Below are positions 1 through 64,000 of a stretch of DNA of 64,000 bases, in pieces. The position numbers and the translations under genes are program-made. This DNA is from a virus. The notes beneath the pieces are model-generated. The model was given only the letters and a program-made list of their open reading frames with translations. It did no database searches and was not told the origin of the DNA. Location of the stretch: positions 1 to 64,000 of IMG/VR virus record IMGVR_UViG_3300010413_000005; one strand, written 5' to 3'. Every line of letters starts with the position of its first letter. The stretch's first letter is position 1.

Positions 1-43
1 TCCATTCGAATCTCCTTTATACTGTATTTGTATCGTTAAGTAG

Positions 44-72
44 AATATATGAGAATCGACCAACGAAGTAAA
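44..72 (-). promoter_or_regulatory. sigma70-type promoter for a gene starting at the left window edge
   Basis: Minus strand reads TTTACT-N17-TATATT, with an upstream A-tract and a downstream AGGAGATTCGAATG RBS/start. Confidence 0.55.
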
Positions 73-106
73 GCCAACGTGGCTATTTTTTTTCAAAATA
101 AATTGA

Positions 107-661
107 TTATTCGAAGAACGCGCTGCCTACCAGATCGCACATACCCCTGTAAAGCGCGATCGTCATATCTACGTCGCCGGCCGCGGAGTGCGCAGCGGAG
201 ATATCGATGCAGAAGTATTCGCACAGCTGAGTCAGCTTACAGCCGCATTCCGGTATTACTCCGATGTCTTGTAGGAAACGGCCTATCACGGATGTGTCAA
301 CGAAGCGTCTCGAGAACGGAAATTTCAGTCCGTTAGACTTGTAAATGCGACCCAAAAAATCCTTGTCGAACGGAAGATTGTGTCCGCCTAATACGGCGTA
401 ATTCAATTCTTCGTACTTCACAATCAGATTGCCGATATCGTACGCGACCGTACGCGCATCTTTCCAAGGCAAATCGGCGCGCAGATCGATTTGGTTGACG
501 GCCATAGCTTCCGGACTAATCGACATAGGATCCTCTTTCACGTACGCGTGATATCGGTCCGTGATCTCTCCTTCGTGCAATCGAGCTATGGCGACTTCGA
601 TTACAGAATAGACTTCGTGGTCCAACCCTCCGGTTTCCGTATCTACAAACCAAATTGACAT
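107..661 (-). CDS. DEDDh 3'-5' exonuclease (DnaQ/epsilon-like)
   Basis: Exo motifs VDTETGG, GHNLPFD and HSAAGD. Confidence 0.9.
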   Translation of the reverse strand: MSIWFVDTETGGLDHEVYSVIEVAIARLHEGEITDRYHAYVKEDPMSISPEAMAVNQIDLRADLPWKDARTVAYDIGNLIVKYEELNYAVLGGHNLPFDKDFLGRIYKSNGLKFPFSRRFVDTSVIGRFLQDIGVIPECGCKLTQLCEYFCIDISAAHSAAGDVDMTIALYRGMCDLVGSAFFE

Positions 662-662
662 A

Positions 663-902
663 TTACAATTTCCCCAGTTCTTTTGAAGTTGGTATGGCTA
701 TTGAGATCGATACGCTCGGCGCCGGCCGAACGTGATGCGACTCGTGTATGGTTTTGATTCTTCTTGTTTCTTCGGCGAAACAAAGAACGAAGTCGTTAGG
801 TTTGGCATAGAATTCGTTCAACGATGCGATACGACGATACAACACTCCTTCGTATCGGAAGAAATCACCGTTCTCAATCTTGTCCAGTTCGACTTCATCC
901 AT
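663..902 (-). CDS. hypothetical protein
   Basis: Tightly packed in the minus-strand gene run. Confidence 0.6.
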   Translation of the reverse strand: MDEVELDKIENGDFFRYEGVLYRRIASLNEFYAKPNDFVLCFAEETRRIKTIHESHHVRPAPSVSISIAIPTSKELGKL

Positions 903-1233
903 TTTTCAACTCTGCCATTTTGTCCGTGTAGGCCTGCGAGATTTGCTTCATCTCATCTTCTGTCGCGTCGCCGGAGCGGATGAATAACAATCTTGTGACT
1001 GCGGAGTTGGCGTGTTCGGAGGCGACAACGTGGTCTATTCGATTATTCATCGCTTCCAAAGCGTTCGTAATCGGACTAATTGTCGATGAATACGCTTTTA
1101 GTTGTTGTTCTTGCAACTCGAGCAACCGCCGTAAACGATTCAATTTCTTGACGTTCCTCCGTAGAATCAACAATATAACCACTACAACAATTGCCATCAA
1201 ATATTCGTACATATCATTCTCCTTCGAAATCAC
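895..1233 (-). CDS. membrane-anchored coiled-coil protein
   Basis: N-terminal hydrophobic helix LMAIVVVVILLIL followed by a heptad-like region. Confidence 0.65.
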   Translation of the reverse strand: MISKENDMYEYLMAIVVVVILLILRRNVKKLNRLRRLLELQEQQLKAYSSTISPITNALEAMNNRIDHVVASEHANSAVTRLLFIRSGDATEDEMKQISQAYTDKMAELKNG

Positions 1234-1555
1234 AGTAATCGGTTTCCAATCTACAGTTGTCCAACGGACTATAAGCGTCGATACCGTTGGTTGACGCTTT
1301 AACCGCCTTGAACACCAAACGTCTGAACGACCGGAACCAAGGGTGGCAGTTGTGTTCCACGTTCACCCTTCCTTCTACGAACGCGATCAAATTGGTTATC
1401 GGATCATGCTCTGGATGGTTGTCGTTCTCGAATCTGATTTTGTGACGACATCGAGGGCAAGTCAAATACGCTCCCTTGACCCATCCAGTAGACTTGTCCC
1501 TCACCAGATTGAGATGAGACATTAGCGTGCAATATGTGGTTCTGGATATTACCAT
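1214..1555 (-). CDS. hypothetical protein with CxxC
   Basis: CPRC motif; overlaps both neighbours. Confidence 0.55.
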   Translation of the reverse strand: MVISRTTYCTLMSHLNLVRDKSTGWVKGAYLTCPRCRHKIRFENDNHPEHDPITNLIAFVEGRVNVEHNCHPWFRSFRRLVFKAVKASTNGIDAYSPLDNCRLETDYCDFEGE

Positions 1556-2058
1556 TTTTTCACCTGTGCTGGCATATTGAATCTAAACAGGGCCTTGTTC
1601 GGATCGGATATCTCTTCCAAAGTAGTGTAATAGTGATCTTGCCACTTGTCAGCTGGCATTCCGGAGAAAAGCATAATGTCCTCCGGATACTTCTTCGAAA
1701 CGGTTGGGCGCCGCGGAACATTGTTGCAAGCGTCGAATATGAAAGTTGGCATGCTTTTCGCTATCGCGATTCCCAACTCTACGAACACGCCGTGATTCGG
1801 AGGAGTTCCGTTTACCACTGCCATCAACACATCGGATTTCAAAATATCCGTTATGTTGTCGCGCGCGATATTGAAATCGTCACCCTCTCCGTAAAGAAAA
1901 TGCGATTGTCCGTTGCGATTGAACGGATTCCACACTTCATATCCGATTTCTTGCAATCGCCTGGCCAACTCTGCCAATAACCACTTGTTGCCGTTTCCCG
2001 GAAATCCTTCCGAGTTGGACAAATACAATACACGCCGTAGTCGCAACGGAGTGTTCAC
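1549..2058 (-). CDS. nucleoside 2-deoxyribosyltransferase family protein
   Basis: LYLS...GYEVWNP...SDVLMAVVNG...GVFVELGIA pattern, including the catalytic Glu. Confidence 0.8.
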   Translation of the reverse strand: MNTPLRLRRVLYLSNSEGFPGNGNKWLLAELARRLQEIGYEVWNPFNRNGQSHFLYGEGDDFNIARDNITDILKSDVLMAVVNGTPPNHGVFVELGIAIAKSMPTFIFDACNNVPRRPTVSKKYPEDIMLFSGMPADKWQDHYYTTLEEISDPNKALFRFNMPAQVKKW

Positions 2059-2062
2059 GATA

Positions 2063-2650
2063 CTATCCTATGGGCAGGCATTCGTCTTCTTCTGAAACCG
2101 AATCGGACGAATCGTTGGGGATGTCGATGAAGTCTTTGGCGTTGTCTGCGATCATCATCGCGTAGTTGGCCAAGTTGATACATTTTCGAATGAATCTTTG
2201 AATCGCTTCTGTGTCGCTCCCACCTCGATTGTGCATACGGTGAAGCAGCCTTATCGACGCTACACACTCTGAAGCGGAATCGATAAGCGATTTGATTGAT
2301 CGTTCTTTCCACCCGCCCTTGAAATCGTTCTGACGAAGTATCTCCTCCATGTTCATCGAGAACCAGTCCAGAACCGGTCGAATAACCAAGCCGTATCTCT
2401 TTGGTTTCTTTTCTTCCGGATCCGGCCGTACGTTGAACGCAATCACGTCCTTGTGTACGTATTCGATTTGGGCATACCCTTCGAACGGAGACGTTGCAGC
2501 GTTCAAGTTACGTTGCATCCAAACGGCATATCCGTTGTTGACCAATGCGTTGATTACTTGGTTGGATTGATTTTCCGAATAAACCGTGAGCGTTTTCAAG
2601 TACAACGCCGGATCAGACTTGCGTATCATCGTTTCCATTTCCTCTCCCAT
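2063..2650 (-). CDS. hypothetical phage protein
   Basis: C-terminal helical domain NDFKGGW...NLANYAMMIAD; operonic position. Confidence 0.65.
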   Translation of the reverse strand: MGEEMETMIRKSDPALYLKTLTVYSENQSNQVINALVNNGYAVWMQRNLNAATSPFEGYAQIEYVHKDVIAFNVRPDPEEKKPKRYGLVIRPVLDWFSMNMEEILRQNDFKGGWKERSIKSLIDSASECVASIRLLHRMHNRGGSDTEAIQRFIRKCINLANYAMMIADNAKDFIDIPNDSSDSVSEEDECLPIG

Positions 2651-3182
2651 GTTGGTGCGCGTAGTGGTACATGTTCAAGAGCTGTACGCGTTTTTCGTCG
2701 CGTGGCAGTCTACTTCTTCTGTATATCCTATCTCCGGTCCCTGTCCGCCCTTCTGATCTAATCAGAACGAAGTGTGTGTCGTCGAAACAAATCATATATT
2801 GCAGATTCGAACAGTTGTAAACGCGACCGAGTTCGAAGTTGATATCCCGTAGCACTCCGCGACCGTCTGCCGCTTCTACCTCTATGCTCCTGTGGGTTTG
2901 GGTGTCAACGACCTTTTCTTGATTGTAATACCAACCTCTAATCGCTGACCACAACAGGCCGGCCGCGACCTCTTGGACTTCATTCAAGAGCAATGTGCGA
3001 CTCGGAGCGTGAATGGTAACGTTGGATACCACTTTGTCCGCGACCGCGATATGCGTTCTGGCTGAAGCAAGTTCGTCCGCCTCCGCGTATATCGACCACT
3101 TCACCGGATCGTTTCCCTCCGCGTAAAACGTATCTCCGTCCACCGACAAATGCACCGGTGGAAGTATCAATTCTCCGAACAT
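2613..3182 (-). CDS. hypothetical protein
   Basis: AAGGAGAG RBS before the ATG. Confidence 0.65.
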   Translation of the reverse strand: MFGELILPPVHLSVDGDTFYAEGNDPVKWSIYAEADELASARTHIAVADKVVSNVTIHAPSRTLLLNEVQEVAAGLLWSAIRGWYYNQEKVVDTQTHRSIEVEAADGRGVLRDINFELGRVYNCSNLQYMICFDDTHFVLIRSEGRTGTGDRIYRRSRLPRDEKRVQLLNMYHYAHQHGRGNGNDDTQV

Positions 3183-3212
3183 TTCGCTCTCCTTGTTATT
3201 GTTACGTGTGCG

Positions 3213-3299
3213 TCAATCCATGTAACGGTGTTTACCTACCAGATAACACGCCACAGCGATTGCGAACATAATGGCGTATGCGATTGATTGTTCATCCAT
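3213..3299 (-). CDS. 28-aa membrane peptide (not in the ORF track)
   Basis: AGGAGG RBS; MDEQSIAYAIMFAIAVACYLVGKHRYMD. Confidence 0.45.
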   Translation of the reverse strand: MDEQSIAYAIMFAIAVACYLVGKHRYMD

Positions 3300-3330
3300 T
3301 ACTACCTCCTACCTAGGTGGGTACAATACC

Positions 3331-3355
3331 TACCTTTTCAAACCTTTACCTACCT
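3331..3355. repeat. dispersed repeat TACCTTTTCAAACCTTTMCCTACCT, copy 1
   Basis: Matches copies at 4732, 4773, 5754 and 21083 with one mismatch. Confidence 0.9.
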
Positions 3356-4204
3356 GTGTTGCAAAACCACCTTTTGTAAAATGCAATTCCCGGTAGGGTT
3401 TTGAACGCATCTACGGAAGTTGAACCCGTATTCTTCGGTTGTCTTGTCTAGAGAAATATCCCACGGACAGATTATCCGGCGACCGTCCGGTAGAATGTTT
3501 AGATAGCGACATGTCCTATGTTCCGGTTGGCCAGTTGTGAGCACTCCGCGACGCGATATGTGGAAAGTCATAGGCTCGTGCCAACGTTCGATAAAACTCC
3601 GTACGATGTGCGCGTATTCGTACAGCGCAATTGTGTCCTGCGTATCTTCCCAATAGTTGCCGCTCGCTACGATATCCCGGATCGAAGTGATGTACATCGA
3701 ATCGCAACCCAAATCGTATTTCGCCGCCTGCGCTACATCGAACAAATCGTGCTTGTTGTATTGGTCTAGCGTAAAAACGAGCATGAACGGGAAATTGGAT
3801 TTGCTAAGCTTGGATAGCGATTTCCACTTTGTGTGCTTTCCGCACACGCTCAACCTGATGCTGGGTTCGTATTCCGCGCAACGTTCCAGCGCGTCCATGT
3901 TGGCCCCGTTGGTGTAGATAGTCGTTTTCAATCCGTAGACCGAATTCATCTGCACCATGGACAACAGGTCCGGATGTAGACTCGGTTCTCCTCCTATCAA
4001 TATGACGCGTTCGGCCGTATTCAGATAGCGACAAACGATTTTATCGTAATCTCGAATCGGCATATCGCGCTCTCCGAGGTGCTTCCGGAAGAAACACGTA
4101 CCACACACCGCGTTGCATCTGCCGGTAATGAATACCTGCAAAGTTGGGATCGGTTTGCGCGGAATCTCCGTCCATTTGCTCTTATCGTACTTCAATTCTA
4201 TCAC
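3350..4204 (-). CDS. radical SAM protein
   Basis: CNAVCGTC (CxxxCxxC), IGGEP, YTNG and a C-terminal SPASM/twitch-like Cys pattern. Confidence 0.9.
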   Translation of the reverse strand: MIELKYDKSKWTEIPRKPIPTLQVFITGRCNAVCGTCFFRKHLGERDMPIRDYDKIVCRYLNTAERVILIGGEPSLHPDLLSMVQMNSVYGLKTTIYTNGANMDALERCAEYEPSIRLSVCGKHTKWKSLSKLSKSNFPFMLVFTLDQYNKHDLFDVAQAAKYDLGCDSMYITSIRDIVASGNYWEDTQDTIALYEYAHIVRSFIERWHEPMTFHISRRGVLTTGQPEHRTCRYLNILPDGRRIICPWDISLDKTTEEYGFNFRRCVQNPTGNCILQKVVLQHR

Positions 4205-4206
4205 AT

Positions 4207-4521
4207 CTATTCTCTTGTTCGGTCCGGATCAACGTTAACGAAGTTCTCTGCCTCTGCTACGATTTCTTTCCCCAATCGTACAATTCGAGCGTCCATAATC
4301 CGGATGGCGGCATTTGTGATTTTGCTCCAATCTCCGTCCAGAACTTCGTCTATGGAAGACTTGATCAACGACGCCATCTCCTTGTCCATGTGCTCTAAAT
4401 CAATTCCGTTTGTCATCTTCATAATGGACAATCTATTGCGGAGCTCTCGACATTTGGCCAATTCAGCTAACAGTTGTATCAGATCGCGGTGCGCTTGGTT
4501 TCTGTAAGCTTCGATCTCCAT
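4207..4521 (-). CDS. hypothetical protein
   Basis: GAAGGAG RBS; tight packing. Confidence 0.6.
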   Translation of the reverse strand: MEIEAYRNQAHRDLIQLLAELAKCRELRNRLSIMKMTNGIDLEHMDKEMASLIKSSIDEVLDGDWSKITNAAIRIMDARIVRLGKEIVAEAENFVNVDPDRTRE

Positions 4522-4522
4522 G

Positions 4523-4726
4523 TTATCGCTCCTTCGCTCGAGATTCGTACGGAGGCAGCACTTTGCGTCGCCGTCCGCCGAATACTAAATATGCTTTGTT
4601 GGTGAATCTAGGTTCTTGCGGAAGGCTGTCTAGGTGTTCCACGGAAAAGTAGGTTCGTGCCCAACCGTTCGCGAAGTCCTCCGCGGCGATCTTTTCTTCC
4701 TTCGTTACCCTACCTCTGTTGCCCAC
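4523..4726 (-). CDS. hypothetical protein
   Basis: GTG start immediately downstream of the repeat element. Confidence 0.5.
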   Translation of the reverse strand: MGNRGRVTKEEKIAAEDFANGWARTYFSVEHLDSLPQEPRFTNKAYLVFGGRRRKVLPPYESRAKER

Positions 4727-4731
4727 GTACT

Positions 4732-4802
4732 TACCTTTTCAAACCTTTCCCTACCTCGGTGGGTACGTTACCTACCTTTTCAAACCTTTCCCTACCTCGG
4801 TG
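4732..4802. repeat. two tandem copies of the dispersed repeat (period 41)
   Basis: TACCTTTTCAAACCTTTCCCTACCTCGGTG at 4732-4761 and 4773-4802. Confidence 0.95.
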
Positions 4803-5414
4803 CTACAATTCTTCCCTGGCGTATTTGGTCGCACCAGCGCGCGCTTCGTCTCGAGTGTTGTACGGACCGTGCAAAGAGGTCCAAATCTCGTCGAAGAAGA
4901 ACCACAGTCCGCAATATTGTATAGTCGGATCGCTTTTATATTGACGATTCGATTGTGGCTCTCCCAACGTCATCATTTCTTCGTCCGAAAGCCAATGCGG
5001 ATTGACGTTCAATTGGACGACTTCCTGTTCTACCGGAGGCGGATTCTTCTCGAATTCTTCGTTGTGGAAGTTGGAGATGGCGTCCAATATCGCGTCCACG
5101 AATGCATCCGGATTGTTCCACGGAAGATTCTTTATCCTATTCGCCGCCTTTCTCGCAGCGACTCGAGCACCCGTATGCAGATTGTCCGGATTGAATACGT
5201 TGGCCATGTCTCTATGGTCCAGTTCAAATACCACGCGGCGCTTTTTCAGATCGACTTTCCTTATCATCGGTTGCCCCTTGACAGCCGTTTGGCTTCTGCG
5301 ATCGTGTTGCGACGTGCTTCGTCCGCCCTTCCGACTGTGTATCCGAGATACGCGGTCAAGAAGTTCGCGAACAACAATAAAACAACTCCAATTTCGTATG
5401 CGTTCATCGTTCAC
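4803..5414 (-). CDS. hypothetical protein with a C-terminal W-aromatic...GPY module (start probably internal)
   Basis: LWFFFDEIWTSLHGPYNTRDEA resembles the repeats in the 9707 gene. Confidence 0.6.
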   Translation of the reverse strand: MNDERIRNWSCFIVVRELLDRVSRIHSRKGGRSTSQHDRRSQTAVKGQPMIRKVDLKKRRVVFELDHRDMANVFNPDNLHTGARVAARKAANRIKNLPWNNPDAFVDAILDAISNFHNEEFEKNPPPVEQEVVQLNVNPHWLSDEEMMTLGEPQSNRQYKSDPTIQYCGLWFFFDEIWTSLHGPYNTRDEARAGATKYAREEL

Positions 5415-5647
5415 TCCATATCGAATATAGTCTTCGCGTATTCCGCTTTACGCTTGTACGCTATGAAATCTTTTACGTTGCCGCGATAGCACGCTTCTAA
5501 CGTCTCCGCGTCCAGCCGGTATCCCGGACAACTCGAGAGCAGTTCTCCTTCTCCGGCGCCGCACACCGTACAATAAGCCAACTCGCCTTCTCCGACGAAA
5601 GTCAACTTGTGCCGATGTACGGCTCCCGGTCCTCTGCGTACGGGCAA
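5411..5647 (-). CDS. small Cys-rich hypothetical protein
   Basis: CTVC...SCPG; ATGA overlap with the next gene. Confidence 0.5.
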   Translation of the reverse strand: MPVRRGPGAVHRHKLTFVGEGELAYCTVCGAGEGELLSSCPGYRLDAETLEACYRGNVKDFIAYKRKAEYAKTIFDME

Positions 5648-5753
5648 CGTTTACCCTCTCGGTTTGCCGATAATGCACCCGAACAACTGATGCGTTATTA
5701 ATTTCGAAGCTGCGTTGTACATCTTAGTCTCCTACTCCAGTGGTCGTGATACC

Positions 5754-5778
5754 TACCTTTTCAAACCTTTCCCTACCT
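5754..5778. repeat. dispersed repeat, copy 4
   Basis: TACCTTTTCAAACCTTTCCCTACCT. Confidence 0.9.
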
Positions 5779-5871
5779 TTACCGCGATCAACCGGCGATG
5801 AACTCGTCGACTACGGTCCGGAGCTCTGTCGAGTTCCGAGTGATGCGTAGATCGACAATGAGAATGGCTTC

Positions 5872-6069
5872 TCAACCTACCTTCGTTCCGGGCAAGTTCT
5901 CGTCGAACCACGCGTTCGTTCTCGCGTCCACTCTCTCCTTCGCCACGTCATACGCGCTCCGGAACCCTTCCAGCCCACCGCTGTCGTCGAACTCCGCCTT
6001 CTCAACAATCCGCTCATGCAAGCTCTCATAGTTGATGTTTCGCGTGAATGTCAATATCTTCCCTGCCAT
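5872..6069 (-). CDS. hypothetical protein (may be truncated by a premature TGA)
   Basis: AGGAGG RBS; the frame stays open and protein-like for 27 codons after the TGA. Confidence 0.55.
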   Translation of the reverse strand: MAGKILTFTRNINYESLHERIVEKAEFDDSGGLEGFRSAYDVAKERVDARTNAWFDENLPGTKVG

Positions 6070-6257
6070 GCCATCCTCCTACTGAATCCGTAGGTCGCTT
6101 TTCCGAATCCGGCGCCGGTAGTCCGGAGGAGCGAAGCGACGATAACAATCCGGCGTATCAACGTGATAGTAACCGGTCGGATAGTTCCGGAGCTGAAACT
6201 ATTTCGAGTTGTAGATGGGAGGCACGTTGGCTGGGAGCTCAACGGGATGCAATGCGA

Positions 6258-7476
6258 TGTTTTATAATATTGTAAGCGCTTCGTCGTTTATTTACAAAGT
6301 AAGTTGTGCGCGATGTTTTATAATAATGTAAGCGGTGTAGGGTTGTTTTGGGGGTGGCTGGGCGTCGATAGTTGTGAAGTTGGTGAGTTGTCCCGTTTGT
6401 TAGCTTTGTTTTATAATATTGTAAGCGCCCACTTCGGTATAAACAATATATATTGATAGATTTGTTTTATAATATTGTAAGCGCTTCGTTGACCGATAAT
6501 AGATAAAATAAAAATAGTTGGGGCGAAAAATGGTCATCTGCTGCACTGGTCACACACCAGCCAGCGAGAGCCACACCCCATCGGTTTTTGCCACAGTGGG
6601 GGATACGCCAACATATATTGGATAGGCAGTAGTCCTACGTCCCTTTGTCTATTGTCTATTATCCAACTTACATTGGTTATTCTATATATCGTAGTAGTTT
6701 ATATACGCTATTAGATATTATATTATATATCCAATATACTTTGATCGTCTGGTCGATGTGTTGTGTGTGTCCAGGGGTGGAAGTGTGCGCACACATGGTG
6801 TGTGGGGTGGCAAGCCAGCTATCCACGTATAGTAGATATATACAATCGACAATCGTAGTTCGAACAATCCGCAACCTATTCGAGATTCGAATAGGGCCGG
6901 AGTAATCAGTACGTCTATTCGTTCGTCTAGAATCTCGAGTTGTAGAGTATCCGGAAACGAATAATGTTCATTCTATAGAGAGAGAGTAGCTAACAAATAA
7001 AATCGTAGAAGGGCGCTTACATTATTATAATGCATACGTATATATAGGGGCAGGGCGCTTACATTATTATAAAACATTTCTCCCTTATATAGAGCGATTC
7101 TCGTATAGGGCGTTATAGAGAAGGGCGCGTACGTTCCGGAGAAGGAGCGTATAGGGAGATTTGTATAGGGGTAGTTATCTCTCTCTCGGGAGATTCGGAT
7201 ATTTGTTTGTTTGTTTCACAGGGGAATTTTGGTGCCTACTCTTCGAGCGGCACCAGTGCGATTTCTCGCACCGATCGGCTAGGTGGCTATTTAGGTGTGG
7301 TTTAGGCAGCCTATATTGGAAAATTGGGCGATCTGCAATAGGGCGAAGTGGTGAAAATGTGTGTTTTTAGGCTTGTGGATTCTCGACATCCTACGGGACA
7401 CGCAAACACATTTTTGTGCGCTACGGCCACGATTTATTGGACGTTTTTTCGCGTTTGTTATAAAATAATGTAAGCG
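6258..7476. repeat. non-coding block with seven copies of the TGTTTTATAATAWTGTAAGCG motif (iteron-like)
   Basis: Direct copies at 6258, 6314, 6407 and 6463; inverted copies at 7014-7030 and 7056-7076; a variant at 7456-7476; no credible ORF. Confidence 0.85.
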
Positions 7477-7529
7477 TATTTTAGGATGGAAATTTGTGAG
7501 TTTAGAGATGGGTAACTTTTGTTCCTACC

Positions 7530-7889
7530 TCAAAAACGCACAAATCTGCCGTTCGCTCGAGACAATCCGACGGCGAAGTCAAACAAAGCTTGTGACGAAT
7601 TTGTGGCTGCGCGTTGTAACAAATCGGCGATCTTGCGATTTACACCTACGAACGGAACGACAGCCAGAATTTCCGGTCCTTCGATCGAAGCGTTCTCTAA
7701 AATGCGCCTCCGGAGGTCCGAAATCACGTGTTCCGGGAGAATGGCTGTTTTCGTGATACGGAGGCGCATCGCTTTGAGCATTTCGCGACTTGGAGCGGCG
7801 ACGGCTTGTGCTTTTCGGTCGCCTTCCTTCCAGAGCAACCAAACGATTTCGCCTTCGAACTCAAATTCTGCTTTTATCCAGTCTTTCAT
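7530..7889 (-). CDS. hypothetical protein
   Basis: Last gene of the minus-strand run before the non-coding block. Confidence 0.65.
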   Translation of the reverse strand: MKDWIKAEFEFEGEIVWLLWKEGDRKAQAVAAPSREMLKAMRLRITKTAILPEHVISDLRRRILENASIEGPEILAVVPFVGVNRKIADLLQRAATNSSQALFDFAVGLSRANGRFVRF

Positions 7890-7890
7890 T

Positions 7891-8307
7891 TTATTCAGCC
7901 TTGGCCGGAGCTCCGTAAAACTCGAGTCTCATACGAATGATCCTTCCCAACTCGTGAACCACTTGCGAAGAGTGATAACAACCGTCTGTTTCTACGACGT
8001 AGTTGTGGCTGAAGTAGGCTCCTTGCCAGAATCGCTCGTCTACTTGCGCGATTCTCACTCCCTTGAGCTCGGGACCGAAGATATTGCGCCATTTGATCAA
8101 TCCGTTTTCGTAGTAATCATGAATTCTCGATATAACGGCGCGCCCTTCGGATAGTCTCTCCGTAGGACAGTAAAATGCTTCTCCGCGTCTCCTAAGAACC
8201 ATAGTGAATGGTATATTGGCGAATCCCTTGATCGTTATTTCTTCCGGAAGGATGTTAGCTGATCCTCCCTTCGGTTCTGTGAATTTTTCGTGTTTTTTCA
8301 GTCCCAT
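7891..8307 (-). CDS. hypothetical protein
   Basis: Start moved to the ATG after AGGAGATCGAAAA. Confidence 0.65.
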   Translation of the reverse strand: MGLKKHEKFTEPKGGSANILPEEITIKGFANIPFTMVLRRRGEAFYCPTERLSEGRAVISRIHDYYENGLIKWRNIFGPELKGVRIAQVDERFWQGAYFSHNYVVETDGCYHSSQVVHELGRIIRMRLEFYGAPAKAE

Positions 8308-8320
8308 TTTTCGATCTCCT

Positions 8321-8605
8321 TTACAAAACAACTTCCAAATCTTGGTTTACTCCGCGGCCGTCCGGATAGTAGGCGGAGACCAATCTCTTCACCACTAAGT
8401 CTCCTGCGTTAGGATGCCTTACTACGAATTTCTTCTTTCGCGGATAGAACACTTTCACCATTTTTACCACGTCTTTGATAGAGGCAGACGGATCTGTCAA
8501 TATCATGTGGCTGGTCTTTTTGAAATCGACTATCCAAGCGGCGCACGCTCGAGTATCGATTTTTTTGAACACGGAATCGTATTTTATCTTGCTTTTTATC
8601 AGCAT
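8321..8605 (-). CDS. hypothetical protein
   Basis: AGGAGATCGAAAAATG initiation motif. Confidence 0.65.
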   Translation of the reverse strand: MLIKSKIKYDSVFKKIDTRACAAWIVDFKKTSHMILTDPSASIKDVVKMVKVFYPRKKKFVVRHPNAGDLVVKRLVSAYYPDGRGVNQDLEVVL

Positions 8606-8622
8606 TTTTCGATCTCCTACGA

Positions 8623-9078
8623 TTATTCGAATTCCCTACATGCTTTCGTTTTCAACGTTACGCACAATAGCGGATTTCTCTCGCAATGAACGATTCCGTT
8701 TCCCTCTAATTTGTGCGAAGTGCAATATCCGCAGGTCGCTCCTTCCGGAACCGCAGGAACGTATCCCCAGTCTTCGAGCCATTGACGCCAAGGATGGAGG
8801 TATTCGCGCGGTATCCCGTAGTCGTCTACGTAGTCGTTCTCCACTGATTGTGCTTTTCGCTCGGAGCTCTCGATGAAGTGTATTTTGTCCTCCGGCTTCA
8901 TCGTATAGCACGTAGCGGCGATGTGACAAGCGTACGCCCTTATCACGTCGGCTGCGTCCGCTCGAGTAGAAGTGTGTTTTAGCCTTTTCAAATACCGTTG
9001 CGCTCTCGTTATGGCGTGATTAGGTAAAGCGATCGAGCACTTCTCTACCACCGACTTACGAAAATCCTTGTAACTCAT
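8623..9078 (-). CDS. hypothetical protein with a Cys-rich C-terminus
   Basis: AAGGAG RBS; CGYC...C...C...C. Confidence 0.65.
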   Translation of the reverse strand: MSYKDFRKSVVEKCSIALPNHAITRAQRYLKRLKHTSTRADAADVIRAYACHIAATCYTMKPEDKIHFIESSERKAQSVENDYVDDYGIPREYLHPWRQWLEDWGYVPAVPEGATCGYCTSHKLEGNGIVHCERNPLLCVTLKTKACREFE

Positions 9079-9286
9079 TTTTGAGCTCCTTTTCTCGTTC
9101 TCTCCGGATGTGTTCGTCTACGGACATCTCGATCAAATCCGTGAGATTCATGTCGTTCTTTTCAGCGAAATCCATCCAGCGTCTTTTCTTCTCTCCGGGA
9201 AGTGCCATTTGGATTCGCGCCCTTCGCGGCGTTCTCTTGTATCTGATCATTTTAGAACCTGAAGAATTCGGACGCTCCGCCGTCAT
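9056..9286 (-). CDS. ribbon-helix-helix (CopG/Arc-like) DNA-binding protein
   Basis: RARIQMALP strand followed by two helices (WMDFAEKNDMNLTDLIEMSVDEHI). Confidence 0.65.
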   Translation of the reverse strand: MTAERPNSSGSKMIRYKRTPRRARIQMALPGEKKRRWMDFAEKNDMNLTDLIEMSVDEHIRREREKELKNELQGFS

Positions 9287-9686
9287 CGAACATTTCGTCT
9301 TCTTTCATCCTCTTCAGGACCTCTCCGGCGACGCGATCGAATTCGTCCGGATCGATGCCCATCTCTTGTACTGCTTTCGAGTATTTGTGTTCCGGAGGAA
9401 TTGAACAGAATCCGCCTCTTGGGTCTTCGTAGACTGTGTAGCTTTCGGCCGGCAATATCTTCTTTCGCCTGAGATATCCCTGTACCATGAAAAACGTATC
9501 GCGGTCTTCTTCCACCTTATGGGTGAATTCCAAGTGAAGAGCAAGTTCGCGATCGATTTTTTGTTGATACTCGAGAATTTGGCTTCGCAATTCCACCAGG
9601 TATTCGTACGACGCTCTTACGAAGCTTCCGACTCTCATTTTTTGAACGCGTTCGAACGCGTCCTGTTTGGTTCTGTTTTCCGACAT
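9252..9686 (-). CDS. hypothetical protein
   Basis: AAGGAGATCGAAAATG initiation motif. Confidence 0.65.
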   Translation of the reverse strand: MSENRTKQDAFERVQKMRVGSFVRASYEYLVELRSQILEYQQKIDRELALHLEFTHKVEEDRDTFFMVQGYLRRKKILPAESYTVYEDPRGGFCSIPPEHKYSKAVQEMGIDPDEFDRVAGEVLKRMKEDEMFDDGGASEFFRF

Positions 9687-9706
9687 TTTCGATCTCCTTG
9701 TTTGTG

Positions 9707-10483
9707 TTAGCTGTAAACGACCTTGAATCCTTCTGATTTGGCAACTTCAGTCGCCTCTTTTCTCGAGTTGAAAGGTCCCACGTATCCGGTCGCGTCCGGA
9801 TCCTTCTCGTCGTAGTACCAATATTGACGTCCTTTTTTGAACACGTACGCGGTTCTACCATCGTTCTCGATTCCGTATCCGCAACCTTTGGCTCGTTCTA
9901 CGGCGATCCTTTTGCTTTTGTACGGTCCGTAATCCGTTCCCGTGGGAGCTGTGTAAAACCATCCTTCTTTCCTACGAAAAAGCCAAACTGTGCTTCTCGG
10001 TTTGTCTTCTTTCTTCGGATAAAATCCAGCTTTTTTGATCTTTTCGATCGTTTCCGAAATCGAAGCGAACGGACCTTTATGTTTCAAAGTATCCGGATTG
10101 CGATACCACCAACCTTTCGGAGTGCGATATATGGTGGACAATACGCTCGGTTTCCTATCGACCAATTTGTATGGTATCGGAGTGTCTAAATTGCGATTTT
10201 TTGGGTCCAGAGGAACGCAATACACGTCTTCGTACCAATCTACGTTGGCGTGTACGCTCTCGCATACGTCCAACCACACGAATTTTGGTATTCGACGAAT
10301 CAACCAAGCGTCGTTCCCGGAAACCATATTGAATATCTCCGCGGATATCATTTTTCTGGCTGAAGCGTCTTCTTTCGACGCCTTTCTTTCGTCAATTAGA
10401 CGTTGTAATTTGGCGCACAATTCTGCCGCTTCTTTACAGACTTGGTTTTTGCCTATTTTTTTGAGCCAATTGGTTGATGGCAT
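9707..10483 (-). CDS. hypothetical protein with three internal ~40-aa repeats
   Basis: W(W/F/Y)Y...GP(F/Y)xS...G(F/Y) three times; start after GGGAGATCGAAG. Confidence 0.75.
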   Translation of the reverse strand: MPSTNWLKKIGKNQVCKEAAELCAKLQRLIDERKASKEDASARKMISAEIFNMVSGNDAWLIRRIPKFVWLDVCESVHANVDWYEDVYCVPLDPKNRNLDTPIPYKLVDRKPSVLSTIYRTPKGWWYRNPDTLKHKGPFASISETIEKIKKAGFYPKKEDKPRSTVWLFRRKEGWFYTAPTGTDYGPYKSKRIAVERAKGCGYGIENDGRTAYVFKKGRQYWYYDEKDPDATGYVGPFNSRKEATEVAKSEGFKVVYS

Positions 10484-10497
10484 CTTCGATCTCCCTT

Positions 10498-10635
10498 CTA
10501 ATCTTGAAACGGACAATCATCTTCGCGAGGACAACGTAAGCAATCGGCGAAATCCGATTCTTCGTCCCATCCTTCTTTCTCGCAAGCGTATTTTTCATTG
10601 TCCGGATTTTTTGACTCCAAATTCGTACAAGCCAT
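10498..10635 (-). CDS. small Cys-rich protein
   Basis: MACTNLESK...CLRCPREDDCPFQD after the conserved initiation motif. Confidence 0.55.
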   Translation of the reverse strand: MACTNLESKNPDNEKYACEKEGWDEESDFADCLRCPREDDCPFQD

Positions 10636-10693
10636 TTTTCGATCTCCTTTTTCAAAACAAACGGACAGTAGGCGCCTACTGCCCGCGATAACA

Positions 10694-10969
10694 CTATCGA
10701 GCGCCGATCTCGCTCTCGAGACCACGGAGCGCTTCTTCGCGCGTCCATGCCTGTCGGATTATCTCCGGCAGACCGGTTTCCGGACAAAACGTTTCCGCGT
10801 CCTCCACCATCCACATTACGCGGTCGCCGATCCGAACGTGGACCGGGAAAATGGCGTAGCGCGAGAAGTCTCCGAAGAGCACCTTTTTACCGGCAAGCTG
10901 TCCGGCCTTCGAGTTGTCGTTAGAAGCGATTTTGAGAGTTGAACGAGAGCGTGCCATGAAAACCTCCAA
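10694..10969 (-). CDS. hypothetical protein
   Basis: GGAGG RBS before MARSRS (likely true start at 10957). Confidence 0.6.
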   Translation of the reverse strand: MEVFMARSRSTLKIASNDNSKAGQLAGKKVLFGDFSRYAIFPVHVRIGDRVMWMVEDAETFCPETGLPEIIRQAWTREEALRGLESEIGAR

Positions 10970-10985
10970 AAGGGTTAGGGTTGAA

Positions 10986-11201
10986 CTAATTCACTTTCAC
11001 GTAACGTACGATTTGATCTTTAGTGTCGAAAACGACATTGCGGTTGCGGTTATCTAAACGTTCGATATCTCTGCGAAGAACTTCTCTTTCTTTCACGGCC
11101 CAAAGGCCTAGCTCGTTCGCCATTTCCGCAAGTTGCTCTATTCTATCATCGGACATTCTTCCTCGATCGTCTTCGCTGATCTTCTCGTACCTTCTTGCCA
11201 T
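10986..11201 (-). CDS. hypothetical early protein
   Basis: Directly downstream of the promoter at 11241; AGGGAGA RBS. Confidence 0.6.
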   Translation of the reverse strand: MARRYEKISEDDRGRMSDDRIEQLAEMANELGLWAVKEREVLRRDIERLDNRNRNVVFDTKDQIVRYVKVN

Positions 11202-11793
11202 CTTCGTCTCTCCCTTTTTCTCGTTGCTCTCCATACTTTAAACATAGCGCGTTTTTTGCTTCCAGGCAAGAACTTTTTTCAACTTTTTTTGATTTTTTTT
11301 TGCTACGTCGTTTTTTGAATCCCCAAAACGTGTTTACGTAGTCCGGAGGTCCGGCGATGCGAATCCATCCCGCCCTAACAGCGCGCGGAATGTCCATATT
11401 CCCTCCCCAATGCATAGCTTCGGGCAACGGATCGGCCGGAGGATTGTCTATGAACGCGTACGCCCATTCTCGAGCTTCCAGCCACCAACTCGCTTTGCCA
11501 TGTTTTGGGTTCTCGAACGTGCTGTTCCAGATGTTGTTGGCTCTATCGTTGGCGCGATCGAATACCGCGCAGTATGCTACGATTTGTCGATAGAAGGAAC
11601 GACCGGTCAAAGCAGCTTGCTTTTTCAACACCCAAGCTATCGCGTCTCTCTCTTTCGGTTTCCTACAAGTATCGCATTCGGCTCTAACGCATTTTGCCAA
11701 CGCCAAAGCTGTTTTCTGTTTAGACTCCGCTTGCGCGTAAACCGTAGAATACGCGCAAGCGACCAATACCGCGGAGATTACTAACACCCTCAT
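11146..11793 (-). CDS. secreted SleB/Hydrolase_2-like cell wall hydrolase
   Basis: Signal peptide, LAKCVRAE catalytic-Glu helix, AIAWVL, NTFW. The 3' end runs through a promoter and may be over-extended. Confidence 0.55.
   Translation of the reverse strand: MRVLVISAVLVACAYSTVYAQAESKQKTALALAKCVRAECDTCRKPKERDAIAWVLKKQAALTGRSFYRQIVAYCAVFDRANDRANNIWNSTFENPKHGKASWWLEAREWAYAFIDNPPADPLPEAMHWGGNMDIPRAVRAGWIRIAGPPDYVNTFWGFKKRRSKKKSKKVEKSSCLEAKNALCLKYGEQREKGRDEDGKKVREDQRRRSRKNVR
11241..11269 (-). promoter_or_regulatory. sigma70-type early promoter
   Basis: TTGCCT-N17-TATGTT with upstream A-tracts. Confidence 0.8.
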
Positions 11794-12014
11794 TAATCAG
11801 AATCCTTGTCGGTTCCGGAATCGTCGTCTTCGTACAATCCGAAAGCGTTTTTGGCTTCTTTTACAATCGTATCGGTAGGATCCGGAACATCTCCGGTCAC
11901 GTTGATATCTCCTTCCACTTTGATGTCCGTATCGACGTCGGTGTCGATTACCAAACAACTTATCGCGATCAATATTGACACAACGAACAGAATCGTCATT
12001 TTCGATATACGCAT
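11793..12014 (-). CDS. small membrane or secreted acidic protein
   Basis: Hydrophobic N-terminus; TAATG coupling to the hydrolase gene. Confidence 0.6.
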   Translation of the reverse strand: MRISKMTILFVVSILIAISCLVIDTDVDTDIKVEGDINVTGDVPDPTDTIVKEAKNAFGLYEDDDSGTDKDSD

Positions 12015-12066
12015 AGCGGAACTCCTTTCGCTTTACCGTATGCGTATATCGTACCTTATTTACAGT

Positions 12067-12498
12067 TTATTCCGAAGTTACTGAATTGTGCTTTTCGAGA
12101 CTTCGTTTCGACGCCCTATAGATGTCTAGAGCCAATCTCCATCGATCGACGTCCATTTTCTTGTTTCTATCGATGTAGAAATCAATCATATCGTCCAGAG
12201 CTACCTGTAAGATGGCCGCATTTTGCGCTACTTCCAGATTTTGCGCTGCGGCGGCGACCGCGGTTAGTGGATCTTCATTCATCGACGACCACGACACCTT
12301 CACTTCGAATACTCCGAGATTCACTCCTACTGCGACCTCCGTCTCTACGCGGAAAGCGTGTTTTATCGAACACACATAGAAATCATCGCTCGGATCGCCG
12401 TATCTCGGAGGAAAGAATTCGTGCGCCTTGTTCAACGCTCTTTCCAGAGTCATAGCTACGGTGTGCGGTTCGAAGTCCATTATTGATCTTTTTGCCAT
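12067..12498 (-). CDS. hypothetical protein
   Basis: Start after AGGAGATTCGAAA. Confidence 0.65.
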   Translation of the reverse strand: MAKRSIMDFEPHTVAMTLERALNKAHEFFPPRYGDPSDDFYVCSIKHAFRVETEVAVGVNLGVFEVKVSWSSMNEDPLTAVAAAAQNLEVAQNAAILQVALDDMIDFYIDRNKKMDVDRWRLALDIYRASKRSLEKHNSVTSE

Positions 12499-12511
12499 TT
12501 TCGAATCTCCT

Positions 12512-12832
12512 TTACAAAACAACGATACAATACTGTCTTTTTTTGGTGCGTAGTCGAGTTTTACAAGTTATCAGGCCGGCCTCTTCCAATTTATCGAGTC
12601 CGGAGGCGACTATCGCGTAGAAATTGCTCGATCCGCGGTATCGCGGCATCTCGTCCAGTGTCTTGTACACTTTCTTCTCGTCGATCCAAGCGTAGTTGTG
12701 GCTTTTCCCGTCTATCTTATCGAGAACGTCCAGAATGTCTCGACACAGATTCTCGAGAGATACGCCATATTTCCAACCACGATAATCAGACACGATTTGT
12801 TTGATTCTTGCGTCTTGTCTCGGATCGATCAT
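12512..12832 (-). CDS. hypothetical protein (possible winged helix)
   Basis: GLDKLEEAGLITC resembles a wHTH wing. Confidence 0.55.
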   Translation of the reverse strand: MIDPRQDARIKQIVSDYRGWKYGVSLENLCRDILDVLDKIDGKSHNYAWIDEKKVYKTLDEMPRYRGSSNFYAIVASGLDKLEEAGLITCKTRLRTKKRQYCIVVL

Positions 12833-12841
12833 CTCGTTCTC

Positions 12842-13159
12842 CTATGCCTTACAAGTGAGGGTCGCGAGTTCTTCCATGATTTGTTCGTCAGCGTTTACCA
12901 TCGATAGCGCCCATACGAAAGAAGCTCTGATGTCGTCTTCTTCTCCGGTCCGAATCATTCCGGCGACGTCCAGAACGTCGGAAAGCAGAGGACTCGGAAC
13001 GATTCCCTCGAAAGCCAAACCAGCGTTTTCAGCCGACTCTACGATCGCGTCCCAATCAAGGTCGATTCTGCCTTCAGACTCGTTCGCGAGCGCCCAATCG
13101 TTTAGAAGCGATACGAAGTTGTAAGCTGCGGCGTAAGCGGTGCTGATCGTGGTCTCCAT
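12842..13159 (-). CDS. hypothetical early protein
   Basis: Downstream of the promoter at 13199; conserved initiation motif. Confidence 0.65.
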   Translation of the reverse strand: METTISTAYAAAYNFVSLLNDWALANESEGRIDLDWDAIVESAENAGLAFEGIVPSPLLSDVLDVAGMIRTGEEDDIRASFVWALSMVNADEQIMEELATLTCKA

Positions 13160-13198
13160 TTTCGAATCTCCTTTTTTCTCGTTGCGTCCCATGTTTTA

Positions 13199-13227
13199 AA
13201 TATAGCGCGGATTCCACTTCCAGGCAA
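13199..13227 (-). promoter_or_regulatory. sigma70-type early promoter
   Basis: TTGCCT-N17-TATATT with upstream A-tracts. Confidence 0.8.
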
Positions 13228-13259
13228 GAACTTTTTTCAACTTTTTTTGAATTATTTTA

Positions 13260-13589
13260 CTACTTGTCTAATTTCCAAATACGCGGTCTATCGGCGTGTA
13301 GATTCAGGCCTAGATCGTATTCGAGCGACGCTTCATACAAAACGAACGAGTTGCCGTTTATCGAAACCACGTTTTCTATACACTCCGGTTTTTGTAGAAA
13401 TCCGCCGTGACAACCCGATGGATCTCCGTTGTCCAAAACGTCTATCGGCCGGAGAACATCCAGATTGTAGCAGTACCACAAATGTTCTCCGGTTCCGCGG
13501 ACCTTGGTAGCGCTGGCGAAAGAGCAATCTTTGCAGAATCCCTTATCGCCAGTCGTTACCATAGCGGTTACGTATTCGTCGTAGCCCAC
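13260..13589 (-). CDS. Cys-rich hypothetical protein
   Basis: CKDC...C...C...C; coupled to the upstream gene. Confidence 0.6.
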   Translation of the reverse strand: MGYDEYVTAMVTTGDKGFCKDCSFASATKVRGTGEHLWYCYNLDVLRPIDVLDNGDPSGCHGGFLQKPECIENVVSINGNSFVLYEASLEYDLGLNLHADRPRIWKLDK

Positions 13590-14176
13590 TATTCGATGAA
13601 AGCCTTTTCGCCTTTTTGAGTCAAGACCAAAGAGAAACAGTCTCCGTCTACGTCGTCTACTACGACGTAACCTTCGTCGACCAGTTTTTGTAGTTCGAAA
13701 TGATTCAACTCAGATCGCTCGAATTCCACGAAATGCTCTACCGTAGCGCGCAACTCTTGTATGATCTCGAATCTGCCCAAGAATCTGCTTGACTTCGCCT
13801 CCGAAGCGACGTTTTGTTCTTGTTCTTTGTAAAAACCACAACCTTCAGGATCGTCGCATTCTTCGTTCGCGCCGTCTCCGGGTTTGAATCCGCAACCCGG
13901 ACAAGCGTCGTCATCTTCTTCGTAGTCGTCGTCTTCTTCGTGTTGTTCTTTTCTCATCTCCGAGATTGTGTTTTCCATCGTACACATACATCCGGCGCAG
14001 TAGCCATGTTCCTTATCGAGAGCCACCAACAACTCCGGAATCCAGTACGACTTCGCACGATTGTAAATGTTCCCTCCGGCGCCCTGTACGATTCCCTCCG
14101 CTTCTTCGACCAACTCTTTGATTTGTTCTTTGATCGCTTCGAGCCGTTCGATGTCTTCTACGTAGATATGTCCCAT
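13589..14176 (-). CDS. acidic hypothetical protein with Cys clusters
   Basis: Downstream of the promoter at 14206; CPGCG...C...C. Confidence 0.7.
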   Translation of the reverse strand: MGHIYVEDIERLEAIKEQIKELVEEAEGIVQGAGGNIYNRAKSYWIPELLVALDKEHGYCAGCMCTMENTISEMRKEQHEEDDDYEEDDDACPGCGFKPGDGANEECDDPEGCGFYKEQEQNVASEAKSSRFLGRFEIIQELRATVEHFVEFERSELNHFELQKLVDEGYVVVDDVDGDCFSLVLTQKGEKAFIE

Positions 14177-14205
14177 TTCGAATCTCCTTGCTTGTGTATA
14201 TTCTA

Positions 14206-14234
14206 AGCATAGCGCGTTTTGCGCTTCCAGGCAA
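14206..14234 (-). promoter_or_regulatory. sigma70-type early promoter
   Basis: TTGCCT-N17-TATGCT. Confidence 0.8.
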
Positions 14235-14260
14235 GGACTTTTTTTCAGTTTATTTTGATT

Positions 14261-14527
14261 TTATTTTTCGTACTCTTCGATCAAATCGGAAACCATCGAT
14301 TTGTATTTGTCACTTAAAGTGATAACGTAATTCGTGTCTGTCTCTTCGAGAACATTCACTTGGTTGTTGTTGATCATTTCTTCTACCACGCTTTGCATAT
14401 TTTCGGATTTCTTGAAAGTCGAAATACACCCGTCGGAAGCGCATAGAATTTCCAACACGTTGTCGCAAGACATTTCTATTTCTTCTGGCCAATTTTCCAT
14501 GTGCGTGTAATCCATCACAATCTCCAT
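14261..14527 (-). CDS. hypothetical protein
   Basis: Acidic ORF in the minus-strand run. Confidence 0.6.
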   Translation of the reverse strand: MEIVMDYTHMENWPEEIEMSCDNVLEILCASDGCISTFKKSENMQSVVEEMINNNQVNVLEETDTNYVITLSDKYKSMVSDLIEEYEK

Positions 14528-14571
14528 TGTTTCGTAGCTTCGTATATCAATTTATTCAGTTTATTTTTATT

Positions 14572-14949
14572 TTATGAGACTTGCGTATCTTCGTCTTCGT
14601 CGAAAGCGTTGATCGTGGATTGGTCGTCTTCGTCGAACGCCAATTTCATGATCATGTCTTCCCGGAGCTGGTCGATTTGTTCTGTCAACAAAGCGATAAC
14701 TCTTTGCGAAATGCGTCTTGCGCTTTCGGAATCGATAGTCGACATAACGGCGTTTACCATGACGTTATTCAACTCCAACTCCACGGCGAACGGACTTCCG
14801 GCCTTGGTTGAACAAACTCTTTTCCCTTCGTCCGGCTTGAGGTGTAGCAGCCAAGATATCCCGGATTTGACAGCGAGCGACCGCGTTCTTTGCAAAACGT
14901 TCAATCGATTGATCATCTCCTTGAATTCGTCCATGTTTACGTCTTTCAT
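14572..14949 (-). CDS. hypothetical protein
   Basis: AAGGAG RBS; TAATG coupling. Confidence 0.65.
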   Translation of the reverse strand: MKDVNMDEFKEMINRLNVLQRTRSLAVKSGISWLLHLKPDEGKRVCSTKAGSPFAVELELNNVMVNAVMSTIDSESARRISQRVIALLTEQIDQLREDMIMKLAFDEDDQSTINAFDEDEDTQVS

Positions 14950-15236
14950 TACACTTCTCCTTCGTTTTGTTTGCTTTTTTTGATCAATTCGTCGATTCCG
15001 GAAACTAACGAATTGGCCAATACGTTGGCATCCATTACCTTCAAGAACGACGCTGTTATATTCAGTTCGGCCGGTTCCAAACCGTTCCCTTCGAATTTCA
15101 TTATGGCTTCTTCGTCGTCCTCCGGATTCTCCGTCGTTTTGCAGCAGTTGTAATCGTGCCCGAGATCGTTCAATCCGGCGATTGCCGAATCAGCTATCTT
15201 GTGTATTTTATCCTTTGGAACGTCCTTGAATTTCAT
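14949..15236 (-). CDS. hypothetical protein
   Basis: Coupled to its neighbours. Confidence 0.6.
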   Translation of the reverse strand: MKFKDVPKDKIHKIADSAIAGLNDLGHDYNCCKTTENPEDDEEAIMKFEGNGLEPAELNITASFLKVMDANVLANSLVSGIDELIKKSKQNEGEV

Positions 15237-15549
15237 TTATTCCCATCCTTTTCAAGAATTCTGTAAAATCGTTGGACCAAGCCCAACGGCGTATCATCTC
15301 GTCGTAAACCGCGGCCAGAGACTTGTCGTCGTTCAAGAATTCCTCCGGAGCCGAAGTCGTTATGTACGGTTTGTGTCCGAACCAAGCGATCTCTCTTATG
15401 CCTTCCACTTTGGATTTTCTGGTGGAAAATATGTGGCGCATCAATCCGGCCTTCTCCTTGACCAACTGTGCTTCTCTTTCTCTGTGGCGCTCTCCGGAAA
15501 TCCGGATAATCTCCGCCCAACCTGCCAGACTGTTTTTCGTTTCTCCCAT
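15208..15549 (-). CDS. hypothetical protein
   Basis: AGGAG RBS before MGETKNSL. Confidence 0.55.
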   Translation of the reverse strand: MGETKNSLAGWAEIIRISGERHREREAQLVKEKAGLMRHIFSTRKSKVEGIREIAWFGHKPYITTSAPEEFLNDDKSLAAVYDEMIRRWAWSNDFTEFLKRMGINEIQGRSKG

Positions 15550-15557
15550 AGCAACTC

Positions 15558-15686
15558 CTATCCGGCGCTCGATATGGCGCCGATCGCTAAAGCGAAGAAG
15601 AATACACACAAACCGATTACCGTGTATTCGGCGACGTCGTTTATGCAACTCCAAATCGCTGTTTCGTTGATTACGATAAATGGCAT
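15558..15686 (-). CDS. 42-aa membrane peptide (not in the ORF track)
   Basis: AAGGAG RBS; MPFIVINETAIWSCINDVAEYTVIGLCVFFFALAIGAISSAG. Confidence 0.45.
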   Translation of the reverse strand: MPFIVINETAIWSCINDVAEYTVIGLCVFFFALAIGAISSAG

Positions 15687-15687
15687 T

Positions 15688-15861
15688 TTACTCCTTCTCG
15701 TTTCGTCGCCTTCTACGAATATCTGCGACGCGTTTTCTTTCGCGTTTCTTCGCGATCGTTTTCTCGTACCAAATTTTCATACGTTTGCGCTTTTCGTCGT
15801 CCATAGGTTCGTCGTCCAGAATATCGTCGACGATTACAAACGTTCTTCCATCTCTGCTCAT
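15688..15861 (-). CDS. small protein with a Walker-B-like segment
   Basis: MSRDGRTFVIVDDILDDE...; ATGA overlap with the upstream gene; GAGGA RBS. Confidence 0.5.
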   Translation of the reverse strand: MSRDGRTFVIVDDILDDEPMDDEKRKRMKIWYEKTIAKKRERKRVADIRRRRRNEKE

Positions 15862-16220
15862 TTCCAATCCTCTTCTTCGCATTCCCAACCCGGTTCCAAA
15901 AGCTTCTCCGGAGCTTCCTTCCAACCGAGTTGCTTCGCCACCCACTCCAATTTCTCTTTGTCTGAACCGAAACGACTGTATCCGCCTTTTCTGCGAATTC
16001 CAGAATGAAAAATGCGAGATAAGAATTGTCCGTGCCCCTTTACTTCCACCCAAACGAAATATACGTCTATGGGATTTCCGTCCGGTCCCTTTTTCGAGTG
16101 ATAATTGTATCCTTCTGTGACGCAATAACAGAAATGGAAATCTTGCGCCGCTTCTCCGGGAGATTCAGCACATACCACAGACCATACGCTCTGTGACAGC
16201 AATTTGACTTTATATTCCAC
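15858..16220 (-). CDS. hypothetical protein
   Basis: AAGGAG RBS. Confidence 0.6.
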   Translation of the reverse strand: MEYKVKLLSQSVWSVVCAESPGEAAQDFHFCYCVTEGYNYHSKKGPDGNPIDVYFVWVEVKGHGQFLSRIFHSGIRRKGGYSRFGSDKEKLEWVAKQLGWKEAPEKLLEPGWECEEEDWK

Positions 16221-16223
16221 GAA

Positions 16224-16808
16224 TTACTCCTTTTCGATCAACCTACAATGTACGTCTCCGAAATGATTGGCGCAATATATCGTTCCCTTGCCGTGCGCCA
16301 CCTCTATTTGTGCCGTAGCGAATCCTACGTACGGATAACTGCCTTCAGGCAATTGTGTGTGTATAATCAGCTTGTCCGGCGCCCCGTGAGAACGTAACAC
16401 GTCAACTCTAGTTATCTTGATGATGCCTAATCGAGGTCGCGATCTCAGCTCGCGATACATCTCTCCAATTTTGAAAGGACCGAGCGATCTTTCTTCGAAC
16501 GACAATCCCTCAATCTCGTAATGCGCTCGAGCCTTTTCCATTCCGGAGGAGAATCCCAAATCTGTGTAGAACACTCTTTTGTCCATAATCCTGGACATCG
16601 CCAAGCCGGCCTTGATCCCCAGTTCGCGCTCCTCCTTTTTGTCGTCGTCCAGCGCTGAAGTCAGCATTCTATGGCTCGCGTACGGAGTCTCTCCGCGGTG
16701 AATACAATCCAAAATACACATGTCTAGATAGGCGTTGTTTCTATCGATCTCTCCTGCGTACGGAGATTCTATGGTGACGGAAGTTGCTATTTTTATCGAT
16801 TCATACAT
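16224..16808 (-). CDS. N-deoxyribosyltransferase-fold-like phage protein
   Basis: VTIESPYAG...RGETPYASH...FYTDLGFSSGM pattern common in phages. Confidence 0.65.
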   Translation of the reverse strand: MYESIKIATSVTIESPYAGEIDRNNAYLDMCILDCIHRGETPYASHRMLTSALDDDKKEERELGIKAGLAMSRIMDKRVFYTDLGFSSGMEKARAHYEIEGLSFEERSLGPFKIGEMYRELRSRPRLGIIKITRVDVLRSHGAPDKLIIHTQLPEGSYPYVGFATAQIEVAHGKGTIYCANHFGDVHCRLIEKE

Positions 16809-16816
16809 GTGATCTC

Positions 16817-18109
16817 CTATTCGGTCCCGTACATTCCGCGCGGTCTACATGATTTCGGAGGAACCGGGATGCCTTCCAGTCTTTGTAGTTTACCTATCGC
16901 CTCCGCTTCGATTTGTCTGATTCTTTCTCGACTCACGCCTAGTGCTTCGCCTATCTCGCGCAAAGTGAGCTGTCCTTCTTTATCAAAACCGAAGCGTTTT
17001 CTGATAACGAATCTTTCCCTATCGGTCAGAAATTTCATTATGTGTTCTACTCGTTCCGCGTTTTCCAATCTCACCGCTCTGTCGTCTTGTCTCTCGGATT
17101 TTGAATCTTTGAGCAGGTTGATACGAGGAGACTCGCTATCCCCCACTCCGACGTCTAAAGAAGAGAACTCAGAAGGAATATCCAATATGGCCTGCATCCT
17201 TTTGTTGGTCAGATTCATTTTTTTGGCCAATTCTTTGGTCGTAGGCCGGCGATTCTTCAAAGCGTAAAATTCGCCTTTTGCTTTCTTCGCCTTATACATC
17301 AAAATGTACGCGTTCGAAGGAATCTTTATCTCCCTGTGTAATTGGCAAGACGCCCTGTGTACGGCTTGATTTATCCAATTCAAACCGTACGTAGAGAATT
17401 TGTACCCCTTCCTGTAATCGAATTTTTCGGCCGCTCGTATCAGACCGAGATTGCCCTCTTGTACGTTATCGTACACGTACGAAGTCCCTACGAATCGGCG
17501 TACCACGGATAAAAACGACAGCTTGACGTTGGCCTCTATCAACTCGTTTATGGCCGATCGACTTATCCGCGAAAGTCGTTCCATTTCGACGATCAATTCC
17601 GCCAATTTCTTGAAGCCAATTCCGGTAGCACTCCTGGATATTCTGTCAGCGTACTTAGAAGGGCGCCCTACGGAGCGAGACATTACGGAATAGCATTCTT
17701 CCAGATCTTTTATGGTTTTCTTCCAGAATCTATCGTTCACCCTAATTCCGGACATCAGTTTGATTTGTTCTTTCCTGATACGTCTAGCTTTAGTACGGTC
17801 GCGGCCGGAGGAAATGATCTCGATCCTTTCAGCTTCCATTTTGCTTACTTCGGACACCAATTTCAACAACAATCCTTCTTCTTCGTCTCTCGGCCAAGGC
17901 AGTGCGAAGTAAACGGACATTTCTTCATGATATCCCACTGACAAATCGGCTAACGCAGGTAATAGAAGTTGCGACTTCAGTATCGTATCCCTCAACTCGT
18001 TTTGGGCCGATTCTATCCGTTTGGCCACTTCCACTTCGCCCTCCCGAGTCAAACGAATATCTTTTACGTAGTATTCTGGCAGCGTTTGTTCGTCGCGTTC
18101 AGTTGCCAA
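16817..18109 (-). CDS. RpoD-like sigma70 factor
   Basis: Region 1.2 (LTREGEVEVAKRIE), region 2 (QEGNLGLIRAAEKFDYRKGYKFSTY) and region 4 (TLREIGEALGVSRERIRQIE). Confidence 0.95.
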   Translation of the reverse strand: MATERDEQTLPEYYVKDIRLTREGEVEVAKRIESAQNELRDTILKSQLLLPALADLSVGYHEEMSVYFALPWPRDEEEGLLLKLVSEVSKMEAERIEIISSGRDRTKARRIRKEQIKLMSGIRVNDRFWKKTIKDLEECYSVMSRSVGRPSKYADRISRSATGIGFKKLAELIVEMERLSRISRSAINELIEANVKLSFLSVVRRFVGTSYVYDNVQEGNLGLIRAAEKFDYRKGYKFSTYGLNWINQAVHRASCQLHREIKIPSNAYILMYKAKKAKGEFYALKNRRPTTKELAKKMNLTNKRMQAILDIPSEFSSLDVGVGDSESPRINLLKDSKSERQDDRAVRLENAERVEHIMKFLTDRERFVIRKRFGFDKEGQLTLREIGEALGVSRERIRQIEAEAIGKLQRLEGIPVPPKSCRPRGMYGTE

Positions 18110-18303
18110 TCGAAGTCTCCTGTGTCCAATCCGATTTTCTTAGAAACGCGTTTCACCTCTTCAAGCAACGCGTTCGCCTCTTCTTCTGTACCGCTTACTA
18201 TCACCAATCTGCTTCCCTTGGGCAACCTTATCAATTCTTTGATCACCCTCAAGGCTAATTGGTGTCTTCTACCGATCCTGTCCGAATTCGACCACATATT
18301 CAT
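18064..18303 (-). CDS. hypothetical protein
   Basis: Likely start MNMWSN in an ATGA overlap. Confidence 0.5.
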   Translation of the reverse strand: MNMWSNSDRIGRRHQLALRVIKELIRLPKGSRLVIVSGTEEEANALLEEVKRVSKKIGLDTGDFDWQLNATNKRCQNTT

Positions 18304-18557
18304 TTTGATTCTTGCTCGGCCGTCGCTTCTCGATACGCTTTCACGCACTTTTTACAAATGTTGTGTTCCATATGGAACTCGGTCATCGGAACTTCCAGAT
18401 CCCAACCTCCGGAGCGCTCGTTCGGCCAACCACACAATCCTGGAGTGTCTATCCCTCCACCGTACTTATGTCCTCTTTCGGACAACTTCCGGATGTGCCA
18501 AAGACTATGCGGAGTGGCCGCGTACGATTCGCAAATCGAGTATTTATCTTGAGCCAC
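18300..18557 (-). CDS. small Cys/His zinc-binding protein
   Basis: WH...LCG...ICKKC; AGGAGG RBS. Confidence 0.65.
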   Translation of the reverse strand: MAQDKYSICESYAATPHSLWHIRKLSERGHKYGGGIDTPGLCGWPNERSGGWDLEVPMTEFHMEHNICKKCVKAYREATAEQESK

Positions 18558-18629
18558 GATACCTCCTATTCATTAATCGTAAACTACGCCTACCGAATAG
18601 GCAAGCGTTTTTTCAGTATAAGTTGATTT

Positions 18630-19148
18630 TTACCACTTGATGCGTCTACGATCGAGTTCGCTCGGAGTCGGAGGTCGCGTTTCGCCGCGTTCCGGTTCTG
18701 ATCTTACCCAATCGCATTGATACATTCGTCGTTGATACAACGGCGTCTCTAACATTTCCTGTCGAGTTATCCTCAGCGGCCAGTCTTCGTTGGCCATAGG
18801 AAATTGGTTGCGATTGTATTCCGGCCGAATAGGAGTCTTGAACACTTCGTCGCGATCCACTTCCACGTACAAATAAAACGGAACTCCGGTTCCGGCGATA
18901 CCGAATTCGTACAGCTTCAACAGAAGCAACTTTTGTTTGGGCTTCACCATCGGAGGCGGATTGTATTTTTCTGTCCAGGTGAGAATCGTAGAAATCAATC
19001 CGCGCGGAGGTAATACGTAGTTCGGAATTGATACCGGCATAGGAGACAATTCATGTACCACTATTTCTTCGTAATCAGCAGGATATTGGCGGTAATCGAA
19101 TTTCATATACCGGATTTCTCCGTTTCTCAATATCACCGGAATTTTCAT
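18630..19148 (-). CDS. Pro-rich hypothetical protein
   Basis: 172-aa ORF in the gene run. Confidence 0.6.
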   Translation of the reverse strand: MKIPVILRNGEIRYMKFDYRQYPADYEEIVVHELSPMPVSIPNYVLPPRGLISTILTWTEKYNPPPMVKPKQKLLLLKLYEFGIAGTGVPFYLYVEVDRDEVFKTPIRPEYNRNQFPMANEDWPLRITRQEMLETPLYQRRMYQCDWVRSEPERGETRPPTPSELDRRRIKW

Positions 19149-19152
19149 GTCA

Positions 19153-20079
19153 CTATCCTTCGATCAATTTGTCTATCAACTCGCACAAATACGCAGATTC
19201 GACGCGATTGCCGTCCTTGACTTTATCTTTCATCGCCGCGATTACTTCGGCGAAATACGCGACGTCGACTCCGGCCAATTGATCTTCCAACGTATGGAAG
19301 TCGTCCAAGTCCAACTTCGATATCTGATGTGCTATTTTCAAAATTTGGCCGGCATGAACGGACCATCCTCTTTTGACGTATTTGCGCACTCTGATCAGAG
19401 AGCAAATAGGATACAGACTTCCGACGTACTTCAGTTCTCGTGCCAAGATACACTCGAGAGCTGCTGTATTCGTCACTACCTCTCGATCCCAACTGGTCCA
19501 GTAATTGGTAACGTGAACGAAATCGTAATTCTCGTGTATCTCCGATGGCTCTCCGTAGAAGCGAATCACCAACTGTATTTTGCCCGATAACGAGATCGCA
19601 TTTCCGGTGATCACCACCGGAAGGTATCGACCGCGTTTACTCAAGCGCTCGAGTGCCGTCTTGGTTTCTTCGGACGGTTCGACCTCTTCCGGATCCTTAT
19701 GGAAATCGATTGTTTCGTCTCCGGTCAGAGCCGATACTCCGGCGCTCTTCACTTTGATGGAAATCCGGTCGCCTATGGTCTCCAAGTACATATCCGGAAC
19801 GTGGCGCCTTGCCTCTCCCGGCTTGGCCTCGTTGTTCATCTCCGTTCTCAGTTCCTTGAACTTTTTGATGTAGTAATTGGCGACCGCTTTCACTGTATCC
19901 GCGTTTCGGAAGTACATATCGTAGTCGTTCACAGTCTCTTGGAGTAACATCGACGTGATACATCCTCATGTTATTATTGTATTTTTGTCTACCAGCCTTC
20001 TGACTTTCTCGTCGTCGATGCTGTCGCACAAATTCTTATGTATGGAAGCTAGTGTTTTGTTTATAGTTCTTTTTTTCAT
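19153..20079 (-). pseudogene. Pol-beta-type nucleotidyltransferase-like gene with an in-frame TGA
   Basis: MKKRTINKTL...TIIT*GCITSMLLQETVNDYDMYF; TGA at 19966-19968 falls in the GG motif; AGGAG RBS at the upstream ATG. Confidence 0.7.
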
Positions 20080-20090
20080 CGTAATCTCCT

Positions 20091-20130
20091 AAAAGAATTC
20101 CCGGCCGAATCTCTCCGACCGGGAATTTCT
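20091..20130 (-). terminator. intrinsic terminator-like hairpin
   Basis: GAAATTCCCGGTCGG-AGAGA-TTCGGCCGGGAATTC followed by TTTT. Confidence 0.6.
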
Positions 20131-20251
20131 CACAATCTACTTGTCTCTTTTGTTGATAGTATGTGTATTAGTTAGAGAACAACCTCTTTTCTTTCCGTTT
20201 ATTGCCGAGCGGAACCATTCCGCGCGATCAAATCTTATAGGCATGCCGATC

Positions 20252-21070
20252 TCAATAATTGGTGATCAACAATTCGAATATCTCGTTACGCTTATTGATA
20301 TCGCTGTTTACCGACCTACGCGCTGAAATCCTTCTCTTGTCGTATCCGCTATACAGACATTCGATAAAGTCGGTATCGCTATTGGACAACATCAATAAGC
20401 ACCCTCTTTTATCCAATTTATCGAACAACAACTTCAATCTTACCTGTTCTATTTTACCAAATTTGTATTTTGTGTAAGATGTGAAATTCGACGTCTCCGA
20501 AACCGGATGGTATGGAGGATCGAAATACAAAAAGTCTCCTGGCTTGGCCAATTTCAATACGTATTCGAATCCGCACCTTATCAACGCGACGTTGGATGAC
20601 AAAGCTTTGGATACCGATCTCAATGCTTCGGGAGTAGGAATGGAAAGTTTGGATTGCCGTCCCATCGGAGAATTGAATTCTCCCTTCGAATTCTCTCTGT
20701 ACAATCCGTTGAAACAAGTCTTATTCAAATAAACGAATAGCGCCGCTCGAGCGGCGCCGCTCATCATTTTCTCGAAGTTGTACAATTCTCGTCTTGAATA
20801 ATACGCTTCGGAGTTGTGAAGCGATTCCAGCAACTTAAGATATGACACGACCTCTTCGACGTCGTCTCTAATCGATTTATACATGTTTATCAGCGAGGCG
20901 TTGATGTCGCTCAATATCGCTATCGAAGGAGCTACTTTGAAAAACATAGAACCGGATCCTAAAAACGGCTCGAAGTATCTTCTATTCGAAACGTCTTCCG
21001 GCAACAGAGGTATTATCTGTTTCAACAATCTGCTTTTACCTCCAACCCACTTTATTACCGGAGAAGCCAC
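20252..21070 (-). CDS. dam: Dam-family (D12) DNA adenine methyltransferase
   Basis: KWVGGK, EPFLGSG, FNGLYR, YFDPPY, ELLITNY. Confidence 0.93.
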   Translation of the reverse strand: MASPVIKWVGGKSRLLKQIIPLLPEDVSNRRYFEPFLGSGSMFFKVAPSIAILSDINASLINMYKSIRDDVEEVVSYLKLLESLHNSEAYYSRRELYNFEKMMSGAARAALFVYLNKTCFNGLYRENSKGEFNSPMGRQSKLSIPTPEALRSVSKALSSNVALIRCGFEYVLKLAKPGDFLYFDPPYHPVSETSNFTSYTKYKFGKIEQVRLKLLFDKLDKRGCLLMLSNSDTDFIECLYSGYDKRRISARRSVNSDINKRNEIFELLITNY

Positions 21071-21082
21071 TGCCTTTATACC

Positions 21083-21108
21083 TACCTTTTCAAACCTTTC
21101 CCTACCTC
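21083..21108. repeat. dispersed repeat, copy 5, just upstream of dam
   Basis: TACCTTTTCAAACCTTTCCCTACCTC. Confidence 0.9.
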
Positions 21109-21112
21109 AAAG

Positions 21113-21137
21113 AAAAGGCGCCGTTTAGACGCCTTTT
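21113..21137. terminator. terminator-like hairpin
   Basis: AAAAGGCG-N9-CGCCTTTT. Confidence 0.55.
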
Positions 21138-21183
21138 CCAATTCCCACTTGTATTCACCGCTTTCCTTTATGGCTCAACGTAC

Positions 21184-21552
21184 TCAAGGATCGTCGCAGA
21201 CCGCGTTATGGATCTGCATCAATCGCTCCTTTTCGTTTTCGAGCACACTGAGAAGAATTTCCGCATCATTACAATATTTAGCCACGGTTTCGTCTTCGGT
21301 TTCTATCAAGTTGCAAGCAGCAACAAACCTCCTTTTCCAGACGTTATATGACTTTTCCACAACGACTGCTCGGTCTAGCGCTGCTTGCTTGTTCTCGTCT
21401 GTACATGCGTCGGTTATGAATCCGTCCACGACGTCGCCGGCCGAACTGATGATGTCGTCCGGATTACTCGATGGCGGACCGCTCCCTAGCAATGAACAAC
21501 CCAGCAGCGCGAATACAATGAAAAATGCGCACGCTATTGCTATTCGTTTCAC
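21184..21552 (-). CDS. lipoprotein
   Basis: Signal peptide with an LLGC lipobox. Confidence 0.75.
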   Translation of the reverse strand: MKRIAIACAFFIVFALLGCSLLGSGPPSSNPDDIISSAGDVVDGFITDACTDENKQAALDRAVVVEKSYNVWKRRFVAACNLIETEDETVAKYCNDAEILLSVLENEKERLMQIHNAVCDDP

Positions 21553-21612
21553 GTCTATCTCCTTTACTCGAACCGGAGCGATCGAACTATCGAACGGAGC
21601 TCCGGAAACGCT

Positions 21613-22149
21613 TTATACGGGTTTGTTTCCGTGTCTATATTCCCTGGTCCAGTTGTATTTCATTTTGATGATAAGGTGAGCTGAAGCGAGCTTTTTGACC
21701 ATAGCCATAGCTTCCAGAATTCTGACTATCGCATCCGACATTTCGATCGGGAATCCCTCCGGCTTGCCCGTAGTCTCGTCATAATACACTTCCATATTTC
21801 CACTTCTCAATTCTTCTAAAGCCTCGCTCAATTCGGAATGCGCCAAAGCTATTTTGGCCGTCAACTCTAACGGAGTAGGATTTTCGATCCACCAACCCTT
21901 GGACTTCGACCACTCTTCTATCTCTTTCGTCAAACCGTCGAAAGTAAGCGATCCGGCATCGTGATTCTCGCACAAACCGGACTTGGCACAATCGCAACTC
22001 GGTCGCTGTAAGTTGGCTCGTTGCTCTCTTTCCCGTATTGCTTTTTCTCGTTCGTCCAATTCGAGCTTTACGTTGCGCAGATACAATACAGAAAATAAAC
22101 CGACGATAATGACGGATACGCCTACCAATAACATGATTATTTGATACAT
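21613..22149 (-). CDS. MazG-like NTP pyrophosphohydrolase with an N-terminal membrane anchor
   Basis: ALAHSELSEALEELR...EMSDAIVRI...KMKYNWTREYRHG. Confidence 0.8.
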   Translation of the reverse strand: MYQIIMLLVGVSVIIVGLFSVLYLRNVKLELDEREKAIREREQRANLQRPSCDCAKSGLCENHDAGSLTFDGLTKEIEEWSKSKGWWIENPTPLELTAKIALAHSELSEALEELRSGNMEVYYDETTGKPEGFPIEMSDAIVRILEAMAMVKKLASAHLIIKMKYNWTREYRHGNKPV

Positions 22150-22745
22150 CTACGCTCTCCTCTTCTGCCGCTCAATCCGCGCTCTCCGGGCAGATTGCAA
22201 TCGGCGACGAAACGAGGTTTGGCTTTCTCGTTTTCGTATTTCGCTCTCCACTTTTCTGATTTCTCTTCCGATTTGTAAATCTTATTTTCCAAGCTCCTGA
22301 TATTCCTTCTCAGTCGCGCTCGCTCTTTCGATAACTTCCCCACCTTGTTTTCTAATGAACTCACGGTCCGAGACACTCTGCCCAATTTTGTCTTCAGAAA
22401 TCCGCATTCACGTAAATGCGCTTTCGACTTATCGCGCAATCTTACCAATTCCAATGAATTGTATTGCGCTTTTGCTACATGTTCTTCGCGTCGTTCCAAT
22501 TCGGATAAAACGTGGGACATAGCTTCCATAACTGCTACGAAATCGTTGTGCGCGTTTACGAATCTAGATGCCAATTTGTCGCAATCGGCGCCTCCGTTTA
22601 TCCACGCTACCTTTTCGCCTGTTTGCGCGTCCACTATTTTGATGCCGGAATCATACGAAACGGATTCGTACGTTCCGATGTCGTCCTTCCAACGAGTCCG
22701 TATCTCTTCTATTCCGTCGACTCCGGACTTGCTTCTCAATACCAT
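22137..22745 (-). CDS. coiled-coil hypothetical protein
   Basis: Long heptad-like region. Confidence 0.6.
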   Translation of the reverse strand: MVLRSKSGVDGIEEIRTRWKDDIGTYESVSYDSGIKIVDAQTGEKVAWINGGADCDKLASRFVNAHNDFVAVMEAMSHVLSELERREEHVAKAQYNSLELVRLRDKSKAHLRECGFLKTKLGRVSRTVSSLENKVGKLSKERARLRRNIRSLENKIYKSEEKSEKWRAKYENEKAKPRFVADCNLPGERGLSGRRGERRCIK

Positions 22746-22807
22746 ACTGTCTTGCGACCTTTCATACGTATTGTAATTACGACTGCTTTCTACCTCTTAT
22801 GAAATAA

Positions 22808-23305
22808 TCAATTGGAGCAAGCCCAAGTCTCTACATTGTTCAAATAATTGCCGTCTTCCCAGAGACGCGGATCGGCGTGGTCATGGTCCGCGTCTCCTAA
22901 AATCCGATAGGACAACGCGTGTATGTATTCGTGTTTCAGCGAATCCTCCATGAACAGCAGATTGCCTACGTCTAACACATATATTTGCTTGTTTTTAGCG
23001 AGGTGGCATCCGGCGACCATTTTCCCTTCCGGAAGGTTCTCTGGAATGCAATTTGAAGGCAATTCGTCTACGATAACGACCGGGATACTCTTGACATCTT
23101 GATACGCTTCGTACGGGATTTCTTTTCCCATTACTTGTTCCCAAGCATCCACAGTCCCTTTGAATGCGTCCATGAAATCCAAAGTCGGTTTTTCTTCGAC
23201 GACCGGATTGGTGCAACCGAAAGATAGCGCCAAAAAAATCAACGACGCAAAGACCGTTTTGTATCCTCTTCTTCGTCCAATTGTTTGATCAATTCGTCTG
23301 TCCAT
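22808..23305 (-). CDS. lipoprotein, HEXXH zinc metallopeptidase-like
   Basis: LSFGC lipobox; HEYIH. Confidence 0.65.
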   Translation of the reverse strand: MDRRIDQTIGRRRGYKTVFASLIFLALSFGCTNPVVEEKPTLDFMDAFKGTVDAWEQVMGKEIPYEAYQDVKSIPVVIVDELPSNCIPENLPEGKMVAGCHLAKNKQIYVLDVGNLLFMEDSLKHEYIHALSYRILGDADHDHADPRLWEDGNYLNNVETWACSN

Positions 23306-23478
23306 CTCAACGCGTTCCTTACTGTGTCTAGAGTGTTTTGTGAAGACGGATTTTCCAAAATCAGAGCCGATAGTATCCTGGTGGCTATCAACTCTCTTCG
23401 ACTCGGGATGTGGAAATATCCTTCCAGTATTACTTCAGTAATAACTGTTTTGATCGTCTGTTTCAAATCTCCGAACAT
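23239..23478 (-). CDS. hypothetical protein
   Basis: TAATG coupling. Confidence 0.55.
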   Translation of the reverse strand: MFGDLKQTIKTVITEVILEGYFHIPSRRELIATRILSALILENPSSQNTLDTVRNALRWTDELIKQLDEEEDTKRSLRR

Positions 23479-23756
23479 TACACACCTATCTTCTTTCTGC
23501 GCGCCGGATCGTGGTGAGTAGAATACTCTACTTCTTCCGACTCGCGATAGTTACGAGTGCGCAGAGGCCGCGGTTTGCCGTCGACGGTGAATTGAACGCA
23601 AGAACCTTCGTCGTATCCGTGAAACAGATTTCTGTGCCCCTTCCCGGAGCATTCCGGATGCTTGCAACGTTCGCATATCGTGTATTTGTAAGCGAAAGAA
23701 TCTTTCTTTTCCTCTTCGTCCGGAGGAGGAGCCTTTTTGGATAAATCGCCTGCCAT
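23478..23756 (-). CDS. hypothetical protein with a Cys motif
   Basis: CERCKHPEC. Confidence 0.55.
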   Translation of the reverse strand: MAGDLSKKAPPPDEEEKKDSFAYKYTICERCKHPECSGKGHRNLFHGYDEGSCVQFTVDGKPRPLRTRNYRESEEVEYSTHHDPARRKKIGV

Positions 23757-23757
23757 A

Positions 23758-24579
23758 TCAAAGCGCTATCGGTTCGTCTGTGAATTTGATGTCGGCGTAT
23801 TCCTCTTGTTCAGAGATCTTGATCTTCTTCTTGTTTTTGGTCAGAAGATACATCGAAGACATCCTTGACCAAACGACCACATGCGATATGTAGAATCCGT
23901 ATTTGTCTCCGTAGTATTCTGACGCGATCGGGAAGTATTCTCTCCAATCTGTGATGTTCTTTCCGAACAATTCCGAGTAAACCGCAAGATTCTTCTCGAA
24001 TCTACGGATACCGTACAACGCGGAATCGGTTATGGTGACGTACTTTTTGGCGCAATCGAATATACCTGCCAACACAGATCGATACTTCGGATCCTTCTTC
24101 TCTCGAGCCAAAGTGAATTGATTGAAATCGGCGTGAACCCAATCGAATTGAAATCTCTTCGCGGCGCCGGATTCGTGTAACACCCTCATAGTCTCGTACG
24201 AATCCGCTTCTTTCACCACCACAGAAGGGTGCAACGATTCGCGAACGCTACGAACGCAATTCGGACAAGCGTCCCAAGCCAAGTGTTTTTTCTCTTCGAG
24301 AAAAAGCAAATCCTGTATGATCGCGGAATGCCATCCGCTTCCGGCGAATAACTCCAATACGGTCTTGGAATCGGTCACCAGCTTACAAAGACGCTTGAAG
24401 GCGGCGACGTCCTTGTAAACGTCCTTCCTGCCTATGCAATACGTGGAATGCGAATCGTCGCGACCGGGAGAACCGGAATTCCCGTCTGTGTACAGCACCA
24501 TATTTCTGCCCTCTACGTTCACAAAGTACTTGAACACTTCTCCTCCTATTTTGTGTTTTTGTTCAAATCGAAGTCGCAA
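23758..24579 (-). CDS. class I SAM-dependent methyltransferase-like protein
   Basis: VLELFAGSG motif I, LAWD, ADSY, FDWVHADFN. The start is probably later (after GGAGGAG). Confidence 0.65.
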   Translation of the reverse strand: MRLRFEQKHKIGGEVFKYFVNVEGRNMVLYTDGNSGSPGRDDSHSTYCIGRKDVYKDVAAFKRLCKLVTDSKTVLELFAGSGWHSAIIQDLLFLEEKKHLAWDACPNCVRSVRESLHPSVVVKEADSYETMRVLHESGAAKRFQFDWVHADFNQFTLAREKKDPKYRSVLAGIFDCAKKYVTITDSALYGIRRFEKNLAVYSELFGKNITDWREYFPIASEYYGDKYGFYISHVVVWSRMSSMYLLTKNKKKIKISEQEEYADIKFTDEPIAL

Positions 24580-24851
24580 AGCAAAAGGAGGTGTTTATCC
24601 TCCGTCCATTCGTATTCACAGCTGTGCGGTATTTCTTTGAGTTCGCGTCCGGTCCTCTCTTTTACCAACTCGGATATCGTCTGTACTGTCTTCAGTACGA
24701 CCGGAGCTGTTTCGAAAGCGGTTTGCAGCGTAGCGCAAGCCACCCAAGTAAAAAACATTCCGAAGAAAGTCACGAACGCTACGATTTTCAAATCGGCCTT
24801 GTGTCCTAAATAATACAAACAATTGTCCACGAATTCTATAATTCTTTTCAT
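24546..24851 (-). CDS. membrane protein
   Basis: Hydrophobic IVAFVTFFGMFFTWVAC. Confidence 0.55.
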   Translation of the reverse strand: MKRIIEFVDNCLYYLGHKADLKIVAFVTFFGMFFTWVACATLQTAFETAPVVLKTVQTISELVKERTGRELKEIPHSCEYEWTEDKHLLLLCDFDLNKNTK

Positions 24852-25216
24852 GATAACTCCAATCCCGGAAGGTTGCCGATCGCCTTTTTACTTCGGCGCG
24901 TCTCCGCCCTTCTAATCTTGTGCATACCGGAATCATGTCTGAGATGGCACTGTTGGCAAAGAGCGGCCAAATTGCTGTCGTCGTTATGTAAAGTATCGTG
25001 ATCCAGATGGGCTATCTGAAGCGATATTTTCGTCTTCGGTTGTCCGGCCGCGCGGCGCCGTTCGTATTCGTCGATGTCTTCCACGAAAACGCCTTCTCGA
25101 TCTCTGTATCCCAATTTGCCGTCTTCGGCTCCGCATTGTTCACAGCGCCGGCCGGCCCTGTTCAAAATGAACTCTCTAATCGTTCCCCAACCCTTTATGT
25201 ACGCTCTCCTATTCAC
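24848..25216 (-). CDS. HNH endonuclease
   Basis: RCEQCG...IAHLDHD...NLAALCQQCHLRHD. Confidence 0.88.
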   Translation of the reverse strand: MNRRAYIKGWGTIREFILNRAGRRCEQCGAEDGKLGYRDREGVFVEDIDEYERRRAAGQPKTKISLQIAHLDHDTLHNDDSNLAALCQQCHLRHDSGMHKIRRAETRRSKKAIGNLPGLELS

Positions 25217-25478
25217 CGTCGTCTTCTTCGTCCTCTTCTTGCGAATTGAGGCATTCTTCGCACATTTGAACCGTTTCGCCGTTCAACTTGCCCATGAACA
25301 AGTGATTTTGGCAAAAGTAGTATCCGCAGGTTTCTCCGTTCTCGTGCATACCTCCGCATACGTACGCCAACCCGTGATCGATTTTCTCTTCGCATCCGGG
25401 ATGGTGGCAAACGCCTTCGACCGCGTAACCCATCTCTTCTCCAGTATCGTTATTCACTCCGCAGCGCGACCAACCCAT
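25209..25478 (-). CDS. Cys-rich zinc-finger phage protein
   Basis: MGYAVEGVCHHPGC...CGGMH...CGYYFCQNH...CEEC. Confidence 0.7.
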   Translation of the reverse strand: MGWSRCGVNNDTGEEMGYAVEGVCHHPGCEEKIDHGLAYVCGGMHENGETCGYYFCQNHLFMGKLNGETVQMCEECLNSQEEDEEDDGE

Positions 25479-25479
25479 A

Positions 25480-26028
25480 TCACCACTCCTTCTTGTCAGT
25501 GCTGAGACTTTCGTATCCTAACCGATCTGCCACCTTCTTCACTACTCGAGAACCGGCGAACGGATCGACGATTGTTCCTCCCGGAGGACAGTGTGTTCGG
25601 ATGAGTTTCTCCACCAAGCTGTCAGGCTTTTGGTGTGGATGGATTATCGGACCGATGTGCGTATCGAAGAACAATCCGGTCTTGGAATGAAAATTCAAAC
25701 CAGGACCGAACCAATCACCGTGAAATACCGCGATCGCTTCTACGAATCTCGGATATCGTTTAGAGACGTTTTTCGGAGAAGGAGGTTTGATCCAATGAGC
25801 AACTCTATCCGGAACTATGCTCAGCGTCGATAACTGCTCCGGATACATGAAACAGATTATTGCTCCGCCTTCTTTCCTGAGCCACCAACCCAAATCGATG
25901 GCTTTATTCAACTCGACCGGATCGTATATGGGATCCAGAAATACGAAATCCGCGGAATGTTGTTCCAATTTGTCGTACAAAGAGTACGCGTCGCATTTGT
26001 AAAACGTTCCCGGATTGTCGTAATGCAC
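25480..26028 (-). CDS. N4/N6 DNA methyltransferase (beta class, compact)
   Basis: FLDPIY, HPHQKP, IVDPFAGS. Confidence 0.8.
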   Translation of the reverse strand: MHYDNPGTFYKCDAYSLYDKLEQHSADFVFLDPIYDPVELNKAIDLGWWLRKEGGAIICFMYPEQLSTLSIVPDRVAHWIKPPSPKNVSKRYPRFVEAIAVFHGDWFGPGLNFHSKTGLFFDTHIGPIIHPHQKPDSLVEKLIRTHCPPGGTIVDPFAGSRVVKKVADRLGYESLSTDKKEW

Positions 26029-26654
26029 TATTGAAGCTTTCTTTCTATTTCTTGGCAGATTCTTTCTGTTACTTGAGATGGCATTTCGTTGCCGTCTAAT
26101 ACGACGATATGTTGATAGAATTTCTGCTTCATTCCTTTATACCAACCGTGAACTCTCTTCTGTATATCGTCTGCTTCGGTGTAATCTTTGCGCGTACGAG
26201 ATTCCAATCTCCTTTTTGCTTCTTCCAATTTGACGTCCAACACAAAAGTCAAATCCGGAGGAACGGCGCGACCGTTCACCGTTCTGACGAACATCTCCGA
26301 TTGCCAATTTTCCGACTGATAAGCCATAGATGAATAATAATATCGGTCGCACAGCACGATCATCCCCGTATTGAGCGCCGGCCGAACTTCTCTGTTCAAA
26401 TGGTCCATCCTATCGGCCGCGAACAACAAAGCCATCGTAGCGTCGCCGCGATCGGTTTCTATTTGCCCGGACAGTATCCGACGAATCAATCTGCCTATCG
26501 GTCCGTCGCTCGGTTCCCTCGTGCAATATACGGAGTAGTTCCTCCTACGCAGCTCGCTAGACACAGTTACGATTTGTGTAGTGGTGCCGGAACCGTCGAT
26601 TCCTTCCAGCACCACGAACAACCCTCGTTTCGGAGTAGAAGCGTTATTGGTCAT
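26028..26654 (-). CDS. tmk: thymidylate kinase
   Basis: EGIDGSGTTT, TREP, LLFAADR, CDRY..SSMAYQ, PDLTF. Confidence 0.93.
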   Translation of the reverse strand: MTNNASTPKRGLFVVLEGIDGSGTTTQIVTVSSELRRRNYSVYCTREPSDGPIGRLIRRILSGQIETDRGDATMALLFAADRMDHLNREVRPALNTGMIVLCDRYYYSSMAYQSENWQSEMFVRTVNGRAVPPDLTFVLDVKLEEAKRRLESRTRKDYTEADDIQKRVHGWYKGMKQKFYQHIVVLDGNEMPSQVTERICQEIERKLQ

Positions 26655-27619
26655 TTCATTGCGTCTAACACGTCGTCAGCTGCAGCGGAAACCAGAGCAC
26701 TAGGATCCCACCTCTTGATTCCTCGAAATCTCTTTTCGTTTACTTCTATCGGCTCCAAGAACCTTATGAAACTGCCGTGTACGGTAGTCGAACCTGGCTT
26801 CAAGATTCCGGCCTCTACCAGTTGATTTATCTTCTCTTCGGCCGCAGGATTGGCGATCGATCTTGTAACCGCGTAATACCCTCCGGGAACCCTAGTGCCA
26901 CATCCGCGCGCCTCTTCTTCTCCGAGTTCTTCCGTAGTCACCAATTTGAAGTCTTTTTTGATCTTGGCAATCAGTTCTTCGGAGTCTCCCGGATTGAAGA
27001 TGTATTCGATTTCACAGGGAACGAACAATCCGAATATCTTGGCGTGTGGTAATTTGCCGGTTCCTCCGCAACATTCGCACATGTGTTTCTCTTTGACTTC
27101 CTTATCCGCGTCGAAAAGCTTGGGTTGGTGTAGCCAATAATTGTATTGGCGGTAATCCATGCGAGTGCTTTCTGAATTGTCGATTATGACGTACCCTCCG
27201 GTTCCTCCCTTGTAAGTTCCGGCGCCATGACACAGCTCACAATCGTCTCGAGATTCTATCAATTTGATCAGGCGTCGAACGCGATTACGTCTCACTTTAG
27301 ATTCGTTTTCGTCTTCAATGATCACTCGAAGTTGGGAAAGCGTGTATTTACCGCATATCTCGCACAACTCCTCCATGTCCAGGATTTGTTTGTTCTTCTT
27401 ACGGCACTCGGGACACTCCAAATCGCCTACACAGATCGGACAATCGTAGTAATCGCCTTCGTCGTGTGCCACGTATATGACCGAATCACCGTCCGTCAAC
27501 TTCTTGGCTACGGCCGGACCGCTGAGACGTTTGGATATTCCGCGCGCTATGGCTTCTCCGCACCAATCCTCTATGGTGGGATAATGTTCTTTTCCTATCC
27601 ACATCAAATAACTGTCCAT
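26651..27619 (-). CDS. multi-CxxC zinc-finger hypothetical protein
   Basis: CPIC, CPEC, CEIC, CELCHGAG, CECCGGTG. Confidence 0.75.
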   Translation of the reverse strand: MDSYLMWIGKEHYPTIEDWCGEAIARGISKRLSGPAVAKKLTDGDSVIYVAHDEGDYYDCPICVGDLECPECRKKNKQILDMEELCEICGKYTLSQLRVIIEDENESKVRRNRVRRLIKLIESRDDCELCHGAGTYKGGTGGYVIIDNSESTRMDYRQYNYWLHQPKLFDADKEVKEKHMCECCGGTGKLPHAKIFGLFVPCEIEYIFNPGDSEELIAKIKKDFKLVTTEELGEEEARGCGTRVPGGYYAVTRSIANPAAEEKINQLVEAGILKPGSTTVHGSFIRFLEPIEVNEKRFRGIKRWDPSALVSAAADDVLDAMK

Positions 27620-27643
27620 TCGAACCTCCGTTTGTCTATACCC

Positions 27644-28276
27644 TTATCGTAGCGCGATATTGCCTTCCAGGCAAGTACTTTTTTTCAGTTTATTTTGATA
27701 TTTACCTATTTGATTTCCGCAAGGGAACCATCCCGGAAACGTTTCGGTCGCGAACAGTTCGGCGCGCGGCAACTCTCCGCACAACTCCACTATCCTGTCT
27801 CTAACTTCGTCCGGTTTCCTACTGTGTTCCCTTATCGGAGCGAACACCAACTGCGATTGCTTCAATGTATGAATTGGGAACGGCCGGCCGTATTTCACCG
27901 TAGTCGCCGCCAGAACTTGTTCGATATTCGGCTTGACCAAAGTAGGGACCGGACCTCTTCCTGTGATTATCTTGCCTCGCTTGGTGGTTTTGATCCAAAT
28001 GTACGGAACTCCTCTGTAATGCAATCCCCAAGCTTCGATAAGCTTGAATGGCAAATCCAGCTTTGGACACGTTCCCCACATGAATAACACCGATTTCTTG
28101 TGCATCCACTTCCTTACAGGCATCTTACACAAGTCTTCGAAGCTGATCATTTCGTAGTGTTTCCCGCAAGCGGCGTACTTATTTGGATCTCCGTAGTACA
28201 GCCAAGGCGGATCTATGTACAATATACGGAATCCGCCCACCAGAGCGCTGGCTATGTTCATCTCGGGAAACAGCAA
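27644..28276 (-). CDS. MT-A70 family adenine methyltransferase
   Basis: YIDPPW, LFMW, AWG, WIK, REHSRKP, ELFA. Confidence 0.9.
   Translation of the reverse strand: MLFPEMNIASALVGGFRILYIDPPWLYYGDPNKYAACGKHYEMISFEDLCKMPVRKWMHKKSVLFMWGTCPKLDLPFKLIEAWGLHYRGVPYIWIKTTKRGKIITGRGPVPTLVKPNIEQVLAATTVKYGRPFPIHTLKQSQLVFAPIREHSRKPDEVRDRIVELCGELPRAELFATETFPGWFPCGNQIGKYQNKLKKSTCLEGNIALR
27646..27674 (-). promoter_or_regulatory. sigma70-type promoter, same family as 11241/13199/14206
   Basis: TTGCCT-N17-TACGAT with an upstream A-tract. Confidence 0.75.
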
Positions 28277-28280
28277 TTTA

Positions 28281-29060
28281 CTACTGTTTCTTTTCTAAAT
28301 TCGAAACCCTGCGATCGAGCGATTCCACCGAAGCAGACAACACTCTCAACGCCGCGGTATCCACGGATACCGGATTGCCCAAACTAATTTCGACCGGTTT
28401 CCCTCGTATCACGTCGATTACCGTAGATATCCAAGATACCACGAATTCCAACTGCATGAAAGTTGTATCGATGAATATAGCGTCCGGAGCGCGAACCAGA
28501 GGAGCCACCTTACGATTGGTATCCTGTTCATCCCTTTTCATTATCGAAGTTCGCACGTCTTCGTAATCTGATTCGACTCCGGATTCTTTCAATTGCCGGT
28601 AACGCATATTGGCTCGGAAATCCAAATCAGCGGTCATGTAGATTTTCAAATCGGCGTTGGGGAAAAGAACGGTGCAAGTGTCGCGACCTTCCGTTATGAT
28701 GCTCGATTCCGAATTGTTCGCCATACCTCTGGCTATGATATTCACTTCGTTTCGGACTTCCGGATCCTTGGACAGCGTAGAGGCGATTAGAGACATCTGG
28801 TTGTCTATCACTTCGTTCGTAATCGATCTGCCTTTATACAGCAAATCATTCCCTATCAATTCGAAGAATATACCGTGTATATTCGCCAATTTAGCTGCTT
28901 CTTTATCGTTGCTCTTGAACAACTTCAACAGATAAGCGACTCCTCTGTACAACAGTCCGGTGTTGAGCAAAGTGAACCCTAATCTCTTGGCTAACATTTT
29001 TGATGCGGTGCTTTTACCGGCGCCGCTCGGACCGTCGATGGCCACGATCATCTTTTTCAT
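28281..29060 (-). CDS. cmk: cytidylate kinase
   Basis: IDGPSGAGKST, TGLLYR, EGRD, RDEQD..RKVAPL. Confidence 0.93.
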   Translation of the reverse strand: MKKMIVAIDGPSGAGKSTASKMLAKRLGFTLLNTGLLYRGVAYLLKLFKSNDKEAAKLANIHGIFFELIGNDLLYKGRSITNEVIDNQMSLIASTLSKDPEVRNEVNIIARGMANNSESSIITEGRDTCTVLFPNADLKIYMTADLDFRANMRYRQLKESGVESDYEDVRTSIMKRDEQDTNRKVAPLVRAPDAIFIDTTFMQLEFVVSWISTVIDVIRGKPVEISLGNPVSVDTAALRVLSASVESLDRRVSNLEKKQ

Positions 29061-29152
29061 CAGTTTTCTCCTTAGTTTAGCAGATCCGAGTTAGTATATA
29101 TCCATTACAGGCGATTGCTTATGAAATAGCAGCCTTTCATTAGGAGGTGACC

Positions 29153-29434
29153 ATGGCAACGTTATCCGAAGACGACATCAGGCAACTATTGGTAAGCAAC
29201 GCTGAAATAAAAAGAGATTTGAAATCGGTAAATGAAAAATTGGAAGAACTTCCTAAGATGAGAGATAGCATGGAAGCGATTTGCGTACGTACGAAAGAAA
29301 ACAAATTGAGAATCGATAACGTCGAAGACAGAATGAAAGAGAACAGAAAATTGGGATGGGGATCGTTTACCGCTATCGCGACCGCGTTCATAACCGGGAT
29401 ACTCGCCTTGATATCCCAAATGTTCAAAAATTGA
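29153..29434 (+). CDS. coiled-coil protein with a C-terminal TM helix (XhlA/holin-like)
   Basis: TAGGAGGTGA RBS; the only convincing plus-strand gene. Confidence 0.7.
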   Translation: MATLSEDDIRQLLVSNAEIKRDLKSVNEKLEELPKMRDSMEAICVRTKENKLRIDNVEDRMKENRKLGWGSFTAIATAFITGILALISQMFKN

Positions 29435-30227
29435 AACTGGTCTGTATGTGATCCAGTTTGTCCACTAGCGTACTGCGGATGTACGCTCCGTGCGCGTATA
29501 CTGCTATCGCTATCCTCCTATTTGATTTGCGCAAACACATCCTACACTCCACACACGTAACTCCTTCTATTTGGTGCCTACAAGGAACCAATTTCAAACC
29601 CATAGCGGAATCGGGCAAATCGTACGGAACATTTTTCATGAAATCCTTCACCACTATCATAGGCGTATAACCGAGAGAATATGCTCGATCTGCTTGTTCC
29701 GCGGTTTCTACGCTGGCCAGAGCATGGATGCTGTCTCTCCAACAAGAAAACTCTATCGATTCCCATCGATGCGTATACAACCAAACGTCTCCGCCTCCGG
29801 CGCCCCTCCATCGCTCCGCAGCCATAGATAATCTCACCGCTCCGCGATAACAAGAAACGTCTCCGCCTACGTGTATTCGTAGATCGCGCCCTCCCTTCGC
29901 TCCGTCTTGCGGAACTCCGTCCTTAAAAGCGTTTTCTATCGCTTTCGCTTCAGCTTCGATTACGTCGTACGGTTCTACGTTTCTCGAATTTTCATCCAGT
30001 TTCTGATTCGCCGGACCGGTTATCCCTGCCTGTACGTAGCAACCGTTGTCCTTGAATACGCACGTATCCGGGCATGTCTTCGATATCGAAACGTAGGAAG
30101 CGCAACAATACGGCTGTTGTGGAATCGGCCGCTTGAATCGAGTGTTGGTGTCCTCGTATTTTTGAGGACTAATCTTCCTGTTTCTGCTCTTCTTCGCGAA
30201 CAGCACTATTTTGTTTTTGGATGCCAT
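29424..30227 (-). CDS. Gp88-like Fe-S/radical-SAM-fold phage protein
   Basis: TCPDTC...GCY, RIHVGGD, YTH, ASVET, TCVECRMC, AHG. Confidence 0.65.
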   Translation of the reverse strand: MASKNKIVLFAKKSRNRKISPQKYEDTNTRFKRPIPQQPYCCASYVSISKTCPDTCVFKDNGCYVQAGITGPANQKLDENSRNVEPYDVIEAEAKAIENAFKDGVPQDGAKGGRDLRIHVGGDVSCYRGAVRLSMAAERWRGAGGGDVWLYTHRWESIEFSCWRDSIHALASVETAEQADRAYSLGYTPMIVVKDFMKNVPYDLPDSAMGLKLVPCRHQIEGVTCVECRMCLRKSNRRIAIAVYAHGAYIRSTLVDKLDHIQTSFNF

Positions 30228-30603
30228 ACTTGGTTGTCAAATCGTATTCATCTATCAGCTTATTAGCGGTTTCCATGTCTCCGGTTTCTTGGCTCGCGAT
30301 GGCCAAGGTAATTCCTACTGACGCGACGTCGGCTCCTTCTTTGTTTCCGCGTGATTTGATCAATTCCATGGCGTCCGGTCGCGACGCTAACAGTTTGCGA
30401 ATTCTGTTTCTGGCTTTGACTATGGCCTCCGATTCGGATGGAGTCGACGGAAGTAGCGGATTGTTAAAAACCTCGCACTTTTCATTCCTACAAAAAGCGT
30501 ACGGATCGGACTTCTTCACCGGAGAACCCTTGATAGGCGATTTGTACAAAGCTTTGCCGCACTTCGGGCATTTAGGGTGTTTTTGGTGTATTTTGCTAGA
30601 CAT
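30169..30603 (-). CDS. zinc-ribbon hypothetical protein
   Basis: CPKCG...CRNEKC; AGGAGG RBS. Confidence 0.65.
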   Translation of the reverse strand: MSSKIHQKHPKCPKCGKALYKSPIKGSPVKKSDPYAFCRNEKCEVFNNPLLPSTPSESEAIVKARNRIRKLLASRPDAMELIKSRGNKEGADVASVGITLAIASQETGDMETANKLIDEYDLTTKYGIQKQNSAVREEEQKQED

Positions 30604-30671
30604 ATCGACCTCCTATTTGTATAATAACCGAATACGGGAAAGTAGTCGAGATATTTACAACTTATATTGCG

Positions 30672-30920
30672 TTATTGTATGGATATGGAGATAATCCTAT
30701 CCACCTCCAAACAATCAGTAGGATCGTTGTTCATCTCTAAATGCGTTATCAAATCGACTTCTTCTCCGTTCAATTTCACCGTTCGGTGTCTCGTTCCGGT
30801 CAATTTGCCGCTTCGATATCCGCTTTCTGTGGTTTCCAATTCCACGAATTCTCCTACCGCGTTGAATATTTGATCCCAAAACCAACCCGGCCTTCTGAAT
30901 TGTTTAGTCGTCATTTCCAA
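30672..30920 (-). CDS. hypothetical protein
   Basis: Packed ORF. Confidence 0.55.
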   Translation of the reverse strand: MEMTTKQFRRPGWFWDQIFNAVGEFVELETTESGYRSGKLTGTRHRTVKLNGEEVDLITHLEMNNDPTDCLEVDRIISISIQ

Positions 30921-31146
30921 TTTCCTTTCCCAATCCCGCTATTTCTGTATCTTGGTAGCAGACTTTGGAACAATATCTCTTGTGTTTAGGTATGTATTCG
31001 TTACAACCCGCTGCCTCGCAAGTTTTGATCCTGAAGATCGATAAGTTGTTCTTTTTTCTTTGCAAATCGAATAGACTTTTCTCCGACTCCACCATATAAG
31101 GCAGATCAGGCCTCAGCTTGATTCCCGACAAGTTTAGTATTGCCAT
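30904..31146 (-). CDS. small zinc-finger protein
   Basis: CEAAGC...RYCSKVC. Confidence 0.6.
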   Translation of the reverse strand: MAILNLSGIKLRPDLPYMVESEKSLFDLQRKKNNLSIFRIKTCEAAGCNEYIPKHKRYCSKVCYQDTEIAGLGKEIGNDD

Positions 31147-31510
31147 TGCGAATCCTTCCTATCCCACGCTTCCAGAATTTAGAGGCCAATTCTTCTCCGA
31201 CGTATTTCGCCAATTGACTTTTGTGTATCAACGCTACTCCGTCGACTCCTACCGGTTCTCCGTTCTGATTGTGGATATCCCAAGAACCGTACCAATCTAT
31301 CAATCTCTGATTGGCTATGACTACGAAGTCCTTGTAGTGTCCGGAGGTTCCTTTCAACGACATGATCCTCTTAATCATGGCTCCGTTGGGAGTGATATCC
31401 ATCCTGTTTACTCTACGACCGGTTTTGCCATTAGTCACTGACTTTTTGGCCTTACACTTGCGCTTTTTTTCGGATCCTGATTTATTCGCCTTTCGATTAC
31501 CCTGTTTCAC
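31106..31510 (-). CDS. hypothetical protein
   Basis: Overlaps both neighbours. Confidence 0.55.
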   Translation of the reverse strand: MKQGNRKANKSGSEKKRKCKAKKSVTNGKTGRRVNRMDITPNGAMIKRIMSLKGTSGHYKDFVVIANQRLIDWYGSWDIHNQNGEPVGVDGVALIHKSQLAKYVGEELASKFWKRGIGRIRNGNTKLVGNQAEA

Positions 31511-32129
31511 GAGACAACCTCTTTGCCAGTTTCAAATCTTCGATCGCCATATCGGAGAACTTCTTTCTGTCTTCGGATGACAATCTGATTATGTAGGCCG
31601 GATGGTACGTACAAATCGCTTTCCACGAAAAGACTTCGGAGCGAGAATCCATCACGACCATTTCCAATTCTTCTCCTCTCCAATCTTTCAAAACGGAAAC
31701 GTTGACCATCTTCGCCGGAACTAATCCGAGAAGAACAACCACTTTCGGATTCACTATCTTCAAGAAAGAAACCAAACGAGGTTTGCATTTTGCCATTTCT
31801 TCCCGAGTAGGATTCCTATTCGAAGGAGGACGGCAAGCCACTGTGTTACAAATGAATACGTCTTCTGTTCTATCCAATTCGGATCGATCTAACCAAGAAT
31901 CCAATTCTCTGCCGGCCATACCAACAAACGGAGAACCGGTTTTATCTTCGTTGGCTCCCGGAGCTTCTCCAATCAATGCGATATCGGCCGTAGGAGAACC
32001 GCGCCAATGAACTATCTTGTTTCTGTTACGATGCAGCGGGCAACGTTCGCAACCTGAACACTTCTTTTCCACTCTGGACAGTAAATCCAATTCGTAGAAT
32101 CCTTCTGATCTGGACTTCGTCGATTCCAT
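31497..32129 (-). CDS. family 4 uracil-DNA glycosylase
   Basis: [32 protein letters not shown]. Confidence 0.93.
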
Positions 32130-33073
32130 TACCTGGCCATCTCCATGATATCGTTCATTTGAAATTTTTCTAGAAACGAAGCAAATCGAAGTCTTTTGAA
32201 GTATTTCACCATTTTGTCCCTATTGGGTTCTGGAGGTATTACTTTCAATTCACAATCGACTTTGATCTTGGTCAACTTTTTATACAACGCGACGTCTCGA
32301 GCGTGCTTTAGAACCAATTCGCGATACCTTTGTGCTACCGGCCAATCATTGTTATTGACGGCTCCTTCGAACACTTTCTTCAGAGTGACGTAGTGCCCTA
32401 ACAAATTCGCCGCGGTCTTGGGTCCTATAGAAGGCACTCCGGGAATTCCGTCGCTCGAGTCTCCGGACAACGCTTTCAAATCGGCGATTTGCGAAGGAAA
32501 TACGCCGTGTTTTTGGAATACTTCGTCTATTCCATACACTTTTTCAGGATTTTTGCCAAACGCAGGAGATATCGTCCAAACCGAGTTGGGCATTATCAAT
32601 TGCCTCAAATCCGAATCTCCGGAGTAAATAGCTACGCGACCGGAAGATTTCACCGATAGATTTCCTATAACGTCATCAGCTTCACAATCCACGCCGTAAT
32701 ATTGCGGAACTCCGATCGCAGTAAGTATTCCCTTCAATATCGCCTCTTGTCGATTCAATTCTCGAGATATCTCAGCCCTTTGCGGATCGGGTTTATCTCG
32801 GTTCTTGTAACCGGCGTACAACTTGTATCTGAAGTTCAATCCTTCTCCTTCCCAAGCGACTGATATGGGAGTTCTCCATTTTTCAAATATCCTCAACGAT
32901 ATGTTGATGAATCCGTACACTCCGCCAATCGACATTTCTTCGTCGCCGATTTTGGTGCTGAGATTAGAGAAAGCGTCCGACGTCCTCCAAAGCAAATGAC
33001 GACCGTCCAAAATCATTGTGTCGAATTTCATCAAAACGGAACCTCTTCTTCGTCCACCGGAATCTCCGGACAT
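32129..33073 (-). CDS. 5'-3' exonuclease / flap endonuclease (PolA N-terminal-like)
   Basis: ILDG, YKNR, EADD, SGDSD, LSGDSSDGIPGV..IGPKTA. Confidence 0.93.
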   Translation of the reverse strand: MSGDSGGRRRGSVLMKFDTMILDGRHLLWRTSDAFSNLSTKIGDEEMSIGGVYGFINISLRIFEKWRTPISVAWEGEGLNFRYKLYAGYKNRDKPDPQRAEISRELNRQEAILKGILTAIGVPQYYGVDCEADDVIGNLSVKSSGRVAIYSGDSDLRQLIMPNSVWTISPAFGKNPEKVYGIDEVFQKHGVFPSQIADLKALSGDSSDGIPGVPSIGPKTAANLLGHYVTLKKVFEGAVNNNDWPVAQRYRELVLKHARDVALYKKLTKIKVDCELKVIPPEPNRDKMVKYFKRLRFASFLEKFQMNDIMEMAR

Positions 33074-33285
33074 TCTTCGTCGATGTGTCTATTCCACATA
33101 TCCTTTTTGATTTCGTGCCACTTGCCCAATACAGTATTTCGACGTTTGTACTTCCAAGTCGAACTATCTCGATCCGGAGACCAATACATCAAATAGACTT
33201 CGTGGTATTTGAATCCGGTGGTGAATCGTTTGTAGGTTATCCCACAATGAGGACACCTCTCGTCGTTTTTGTAACAGCGACTCAT
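33031..33285 (-). CDS. hypothetical protein
   Basis: CPHC; ATGA coupling. Confidence 0.6.
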   Translation of the reverse strand: MSRCYKNDERCPHCGITYKRFTTGFKYHEVYLMYWSPDRDSSTWKYKRRNTVLGKWHEIKKDMWNRHIDEECPEIPVDEEEVPF

Positions 33286-33485
33286 TCATCGACGTACCGA
33301 AGATAGATCTCTCTGATTTTGCACTTTTGCGCTTCGGAGAGCGTCCATTTGTTTTCCAAACGTTCTTCCATCGATACGACGAAATTGGCTTCCCATTCGG
33401 TCAAATCGTGTTCGTCCTTTTGCAACTCTTGGACTTTGCCGTATAGGTCGTCGAATTCTTTCTTTCTGTTATCCCAATATGACAT
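33282..33485 (-). CDS. hypothetical protein
   Basis: LTEWEANFV...LSEAQ pattern seen in small phage proteins. Confidence 0.65.
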   Translation of the reverse strand: MSYWDNRKKEFDDLYGKVQELQKDEHDLTEWEANFVVSMEERLENKWTLSEAQKCKIREIYLRYVDE

Positions 33486-34295
33486 TCAAATCTCCATAAG
33501 TGATAAAATGAATTTCGATAGCTTCGGACTTTTACTAGTGTTATCTCTACACCACTTATGAATTTTGTTGATCACCACCGTATCGTACCTTATATCTCCG
33601 GATATGTCGGCTGCTATCCATTCCCTGTCCAGGATGTTGTTGGGATACATTTTTGTAACGCGATTGAATACCCTGATTTCCTTCTCGTTGCCCAAATCGG
33701 ACACCCTCATCCGACCGGTCCTGATTAAGTATTCCGTCCAAACCAGATACGCGACTCCGTACGCGTCTGCCAAATCTTCGCTCGTTTGTCTATTCTGCTT
33801 CTTTCCCTTCTGCGGAAGATTGTATTGACTGAAATCGGCGCCCCAACGACTCAGAACGAACTCCTCCATCAAATCCTTCTTCGCGGTTCCGTCTCCGGTA
33901 ACGAACATCTTCACGGAACCGGGATCATGCAAACGGAACGGTATTCCGCTTCTCAAAAGACACATTCTGGCGACTCCTCCCAATTCGCCCTTGTGATGCG
34001 CTCCGTGAGAAGCGTCCAGCGCGTAATCTTCAACTCCGGCGAAATCTGGAGCATGGTCTCTGATTGTTTCTTCGAACCACAACAGGGCATTGTATAGACG
34101 CAACATATTGAACGTCTGATTGTCCTTCGATTTGTCCACGGTCAATCTATAGGCGTCTTTGTGTTTGGCAGCAGCTCCGGCCAAATCAGTGTAGTACGAG
34201 AACCAATTCAGTCCTCCGTCTTTCAGTTGAACGACCGCTCCGTGATTCAACCCCAAATCGTATCCGTTTACCAGTACGCTTTTTTCAATCTTCAT
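33486..34295 (-). CDS. RuvC-like Holliday junction resolvase
   Basis: GYDLG, GVEDYA, GELGG, VKMFVTGDGTAKK, DLADAY. Confidence 0.85.
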   Translation of the reverse strand: MKIEKSVLVNGYDLGLNHGAVVQLKDGGLNWFSYYTDLAGAAAKHKDAYRLTVDKSKDNQTFNMLRLYNALLWFEETIRDHAPDFAGVEDYALDASHGAHHKGELGGVARMCLLRSGIPFRLHDPGSVKMFVTGDGTAKKDLMEEFVLSRWGADFSQYNLPQKGKKQNRQTSEDLADAYGVAYLVWTEYLIRTGRMRVSDLGNEKEIRVFNRVTKMYPNNILDREWIAADISGDIRYDTVVINKIHKWCRDNTSKSPKLSKFILSLMEI

Positions 34296-34464
34296 CTTCC
34301 GAAACGTATTCTTTCAGTTCCTTGACTACGATTTCCAATTCGACTACGCGCTGTTGAAGCTTTTCTATGTTGGCCATGGCCCTATATAGGAAATACAAAG
34401 CCACGACCAGAGCGAAAGCTCCTATATTCGTAATCAACGTAATTTTTTCTAAAGCTTGTTCCAT
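34285..34464 (-). CDS. 59-aa membrane-anchored protein (not in the ORF track)
   Basis: MEQALEKITLITNIGAFALVVALYFLYR...; fills the gap between two genes. Confidence 0.55.
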   Translation of the reverse strand: MEQALEKITLITNIGAFALVVALYFLYRAMANIEKLQQRVVELEIVVKELKEYVSEDED

Positions 34465-34465
34465 A

Positions 34466-36370
34466 TCAAGCCGCTTCTTCTACCGTAGATGTGCTATCCT
34501 CTCTCACCACCTCCAGGTTCCTATCGAAGAAGTCACACACGTTAGGATCGTGCGATATCACGTAAATGGTTCCGCAGTCCTCTCTCATCTTCTGCAACAA
34601 TATTCCTACTCGAGAGGCGCCCTCTTTGTCCAACCCGTCGAATATCTCGTCCAACAACAGTATTCCCGGCCGGCCGTTCTCTCTCGAAGCTACCAAATCC
34701 ATCAACGCCAACTCCGCTGATATAGTGATCTTGCGTTGCTGTCCGGAGCTGGGTGGGTAGTTCGCCAATCCTTCGATTTCCCACTCCATAGATATCTCGT
34801 CTCTGGTAGCATTCTTTGAACTCTTCAACTGTCGCTGCGTATCGAACGTGACCCGGATATCTCCGTCCGAGAGCGTGTCTAGATAGTAATTGGTTCTCTC
34901 GGTTATGAACGGCATCACAGAATCCAATATGTAACTCGGGAGGCCTTGATCAGAGAATCCTCTCACCCAGAATTCTTGGTGTGCCAATTCATTTTCCCAT
35001 CCGCTCCGGCGAACCTTCAAGTTGGACAACGATTCTTCTGACGTCTTGTTGTCTTTGGCCAATTCGTTTATCTGCTCTTCGTACGGATTGACCTCGTTTT
35101 TGATTACGTCGATGCTTTCGCGTTTCCGTTTGATTGTGGCTTTCAGTTCGGCCGCTTTGGAATCGGTAGATTTCAAAGATCTCAATTCCTTTTCCAACTC
35201 TTCGATCTTTGTGTTTATGGCCAATCCGCGCTCTATAGAAGCTCTGCATTCTTTTATGTGATTCTCGTTATCTTCGTTGCTCTTTTCCAATTTGGAAAGC
35301 TCGACTCTCTGAGATTTCAACCCGTTTTCCAATTCTGATATCTCGAGATTCAACGAGTCCTTGTAATCCTTAGGAGCTCCGGAGTCCAACGGAGCAGTAC
35401 AAGTGGGACAGTTATCCTGTTCCAATTCGGATAACGATTCCTTCTTCAGTCTCAAACTGGCATTTGTAGAACCTATGCCCGAATTGCAAACGCCCAACTT
35501 TTCTCTAATCTTGGATCTATTGATTATCGCAGCTTCCATGTCGGCGCGTATGGATGTTACGTCTATCACCGTGAGCTTCAATTTGTCTATCTTTTCGATG
35601 AGCGCCGGAATGTTGGAACGCTTGGATTCCAATTCTCTCAGTTCGTCCAACATAGTTTTGCAATCTTCGGCGACCACCTTCGTCCGATCCTTCTGCGATT
35701 GTGCGTAAGTATCTTTCTTTTCTTTCAAACGTTTGATCGCCTCTTTATTCGAAGACATTTTGTTTTCAAGAGAATCGATATTGACGGCGACCGATAACAG
35801 AGAATCCTTCAATTCTTTCGCTTTATCTTTCACCACCTGTCGACACTTCTTGAATATATCGGTGCGCATGATGACGTGCAATATGTCTTTTCGATCGGAA
35901 TCTTTGGATAGAACGGAGGCGAACCTCTTCGTATCTCCTTCTGCGTACAACACCACGTTCCTGAAGGTGTGGTAATCCATACCCAACATCCTATCGATCT
36001 TGGTTTGGATGTCGTTCTTCTCTCCCTGCCATTCTGCTCCGGAAGGTTGTATCAAAGCCAACTTCGGTTGGTCCTTCCTTCGTTCCCTCTTTATTGTCCA
36101 GATTCCGTCATCCATCTCTATTCTGGACTCGAGTATGGAGTGCTTCTGCCCGTTTTTGATTACTTGATTCCCGATCTTATCGTCGATGTATTTTCCGAAC
36201 CAGCACCAACTTATCGCTTTGAAGAAATTGGATTTTCCGGATCCGTTGGAAGTCGCCGAAGCAGTATCCTTGTTCACTCCGGTTATCCCTATCAAACCCT
36301 GTTTGTGTAGTTGGATATTCAATTCTTCGTATCCGCAGAAATTCTTTCCTATAACATCCAAAGGTTTCAT
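34466..36370 (-). CDS. sbcC: SbcC/Rad50 (gp46-like) ATPase
   Basis: NGSGKS, CPTC zinc hook, SSGQQR signature, LLLDE, ISH. Confidence 0.93.
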   Translation of the reverse strand: MKPLDVIGKNFCGYEELNIQLHKQGLIGITGVNKDTASATSNGSGKSNFFKAISWCWFGKYIDDKIGNQVIKNGQKHSILESRIEMDDGIWTIKRERRKDQPKLALIQPSGAEWQGEKNDIQTKIDRMLGMDYHTFRNVVLYAEGDTKRFASVLSKDSDRKDILHVIMRTDIFKKCRQVVKDKAKELKDSLLSVAVNIDSLENKMSSNKEAIKRLKEKKDTYAQSQKDRTKVVAEDCKTMLDELRELESKRSNIPALIEKIDKLKLTVIDVTSIRADMEAAIINRSKIREKLGVCNSGIGSTNASLRLKKESLSELEQDNCPTCTAPLDSGAPKDYKDSLNLEISELENGLKSQRVELSKLEKSNEDNENHIKECRASIERGLAINTKIEELEKELRSLKSTDSKAAELKATIKRKRESIDVIKNEVNPYEEQINELAKDNKTSEESLSNLKVRRSGWENELAHQEFWVRGFSDQGLPSYILDSVMPFITERTNYYLDTLSDGDIRVTFDTQRQLKSSKNATRDEISMEWEIEGLANYPPSSGQQRKITISAELALMDLVASRENGRPGILLLDEIFDGLDKEGASRVGILLQKMREDCGTIYVISHDPNVCDFFDRNLEVVREDSTSTVEEAA

Positions 36371-37539
36371 GCAGCCTCACTATCGTCGGATAGCGCTCGA
36401 GTCTGTTCCAACGCTTTCAAACCTATCGATTTCAATTTGGACGTGTCCAGACCGTCTGTATTCACGCCCTTGGAATCTACGTAATCCATTATCGCGCGCT
36501 CCGGCGAAGAGGACGCTTCACCTGCCGTTTGTTCCAGACGCGATTCGTGGTGGTATACTGGATCGTGTTTGTATTCCGCTCTGATTCCCTTGGACTTTAG
36601 TTCCTTGACGTGCTCTATCACGCCGGATTTGATTTTAGCCCATTCTGCGTGGGTAGCTTTCACTACGAATCTGACGTAATCCTTCTCCGCGAATTCCATT
36701 TTACCGGAGTATGAATTCCAATGTATTAGATGAAATTCGGGCATACCGGTTTTGATCTTTTTCCTCTTCAAACGACCGTCTTCGTAGAATTTCAGAAACC
36801 AAACGCACGATTCCCTTCCGACGTCGTCGAATCTGTGGTGCATAGGAGAACCGAGATAGAAACCCTTTCTCTTACCTTCATTCAAGAACGTCTGATGTTT
36901 ATGGAAGTGTCCTCCTATCACGTGATTGAAAGAAGTGGATATCTCCTCTACAGACAATCCTATATCGCAATTCCATCCGTAATGCTGGCAACCCAATACA
37001 CTATTGTGGAACAGCAAAACGTTTACTTTATCCTTGTGATTAGCGGATATCGATTCGCGATAGGATTCCAATATCGATCTGCTTTTCTCCAGAGAAGAGT
37101 ATTCCAAGTGCCAGAAATTCAACCAATTGGTAGGAGAAAACGGAACCTGGCTGTGCTCGAAACACATCACCTTGTTGTTTCCGTATTTGTACATCTCGGT
37201 CACGAATCGGCCGCCTTGGAGATTGTTGGCGTCGTGATTTCCCGGAATGAGATATACGAACGCCTTGCATTCGCTCAAACATTTCGAAGTCTCGGCTGCG
37301 GTTACTGCGTCCAATCTCGATACGTTGAATAGATCTCCTATTATGTGAAAATCCATCCATTTTTGTTTCGTACCGTATTTTTTCAAAATCAAATTGAATT
37401 TCTTCCACAACTCTATTTGATCATCCAAACGATCGGTCCGGCCTTCGTCGGTAGGTTTGGCGTGAGGAAGAAAATTCCCCATATGCAAATCGGCCGCAAA
37501 CAATCCCGAGTAAACACATTCTTCGGATTCAGATGCCAT
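36367..37539 (-). CDS. sbcD: SbcD/Mre11 (gp47-like) nuclease
   Basis: ADLH, GDLF, PGNHD, GHFH. Confidence 0.92.
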   Translation of the reverse strand: MASESEECVYSGLFAADLHMGNFLPHAKPTDEGRTDRLDDQIELWKKFNLILKKYGTKQKWMDFHIIGDLFNVSRLDAVTAAETSKCLSECKAFVYLIPGNHDANNLQGGRFVTEMYKYGNNKVMCFEHSQVPFSPTNWLNFWHLEYSSLEKSRSILESYRESISANHKDKVNVLLFHNSVLGCQHYGWNCDIGLSVEEISTSFNHVIGGHFHKHQTFLNEGKRKGFYLGSPMHHRFDDVGRESCVWFLKFYEDGRLKRKKIKTGMPEFHLIHWNSYSGKMEFAEKDYVRFVVKATHAEWAKIKSGVIEHVKELKSKGIRAEYKHDPVYHHESRLEQTAGEASSSPERAIMDYVDSKGVNTDGLDTSKLKSIGLKALEQTRALSDDSEAA

Positions 37540-38599
37540 ATTCCCATCCGTGTTTAGTTCTCAATTCACTGAGCAATTCGGAACGAAGTTGATCGTTTTC
37601 GTTCAACAATGCCACAGTGCTATCTATTCCATTAGCTAATCGGTCGTCTCCGCGCGAATACCACGCTCCGGAGCGCGTCAATATACCGTCCCTTTCACAT
37701 TGGACTATCAACGACCTGCTTTTGTCGAATCCCTGCCCGTATCTCACAACTACCGGCGCTTTTCTGAAAGGAGGGAATATCTGATTCTTGCGGATGTCCA
37801 CGATGGCATTGTGGGCTGTTTTCACGCCGTCTTCATCCTTCTCGCTACCGGTCGCGCGGCGAACGTAAGCGACGATTGTAGCGTGGTGTTTGGTAGCCCA
37901 ACCTCCGGATATCTCTTCCTTGTCCCCGTAGGCTACGCCGATCTTGGTTCTCACCTGAGATATGAATAGCAACGCCACATCTTCTTTGAATACCTTGGGC
38001 ATCACTTTGGGAAGATATCTCGAGAACGCTCCGGCCGCGTCTCCGATCTTCTCCACTCCGTATCCGGCCTCTATTTGCGCTTTGGTTTTGCAAGGGTTGA
38101 TAGAATCCAACACTATCAATATCGGTATTCGGCGCCCCTTGATTTCTCTTATCTTGCTGGCCCTCAGAGTTATTCCATCGATGAAAGAGAATATTCTCTC
38201 TATATCGTCCGGCTGCGAAATGATCAAATGATCGGTATCGACTCCGACTTGTTTGGCATAATCCGGATCAAGTTTGCATTCTTTATCGATGTAAACCGCC
38301 ACTCCGCCTAACGATTGTGTTTCTGAAACTATGTGCAGAGCCAACGTAGTTTTTCCGCTGGATTCGGCTCCATGTAATACGGTCAACCTTCCCAGTGGAA
38401 TACCTCCGCGACCCATGGCCGCGTCTACGGTTGCCAATTGGGTTCCAATTACGCCTCTCACTTTCATCTTGGCGTAATTGGAACCCAACACGTAAGCGTT
38501 GGATTCGTCGCCGGCCGCGGCCAGAATTTCTTCCAGAACGTTTTTGCCCGGCGACGAATCGGGTTTGCTTTGTGACTTCTTTTTATTGGATTTGGACAC
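37529..38599 (-). CDS. recA: RecA recombinase
   Basis: GGIPLGR, GAESSGKTT, LDPDYA..GVD, QVR.KIGV.YG, PPFR. Confidence 0.95.
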   Translation of the reverse strand: MSKSNKKKSQSKPDSSPGKNVLEEILAAAGDESNAYVLGSNYAKMKVRGVIGTQLATVDAAMGRGGIPLGRLTVLHGAESSGKTTLALHIVSETQSLGGVAVYIDKECKLDPDYAKQVGVDTDHLIISQPDDIERIFSFIDGITLRASKIREIKGRRIPILIVLDSINPCKTKAQIEAGYGVEKIGDAAGAFSRYLPKVMPKVFKEDVALLFISQVRTKIGVAYGDKEEISGGWATKHHATIVAYVRRATGSEKDEDGVKTAHNAIVDIRKNQIFPPFRKAPVVVRYGQGFDKSRSLIVQCERDGILTRSGAWYSRGDDRLANGIDSTVALLNENDQLRSELLSELRTKHGWEYGI

Positions 38600-38602
38600 T
38601 TT

Positions 38603-39880
38603 TTATTTATTCTTTTTGTCCTTCTTGTCGCCCTTGTCCTTCTTGTCGCCCTTGTCCTTCTTGTCGCCCTTGTCCTTCTTGTCGCCCTTGTTTTTCTTAC
38701 TTTCCGATTCCTGTTTGACCCTGTCCAATTCCTTGTCTATTTCGTCGAAATCGAAATCGTCGTCGTCTTTAGATGATCCGCCTTTCTTCTCCTTCTTGTC
38801 TTCCTTCTTGTCTTCCTTCTCGTCGTCCTTCTCGTCGTCCTTCTCGTCGTCGTCCTCATCTTCGTCGTCGTCGTCTTCATCCTTCTCGTCGTCGTCTTCG
38901 TCTTCGTCGTCCTCATCTTCGTCGTCGTCTTCGTCGTCCCCATCTTTCTCGTCGTCTTCGTCGTCCCCATCTTTCTCGTCGTCTTCGGAGTCCAAGCCGT
39001 CTTCGTCTTCGTCCTTCTCGTCTTCGTCCTTCTCGTCGTCGTCATCATCTTTCTCGTCGTCGTCTTCGTCGTCCGATTCCAACCCGTCATCTTCGTCTTC
39101 GTCGTCGTCGAAATCTTCGGCGTCATCAGACACCTTGACTCCTGCGAGCATCGCCTCTACGTCCTTGGGAGATTTCACCATGTTTGCGAAAATGGCAAAA
39201 AGATCGCAGATTCCGCCTTCTTCCATGGCCTCTGCTATCTTCCTACGAAGACTCTTTTTGAGCGATTTGTGATCCTTCAAGGTATCGGCGTCCACCGTCA
39301 CCTTGTATTTAGTCTTGATTCCCTTGCCCTTTTTGTTGACTATGAGGAATATGGCAGCGGTTTCCTCTGTGATGTCTCCGTTGTCCAGAAACGCTTCTGA
39401 GATGCCGTCGAATATTGTTTTAGGCGCGAATATGACGCACGGTTCCGGATCTAACTTCTGCCATTTCCGAGTCTTGTCTTTGCGCCAAGCTATCGGAGTT
39501 ATTCCCCAAAGGAATCGACGCGTAGCAGACATTTCTGCTGCTTCGTCGGAGTCCACGTCTCCGGACTCTACGTGTTTTTTCACCGGACACTCTTCCGGAA
39601 TCTTCACACCCTTCTTCTTTAGCAGCCTTTGGACGTACGGATGTTCCAGGACCGGATTGGCCTTTACATCGAGAGACGGAACCATGGAATTGTCCTTGCC
39701 GATTCCGTAGTGAACCTCTGCGCGTATGTAGTTGATGCCGTCCGTCAACGGGAATTCTTCCTTGGTACGGCAGCAACCGTGTACGTATATCAGAGTGTCT
39801 CCGGGATCGAACGAGTAGAAGTCGCTACCCCTCTGCTCCTTTTTGTACCCTTCTTTCATGCGCTCAACGTTGACTGACAT
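38603..39880 (-). CDS. probable ssDNA-binding protein with a very long acidic tail
   Basis: Sits between the UvsY-like gene and recA; gp32-like core features (CPV, KGKG.KTKYKV); D/E-rich C-terminus. Confidence 0.65.
   Translation of the reverse strand: MSVNVERMKEGYKKEQRGSDFYSFDPGDTLIYVHGCCRTKEEFPLTDGINYIRAEVHYGIGKDNSMVPSLDVKANPVLEHPYVQRLLKKKGVKIPEECPVKKHVESGDVDSDEAAEMSATRRFLWGITPIAWRKDKTRKWQKLDPEPCVIFAPKTIFDGISEAFLDNGDITEETAAIFLIVNKKGKGIKTKYKVTVDADTLKDHKSLKKSLRRKIAEAMEEGGICDLFAIFANMVKSPKDVEAMLAGVKVSDDAEDFDDDEDEDDGLESDDEDDDEKDDDDDEKDEDEKDEDEDGLDSEDDEKDGDDEDDEKDGDDEDDDEDEDDEDEDDDEKDEDDDDEDEDDDEKDDEKDDEKEDKKEDKKEKKGGSSKDDDDFDFDEIDKELDRVKQESESKKNKGDKKDKGDKKDKGDKKDKGDKKDKKNK
38616..38687. repeat. 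perfect 18-bp tandem repeat x4 encoding (GDKKDK)4
   Basis: TTGTCCTTCTTGTCGCCC four times. Confidence 0.95.
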
Positions 39881-40395
39881 TATTTATCACCTTTCTTGAG
39901 GATTTTTTTCATTTGTTCGCGCCGTTCCTCTTCCAGCGGCGACTCTTCGTAGGACTCTTCCTTTGTGGATAGGTCCTGTTTGGCTATTTCCTTGCGGGTT
40001 TTCGCACCCAATGATTGGGATAGATTGCCGCGTTTATCTAAAGTCTTCCAGATGTGTTCTGCGGTGGTGACGTTATCGGAAGCGATCGCTATCGCTTCTT
40101 TCATTTTCAAAAACAGAGGATCTGATTCTATTTTCGCTTTCACCTTCCACTCGGACGCCTTGGGATCTTTTTTTAGAATCAGCTCCGTTGTTTGCGCCCT
40201 CCAAGCACGATAAATCGCATCAGCTTTGATTTGCTCTTCGACCGCGGCGCCCCAAACTGACGACCAGAACGCCATCTGTTTAGACACCTTGCGTTGTGTA
40301 TCGTCGATATCGTTTATGACGTATTCTTCCGGTTCGATTTTGATAGAAACGCCGTGTACTTTGATGACGCGCCTCTTGAAAGAAATGTCTGTCAT
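39880..40395 (-). CDS. UvsY-like recombination mediator
   Basis: Helical protein with SEWKVKAKIESDP; context next to SSB and recA. Confidence 0.55.
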   Translation of the reverse strand: MTDISFKRRVIKVHGVSIKIEPEEYVINDIDDTQRKVSKQMAFWSSVWGAAVEEQIKADAIYRAWRAQTTELILKKDPKASEWKVKAKIESDPLFLKMKEAIAIASDNVTTAEHIWKTLDKRGNLSQSLGAKTRKEIAKQDLSTKEESYEESPLEEERREQMKKILKKGDK

Positions 40396-40676
40396 TTCTT
40401 ATCCTTTTTCTTTTTGAGCGAATTCAATACGCGCTTGGCGATTTGGCTTTGATTGAATCTCAGAGCTCTAGTCTTGGCGGTATTGAAAGGCTCGCCGTCG
40501 TTTACCAGAGGCGTTTCCATCTTGCGAGATTTGTAAGTAACCGGCTTGAATACTCCGAATCTCGTAATTCGAACCACTTCTCCGGCGTTCACTTTCTCCA
40601 ATATGGATGCGAATATGTCCTTGATTATTTGAGGCTTTACTCGAGCGTCGCGAGCGATTTCCTTGATTCCTGCCAT
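40392..40676 (-). CDS. HU/IHF-like DNA-binding protein
   Basis: GEVVRITRFGVFK...R...P...LRF. Confidence 0.85.
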   Translation of the reverse strand: MAGIKEIARDARVKPQIIKDIFASILEKVNAGEVVRITRFGVFKPVTYKSRKMETPLVNDGEPFNTAKTRALRFNQSQIAKRVLNSLKKKKDKK

Positions 40677-40684
40677 GGAGTCTC

Positions 40685-43600
40685 CTATTTGTAGTTGTAA
40701 ATTTTCAAAGCTGTACCGCAGAAGTAACTCGTGCTTCTTCTTCGATCTGATTTCTTCTCTACTTCTACGGCTATCATCTTACCTATGGAAATGTGTTTGC
40801 TAATACTTCTCCAAGTGCTGGCAAAACTTATGATTTCTATGAGTTTTCCGTCCGCACTTATCAATCCTAAGAAGGCCATTTCATTGCCGTTCTTATCGTA
40901 TTTTTTTCGCACGTTAGTTACGATACCTGTATAAAATCCACCTTCTTTGGACTTATGAAATTTGTAATTGGTAGTTCTAATTTCCTTGATTTTGTCATTT
41001 TTCCATTTATAAGTAAGCGCCGGATGCTTTCCGGTGGCTATCAATTCCCAAACGTTCAATTGTTCCCAAGATTGTATTTTGGATCGAAGAGATTCCAAGT
41101 TTACAGCGAAATGCGCTTTCAGATTCTCGTATTTGGCGTTGGGAGTTACACAAGCGATTACCGGAGTGCCTATTCCCTTATCTATGATCGCTCTGTATTC
41201 ATCGAATACGTCGATATCGAACTTGGTCCGATACTGTTTTCCTCCCGGATCTTCCAAGTTGACGTTGGCGTAGCGCGCGCCCCAAAACATCTCTTTTCGT
41301 TCTCTTTCGGACGGCAAGTCTCCGGTGTGAAAGTCGCCTATTTGATTGTATTTGACTTCTACTATGACCGCGGCGACGATACATGCTTTATTCCCGTAAT
41401 CGGCGAAAAAGTCTTCATCACTCATAGAAACTATCGGCAATTTGATATTTTCTTCTATGAAGTCCTTGTACGCTTCTATGGGGTGCGTCCCGAGCGCTAG
41501 CGGATTCACTTCTGAAGAAATCAAACACAAATCTTCTTTTGAGTATTCTTCGGCGCCCTTCGCTTCTTCCAACATAGCGATGACGTCGGCATACTTCTTC
41601 TTAGCCACCAACGCCCAAATAGATTCCAGATTCTCTACCATCCATTTGACGCTGGGAACCATCCCCTCAAGAGCTCCGGCCTTGGACAGAGCCATAACGA
41701 CTCCTTTGTGGCATTTTCTCGCGTCGACTCTAGATATGAAATCCACGAAATCTTTGAATGGCTGATTGGCCATAATAGTATCTGCGGCCGCCGATCCGAC
41801 TCCTTTGATATCTATCAACGAACCTCTGATAGAACGATCGGCCGCGTCCATACTGAAATGCTTCTTGCTGACGTTGATATGCGGAGGTTTCAATTCTATT
41901 CCGTAATTTTTCTTGGCTGCTTTGGCCAATCTTTGTATCCGAACGCGCTCCGGTTCGTTCTTGAGCAACGCCCAATAGAACTCTAACGGATAATGTATCT
42001 TCAACCACATGGTCCAATAGCCTATCAACCCGTATTCGGTAGCGTGCGAATTGTGCGACACTACCGGAGGCGAATCCGGGCTGTGTCCCGCTACGAAATT
42101 GTGTCCTACGGAATCCATCTCCAAATCGTAACAATGCTCTTTACCGTTGGGCGTTATTTTGATTATTTTATCCGCGAAAGTAGGACGGCCCTTGCCCCAA
42201 CGCTTTGTCCTCTCTCCCTTTTCGTAATCCAATTTCTTGTGACAAGAATTGCACAACAAACGCAAATTGGCTTTGCTGTGAAAGGCGGCATGGTTGTAAT
42301 CGCATTCGGCTGGAGATTTGATGTGCGCCACTTCTCCGCCACCTCTGCCTTGGCGACAAATTGTACCGCAATTAGAACATCTGCTATCGGATTCTATCCA
42401 AACTTGCTCTACTTTCAATTTGTATTTGTCGTTGATACGATCCGCTTGGGCGAATCTGGTATCTTTGTTCATCCACCACGGACAATAATCCTTAGCGGTA
42501 TTTTCTCCCATAAACATCAATTCGTCGCCGACAGACAAGCCGGTAGCTATCGATTTGTACCCCCTAGAAGTCATCAACCTGTGCATTCGGCTGATGGCCG
42601 GAGTTTTGTTGCCGGATTCCGTTTCTATGACAAACGTTTCGCGAATGCCGTGATCATGTATTCCTATTAGACGTGCCGGCCGAACGCGCCCATCTTCGTC
42701 CATTTGCAAAAGATGTAATCGACCACCTCTTATCTTTTTCGCTATCGGAGTCAAACGTCCTTTTTCGTCTCTAGAATCTCTCAAACGAACCAACTCTCCG
42801 ATTTGTATTTGCGATTTAGAATGGCTATTAGCTCCTGGCTTCCAAACCCATGCGTTTTTACATATAGTCTTGTTAAATCCGTACGAGCCAAAAAATGTTA
42901 TCGCGTCCATTATCTTATTGGCAGTTTTCGCGTCGACTCCGGCGTGTTTAGCGGCGCCTTCAACGAACTTCGCGCGTTCTTTCCCCAAAGTCTCGTCGCC
43001 TATCTTCTTGGCTATCGTTTTGCGCAATGAATCCGCGGTTCCGGGAGCGAATCCGGCGATGTCTGTGAATATGCGTATAACGTGTTCTTGGTAAACTATG
43101 ATCCCCAACGTGTCCGATGTTATTTCCGATACCTTTGGGTGGAAGTCTACCTTTTTGGCCAACTTCGGATTCTTTTTGCGTTGTATGTACTTCGTAGCCA
43201 AGCCGGACCGAGCGGTCCCTGGTCTGTTCAACGCAGTCATGGCAGGTATGTCTTCGAAGTCGGTGAAGTTGATACCCATGCAAATCTTATCAGCGCTAGG
43301 CGTATCGTATTGGAAAATTCCGTCGTATTTGTGATCAGTGAATCCCTGTAGCGTTTCCGGATCGTTCAAATCGAAGTCGTCGGATTCCAAGTCCAATTTC
43401 TCTCCGGTATTCTCTTCGATCGCTTCCAAACATTCTTTGATGACGGTGAGAGTTCTCAAACCCAACACGTCTATTTTCACCAATCCCACCGCGGCGACGT
43501 TGTACATGTCGGTTGCTGTGACCACTACCGAATCGCCTCCGGATTCCGCTTTACGAACTTCCAACGGCAATAAATCGGTCAACGGGACCGGAGATGCTAC

Positions 43601-45322
43601 GACTCCGGCCGCGTGTATGCCCGGATTCTTAGCCAATCCTTCCAGGCTCTTGGCGTGATAGAGCACCTTTGGATATTTCTTATCGAATTTTCTACACACG
43701 TCGAAGTCTTTGAACGAATCGGCTATTGTCTGACTGGCGCGTTCGTCTCCGCTCGAACGCTCGATGATGCTTTTGGTTACTTGATTGACTTCCGACAACG
43801 GAACTTCCAAAACGCGAGAAACGTCCTTCAAACATTGTTTACCGGATAGTTTGCCCACGGTTGCGATCTGAGCCACTTTATCGCGCCCATACTTACTCAC
43901 CAAATATTCAAATATCTCTTGTCGTCTTCTGTCTTCGAAATCACAATCGATATCCGGCAAGTCGATACGATACGGATTCATGAATCTTTCGAATATCAAT
44001 CCGTGCTCCAGCGGATCGACAGAGGTTATTCCGAGCAAATATGCCACCAAACATCCTCCTACGGAACCGCGTCCTGGTCCGCACATGATTCCGGAGCTTC
44101 GAGCGAATTTGTACAAGTCTCTGATTATCAAGAAATACGGCACGAATTTCAATTTTACAATTGAACCCAATTCGTACTTCAACCTGTTTCCGTACGTCTG
44201 TATAGCGTCTTCGTAACTCACCCCGTTTTTGGCAGAGTATTTACGCGCTCGGGATTTGATATTCCTCCAAGCCCATCCTTCTAAACACAAATCTTTTAAA
44301 TAAGCTGTTTGATCTCCGCGATATTTATCAGGTACGGATAAGTCGGGCAACAAGGCTTGGTGGTAATCGACTTTGAATTCCACGTTACACATTTCTGATA
44401 ACTTCACAGTTGAATTCAAAGCTTCCTTGACGTCTGTTACGGAGAAAAACGGATGGTATTTGAAGAAAGCGGATTTCATTTCTTTCCGCTTTCTCATATG
44501 AAATTCGTTCCCGTCGAATTTGAATCTGTTCGGATCGCTCATGAAGTTATTCGTACCGATACACAACAAAACCTCGTGATGTTCGGAATCGCTCTGGTGT
44601 ACGTAGTGCGCGTCTTGTGTTGCCAACAGCCTATTGGACTTCCCGTATCTCTTGCGCAACTCGAGAGCGAATTTGTTGGCCGTCAATTGGTCCGGAATGT
44701 TGTGCGGTTGGACCTCAATCCACAGATTACTACCGAACTCATCTCTCAATCGATCGGCAAATTCGATCGCGAACCTTTTCTTACCCAGCACGCATGAATC
44801 GTATACCGGACTAGCCAGACATCCCGTGCCCAAACTGATTCCTTCTTTGTACTCGCACAAAGCTTCAAGATCGATTCTCGGTTTGTAATAAAATCCGTCG
44901 ATGTAAGCCGAACTGGACAGTCTGAATAGGTTCTTCAATCCCTCCGAGTTGTGCGCCCAAGCCGTTATGTGCCAGCGTTTTGATATGCCGTGTTTCTCTT
45001 CGTATTCCTTGATGACTTTCTTGGCTTCTGCTCCCTTCTTGCCTTCTGAAATCTCGTTCTTTTCCTCCGCGGTCAATCCCTTCCTGTGCATATTATTACA
45101 CACGTAAAATTCGATTCCGTATATCGGCTTCACGTCGGTTCCCTTGCACTCTTCGTATTGGTGCATATATCCGCGCATGGTTCCGTGATCGGTAAAAGCG
45201 ATCGCCGGATTGCCTCTTTGTTTGGCTTCTTCTACGTAGTCCTTGATTTTACTTCCACCATCCAAAGTAGAATTATCACTATGCGTGTGCAAGTGTACGA
45301 AGTCTTCTTTTTTATTTGGCAT
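40685..45322 (-). CDS. dnaE: DNA polymerase III alpha subunit with intein
   Basis: PHP motifs (HLHTHS, TDHG, TQDAHY), GPGRGS, PDIDCDF, HAAG, KIDVLGL, YGFNK/SHA. Confidence 0.97.
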   Translation of the reverse strand: MPNKKEDFVHLHTHSDNSTLDGGSKIKDYVEEAKQRGNPAIAFTDHGTMRGYMHQYEECKGTDVKPIYGIEFYVCNNMHRKGLTAEEKNEISEGKKGAEAKKVIKEYEEKHGISKRWHITAWAHNSEGLKNLFRLSSSAYIDGFYYKPRIDLEALCEYKEGISLGTGCLASPVYDSCVLGKKRFAIEFADRLRDEFGSNLWIEVQPHNIPDQLTANKFALELRKRYGKSNRLLATQDAHYVHQSDSEHHEVLLCIGTNNFMSDPNRFKFDGNEFHMRKRKEMKSAFFKYHPFFSVTDVKEALNSTVKLSEMCNVEFKVDYHQALLPDLSVPDKYRGDQTAYLKDLCLEGWAWRNIKSRARKYSAKNGVSYEDAIQTYGNRLKYELGSIVKLKFVPYFLIIRDLYKFARSSGIMCGPGRGSVGGCLVAYLLGITSVDPLEHGLIFERFMNPYRIDLPDIDCDFEDRRRQEIFEYLVSKYGRDKVAQIATVGKLSGKQCLKDVSRVLEVPLSEVNQVTKSIIERSSGDERASQTIADSFKDFDVCRKFDKKYPKVLYHAKSLEGLAKNPGIHAAGVVASPVPLTDLLPLEVRKAESGGDSVVVTATDMYNVAAVGLVKIDVLGLRTLTVIKECLEAIEENTGEKLDLESDDFDLNDPETLQGFTDHKYDGIFQYDTPSADKICMGINFTDFEDIPAMTALNRPGTARSGLATKYIQRKKNPKLAKKVDFHPKVSEITSDTLGIIVYQEHVIRIFTDIAGFAPGTADSLRKTIAKKIGDETLGKERAKFVEGAAKHAGVDAKTANKIMDAITFFGSYGFNKTICKNAWVWKPGANSHSKSQIQIGELVRLRDSRDEKGRLTPIAKKIRGGRLHLLQMDEDGRVRPARLIGIHDHGIRETFVIETESGNKTPAISRMHRLMTSRGYKSIATGLSVGDELMFMGENTAKDYCPWWMNKDTRFAQADRINDKYKLKVEQVWIESDSRCSNCGTICRQGRGGGEVAHIKSPAECDYNHAAFHSKANLRLLCNSCHKKLDYEKGERTKRWGKGRPTFADKIIKITPNGKEHCYDLEMDSVGHNFVAGHSPDSPPVVSHNSHATEYGLIGYWTMWLKIHYPLEFYWALLKNEPERVRIQRLAKAAKKNYGIELKPPHINVSKKHFSMDAADRSIRGSLIDIKGVGSAAADTIMANQPFKDFVDFISRVDARKCHKGVVMALSKAGALEGMVPSVKWMVENLESIWALVAKKKYADVIAMLEEAKGAEEYSKEDLCLISSEVNPLALGTHPIEAYKDFIEENIKLPIVSMSDEDFFADYGNKACIVAAVIVEVKYNQIGDFHTGDLPSERERKEMFWGARYANVNLEDPGGKQYRTKFDIDVFDEYRAIIDKGIGTPVIACVTPNAKYENLKAHFAVNLESLRSKIQSWEQLNVWELIATGKHPALTYKWKNDKIKEIRTTNYKFHKSKEGGFYTGIVTNVRKKYDKNGNEMAFLGLISADGKLIEIISFASTWRSISKHISIGKMIAVEVEKKSDRRRSTSYFCGTALKIYNYK
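42050..42868 (-). mobile_element. 273-aa intein with an HNH homing endonuclease
   Basis: Interrupts YGFNK|SHA; ends CYDLEM...HNFVA...VSHN; internal CSNC...VAHI...NLRLLCNSCH. Confidence 0.92.
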
Positions 45323-45584
45323 TTTCTTCTATCAAGTACAGAGCGACGTCTTTCAAATCTTCCGGATAATCTCCGAATACTATTTCGTCCAGCACCGACG
45401 GTTCTTCAGCTCCCATCTCGGCCAGACTTCTTTTTTTGCCGTTTATCGTCAATTTCGCGTCGTATCCCCTAACGTCGATATCATATTCCAATTTCTCTTT
45501 GGCGATATTGAATGACGAATTGGTAGGCAGTCCGGAGACTCGAGCTCCGGACGCCCATTGTCTTATCTTCTTCAAAGACGGCAT
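45312..45584 (-). CDS. hypothetical protein coupled to dnaE
   Basis: Overlaps the dnaE start. Confidence 0.6.
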   Translation of the reverse strand: MPSLKKIRQWASGARVSGLPTNSSFNIAKEKLEYDIDVRGYDAKLTINGKKRSLAEMGAEEPSVLDEIVFGDYPEDLKDVALYLIEENAK

Positions 45585-45587
45585 GCG

Positions 45588-46607
45588 CTATTCGTTCTCT
45601 AATCTTTCTCCGGTCCAAGGATTCCTTTGCCAGAACACTGCGTATTCCGCGGCGCGATCGATCATCTCGTAAGCCATAGGAACCTTGTATTTGTGCAACG
45701 TATCGATTTGATGAGCTTTCGATATATCTTCTTGTTTCCCCATCTGTTCAGGTATTCTGTGGTGACGGAAATGAAGAGGACAAGGAGGATGTTGATCCAA
45801 TCCTTCGTACCGACGTCGATTCTCTTCGTGATAGACGCATCCGGAAAAACAATCGTCCTTGATACACGGAGGGCAAACCAGTTCCGCGAACGCCGGATGG
45901 ACCTTGTTGACCAGTTCGCTTACTATTCCCATGATGACTGGACCCCACAACCCCAATTGCAAAATGAAACAACCTCGTTCTCCGACTATGTGTTGCAACG
46001 AACTGATGTTCATTTTCCAACTCATACGGTGTTGAGATGCGAGCGGCATCGTATCCCGAGCGTCTTCCATAGGTATGTTGCTAGCCACCAAGAAATTGTA
46101 AGTTAGCTGTATTCTCTCCATCAGATCGACGTACGCCCTCAACACGTTAGGATCTCCGTGTCTCAAGATGCTTTCCGGTATGCGATAGTCGCTATCGGTA
46201 AAGAATCGACCTTGATTCCGGATGCGCATTGACTGCGACCAGAACGACGATTTGGCCAGGTCTGGTACAATGTCCATGTAGATATCGGCTCCGATCGATT
46301 CCGGTCCTGGAAGAACTCCGATTCTGTGACGCACGGCTTGTTCCCTCCAAGATATCGAAATGTGTTCCAACATGAAAGTGAAGTCGATGTGTTCTCCTAC
46401 CGGTATGCGTTGTTTTATCACCGAGTGAAAAACGTCTTGCACTTCTTTCGCCGATACCTTCGAATACACTTGGTCCGGAGTCAATAACTCGTCGTCGTTT
46501 TTCGAAGCTTGCCAAACACTGTAAATCGTTTCCAACGGAAACGCTGTGAAAGTCAACAGCGTGACTTTCGGAGTCTTTACCAATCTTTTGTTCGCATTAT
46601 TTTCCAT
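45588..46607 (-). CDS. divergent ThyX-like flavin-dependent thymidylate synthase
   Basis: EH.DFTF, EQAVRHR, SFWSQSMR, EDARDTMP. Confidence 0.85.
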   Translation of the reverse strand: MENNANKRLVKTPKVTLLTFTAFPLETIYSVWQASKNDDELLTPDQVYSKVSAKEVQDVFHSVIKQRIPVGEHIDFTFMLEHISISWREQAVRHRIGVLPGPESIGADIYMDIVPDLAKSSFWSQSMRIRNQGRFFTDSDYRIPESILRHGDPNVLRAYVDLMERIQLTYNFLVASNIPMEDARDTMPLASQHRMSWKMNISSLQHIVGERGCFILQLGLWGPVIMGIVSELVNKVHPAFAELVCPPCIKDDCFSGCVYHEENRRRYEGLDQHPPCPLHFRHHRIPEQMGKQEDISKAHQIDTLHKYKVPMAYEMIDRAAEYAVFWQRNPWTGERLENE

Positions 46608-47181
46608 TTCGATCTCCTTTCGTCAATATGCTAACCGCCAAGTCCCAAAGTCCTTCCGGCGATGTGTGATCTGTGATCAATTTCCACACGCGTGGTACGT
46701 GTTTCCCGATTTGATCGGAGGCGTAATCCAACCGATTGTTTATTCGTTCGGCGTTCTCGGGCATCCTAATTCCCACCCTGCCAACCGAAGTTTTGATGTC
46801 GCACATCAAATGGATGTAAGTCAAATCGGTTCTGGATTTGATGATGTCTATCCACCATTGTAACGTTTCTTCGGCCATTTCTCGATTGAAAAAATCTCCG
46901 TCTTCCAACCCGTACGCGAACGCTGACGGCATCGAACGATCTAACACACATTCCAACGACGTGAATTTGGATAACAAATCCGCTACGAATAGATCTTCTA
47001 CGTACGAATTGAAAGGGATCCTGAATCTCCTCAGTTTCAATTCCAATTCCTTGGCGTGTTTGAAATGAATTGCTGTGTCGTCCTTGAATGCTCTTACGAT
47101 AGGGATATTGAAATATCCACTGACTTTTTTGGCTAGAGTCGTTTTACCGACTCCGTTCATCCCTTCGATTATCACTAACAT
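46597..47181 (-). CDS. P-loop dNMP kinase
   Basis: IIEGMNGVGKTT, VLDRSMPSAFAYG. Confidence 0.85.
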   Translation of the reverse strand: MLVIIEGMNGVGKTTLAKKVSGYFNIPIVRAFKDDTAIHFKHAKELELKLRRFRIPFNSYVEDLFVADLLSKFTSLECVLDRSMPSAFAYGLEDGDFFNREMAEETLQWWIDIIKSRTDLTYIHLMCDIKTSVGRVGIRMPENAERINNRLDYASDQIGKHVPRVWKLITDHTSPEGLWDLAVSILTKGDRNGK

Positions 47182-48350
47182 CGTGATTTAGCTTCCATCG
47201 CCGAATGTGCTTGTTCCAGAATAGACAATCCGTAATCGAGATCGTCAAGTGTGATATTCAGCGGAGGAGTGATTTTCACCGGTCCTGGTCCCTTCCGGAA
47301 CGCTCCTATGAGCAGACCTCTCTTCAAACATTCCTGCCCCAATTCCAACACGTCGTGCGGACTATCGTACGCTATCAACAGGCCGGTTCCTCTAACGTTT
47401 TTCGGATATCCGATTTTGCCCAACACGCTTTTGACGTGAGACGATTTGCCGTTTATCGAATCCATGTTGGGCGAATACTCCAGATAGTCCAACATACCGT
47501 TCACGTGCGCCATACCGATCGGATTACCTCCGAACGTAGAGAAGTGAGTTCCGGAGGTGAATGTTTCGCTAAACGGTTTCAACGCCAAACAAGCTCCGAC
47601 CGGGCATCCCATAGCTACTCCCTTGGCCATCGTCATTACGTCCGGCTGTACGCCTATCTTTTTCGCGTAAGAGAAATCTCCGCAGCGTCCGGCGCCGGTT
47701 TGGACTTCGTCGAATATCAACGTTATGTTGTGTTCGTTACACTTGACTCTCAAGTCGATCAACCAGTTGTGATCGTATTCTCGGACGTCGTTGTTGCCGA
47801 ATACTGGAGCTATGAGGACCGCGGTGGCCAAATATGGATCTATCTCTTCCAGATGTTCGAATTTTCTGAATCCTCCAGTCAGCGGTCCGAATCCCTCTGT
47901 GTGGTGCGGAGGACCGTCGCCGGCCGATAGCGATCCCAGAGTTCGGCCATGAAATGATCCTTTCACTGTGTAAATGTATTTGCTACGTCCTGATTCGTAC
48001 GTAAAATCTGATTTGAATCTCTTGTATTGATACAAACGCGCCAACTTGATCGCCGCTTCGACCGCTTCGGTTCCGCTGTTACAAAAAAACACCTTATCCA
48101 TACCGGTCAAATAACACAGACGTTCCGCGGCGATGTTTCTCTCCTCGAAGCTGAACAGATTGGGAACGTGAACCGGAGTGTGATTCCCTTTCATATCGCT
48201 AATCACTCTTTCGTGACACACGGAACAATATCCCAACGACGAAGTTCCGACGTCGCAGAAGAAATCCAGGAATCTCTCTCCGCGTCTGGTAATCAAATAA
48301 GATCCGTTTCCCGATACGAACTCGGGAGCGTATTGATTCAAAGTATTCAT
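47175..48350 (-). CDS. class III PLP aminotransferase (ArgD/RocD-like)
   Basis: CNSGTEAVEAAIK, SFHGRT, IFDEVQTG, PDVMTMAKG, STFGGNP. Confidence 0.93.
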   Translation of the reverse strand: MNTLNQYAPEFVSGNGSYLITRRGERFLDFFCDVGTSSLGYCSVCHERVISDMKGNHTPVHVPNLFSFEERNIAAERLCYLTGMDKVFFCNSGTEAVEAAIKLARLYQYKRFKSDFTYESGRSKYIYTVKGSFHGRTLGSLSAGDGPPHHTEGFGPLTGGFRKFEHLEEIDPYLATAVLIAPVFGNNDVREYDHNWLIDLRVKCNEHNITLIFDEVQTGAGRCGDFSYAKKIGVQPDVMTMAKGVAMGCPVGACLALKPFSETFTSGTHFSTFGGNPIGMAHVNGMLDYLEYSPNMDSINGKSSHVKSVLGKIGYPKNVRGTGLLIAYDSPHDVLELGQECLKRGLLIGAFRKGPGPVKITPPLNITLDDLDYGLSILEQAHSAMEAKSRC

Positions 48351-49273
48351 CAACGATTTGTTACACATCTATTGTCCTCCGCTAATCTGGTTATGTCCTT
48401 CCAATTGTATACCCTTGTGATGCTTTCGTGTTCCACGGATTTGTTTTTAGGAGTGTCGTAAAGTAAAACCTTGATTCCGGCTTGCGCCAATGATAATGCG
48501 TTCCTATCCAAGTCTTCTACGAAAAAAATCGGCCATGCCGGAGAAATGTGTCTGTAAACCGCCTCTACTTTGTCTCTGTTGAAAAGCAATATGTCGTACG
48601 GTATTTTGTATTTGCGCAACCACCATAAGGTATCGTGATACATTCTCTTGAATTGCCATTGCGGTCGCGCCGTTATTATGGCTATCTTATACCCCATCGA
48701 TTTCAATTTTCTGATTCCGGTAATCGCTCCGCGGATCGGTTTCAATTCCCGGAGGAATCCCTTCGAATGCAATTCATCCTTGTATGCTTCGATTTCGTCG
48801 AATCCCTTGCCTCTGTATTCTCTTTCGCTTTTAGAACGCAGAGCGTTGAAATCGGTTATCACGTCGTCCATGTCCAAACAAATCAACTTGGTGAACTTGG
48901 ATAATTTGAATTTGGCCGCGGTCGCGCGCGTCGATATCACTTTGGTTTTGCTATCGAACACCTTGGCTATGTCTTCCGGTTCGATTCCGTACACCAAAGA
49001 CAAAGAAATCGTGATTTTCAGAATATCCACCAATTCCTCTACCACATTACGTTTATCGGGAGAGTGTGTGTCCAAAAGGTGTCGTTTGTAGGAAGGTGAC
49101 AAACGAGCCAATTCGCCCACTTCTTCGTACAACAACATCGTCAGATCTTGAATCGCTCGAGTCGCCTCTAAATTGCTCATGCAAGACGAATCCATTCCGA
49201 ATTCCTTCTGCTGTTCTTTTTGCAGCTTCCAGAATGCGTCCAAGGATCTATCGAGCGATTTCTTACTTTCCAT
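48350..49273 (-). CDS. dimeric dUTPase/MazG-like domain fused to a HAD 5'-nucleotidase
   Basis: EEVGEL...EELVDILK; CLDMDDVI, ITARP, DK, VED. Confidence 0.85.
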   Translation of the reverse strand: MESKKSLDRSLDAFWKLQKEQQKEFGMDSSCMSNLEATRAIQDLTMLLYEEVGELARLSPSYKRHLLDTHSPDKRNVVEELVDILKITISLSLVYGIEPEDIAKVFDSKTKVISTRATAAKFKLSKFTKLICLDMDDVITDFNALRSKSEREYRGKGFDEIEAYKDELHSKGFLRELKPIRGAITGIRKLKSMGYKIAIITARPQWQFKRMYHDTLWWLRKYKIPYDILLFNRDKVEAVYRHISPAWPIFFVEDLDRNALSLAQAGIKVLLYDTPKNKSVEHESITRVYNWKDITRLAEDNRCVTNR

Positions 49274-50258
49274 CGCCTACTCCCTTTTTCCTCCAACCCC
49301 AATGCTTAGCCAAATCGTACGCTTGCTCCATGACGACGTCGACGGTGGCGCGCGGATTCCAACTCGCGAACCGACCCAACGGCGCGACTCTTTCCGGCCA
49401 TTGAGGAGGTTCCGCCAATGGTAGCAAATGCCCTTTCATATTCCTTTTCCATTCCAGTATTTCGAATCCGTTGGGGAATAGAAAATTCAAATCAGAATAA
49501 ACTCCTGATTCGTTCATTTCTCCGGATACTTCACACGAATAGAATCCGTCTACGTATGACAACCTGTGTATGGAATTTCCCGGAGTGTACGGTGTGTAAA
49601 CGTAATCCCAACGAACGTACGGATTGCCTACCGGTTTCACGTTTATCAAATGCAAGGCCATCGCCGTAGAATCGGGAAAGTGTTCGAAATGTCCTATCTT
49701 TTTGATGATCCACAACGGTATGGTGAATACCAAATAATCGAAATCGAACGTAACGGCGTTGGTGTTTATCGCGATTCCGGCGTCAAGAGAGAACGTAGCT
49801 ATAGCGCTATTGTTTATATTGGCTCGTTTGCCCAATTCTTCTATCAACGCGTTCAAATCACATCTCATGCCCTTTTTCGTGTTACCGGAGAACGGATCGT
49901 TCATGCACTTGGTAGAGAATTCGCTGGGTTCCATCTTGCGCGTTTTTACGTAATGATCGTGCTGTATACGCTCAAACGCCTTCCGTCCTACTTTCTGCAT
50001 GTGTTTACGATAGTCCTTGACTTCTCCTTGTAAGTGTATCCCTCCCTTTATGGTGAAGTTGCTGTACGCCAAACCGAGTTCTCCGAGCATCGATCTGATC
50101 AGATTACTTTTGTGTAGATACTTCAATCCTCCAGAGGAGAACTCTCCTCCCAATTTGTTGGGTTCGAATACCGTCACTTCGATATCGTAAAATTGATTGA
50201 AAACGTAAGACGCGACCAACCCGGAGATTCCTCCTCCTACCACAATTACTTTTTTCAT
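49263..50258 (-). CDS. FAD-dependent oxidoreductase (Glf/amine-oxidase-like fold)
   Basis: VIVVGGGISG, LGG, VFTIPL, LGRFASW. Confidence 0.85.
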   Translation of the reverse strand: MKKVIVVGGGISGLVASYVFNQFYDIEVTVFEPNKLGGEFSSGGLKYLHKSNLIRSMLGELGLAYSNFTIKGGIHLQGEVKDYRKHMQKVGRKAFERIQHDHYVKTRKMEPSEFSTKCMNDPFSGNTKKGMRCDLNALIEELGKRANINNSAIATFSLDAGIAINTNAVTFDFDYLVFTIPLWIIKKIGHFEHFPDSTAMALHLINVKPVGNPYVRWDYVYTPYTPGNSIHRLSYVDGFYSCEVSGEMNESGVYSDLNFLFPNGFEILEWKRNMKGHLLPLAEPPQWPERVAPLGRFASWNPRATVDVVMEQAYDLAKHWGWRKKGVGDGK

Positions 50259-50275
50259 AAAACGTCCTTAAATAC

Positions 50276-50319
50276 AAAACGCCCACCACGGCCGGAGATC
50301 GAAGCAGCCATAGCAGGCG
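50276..50319 (-). terminator. G.U-rich hairpin followed by a U-tract
   Basis: CGCCTGCTATGGCTG-N10-CGGCCGTGGTGGGCG-TTTT. Confidence 0.6.
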
Positions 50320-50324
50320 CCCTC

Positions 50325-51209
50325 CTAAACACGATTCGAAACCTCGTCCAAATCGGTTCCGGAAGGTGACCCTATGATACCTTCACCGATGAATCTACAT
50401 ATAATTTCTGCTACTATGGCTATCCCTTCTATATCCATTTTTCCAGTTTTGGTGATGAACTTGCCATCCGAAAATTCTATCAAAAACAGCTTTTCTATTT
50501 CTCCTTTTCGAAAACATTCCAGAGGAGCAGCTATCCTAATTTCAGCCTTTCTGATGCGTATGGATGGACAAATAGCGGCGACCGCTACGCGGCGATTCTT
50601 AGGCAACTCCAAATACACAGACATGTAACGGCTGTTCTTCATCCTATCGATTACCACCAAATCTCCGACCGAAGCGTTTTTGGATCGCGAAATTCTCTTG
50701 CCGGAAATATTGGACAACCTTTGGAAGAATCTCATACAGAAATCTCGCGCTCGATCCAATGCGTCGCTGGCAGCCGTTCTTTTGGATTCGGTGATTTTCT
50801 TTTTCGTGCTATCGTCCATCGGAGACGCTTTACGCAAAGACGTAACGTTTTTACGCCTTTTGGCTTTCACCGCGGAAACCTCCGGTTTTGATTTTGTAAT
50901 TCTGCCATTTACTATTCCCCAAGCTTCGATAGTCTTGTTCAACAACGCTATCAAATCTTCGTCTTCCAAATGTGTGAAACAATACGTTCGGCGATCTCCG
51001 TCTTCGTCGGTGATTCTTTCGCGTCGCATGTAATTGGATACTCTGAGACTATTCGATTTGCAATGTTTCCTCAACGCAACACATCGATTCCTCATCACGC
51101 AAGGCATCTTATCGATCGGAGAATCTCCTTTTCGTTCTCCGTCGCATTGCGTATCTTTACGGGAATAATACCCGAAACATCTAGGGTACTTTTTTTTGTT
51201 TTCGAGCAT
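50325..51209 (-). CDS. basic hypothetical protein with a Cys-rich N-terminus
   Basis: PRCFG...C...C....C. Confidence 0.7.
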   Translation of the reverse strand: MLENKKKYPRCFGYYSRKDTQCDGERKGDSPIDKMPCVMRNRCVALRKHCKSNSLRVSNYMRRERITDEDGDRRTYCFTHLEDEDLIALLNKTIEAWGIVNGRITKSKPEVSAVKAKRRKNVTSLRKASPMDDSTKKKITESKRTAASDALDRARDFCMRFFQRLSNISGKRISRSKNASVGDLVVIDRMKNSRYMSVYLELPKNRRVAVAAICPSIRIRKAEIRIAAPLECFRKGEIEKLFLIEFSDGKFITKTGKMDIEGIAIVAEIICRFIGEGIIGSPSGTDLDEVSNRV

Positions 51210-52209
51210 CTGAAAGCTTTTTTACCAGTTGTGAATACCAAGTCACGTAATCTGACACATATTTCCAAGTGTATTCAGCTCCTGAAACACCTCCTGTAAT
51301 CAAATTGTATTTACCCTCTAAAACCAAAGTCTTATGAATCTTTCCCTTCTTCAAGAACAGTACCGCTCCCCAATGGTAGTAATGAACCTCTCTCGCCCAT
51401 TCTCCGGCCGATTGGATATCCCTGGCCGGATCGTTAGGTCTGGGATCAAGATTGCGTTTCTTGATTATCTTTCTGACGAAATCGTAATCGAATTTGTTAT
51501 TCTTGCTTAGGTGTATCATGGGCCAAGTACCCTTGTCTATATATATCTGTGATATCTCGGGAAATTCTGATTCTGCCAGATACGTAAACGCCCTCCTGAT
51601 TCGTAGGCTGGAATAGTCGACCGCGTTCTTGCTCACACCGATATACTTGGCTATCAATCCGTTGGTCATCTCGGATTCGCCTTCGTTGTCCATGAAAATC
51701 ATGAACGCCTCCGGTGGATGACACATGATATCCAAAACGGTCCGATCTCGTTCGCACAACTTGTTTCTCAATTTCATTTTCAATTCCAGGCGACGCTGGT
51801 TGTCTTCGGATTGTTCGTAAACGGAATACGGATCCGGGATGTCTCCCTTGATAGTTTCTCCGGATTGCTCGGCCATCTCTTCTATCGAGACTAACTGCCA
51901 AGCCTGTTTGGAAACTATCATCCGTCCGTTTCTTTCTTGAACTACGTGCGGAACCTTGGAATTGGTCATAGAATTCTGTATTATTCTTATGGCTTCGTAT
52001 CTCAAAACCTTACTGACGAATCTGTGGAATTTACCTCTTCCGGCGTTGAAATCGTACGAATCGAAACACCTCTGAAACATGGCCACGCGCAATTCTTGCA
52101 TTGCGTCGTCGAACGGGATACCGGAAGCGATGTTGATTTTTCTAGCGTGCGTTTTCAGAATTGGCCATACGTGCTTTTCCAAATCCGCGTACAATTCTTG
52201 TAAAACCAT
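51181..52209 (-). CDS. divergent sigma-factor-like protein
   Basis: DAMQEL...SYDFNAGRGKFHRFV (region 2) and NGLIAKYIGVSKNAV (region 4 HTH). Confidence 0.7.
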   Translation of the reverse strand: MVLQELYADLEKHVWPILKTHARKINIASGIPFDDAMQELRVAMFQRCFDSYDFNAGRGKFHRFVSKVLRYEAIRIIQNSMTNSKVPHVVQERNGRMIVSKQAWQLVSIEEMAEQSGETIKGDIPDPYSVYEQSEDNQRRLELKMKLRNKLCERDRTVLDIMCHPPEAFMIFMDNEGESEMTNGLIAKYIGVSKNAVDYSSLRIRRAFTYLAESEFPEISQIYIDKGTWPMIHLSKNNKFDYDFVRKIIKKRNLDPRPNDPARDIQSAGEWAREVHYYHWGAVLFLKKGKIHKTLVLEGKYNLITGGVSGAEYTWKYVSDYVTWYSQLVKKLSDARKQKKVP

Positions 52210-53824
52210 TTCGATCTCCCTTTTTACCGAACAACTTCTTTCCCAGACCACTGTACAAAGCCAAGGGTAAATCATCCAATTTCATTATCGCGGAACAAAC
52301 GGCTCCGGTTTTCTGATTGTAAAATGCGGCCACATCTATAGTAAGCACGCCTATGGATATCACTTCTATTCCGGATTTCGTTATCGTTTCCACAGATTCA
52401 GCCAAATGGTTGGCTAAAATACCACTGTCGCATCCGTACGCCAAGGGCGCTCCGTCCGACAATACAATCAACACTTTGCGCTTTTCTTGTCGCACTATCA
52501 AACGTTTAGCAGCAGACAAAATCGCTTCTCCGTCCGCGTTATCCATGTATCCGTCGATGAAAGAGAATCTACTTCTGCACACATTTAGTCTTTCATCGAA
52601 TTCCTTGAATACTATGTAATCGAACGGCGCTCGAGCCTGATATATCTCGTCTTCGAAGTTGATTCCCTTCGGATATCTTTCCACATTGTTGTGAAATCCC
52701 AATACTTCAAACGGGATTCCCAATCTCTCTATGGTGTCGGATAATCCTACGGCGGATACTCTTACGTGCCAAGCCTTGGTCTTTTTCTTTTTCGCCTTGC
52801 CCATGGAACCGGACAAGTCAATCAAAATCAATATCGCTGTTGAAGTATCGACCGGAGCTCCGCGTTCATAATGCACGTTTCGATTACCGGTTATGACCGA
52901 ATGTAGAGAAGAAGAATCCAGAAATCCGCTATCTCGGTCGCCGATCGGAGCGCGTTCCTTTTCCGCTCTCATTGTTTCGATAATCGCCCTGCGCATCGCC
53001 GAAGCATTCTTCTTCGTTTCTGACAAGTCGGATACGAACGTGGACGCGTTTCCGGTAGTCGGTTTCACCCAACGGTCCATGGCCAAACAATCCGGATGCG
53101 GAATGTATCTGCCATTCTTCAACACGTCGTTCTTTGATTCCTGTTCGATTTTGTCTTTCAATCGCGATTTGAAATCGAAAGATTGCTCTCCGGCCGGAGG
53201 GATGAACGAAATCATAGGAGATATCTTCTTGGCCAATTCGTATGTACTTTCGGAATCGGCAAGCGATTTCACAGACAAAAACATCTCAGATATCGGTTCG
53301 TATTCGGATCTAACGTGATCCGGAATCCACCTCAAATCCAGATTCAACCCGTCGGATATCGCTGCGCACAAAAGCATTTTGAAGTCGGACAATTCTCCGG
53401 CCTTGGATTGCTTCTCTAACAACTTCGACGCCTCATTGTTGGAGAAATCCAGATTGTCTTTCATTCCCGGATAAATCGCGCCGTATTTCAATTCTATTCT
53501 GATGTCTTCCAAAGCGTTGAATGCCGACTTCACTTTCACGTCGGATTCGTTTTTGTACAGATCTACGGCGCCCCTCAAACCGCGATTCTTGGAATACACT
53601 TCTTCGGCCGCGTGACACAATTCGTGATCCAGTTCTCCGTTCAACGCGCGCATTGAGGACTTGCCCAGTTTGTCCGAATTGTAAGGCAATCTTATCACGG
53701 TTCCGTCGAAATCACAACGGCATCCGGTCATTTCCACTGATACGTGGTAATTGTTCGATATCGCGCGCGCTATGTTAGCGAACGGAGTCTCCAGCTTCCG
53801 GAGGTGTTGAACAGATTTTTTCAA
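52142..53824 (-). CDS. CobT-like VWA protein
   Basis: DHELCH, NALEDIRIE, LIDLSGSM, IVLSDGAP. Confidence 0.88.
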   Translation of the reverse strand: MKKSVQHLRKLETPFANIARAISNNYHVSVEMTGCRCDFDGTVIRLPYNSDKLGKSSMRALNGELDHELCHAAEEVYSKNRGLRGAVDLYKNESDVKVKSAFNALEDIRIELKYGAIYPGMKDNLDFSNNEASKLLEKQSKAGELSDFKMLLCAAISDGLNLDLRWIPDHVRSEYEPISEMFLSVKSLADSESTYELAKKISPMISFIPPAGEQSFDFKSRLKDKIEQESKNDVLKNGRYIPHPDCLAMDRWVKPTTGNASTFVSDLSETKKNASAMRRAIIETMRAEKERAPIGDRDSGFLDSSSLHSVITGNRNVHYERGAPVDTSTAILILIDLSGSMGKAKKKKTKAWHVRVSAVGLSDTIERLGIPFEVLGFHNNVERYPKGINFEDEIYQARAPFDYIVFKEFDERLNVCRSRFSFIDGYMDNADGEAILSAAKRLIVRQEKRKVLIVLSDGAPLAYGCDSGILANHLAESVETITKSGIEVISIGVLTIDVAAFYNQKTGAVCSAIMKLDDLPLALYSGLGKKLFGKKGDRNGFTRIVRGFGKARMANSENAR

Positions 53825-54936
53825 GTAGTTCCTCCGAAATGTCTCTGTACCAATCCGCCTACGAAAACGGAATCCGAAGCGTCCATCTTATTCAATATGG
53901 TGATTCGCGCCGCTCGAGTTACATCTTTCAGTTTCAAATTTTTGCGCGACCATTCGATCAACGACCGAGTTGAAATGGACGAATAGCAATCTCCTCTACT
54001 GCAAGACTCTCTAACCATGTTGGCCAATCTGACCATCTTGGTCGCCGTTCGGTCGTCTATTCCCTTACACCGCTTCATCAATATGGATTTTTCCACTTTC
54101 GGACTCGGGAACGTCATATATATCACGACTCCGAACCGATCGACGAATGACTCTTTTTGAGGCAAATCATTACATGTAGCGATGATTCTGAAATTGGGAT
54201 CGAATTCGATCGATCTGCCTCCGTCTCCGGTGATTACCAGCTGGCGAGGTTTGGTCATGGCGGTGTACAACGAAAACGATATGTGTCCGGGCATCGCTTC
54301 GACTTCTTCCAACAGTAGCCAATAACCGCGATCGGCCGATATCGGTAGCGAACCGTCAAACCATTCGGTTTTTGATTGCCCGGTCTTCTTGTCGATGGTC
54401 ACACCCTTTTCTCCGATGAATTCGGCTTTGCGCATATCCCCATCGTTTTGTACCCTCAATACCGGTTGATTGCAGATCGAAGCCAACTCCATAACCAGGG
54501 TGGATTTACCGACTCCGACCGGTCCGTGTATCAGAACATTGTCGTCATCTTCGATTCCCAAAGACAACTCCTCAAGATGACCCGCTTCTCGATCTGATAT
54601 GATCCATTCCGGATCATGTATCGGAACCATTTTGGAATCTCTCTCCGAGAGCTCTCTTTTGAAAGAAGGACTCGCAGCCCCTATTCTGAATACTGTAAAA
54701 GATGATCCGGTTCCCGGATCGACTCCGATTATGTTATGGCGACTTGCCTCTTTGCGCAATTGGTGCGCTGCGTCGCTGACCGTCGGAGCTCCGGGATACT
54801 TGTTCAGATACGCGATGACGTCCATATCGTGTTTCTTGTTCACGTGGACGTCTAATCGATGATACCATTGTCCGCATTCTTTACACTGTATTTTTTTGCG
54901 GCCTTTTCCGTCAATGCTGCTAGTAGGATCTCCCAT
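53821..54936 (-). CDS. CobS/MoxR-like AAA+ ATPase with an N-terminal zinc finger
   Basis: CKEC...H...H; GPVGVGKS, LLEE, FRIIATCN, DRF. Confidence 0.88.
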   Translation of the reverse strand: MGDPTSSIDGKGRKKIQCKECGQWYHRLDVHVNKKHDMDVIAYLNKYPGAPTVSDAAHQLRKEASRHNIIGVDPGTGSSFTVFRIGAASPSFKRELSERDSKMVPIHDPEWIISDREAGHLEELSLGIEDDDNVLIHGPVGVGKSTLVMELASICNQPVLRVQNDGDMRKAEFIGEKGVTIDKKTGQSKTEWFDGSLPISADRGYWLLLEEVEAMPGHISFSLYTAMTKPRQLVITGDGGRSIEFDPNFRIIATCNDLPQKESFVDRFGVVIYMTFPSPKVEKSILMKRCKGIDDRTATKMVRLANMVRESCSRGDCYSSISTRSLIEWSRKNLKLKDVTRAARITILNKMDASDSVFVGGLVQRHFGGTT

Positions 54937-54945
54937 ATCTTTTTG

Positions 54946-54974
54946 AATATAATCCGCGTTTTTACGGAAGGCAA
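54946..54974 (-). promoter_or_regulatory. sigma70-type promoter
   Basis: TTGCCT-N17-TATATT. Confidence 0.7.
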
Positions 54975-54984
54975 GTGTATTTTA

Positions 54985-56007
54985 TCAGATTTTTATGTAT
55001 ATTTCTCCGAGAGCGTTTATCCTATCCCTCAGAGCTGATACATATTCCTTACGATCTCCTGTGAATTTCTTGGCCTTTTCTATGGTTTCCATAGCTTGAT
55101 CAAGATTGGATTTTCCCGGATCTATTCCGTCCGGTAATCTGCCGATGTACACGTTCCGGAAATGAGATGATAAGCGTTCCGCGACCTTGAACGGCGCCGT
55201 TTTCTCTTCCGGATCGAGCACTACGGTAACTCCGCACAATTCGTCCAGCCTGCACAGCAAATCAAACTGCTCGTCGTGAAGAACCTTGCCTCCCAGCCCT
55301 ATCGTTGGAATGCCGTGTTGATTGAATATAACAGCATCTATCGGTCCTTCAACCACACAGAAATCGGTAGCGCCCAATTTCGCGATGTCCCAACCTATCA
55401 AAAGTCGTTTGTGGTCTATTCCCTTTGGATTGAGATATTTTGGTTCCAGTTCTCCGGTCATATCCCGAGATGTGAACGATTGCCCGTTGGGACAAACTAT
55501 CGGAATGATCAGTCTGTTCCTATATCTTCCACGAGTGCAATATCCCATGTTCCATGCGCGCGCGGTGTATGATTTGATTCTTCTACTCTTCAAATACTTC
55601 GGAAGTCTCCATTTGCCTTTTCGATAAATCGGCTTCATCTCGCTGGGCAGCTCCGCCATTACGTCGCCGTCCGGTAATTCGTCGTCGTCTTCGGATATCC
55701 TCAGAGATGCTATCCTACTCTTCAACGTTTCCAGGTCATCTCTGCGTCGAAACTGAACAGCTTGGCGAAATACCAATCTGACCGCTTCTTCCCAAGATAT
55801 GCCCTCCGCGGTCGCTACCAACCCGAACACGCTGTTGCCTCTGAAATCGCACTTGAAACAAACATATTTTCCGGAACGCGTATTGAAGTAGAACGAACCG
55901 AACTTGCCGCAGGCCGGACAAACTGCGGTCATCTCGTCGCCGGTTGAAGGTTTACAACGATCTAATCGGGATTCACCCCAAGAGCGTATATCAAACCCCT
56001 TGCTCAT
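54985..56007 (-). CDS. DNA primase (zinc finger + TOPRIM)
   Basis: CPAC...CFKC, RLIIPI, PKYLN, VEGPID, DPG. Confidence 0.92.
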   Translation of the reverse strand: MSKGFDIRSWGESRLDRCKPSTGDEMTAVCPACGKFGSFYFNTRSGKYVCFKCDFRGNSVFGLVATAEGISWEEAVRLVFRQAVQFRRRDDLETLKSRIASLRISEDDDELPDGDVMAELPSEMKPIYRKGKWRLPKYLKSRRIKSYTARAWNMGYCTRGRYRNRLIIPIVCPNGQSFTSRDMTGELEPKYLNPKGIDHKRLLIGWDIAKLGATDFCVVEGPIDAVIFNQHGIPTIGLGGKVLHDEQFDLLCRLDELCGVTVVLDPEEKTAPFKVAERLSSHFRNVYIGRLPDGIDPGKSNLDQAMETIEKAKKFTGDRKEYVSALRDRINALGEIYIKI

Positions 56008-56317
56008 GATCTCCGATTACTTTGTCCACCAATTTCTTGAACATATTTCGTCGCTTTTGGTATTCCGGTTTGGATGGATCGTTGTTCGGACCCATCCACT
56101 TTTTCGGATCTCTGTCCAGCGCTCGTTTGATTCGTCTAAACGATTCCGACCACTCGAACTTCGCCGATGTCACGTTGCCCGTAGTCGCCAATTTGCGTAG
56201 CGACATACGATCGAAAGAACCCAAGGAATCCAAAGCCAACATAGCCCAATAGCATTCGTCGTAAGTAGGCTTTTTTCCGCTTTTTGCCGCTTCTATGATT
56301 TCGAATAGCGTTCTCAT
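55991..56317 (-). CDS. hypothetical protein
   Basis: Coupled within the replication operon. Confidence 0.65.
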   Translation of the reverse strand: MRTLFEIIEAAKSGKKPTYDECYWAMLALDSLGSFDRMSLRKLATTGNVTSAKFEWSESFRRIKRALDRDPKKWMGPNNDPSKPEYQKRRNMFKKLVDKVIGDHEQGV

Positions 56318-56535
56318 TTCTTATCCCTGGCTATCCATGTGCGCAATTCTCTGCCGACCAATTCGGTGGCTTCCGTGTATCCGAATCCGCCTCTTTCCGC
56401 GATTCGTTCGGCGCTTTGTCCGCAATGATATTTCTTATCATAAGCCAACCAAATTTCCAAATGCTCTTCCCAAGAAATGGTTCCTCTCGGATGTCCGTTT
56501 TCAGCCTGTATCGGTGCACGTTTTTGTTCGCTCAT
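56314..56535 (-). CDS. hypothetical protein
   Basis: QSAERIAERGGFG; ATGA overlaps. Confidence 0.65.
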   Translation of the reverse strand: MSEQKRAPIQAENGHPRGTISWEEHLEIWLAYDKKYHCGQSAERIAERGGFGYTEATELVGRELRTWIARDKK

Positions 56536-57932
56536 CTTCTGTCCTCAACTTCCTTCTCCCGGATTCTCATCTTGTGATATTCAGCGAGCGCCGGAACGAT
56601 CTTGCCGGATTCTCCGTCGCGATGTTTCGCTATGAACAAATCGAGCGCTTTCTCCGGTCCTTCTTCCGGAGCTTCAAATTCCTCGTCAATCTCTTCGTCG
56701 TCTTCGGTGACCTTGACTTCTTTCTTCCTGTTCTGTTTGCCGTAATCCGGATCGTTCACGCTGATAATCAAGTCGGCAATTCGAGCCTTGTCGTAGCTTT
56801 CGGCCGTCCCTTCAGCCATAGCCGTTTTATCAGCCCACTGAGAACCAGCGTGAACGCTGGAATATATGGCGTATCCTTCGTCTTCTCCTAACCCCTTGGC
56901 TCTCCAATAAACCTCAGATTGCTGCAGCCGAAATTTCTCTCCTCTCATATTCGTGGCCAATATGTGATCCAACGAATCGAAACAAATCAACTTCGGCCGC
57001 CAACCGTCGAATTGTTCTTTCAAATCCTCCAAAAGCGTAATCACGTCTTCGAACGTTGCGGACCGGACCGGGAACGAGGCGATTTTCAATTTGTTATTGA
57101 ACTTCTTGGCCATCTTTTTGTAGCGCTTATCGATGGCTCGAGCGTCCTGCGGTGTGAGATTGTAACCCTTCAAATCCTTGTAGTTCATTCCCAACCACAA
57201 AGCATCAGCTCGAGTCGCGACCTGGCGCGCCGGCATTTCGAACGGTATCACAAGAGTCTCATATCCCTGCTTTATCGAGTGGTACGCCAGATTGTTGAGA
57301 GCGATCGATTTGCCTTTACCGGTCGTTCCCATTATCAGACCCAACTCTCCTATTCGCAACCCCTTTGTTATATTGTCTATCGTCTTCCATCCGGTCATTA
57401 TCGCTGTTACTTCGTCCGGATGTTCTCTTTCGTATTTTCTGGCGTCTTGACGATCGTAAAACTCCTCTACCCAATTGATCAGAGTGTACTTTCTCTCCTC
57501 AACTTTCTTTTTGCTGGCTTCTCCGAAAACCTTGTAAACGTCGTCCAAGTCTCCGTCTTCGAGATGTTTTGCCCCCTGTTCCAAAGCCAGCTGCGCGTTT
57601 ACATACAAAACGAATTTCTTCAATCGCTCGAGCGCCAATTTCGGATTATCCGCGCGTTTCTTGGCTATCCTCTTCACCGCTTGCAGATGGGATAGTCTCT
57701 CCTCTTGTTTCCTGCGGAAGTTCTCCTTGGCTATGGCCATGTACATTTTCGGAGTCGGAGTCTCTCCGAATTGCGTCAAAGAGTATCTCAACACGCTCCA
57801 AATCCAAGAGCGCTCCTTGCTTCCGAAATGATGAGCGTCGCAGATCCGGATGGCCTGTTTCGCGTACGCCTTGTCGCGCATCGCACAAGCTAAGATGGTT
57901 TCTTCAAACTCTTTATCGAACTTACGATCCAT
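56532..57932 (-). CDS. dnaB: DnaB-like replicative helicase
   Basis: TGW..ID, GTTGKGKS, FEM, FDSLD, IAKHRDG. Confidence 0.92.
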   Translation of the reverse strand: MDRKFDKEFEETILACAMRDKAYAKQAIRICDAHHFGSKERSWIWSVLRYSLTQFGETPTPKMYMAIAKENFRRKQEERLSHLQAVKRIAKKRADNPKLALERLKKFVLYVNAQLALEQGAKHLEDGDLDDVYKVFGEASKKKVEERKYTLINWVEEFYDRQDARKYEREHPDEVTAIMTGWKTIDNITKGLRIGELGLIMGTTGKGKSIALNNLAYHSIKQGYETLVIPFEMPARQVATRADALWLGMNYKDLKGYNLTPQDARAIDKRYKKMAKKFNNKLKIASFPVRSATFEDVITLLEDLKEQFDGWRPKLICFDSLDHILATNMRGEKFRLQQSEVYWRAKGLGEDEGYAIYSSVHAGSQWADKTAMAEGTAESYDKARIADLIISVNDPDYGKQNRKKEVKVTEDDEEIDEEFEAPEEGPEKALDLFIAKHRDGESGKIVPALAEYHKMRIREKEVEDRR

Positions 57933-58605
57933 TATATCCCATAGATTTGGACATTTCTGTTGCTTCTTTGGTTCTGTAATCTCCTCCTAACATTTCCACT
58001 GTTTTATATTTCCCAGTAAGCATTGAGCTGATCGTCGGACCGTACGATTCACGCAGATCCTTTTCACTGAGATTGGAAGCCAACAACGTAGGGAAAGCGT
58101 TGTCGTATCTGTTCTTCAACAGAGCTTCCAAACGAGAAGCCAAGAACCCACTTTTCGAAGTGTGCTCTTTGCCCAGCTCGTCTATGAACAGAAAATCGGA
58201 GTTCAAACAATATCGCAACAGTTCGGCCGCGACCGGACTGTCGAATCCGATTTTGATATTGGTATCCAAATCGCTCAAAGTGGTGTAATAAATCCTGTAC
58301 CCTACTCGGACCGCTCTTCCCAAGATGTAACAGCCGAACATGGTTTTTCCGTTGCCGTTATCGCCCACGAATAGCAATCCGTATCCATTGTTGTACGCTC
58401 TGTGTAGTTTATTCTTGTATTTGAGCACTACCGACTGAAAGATATCCACGTTGTGTGTGACGTCCGACGATTTGACGTACCAATGAATCGATGGAACACA
58501 ACCCCTGTAAAGAGCCAAGTCGTATCTGTGTTTTGAGTTCTTCAGGTTGTATTTTCTGTCCATCGCGAACGATAGGACTTCGCTATCACTTCTCATTCGA
58601 ATCAC
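57922..58605 (-). CDS. DnaC/IstB-like helicase loader ATPase
   Basis: GDNGNGKT, LFIDELGKE, RY, ASN, DYR. Confidence 0.9.
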   Translation of the reverse strand: MIRMRSDSEVLSFAMDRKYNLKNSKHRYDLALYRGCVPSIHWYVKSSDVTHNVDIFQSVVLKYKNKLHRAYNNGYGLLFVGDNGNGKTMFGCYILGRAVRVGYRIYYTTLSDLDTNIKIGFDSPVAAELLRYCLNSDFLFIDELGKEHTSKSGFLASRLEALLKNRYDNAFPTLLASNLSEKDLRESYGPTISSMLTGKYKTVEMLGGDYRTKEATEMSKSMGYNGS

Positions 58606-60184
58606 CTAGGTTTTTCACCGCCCAATTGACAATCGGACGCAATGTCGGAGACATAAATATCTTATTTCCGTTACGCACGCTGTCTGCCATACTCTGAATC
58701 GTCGCCAAAAAACGGTCGCTGTACAACGTCGAATCCAACCCCAATGATCTTATGCCTTCGCGCAATCGCTCGTCTAGCGAATTCGTATCTGCGAATGTAT
58801 TTTTGATTTTTTCCCTTGGTTTATCGCTCTTTTTGCGTTTATCCAGATTGGCGCAAGCCACCTGGTCTATCATCGCCGGAGACTTGAGTATGGACACCGG
58901 AGGTATGGTCAAGCCTTTTCTCGCGAAGGAGCCTATATGTTCGTGCCAATACTCGAGAACTTGCCGCGGAGTCACCCCCTTCTCGATGCACAACACTCCG
59001 GCCTCTTCCGCATATGACTTCTCCTTGTCTGGAAGCACAGAAGGAAACGAGATCGGCCGGCCCTGCGATACTTCGGCCGCGCGGCGATACCGGACGTAGA
59101 TTCTCGAGAACTCCACTCCCAGTTTGGCGATCAGTTTCTTGCGTGAGTTGTCACGTTTCGATTTGCTCAATATCCGGAGCATGCGCGGTCGCTCTTTGCT
59201 GTTCGGATCGAACGACACGCTCGGGTGTCCCCTCTGGTCCAGATTCTCGAAGCGAATTTCTTTACCTCGACGCAAGTCGAGTTCGGCAACTTGTTGCCGA
59301 AGGTTTCTCCTCCCAGAATCAGCACGTTTCTTCTCCGAAGAAACGAGTACTTTAAATTTGTTTAAATTTAATTTACTTAAATTACTTAAATTTAAATTAG
59401 TTAAATTAGGGGATCCAAGGGGAGCGACTTTAGTCCCTTCCGAGTTGTTTTCAGATTGTTTGTTTTCAACAACTCGATTCGTTTGTTGTAAGTATCCGTC
59501 TTCTTTGGTGAATTTCCTTCTTTTTATCAATTTTTCTTCAACTTTTATTGTATTCCGAATTGTTGATAAATCGCCAGATAGTAAATACAAATTATCTTGA
59601 TTATTAGTGGTTATATTTTCTATTAGCATTGAATTGTTGTCGTATGTTTTATAATGATGTAATCGATCGCGTAATACGCAAACATAAAATTGTCCCGCGT
59701 AATCATAATAAGTTGTATTTGCAGGTTGTGTATTTCCTTTATAATATTGTAAGCGCTTCGATTGTAAAATCAATTCGGATAACGTGACGGCGCTTACATT
59801 ATTTTCTAACATGAAATTTGACAATCTAGTGACCGCGTATCCGCTCTTGATCATCAATTTTCTCTCCACTACGACTTCAGTAGGTTTGCCAGATCCGTGT
59901 GGAATGAAACTGATGTAATTCTTGCGCTCGAGTTCTCTCAATATCTGATTGCTACGACGTTGTGAATACTCCAACTTGTGTGCCAACGCCGTACGTCCGG
60001 ACTTCAACGTCTTGGAGTCGTACGTCAAAAGTTTCATCCACACTGCTAGCGCCGGACACGATAACTCTTCACAAGCGGTTTCGATATCGGCCGGACCTTC
60101 CCAAGGAAACAATTCTTTCGTAGCTTTGAAACGCGTTCCGGAGGAATGTTTCGTAGTGGAAAGTATGGGAATGTGTTTTTTCAT
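58586..60184 (-). CDS. putative replication initiator (N-terminal wHTH, AT-rich centre)
   Basis: LAHKLEYSQRRSNQILRELERKNYI wHTH; upstream of loader, helicase and primase; likely start MKKHIP. Confidence 0.65.
   Translation of the reverse strand: MKKHIPILSTTKHSSGTRFKATKELFPWEGPADIETACEELSCPALAVWMKLLTYDSKTLKSGRTALAHKLEYSQRRSNQILRELERKNYISFIPHGSGKPTEVVVERKLMIKSGYAVTRLSNFMLENNVSAVTLSELILQSKRLQYYKGNTQPANTTYYDYAGQFYVCVLRDRLHHYKTYDNNSMLIENITTNNQDNLYLLSGDLSTIRNTIKVEEKLIKRRKFTKEDGYLQQTNRVVENKQSENNSEGTKVAPLGSPNLTNLNLSNLSKLNLNKFKVLVSSEKKRADSGRRNLRQQVAELDLRRGKEIRFENLDQRGHPSVSFDPNSKERPRMLRILSKSKRDNSRKKLIAKLGVEFSRIYVRYRRAAEVSQGRPISFPSVLPDKEKSYAEEAGVLCIEKGVTPRQVLEYWHEHIGSFARKGLTIPPVSILKSPAMIDQVACANLDKRKKSDKPREKIKNTFADTNSLDERLREGIRSLGLDSTLYSDRFLATIQSMADSVRNGNKIFMSPTLRPIVNWAVKNLGDSNEK
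59351..59811. other. candidate replication origin inside the initiator gene
   Basis: Nearly pure A/T TTAAATT repeats at 59351-59408; iteron-like motifs at 59738-59760 and 59791-59811 (inverted). Confidence 0.55.
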
Positions 60185-60200
60185 TCGAGAATTAAAAGAG

Positions 60201-60236
60201 AAACGGCTCCGTGCATAGAGGAACACGGAGCCGTTT
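60201..60236. terminator. strong hairpin upstream of the initiator start
   Basis: AAACGGCTCCGTG-N10-CACGGAGCCGTTT. Confidence 0.6.
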
Positions 60237-60322
60237 CAATGGGAGATTCGAATATCTTGGTACAGTGCCTTTTGGCGATTAAGTTAGTATAGCGCTTTTC
60301 GCTCGGAGCTACTGATTTTTTT

Positions 60323-61843
60323 TTAGTCATCGGAAGATTCTTTCACAGTCACGCTGAATTCGGACTCCGAGCGATAAACCTTCAATCGCTCTTTGGAATG
60401 CTTAGTGAAGTACGAATTGGTGTGGTCCATGAAATCTATCAAGGTCGCTTCCGTTTTGCCCTCTGCGATCGTCATGTTTCTCATGCGTTGGATGGTAGCC
60501 TTGGCGTCTCTTCCACCTTCAGCGTTGATGACGCATTCGATCTCGGGAATGTCTATCCCTTCTCCGAATACGGTTCCTATCAATATGTTGAAGTCGCCGC
60601 TCAAGTAATCGTCTATCACTTCTTGTCGTTTGTGTTTTTGATGTTTGCCAACTACCACACCGTATTGTGCCCCTCTTGATTCCAAGGCGTCTACTATCAT
60701 CTGTATCTGCTCAAGGCTGTTAGAGACCACAAGGACTTTCATCCTATGGGCAAATTGATGTGCCAACGCAGCGATTCTATCATTTCGATACTCGTTCGCT
60801 ACGATACCGCGGCGCCGGAGCGTTTGACTCCATTTCATGTGAGCTATGTTGTCCGGTTTCCTGATCGGATAGACCAACACGTTTTGTCGCATGAGAAATC
60901 CGTCTTTTATGAGCCTGGAAGACGGAACGTCGATTCTAATCGGTCCGCATGAAGCTTTGAGCCAAATGACTCCCATCGACTGTTCTCTTTTATTGTCCAA
61001 TAACGCGGTCGCCGAAAGTCCTATTTTGAATCGAGCGTCGAAGTCCTGTATGGTCTTGTGCCATTCTCCGGTCCCTTTGAAATGGTGAAATTCATCAGCT
61101 ATGATAACGTCGATTCTCTTTATCAAATCGGCGTATCGCGGATCTCTGGGAACTGTCTTCCATTTGCCATGCTTGTCTTTGTAGCGCCGGCCTCTCAATA
61201 AAGTGAGCGTTTGAGCAGTCGCGACCGTAATGAACTTGGGATCGAATTCGGAGTCTCCTATGATTCCGATTTCAGTACACAAAGCTTCTTCGAGAGAGCT
61301 TATCGTTTGATACAGAAGCATTTGCGACGGAACTATGAACAGAGTCGAATGGCCTAATATGGATATGATTCGAGCAGCGGTTTTCGTTTTACCGCTTCTT
61401 ATGGGCATCTTGATGATGCCGTTGCCGAATAATCGAGCCTTTCTTATGTCCCGAGTTACCGAAAGAACTGCCTCTAATTGGTAGTTTCTCAGTTGGATGT
61501 TTTCGTTCCAATTGATTTTTCGTCGTTCTGTATGTACTTTTCTCAAGTCGACTACGTCGTAATCCACTTTCCATTCTTTCAGCACCTCCGCGACGTCTTC
61601 GAGCATTCCGATCGGGACCGTGTATCCGCGTTTTTCGCTGAAAGTCAACAAATGAGTTCGTCCATCCCAGAATCCGCTTTTGAAGCTCGGAGCGAATCGA
61701 TGCCCGGCGACCAGATAACTGGTGACTTCCTTTATGGCCTTGATCACACTGATGTGTACGCCTTCCAACGTGATCAATCGATTATCCAATATCAATCTGG
61801 GCATAGAAGTGCGACGAATTTGAAAAATAATTCGTAGTATCAC
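60323..61843 (-). CDS. SF2 DEXH helicase (UvsW-like)
   Basis: LRNYQ, RSGKT, ADEFHH, LSAT, GEGIDIP; likely start MPRLI. Confidence 0.92.
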   Translation of the reverse strand: MILRIIFQIRRTSMPRLILDNRLITLEGVHISVIKAIKEVTSYLVAGHRFAPSFKSGFWDGRTHLLTFSEKRGYTVPIGMLEDVAEVLKEWKVDYDVVDLRKVHTERRKINWNENIQLRNYQLEAVLSVTRDIRKARLFGNGIIKMPIRSGKTKTAARIISILGHSTLFIVPSQMLLYQTISSLEEALCTEIGIIGDSEFDPKFITVATAQTLTLLRGRRYKDKHGKWKTVPRDPRYADLIKRIDVIIADEFHHFKGTGEWHKTIQDFDARFKIGLSATALLDNKREQSMGVIWLKASCGPIRIDVPSSRLIKDGFLMRQNVLVYPIRKPDNIAHMKWSQTLRRRGIVANEYRNDRIAALAHQFAHRMKVLVVSNSLEQIQMIVDALESRGAQYGVVVGKHQKHKRQEVIDDYLSGDFNILIGTVFGEGIDIPEIECVINAEGGRDAKATIQRMRNMTIAEGKTEATLIDFMDHTNSYFTKHSKERLKVYRSESEFSVTVKESSDD

Positions 61844-61886
61844 GCGCGTCTAGCGCGATATGAAATTAATTAGCGCGAACGGAAAA

Positions 61887-62024
61887 TTATTCTGAAGTGA
61901 CTTGTTCTACTTTGTCTTTGGTTTTTTCTGCGTCGTCGGAGCTAAGATATCCTAATGAATACAGAATTGAGATGGCAGCGGTGATTACCGCGGCGATTAT
62001 CGCGCTAATTTGCTTCTTACTCAT
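61887..62024 (-). CDS. 45-aa membrane peptide (not in the ORF track)
   Basis: AGGAGGAG RBS; MSKKQISAIIAAVITAAISILYSLG... Confidence 0.55.
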   Translation of the reverse strand: MSKKQISAIIAAVITAAISILYSLGYLSSDDAEKTKDKVEQVTSE

Positions 62025-62025
62025 G

Positions 62026-62559
62026 TCACTCCTCCTGTTCGATTATGACCGGATGTTCTTTGTCTCGTTTGAGCATCCTTTCCGTTATTGTTTCCACGTT
62101 GTTCACATTTTCGTTATCTCTTTTCTTGTACGGATCTTCTTCGGTGCTGATTCGCGTCCACAATCTTTCGTCGTAGTGATACGGAACGGCTAGAGCTCCT
62201 TGTTCGCAATCAGCCAAGGCATGAATCGCTTCGTGCATCATGGTGTGCTTGAAAGCGGTTCCTTTCAAATCGCTGGCGATTGCTATTTCGTTTTTATCGT
62301 AAGTGGTGCAACCAGCTATCGAATCCTTGGTTCTACCGTTACAAGTTATAGGTCTGTCTTTGATTATCACATCGTAATTGAAAAGGTCCGCGTAGCACCG
62401 ATCGCTTACCCTCCATATCATCATGTCCCAAGCTGCGACCGAGATCAACATCTCGGGATATTCGACTTGTTCGCCTGGACGCAGTTCGTACGGATCCGTT
62501 TGGCAGGCGGACGATATCGCGAGCGCCAACCCGATTAGTAGTATGTTCAACTTTTTCAT
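62026..62559 (-). CDS. lipoprotein, HEXXH metallopeptidase-like
   Basis: SSAC lipobox; HEAIH. Confidence 0.7.
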   Translation of the reverse strand: MKKLNILLIGLALAISSACQTDPYELRPGEQVEYPEMLISVAAWDMMIWRVSDRCYADLFNYDVIIKDRPITCNGRTKDSIAGCTTYDKNEIAIASDLKGTAFKHTMMHEAIHALADCEQGALAVPYHYDERLWTRISTEEDPYKKRDNENVNNVETITERMLKRDKEHPVIIEQEE

Positions 62560-62586
62560 TTACAAACCTTTCTTTTATCGGCGTTA

Positions 62587-63999
62587 TCACGGAAGTGTAA
62601 CACTGGATTGTAGAACGTTATCGTTGATAACAGCTCCGGTTCCAGTATTTTGGATCGCAGGAGTCGTGGTGTATTCATTCAAACAGATATTTTCCGTTAC
62701 GATGTTATAATTTCCACTAGATAGATTGATCCAATCGTTATTGCCCATTCCGACCGAATTCGAGTTGGCAAAAAGGTGATTGGCGTGTACTCGTAATGAT
62801 TGGTGAAGCGTTCCAGCCTTGATGAATTCTCCTTCGTATTCCATGGTGAATTCGCAATTTTCTACTGATCCGCCATTGTGAAGAGAACTATCGGAGAACT
62901 CAACAAGGAATGTATTGAACGCTCCGTTCGATCCTTGGTTGTTCCTTACCTTTCTAATCTGACAATTGTGCGCGTTGCTGACCCTGATGAATGTACGTCC
63001 GTAGCTCGCGTAATTGGAAGTCGTACTTGTGAAGTACCATTGCCCTCCGTATCCGTACAAGAACAAGTCTTCTAAAACACAATGGTCGCCTGTCACCTCT
63101 ATATACGATTTACTAGTCGGTTCCGGAGGTCTTGCCGAATTGTAGAATTCGAATCTGGCGTGAATTATTTTGCAATAATCTCCTGCCATTTCTATGCAAG
63201 ATTCGACGTTGCCGCTTCCGAGAGAAGTATCGAAATCTGTCAACATCTTGAGATTCATTATCGTCGTTTCACCCTTCATGGAAAAGAACGCGAAACCAGG
63301 AGAAACGACATCCCAAGAAGTAGGAATGAAATTCAATTCGAAACCGTCTACGAAACAATCCGTAAAGCAGAAGATTGAATCATTTCCCGGTCCGGCGATA
63401 TCTCGATCCATATACACACTTTGTACGTCTATCACGAGATCTCTGATTTTGCAATCCTGGAATAAAATCCATTCGTAATTGTGAATTGTTCTTTCATCTG
63501 TGGTTCCGGTCGCCTTCCTGAATTTGCAATTGTATAGTGTTCCTTCCTTGATTTTGATCATATGATCGGTAGCGCCGCTGAATCTCATGAAAGTAGCGTT
63601 CATATTGAAGCTGCAATCAATGTAATCGACGCCTTCTGTGTCTATCATACAAGGTTGGGAGGAGTTGTCTCTGTCCGCTTCTGCGCCGGAGAAATGGCAA
63701 CCTCTGAAAGTTCTTTGAGACGTTTCGTGTGAAGTTCCAGCAGAAGAAAGAACGAGTTTTCCGCTATCCGAATACACATAACAATTCTCGAATGAAACCT
63801 TGCGATTGCCACTAGTGATGCTTATGGCCGGAGTGTAATTCGCCGTTCCTCCGGCGTCGATGACGATTACACAACCGATGAAATGCGAATCTTCTCCGTC
63901 GACTACGAGAGCATTTTGTCCTGATTCTTTTTGGATGAATGCGCAATTTACGAAAACCTTTTTTCTGGAAACTGCGTATCCGTTGTTGTACGGCGATCC
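62587..63999 (-). CDS. beta-helix protein (tail spike/fibre-like), 5' end beyond the window
   Basis: The frame is open to the window edge; repeated FxxCxF/ENCxF beta-helix rungs. Confidence 0.7.
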   Translation of the reverse strand, partial: GSPYNNGYAVSRKKVFVNCAFIQKESGQNALVVDGEDSHFIGCVIVIDAGGTANYTPAISITSGNRKVSFENCYVYSDSGKLVLSSAGTSHETSQRTFRGCHFSGAEADRDNSSQPCMIDTEGVDYIDCSFNMNATFMRFSGATDHMIKIKEGTLYNCKFRKATGTTDERTIHNYEWILFQDCKIRDLVIDVQSVYMDRDIAGPGNDSIFCFTDCFVDGFELNFIPTSWDVVSPGFAFFSMKGETTIMNLKMLTDFDTSLGSGNVESCIEMAGDYCKIIHARFEFYNSARPPEPTSKSYIEVTGDHCVLEDLFLYGYGGQWYFTSTTSNYASYGRTFIRVSNAHNCQIRKVRNNQGSNGAFNTFLVEFSDSSLHNGGSVENCEFTMEYEGEFIKAGTLHQSLRVHANHLFANSNSVGMGNNDWINLSSGNYNIVTENICLNEYTTTPAIQNTGTGAVINDNVLQSSVTLP

Positions 64000-64000
64000 T

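Follow-up and report, generated by a model that had tools for sequence, protein, structure and literature searches.

Five genes for nucleotide-handling enzymes precede the DNA polymerase gene in the 114-kb genome of an uncultured sediment phage, and the question raised by this locus is what a set that includes a class III aminotransferase and an FAD-binding flavoprotein would deliver to replication. The window analysed here is a stretch of 64,000 nucleotides from this genome, in which a sequence-only reading had proposed an operon making a modified pyrimidine. Our answer, offered tentatively and at somewhat less than an even chance, is that a conserved, phage-specific cassette makes a modified pyrimidine before replication, namely a non-canonical and probably amine-bearing deoxynucleotide; if this is true, a phage cassette makes an unusual DNA building block.

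Gene layout upstream of DnaE

The five genes occupy positions 45588-50258 of the minus strand, where they are co-directional, overlapping and intact, and lie upstream of an intein-bearing DnaE (Table 1). Reading from 50258 to 45588, the flavoprotein (FADox), the MazG/HAD fusion, the aminotransferase, the P-loop kinase and the ThyX-like protein follow one another with start/stop overlaps of 11, 19, 7 and 11 nt; an SD-like AGGA/GGAG motif stands ahead of every ATG (a weak one in the case of the kinase), and the N-termini are backed by homologue alignments. Coordinates, overlaps and domain matches thus bear out the five overlapping genes and the families first named for them. The term operon holds for the gene overlaps but not for a separate unit: promoter-like and terminator-like sites occur at chance level and do not set the five genes apart from their surroundings, the genes being part of a long minus-strand replication block from which a separate operon is not demonstrable. 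The DnaE gene is immediately downstream of the cassette, and the small ORF described as overlapping it is indeed there, starting 3 nt past the ThyX-like stop and overlapping the DnaE start by 11 nt. Because searches of Pfam, PHROG and NCBIfam returned no match for this ORF, and tblastn across 43 loci returned one weak relative only (L015, 27%), it is poorly conserved and probably lies outside the cassette.

Table 1. Positions in the window of the cassette genes, their downstream neighbours and two kinase genes given for context
Feature	Length (aa)	Position	Strand	Matches and remarks
FADox, FAD-binding flavoprotein	331	49263-50258	-	NAD_binding_8, DAO, Thi4 matches
MazG/HAD fusion	307	48350-49273	-	dUTPase_2 residues 16-120; NT5C/HAD 121-297
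Class III (ArgD-like) PLP enzyme	397	47175-48368	-	Aminotran_3, 225 bits
P-loop kinase	194	46597-47181	-	Weak AAA_28 and dNK matches; PHROG 761 'thymidylate kinase'
ThyX-like protein	339	45588-46607	-	Thy1, 64 bits
Small ORF	90	45312-45584	-	Between ThyX-like and DnaE
DnaE-type replicative polymerase	1545	40685-45322	-	PHP, DNA_pol3_alpha, finger, HHH_6 domains
Canonical thymidylate kinase (context)		26028-26654	-	Pfam Thymidylate_kin, 137 bits
Cytidylate kinase (context)		28281-29060	-	Pfam Cytidylate_kin, 184 bits

Predicted activities of the five enzymes

By family, the nearest relatives of the aminotransferase are ArgD, AstC and putrescine aminotransferase, and the closest in sequence are ArgD/AstC (PDB 2eh6, 2ord, 4adb; E 1e-51 to 1e-57), with which it shares the fold-type I class III architecture, the PLP lysine (Lys249), DEVQTG and the Arg of FHGRT. 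Unlike these enzymes, it carries APVFGNNDV in place of EPxQGExG and Lys in place of the Arg of the C-terminal VxRFxPPL, and its 290 bits against the NCBIfam ArgD models (cut-off 372) lie under every ArgD cut-off. In canonical ArgD/OAT enzymes this Glu and this Arg serve dual substrate recognition; since the gate they form is lost, the PLP lysine and the Arg of FHGRT are kept and the ArgD scores stay below cut-off, the sequence points to a new substrate. Homologues fall into about 95 phage-type clusters at 41-86% identity, beyond which identity drops to about 38% among the remaining, ArgD-named hits, and the clade in which the canonical EPxQGExG/Arg gate is lost is, judged from these alignments, phage-specific.

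The genomic setting of this clade sets it apart as well, being one of nucleotide genes, whereas that of ArgD/AstC is one of arginine genes. In a survey of 79 aminotransferase-anchored viral loci in IMG/VR, a MazG-HAD, ThyX-like, kinase or DnaE gene lay within 5 kb at every one of the 32 loci carrying the derived motif, as opposed to 0 of the 47 carrying canonical or other motifs. A ThyX match lies nearby in 31 of the 32, so that the linkage of aminotransferase to ThyX, on which the sequence-only reading depended, does extend to related genomes. One tree split (SH-aLRT 99) parts the derived clade from other viral class III aminotransferases, which is compatible with a single origin.

For the fusion protein, the Pfam matches (dUTPase_2 plus NT5C/HAD_2), PHROGs 173 and 2643 (annotated as NTP-pyrophosphohydrolase and 5'-3' deoxyribonucleotidase) and profile matches in the PDB to cdN (4l57, 1.9e-7), mdN (1mh9), MazG-like proteins (2q73/2gta) and DCTPP1 agree with the homologue alignment, in which the HAD motifs D134/D136, D234-K235 and E253-D254 are fully or almost invariant, and in which D83 and K86 of the MazG-like domain are invariant and E51 nearly invariant. 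The predicted protein is an N-terminal all-alpha NTP pyrophosphatase of the MazG/dimeric-dUTPase type joined to a C-terminal HAD 5'(3')-deoxyribonucleotidase of the cdN/mdN type.

The kinase profile matches YorR (2axp, 1.8e-10), Tmk (2pbr, 3.5e-9) and dNK (1j90, 2e-5), and the P-loop GxxGxGK(S/T), the DRS motif and the lid Arg are conserved, which assigns the protein to the Tmk/dNK/YorR superfamily and makes it the third NMP-kinase-like gene predicted in the genome; no homologues were found in cultured phages. The idea of a dedicated kinase is weakened in so far as this is not the sole pyrimidine kinase, canonical Tmk and Cmk being encoded together with a dCMP deaminase. With the ThyX-like protein, these genes are predicted to provide a complete ordinary dCMP to dUMP to dTMP to dTDP route and hence ordinary dTTP. 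In genomes G003 and G004, where no canonical Tmk was found, the cassette kinase is the sole Tmk-like gene, and this ties it to the ThyX-like product. The genome also encodes three DNA methyltransferases and one UDG-superfamily protein.

The five enzymes might accordingly do nothing other than supply ordinary pyrimidine dNTPs and control their pools, virion DNA being canonical apart from methylation, an explanation that we regard as possible yet on balance doubtful. The MazG/dUTPase domain would then give dUMP and bar dUTP from DNA, the ThyX-like protein would make plain dTMP, the kinase would be a second dNMP or deoxynucleoside kinase in a substrate cycle with the cdN-type HAD domain, and the aminotransferase and flavoprotein would be supporting or unrelated (one-carbon, redox, amino-acid or polyamine metabolism). 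Such substrate cycles are formed in animal cells by cdN/mdN with TK1/TK2, and dCMP deaminase, Tmk, Cmk, DNA methyltransferases and UDG are genes usual in phages whose bases are canonical. The complete canonical route, the methyltransferases and the UDG favour this explanation, as do the collinearity of the replication block among relatives and the failure of promoter and terminator signals to set the five genes apart. It leaves unexplained a phage-only, gate-rebuilt aminotransferase that sits beside nucleotide genes only, a class of enzyme that to our knowledge has no role in dTTP synthesis; it equally gives no reason for this genome (G000) to keep a third kinase in addition to Tmk and Cmk, and a pyrophosphatase fused to a dUMP/dTMP-type nucleotidase and adjoining a thymidylate synthase is, to judge from the predicted activities, hard to explain with dTTP supply as its sole aim.

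The ThyX-like protein reaches 48 bits against TIGR02170 (cut-off 87.9), and its structure model (pLDDT 78) matches T. maritima ThyX in Foldseek with a TM(target) of about 0.65 at 19% identity. It retains the RHR motif, S126/R128, R184 and R211 (the last two aligned to Tm R147 and R174), has I in place of Y91, and bears an insert of 22-30 aa within the RHR...S.R motif and, at the C-terminus, an extension rich in Cys; C213, C248, C257 and C276 are invariant in 35/35 distinct sequences, drawn from 43 loci plus the window. These features mark it as a divergent homologue of flavin-dependent thymidylate synthases, and no ThyA-type enzyme was found in the genome. The hallmarks of a remodelled ThyX are present, but they do not belong to the cassette exclusively: the subfamily, insert and four Cys included, stands alone beside PolA at at least 15 other loci. 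It appears independent of the other four genes and, because of this solitary occurrence, is most simply a dTMP synthase, which again suits plain dNTP supply.

The Pfam matches of FADox are weak and N-terminal, and its AlphaFold model (pLDDT 91.7) is more informative: in a VIA-wide structure comparison UGM (4dsg) came out best, with Z 25.7 across 322 residues, followed by PPO (Z about 23), LAAO/MAO (Z 18-20) and renalase (Z about 18), and Foldseek concurs. The model indicates a compact flavoprotein of the UDP-galactopyranose-mutase / protoporphyrinogen-oxidase / amine-oxidase fold. None of the 142 homologue clusters bears a name, viral sequences make up 95-100% of the nearest Atlas clusters and no relatives were found among 185,579 GTDB genomes; the family is phage-only, its members being limited to unnamed metagenome and virus sequences. 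GxGxxG, GGLKY, H102/K105/T106/R107 and GRFAxWxPRxT are invariant in the homologue alignment, and the H/K/R residues among them would fit an anionic substrate. Since alcohol oxidases do not typically have the amine-oxidase/UGM fold, a 5-hydroxymethyl to 5-formyl step is conjecture, and the case for the 5-formyl intermediate suggested earlier as a target of transamination is weakened.

The same fold lends itself to a different scheme, which we consider very unlikely, whereby the product stays at the nucleoside level and replaces no DNA base, an amino-deoxynucleoside serving as inhibitor, signal or anti-defence molecule. MazG-HAD would strip a dNTP to the deoxynucleoside, the flavoprotein would oxidise the 5' or 3' hydroxyl of the sugar, the aminotransferase would turn the resulting carbonyl into an amine and the dNK-like kinase would re-phosphorylate the product; in the extreme form, a 5'-amino precursor would lead to phosphoramidate links. 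Oxidoreductase, aminotransferase and HAD phosphatase follow the same logic in pathways to amino sugars, for example NtdABC for kanosamine, and terminal aldehydes and amines are typical substrates of class III aminotransferases. UGM, the closest fold, is a uridine-nucleotide-sugar enzyme, the fusion can in principle go from dNTP to nucleoside, the kinase profile also fits deoxynucleoside kinases, and the ThyX-like protein would be dispensable, in keeping with its independent occurrence. However, phages are not known to make any product of this kind, and a chain terminator with an amino sugar, if produced from within the replication module, would put the DnaE of the phage itself at risk. The basic residues that are invariant in the flavoprotein would point to a phosphorylated substrate and not to a nucleoside, and the adjacency of aminotransferase and ThyX-like genes would go unexplained.

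Conservation of the set across phages

The co-occurrence expected across phage genomes was found: within the DnaE phage group, about 25 loci in IMG/VR, anchored on ThyX or FADox, have all five genes, and profile search finds the set also in the deeper lineages L022, where the cassette adjoins an MCM-like helicase, and L044, whose DnaE is only 35% identical. Across module-bearing contigs the DnaE relatives range from 35 to 68% identity. Much of this co-occurrence is shared ancestry, because in the main group the entire 20-kb replication block is collinear, flanks included.

Shared ancestry could in turn mean that no joint function exists, the genes being co-expressed early and inherited with one conserved replication module while each enzyme acts independently. 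Besides the synteny of the full flanking block on the same contigs, lone members speak for this: the ThyX-like protein with PolA, the ThyX-like protein plus kinase, with DnaE but without aminotransferase, in L007, and FADox in G001 (104 kb, CheckV 100%), where it adjoins DnaE and keeps most invariant residues, no aminotransferase, MazG-HAD or ThyX-like gene was found and a more canonical ThyX and a Tmk are present. In G003, moreover, the FADox-MazG-HAD pair lies 25 kb from the ThyX-aminotransferase-kinase group. We nonetheless judge independence unlikely, since the derived aminotransferase never occurs in IMG/VR outside the nucleotide-gene/DnaE context, the set is kept where DnaE is only 35-50% identical or absent from the locus, the aminotransferase is placed differently with respect to ThyX from locus to locus while the genes remain adjacent, and FADox-MazG-HAD and aminotransferase-kinase persist as pairs even where separated from each other.

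A candidate route and its relation to known systems

In the modified-pyrimidine reading that we tentatively prefer, the MazG-like domain would convert pyrimidine dNTPs to dNMPs, feeding dUMP forward and draining the canonical competitor, and the cdN-type HAD domain would dephosphorylate unwanted dNMP. The ThyX-like protein would place a carbon on C5 of dUMP, and the flavoprotein and the gate-altered PLP enzyme would tailor the substituent, e.g. by oxidising it to an aldehyde that is then transaminated to an amine, or would instead supply an aldehyde or amine partner. The extra Tmk/dNK-like kinase would phosphorylate the product, which canonical Tmk may not accept, and the phage DnaE would incorporate it, T probably being replaced only in part; we infer all of these chemical steps. 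The pathway as originally conceived is supported in part, by its gene families, the phage-only aminotransferase and FADox, their association and the missing ThyA, and is weakened by a kinase and a ThyX that are not exclusive to it.

The same pool-level logic governs SPO1/SP8-type Bacillus phages, in which thymidine is replaced pre-replicatively by 5-hydroxymethyl-dU (PMC8989533), and T4 with its hm-dC: from established knowledge and that paper, they too combine a thymidylate-synthase-family enzyme acting on a dNMP, a competitor-removing pyrophosphatase or nucleotidase and a dedicated kinase, placed with replication genes. The cassette differs in that its synthase is of the flavin-dependent ThyX type, not ThyA-type, its class III PLP enzyme and UGM/amine-oxidase-fold flavoprotein have no counterpart there and, comparing genes alone, its genome has canonical Tmk and dCMP deaminase.

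The amine-bearing C5 substituents on T proposed here are known from M6, ViI, PaMx11, PhiW-14 and SH-Ab 15599, where they arise post-replicatively (PMC8989533; PMC13458397). PLP- and FAD-dependent tailoring enzymes occur in both settings, as with the MnmC-like FAD oxidoreductase gp47 of PaMx11, which yields 5-aminomethyl-dU (Lee et al., PMC8989533). However, M6/ViI/PaMx11-type hypermodification begins with a ThyA-type dUMP hydroxymethylase followed by 5-HMUDK and aGPT-Pplase on DNA, and its PLP enzymes are decarboxylases instead of class III aminotransferases. The arrangement of the cassette suggests action on mononucleotides. The earlier failure to recognise known hypermodification enzymes was confirmed by the missing ThyA and by searches of the genome with M6 gp51-gp54 and gp58, which gave no match (best E 0.23); because no ThyA turned up, nor anything related to M6 5-HMUDK or aGPT-Pplase, it is plausible that nucleotides are tailored before replication by a new route.

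C5 chemistry that precedes replication in a phage with ThyX-family genes is known from Bacillus phage SP-15, as its 5-dihydroxypentyl-dU is made before DNA synthesis and one of its two Thy1/ThyX-family proteins has been proposed as a non-canonical synthase (PMC5977210). The SP-15 side chain is a diol rather than an amine, no aminotransferase is reported, its side-chain enzymology is likewise unsolved, and SP-15 is absent from the tblastn matches of the ThyX-like protein, with no sequence relationship found between the two.

A loosely similar block in a cultured phage, that of the Pbunavirus Pseudomonas phage PB1 (gp68, gp61, gp59, gp57, gp51), lacks the aminotransferase, the MazG-HAD fusion and a homologue of the cassette kinase, and we found no literature report of modified T in PB1-type phages; that flavoprotein, ThyX, MazG or HAD genes occur in these phages and in G001 while no aminotransferase does counts in favour of ordinary dNTP supply. 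PB1 has a DnaE-type polymerase (gp57) 34% identical to that of the window, an HAD-PNKP protein and a MazG nearby, a 333-aa weak flavoprotein relative (gp68; profile 5e-7, N- and C-terminal motifs only) and a ThyX (gp61) that matches the ThyX-like profile at 1e-17 and is, with 108 bits against Thy1, much closer to canonical ThyX than the cassette protein is.

The class III aminotransferase clade and its genomic context

The strongest single result of our analysis is that the class III aminotransferase of the cassette belongs to a clade that, across IMG/VR, is confined to a nucleotide and replication context and has a rebuilt substrate site. The protein scores 225 bits against PF00202, its PLP lysine (Lys249, in an (A/G)KG motif aligned with the lysine of AcOAT) is invariant, and the DEVQTG stretch and the FHGRT arginine are retained; its nearest relatives are ArgD and AstC, and it falls below every curated ArgD cut-off (290.6 against 372 for NF002325, the best NCBIfam model, and 262 against 410 for TIGR00707). 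Where 2eh6, 2ord and 4adb have (E/I)(P/V)IQGE(G/S)G, canonically EPxQGExG, the window's enzyme reads APVFGNNDV, and where they have (V/I/L)RF(L/A)P(P/A)L it reads PVKITPPL, the arginine of the C-terminal VxRFxPPL being replaced by lysine; the EPxQGExG glutamate is lost throughout the derived clade. In ornithine aminotransferase this glutamate and this arginine gate dual substrate recognition and, given the lost gate, it is possible that the phage enzyme acts as a phospho-lyase or aminomutase instead of a transaminase. About 95 clusters are of the phage type, at 41-86% identity; the matches below them carry ArgD names and drop to about 38%. One tree split (SH-aLRT 99) parts the derived aminotransferases from all others. 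The source gene call is a shorter, 339-aa product (P0242); the start that yields 397 aa is backed by homologue alignments and by a GGAGGA motif.

Scanning IMG/VR with the aminotransferase as anchor gave 80 loci, 79 of which were tabulated. A gene for the MazG-HAD fusion, the ThyX-like protein, the kinase or DnaE lies within 5 kb in every locus with the derived motifs (32 of 32), and a ThyX match is present in all of these except L118, that is, in 31, whereas the 47 loci whose motifs are canonical or of another kind come mostly from giant-virus MAGs and unrelated phages and have none of the four nearby. Locus L118 and a second one, L113, where the ThyX match is only 24% identical, hold a deeper lineage of the aminotransferase with the motifs TPAMVNKDF and TPAMVYDGF, its gene flanked by those for a MazG-HAD relative and for a DnaE that is 37-39% identical.

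The co-occurrence of the five families across phage genomes, which the sequence-only reading proposed as a check, is found, with exceptions. All five genes occur together with DnaE in 21 of the 43 ThyX-anchored loci, and four further loci with the full cassette were reached via the flavoprotein; in two others, L022 and L044, profiles reveal a divergent flavoprotein upstream of MazG-HAD, the neighbour being an MCM-like helicase in L022 and the DnaE being only 35% identical in L044. The arrangement is not fixed: the related genome G003 carries the flavoprotein-MazG-HAD pair 25 kb from its ThyX, aminotransferase and kinase genes, and whether the aminotransferase precedes or follows ThyX differs between loci. 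Because the whole 20-kb block is collinear across the main group, much of this co-occurrence is shared descent and not independent evidence. There are also exceptions. The complete, 104-kb genome G001 has the order up294 (an upstream gene), flavoprotein, DnaE, with the flavoprotein directly upstream of DnaE, and lacks the aminotransferase, MazG-HAD and the ThyX-like protein; a Tmk and a ThyX nearer to the canonical type (89 bits) are encoded elsewhere in it. Locus L007, from a close relative (DnaE 62% identical), has the ThyX-like protein, the kinase and DnaE, and a class I SAM methyltransferase gene directly upstream of the first two, where other contigs hold the flavoprotein, MazG-HAD and the aminotransferase; with about 1.1 kb of contig upstream of the ThyX-like gene, the remaining cassette genes could lie past the contig end, or else nucleotide-modifying genes may have a hot spot in this slot. 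The independent occurrence of the ThyX-like protein and the flavoprotein in other phages, and the part that shared ancestry plays, count against a nucleotide-tailoring pathway; that the five genes are merely juxtaposed strikes us as improbable when set beside the constant company kept by the derived aminotransferase.

Layout and recurrence of the cassette

The five ORFs are arranged in tandem on the minus strand, in the transcription order flavoprotein (331 aa), MazG-HAD fusion (307 aa), class III PLP enzyme (397 aa), kinase (194 aa) and ThyX homologue (339 aa), with successive overlaps of 11, 19, 7 and 11 nt and a Shine-Dalgarno-like motif before each ATG, a weak one in the case of the kinase; a poorly conserved 90-aa ORF and then the 1545-aa DnaE follow. 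Replication genes lie both upstream (a UvsW-like helicase, DnaC-like and DnaB-like proteins, primase, a MoxR/CbbQ-type AAA protein and a CobT-like VWA protein) and downstream (RecA, Mre11/Rad50-like proteins, RuvC, FEN and UDG). The last two of the upstream set form a pair between primase and cassette that is retained in related contigs (upstream genes up560 and up371). Since the counts of promoter-like and terminator-like sites in our scan match those of shuffled sequence, the boundary of an operon is not placeable, and the word here denotes a tightly packed section of a long co-directional block.

The 113,818-bp IMG/VR record whose first 64 kb make up the window has direct terminal repeats and is rated 100% complete. 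Contigs from marine sediment, soil and sediment, obtained in three studies independent of one another, carry the 5-kb stretch holding the cassette with 0-1 differences, which shows the phage to be both real and recurrent. In one sediment sample (run X1) its contig has a depth of about 70x. A blastn search with the same stretch against INPHARED returned no cultured relative at the DNA level. The cassette itself is self-contained, measures about 4.7 kb and is found in dozens of uncultured sediment and soil phages.

The partner enzymes

The model of the ThyX-like protein indicates a ThyX fold: Foldseek aligns it with T. maritima ThyX at probability 1.00 and TM(target) of about 0.65 (19% identity), and it scores 64 bits against PF02511 (Thy1; cut-off 24.8), falling below the equivalog TIGR02170 (48.2 against 87.9). 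In the homologue alignment R93-H94-R95, S126, R128, R184 and R211 are invariant, and R184 and R211 line up with the T. maritima stretch containing R147 and R174, which, with R78/R80 and R90, we take to be the dUMP-binding arginines in T. maritima numbering. The signature RHRxxSxxxxSxR is split by an insert of 22-30 aa, modelled with low confidence, Ile or Val takes the place of Tyr91, and four cysteines in a C-terminal extension (C213, C248, C257 and C276) are invariant, in the window as in loci L003-L045, and could make up a metal or redox site. All 35 distinct ThyX-like sequences (from 43 IMG/VR loci and the window) have these hallmarks, among them copies from loci where the gene stands by itself just upstream of a family A polymerase (PolA); the remodelling is therefore a trait of a widespread viral subfamily and does not mark a coupling to the aminotransferase or the flavoprotein. 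Homologues of the ThyX-like protein fall into roughly 240 clusters. Of the PolA phages with the same subfamily, one encodes a radical SAM/SPASM protein directly upstream of the ThyX-like gene (locus L029) and another a YfbR-like HD 5'-deoxynucleotidase (locus L030). Among cultured phages, tblastn against INPHARED finds only ordinary phage ThyX, at 23-31% identity.

The Pfam match of the flavoprotein is confined to the N-terminal dinucleotide fold. In its model (pLDDT 91.7) the closest fold is UGM 4dsg (Z 25.7, rmsd 3.4, 322 aligned residues), which leads protoporphyrinogen oxidase, second in rank, by about 3 Z units; then come amine and amino-acid oxidases and renalase; the likeness to UGM is one of fold, at 12-14% sequence identity, and this fold is common to amine oxidases and protoporphyrinogen oxidase. 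The His, Lys and Arg residues that are invariant in the family would be in keeping with an anionic substrate. None of the 142 homologue clusters carries a name, and those nearest in the Atlas are 95-100% viral, while tblastn against INPHARED gave no match among cultured phages; a profile search of the contigs of 185,579 GTDB genomes found no prokaryotic relative and hence offers no clue to a host or prophage. We do not favour the idea that it feeds formaldehyde or reduced flavin to ThyX, given that the two genes are 20 kb apart in G001.

The C-terminal half of the fusion is a predicted 5'(3')-deoxyribonucleotidase, with both the family match (PF06941, NT5C, 37 bits against a cut-off of 24.8; cdN 4l57 by profile at 1.9e-7) and the HAD catalytic motifs, which comprise DxDxV, Thr/Ser, Lys and an acidic pair: D134, D136, R203-P204 of an ITARP stretch and K235 are invariant, and D234, E253 and D254 nearly so. 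In cultured phages (INPHARED) this domain has only remote nucleotidase matches. The other half is a probable all-alpha NTP pyrophosphatase, borderline in Pfam (PF08761, 23.0 bits against 22.9) and matching PHROG 173 at 9.7e-6 and, by profile, the MazG-like 2q73/2gta and DCTPP1; D83 and K86 are invariant and E51 nearly so, within the LYEE and EExxDxxK stretches conserved among its homologues.

The kinase matches PF02223 in its P-loop only (14.4 bits, below the cut-off), is placed by profile in the wider Tmk/dNK/YorR superfamily and has no match among cultured phages (tblastn, INPHARED). We set it aside as an analogue of 5-HMUDK, since BLAST with the M6 proteins shows no similarity. It is the third NMP-kinase-like gene of the genome, the others being a canonical thymidylate kinase and a cytidylate kinase; in the related genomes G003 and G004 it is the only Tmk-like gene.

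Proposed nucleotide tailoring and its rivals

Two explanations lie close together. The one we put first, while holding it at somewhat short of an even chance, is that the cassette constitutes a nucleotide-tailoring pathway, as suggested by the strict tie of two phage-only proteins, the re-gated aminotransferase and the flavoprotein, to the ThyX-like protein, a pyrophosphatase-nucleotidase fusion and an extra kinase, by the apparent absence of the known ThyA/5-HMUDK/aGPT-Pplase route, and by the presence of a dUMP/dTMP-type nucleotidase beside a thymidylate synthase, which is hard to explain. The other, an entirely credible contender, is ordinary nucleotide supply with unrelated accessory enzymes. 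In its favour, and against tailoring, the ordinary thymidylate route is complete: with a dCMP deaminase, the canonical Tmk and the ThyX-like protein, the phage encodes the steps from dCMP through dUMP and dTMP to dTDP. Trimeric dUTPase and class I/II RNR are absent from the genome. Of the pre-replicative modification operon put forward from sequence alone, then, the five overlapping genes stand and the modification reading is plausible, but an ordinary dTTP route is encoded as well. The sequenced holders of the cassette are all contigs, with none listed as RNA, and as such are not informative on base modification.

Coordinates of features in the window, its genome and related loci
Feature	Location	Strand	Remark
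Sigma-70 family factor	window 16817-18109	-	
DNA methyltransferase, D12/Dam class	window 20252-21070	-	
DNA methyltransferase, N6_N4_Mtase	window 25480-26028	-	C-terminal part only
Canonical thymidylate kinase	window 26028-26654	-	PF02223, 137 bits (26058-26609)
DNA methyltransferase, MT-A70	window 27644-28276	-	
Cytidylate kinase	window 28281-29060	-	
ThyX-like protein	window 45588-46607	-	
Class III aminotransferase	window 47175-48368	-	
CobT-like VWA protein	window 52142-53824	-	
MoxR/CbbQ-type AAA+ ATPase	window 53821-54936	-	
dCMP deaminase	genome 106413-106925	-	
Flavoprotein of G001	L070/G001 12041-13105		
Class I SAM methyltransferase	L007 180-1070		
Radical SAM/SPASM protein	L029 1224-2327		
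YfbR-like HD 5'-deoxynucleotidase	L030 9043-9675		

The earlier statement that none of the known thymidine hypermodification enzymes is recognisable in the window is borne out as far as the following searches reach. ThyA (PF00303) has no match in the window's genome or in the related G001, G003 and G004, in searches whose controls respond, and BLAST finds no relatives of the phage M6 proteins gp51-54 and gp58: gp58 is unmatched, and gp54 and gp51 reach best E values of 1.1-1.2 by tblastn of one representative against the genome and 43 related loci. Every enzymatically solved route to hypermodified thymidine begins with a ThyA-type hydroxymethylase and takes its last steps on the DNA polymer (PMC8989533); since the defining enzymes of the Lee/Weigele post-replicative systems are apparently absent, the cassette does not appear to be a member of them. 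It resembles the pre-replicative base replacement of SPO1 and T4, from which it differs in having a synthase of the ThyX type and two further enzymes for tailoring, and SP-15, where C5 chemistry is pre-replicative in a phage with Thy1-family genes, is a loose precedent. Our literature searches found no published description of a phage ThyX/aminotransferase pathway or of this cassette. Cultured phages of the PB1 type speak against tailoring in that they have a loosely similar block without the aminotransferase: homology of the DnaE and ThyX of PB1 to those of the window is confirmed, the tie between its gp68 and the flavoprotein is weak, and the cassette kinase is missing as well. DNA of phage JG024 is cleaved by SacII (PMC3008698), whose site is T-free and thus uninformative on T.

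In its most specific form, which we regard as distinctly tentative and rather unlikely as stated, the tailoring pathway would lead, in these sediment and soil phages, to partial replacement of T by an amino-bearing, C5-substituted dU, such as 5-aminomethyl-dU, given as 257 u in PMC8989533, or one with a longer aminoalkyl chain. The ThyX-type enzyme, the flavoprotein of UGM/amine-oxidase fold and the re-gated PLP enzyme would build the base wholly at the mononucleotide level, the dedicated kinase would phosphorylate the modified nucleotide and the phage DnaE would incorporate it. Transamination of a 5-formyl intermediate, offered as an example by the sequence-only reading, would give a 5-aminomethyl group and is one of several possible chemistries; an amine-oxidase/UGM fold does not favour the alcohol oxidation. 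A nucleoside-level product that does not enter DNA is the least probable explanation that we consider, and a 5'-amino (phosphoramidate) backbone precursor is an extreme form of it only.

If the phages do make such an amino-bearing dU, theirs would be the first route to a cationic DNA base that is built on ThyX, depends on an aminotransferase and is completed before replication. It would add a new biosynthetic logic for modified DNA, in which ThyX chemistry is combined with finishing by a transaminase and a flavoprotein on free nucleotides; two enzyme families would acquire new substrates and, possibly, biotechnology a polymerase-ready cationic dNTP. Even if the DNA proves canonical, the strict bond of a re-gated, phage-only aminotransferase clade to thymidylate and replication genes needs explaining.

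The genome further encodes a UDG-superfamily protein and three DNA methyltransferases, and the phage appears to rely also on adenine or N4 methylation. It likewise has its own full-length sigma-70 family factor, with regions 2, 3 and 4.
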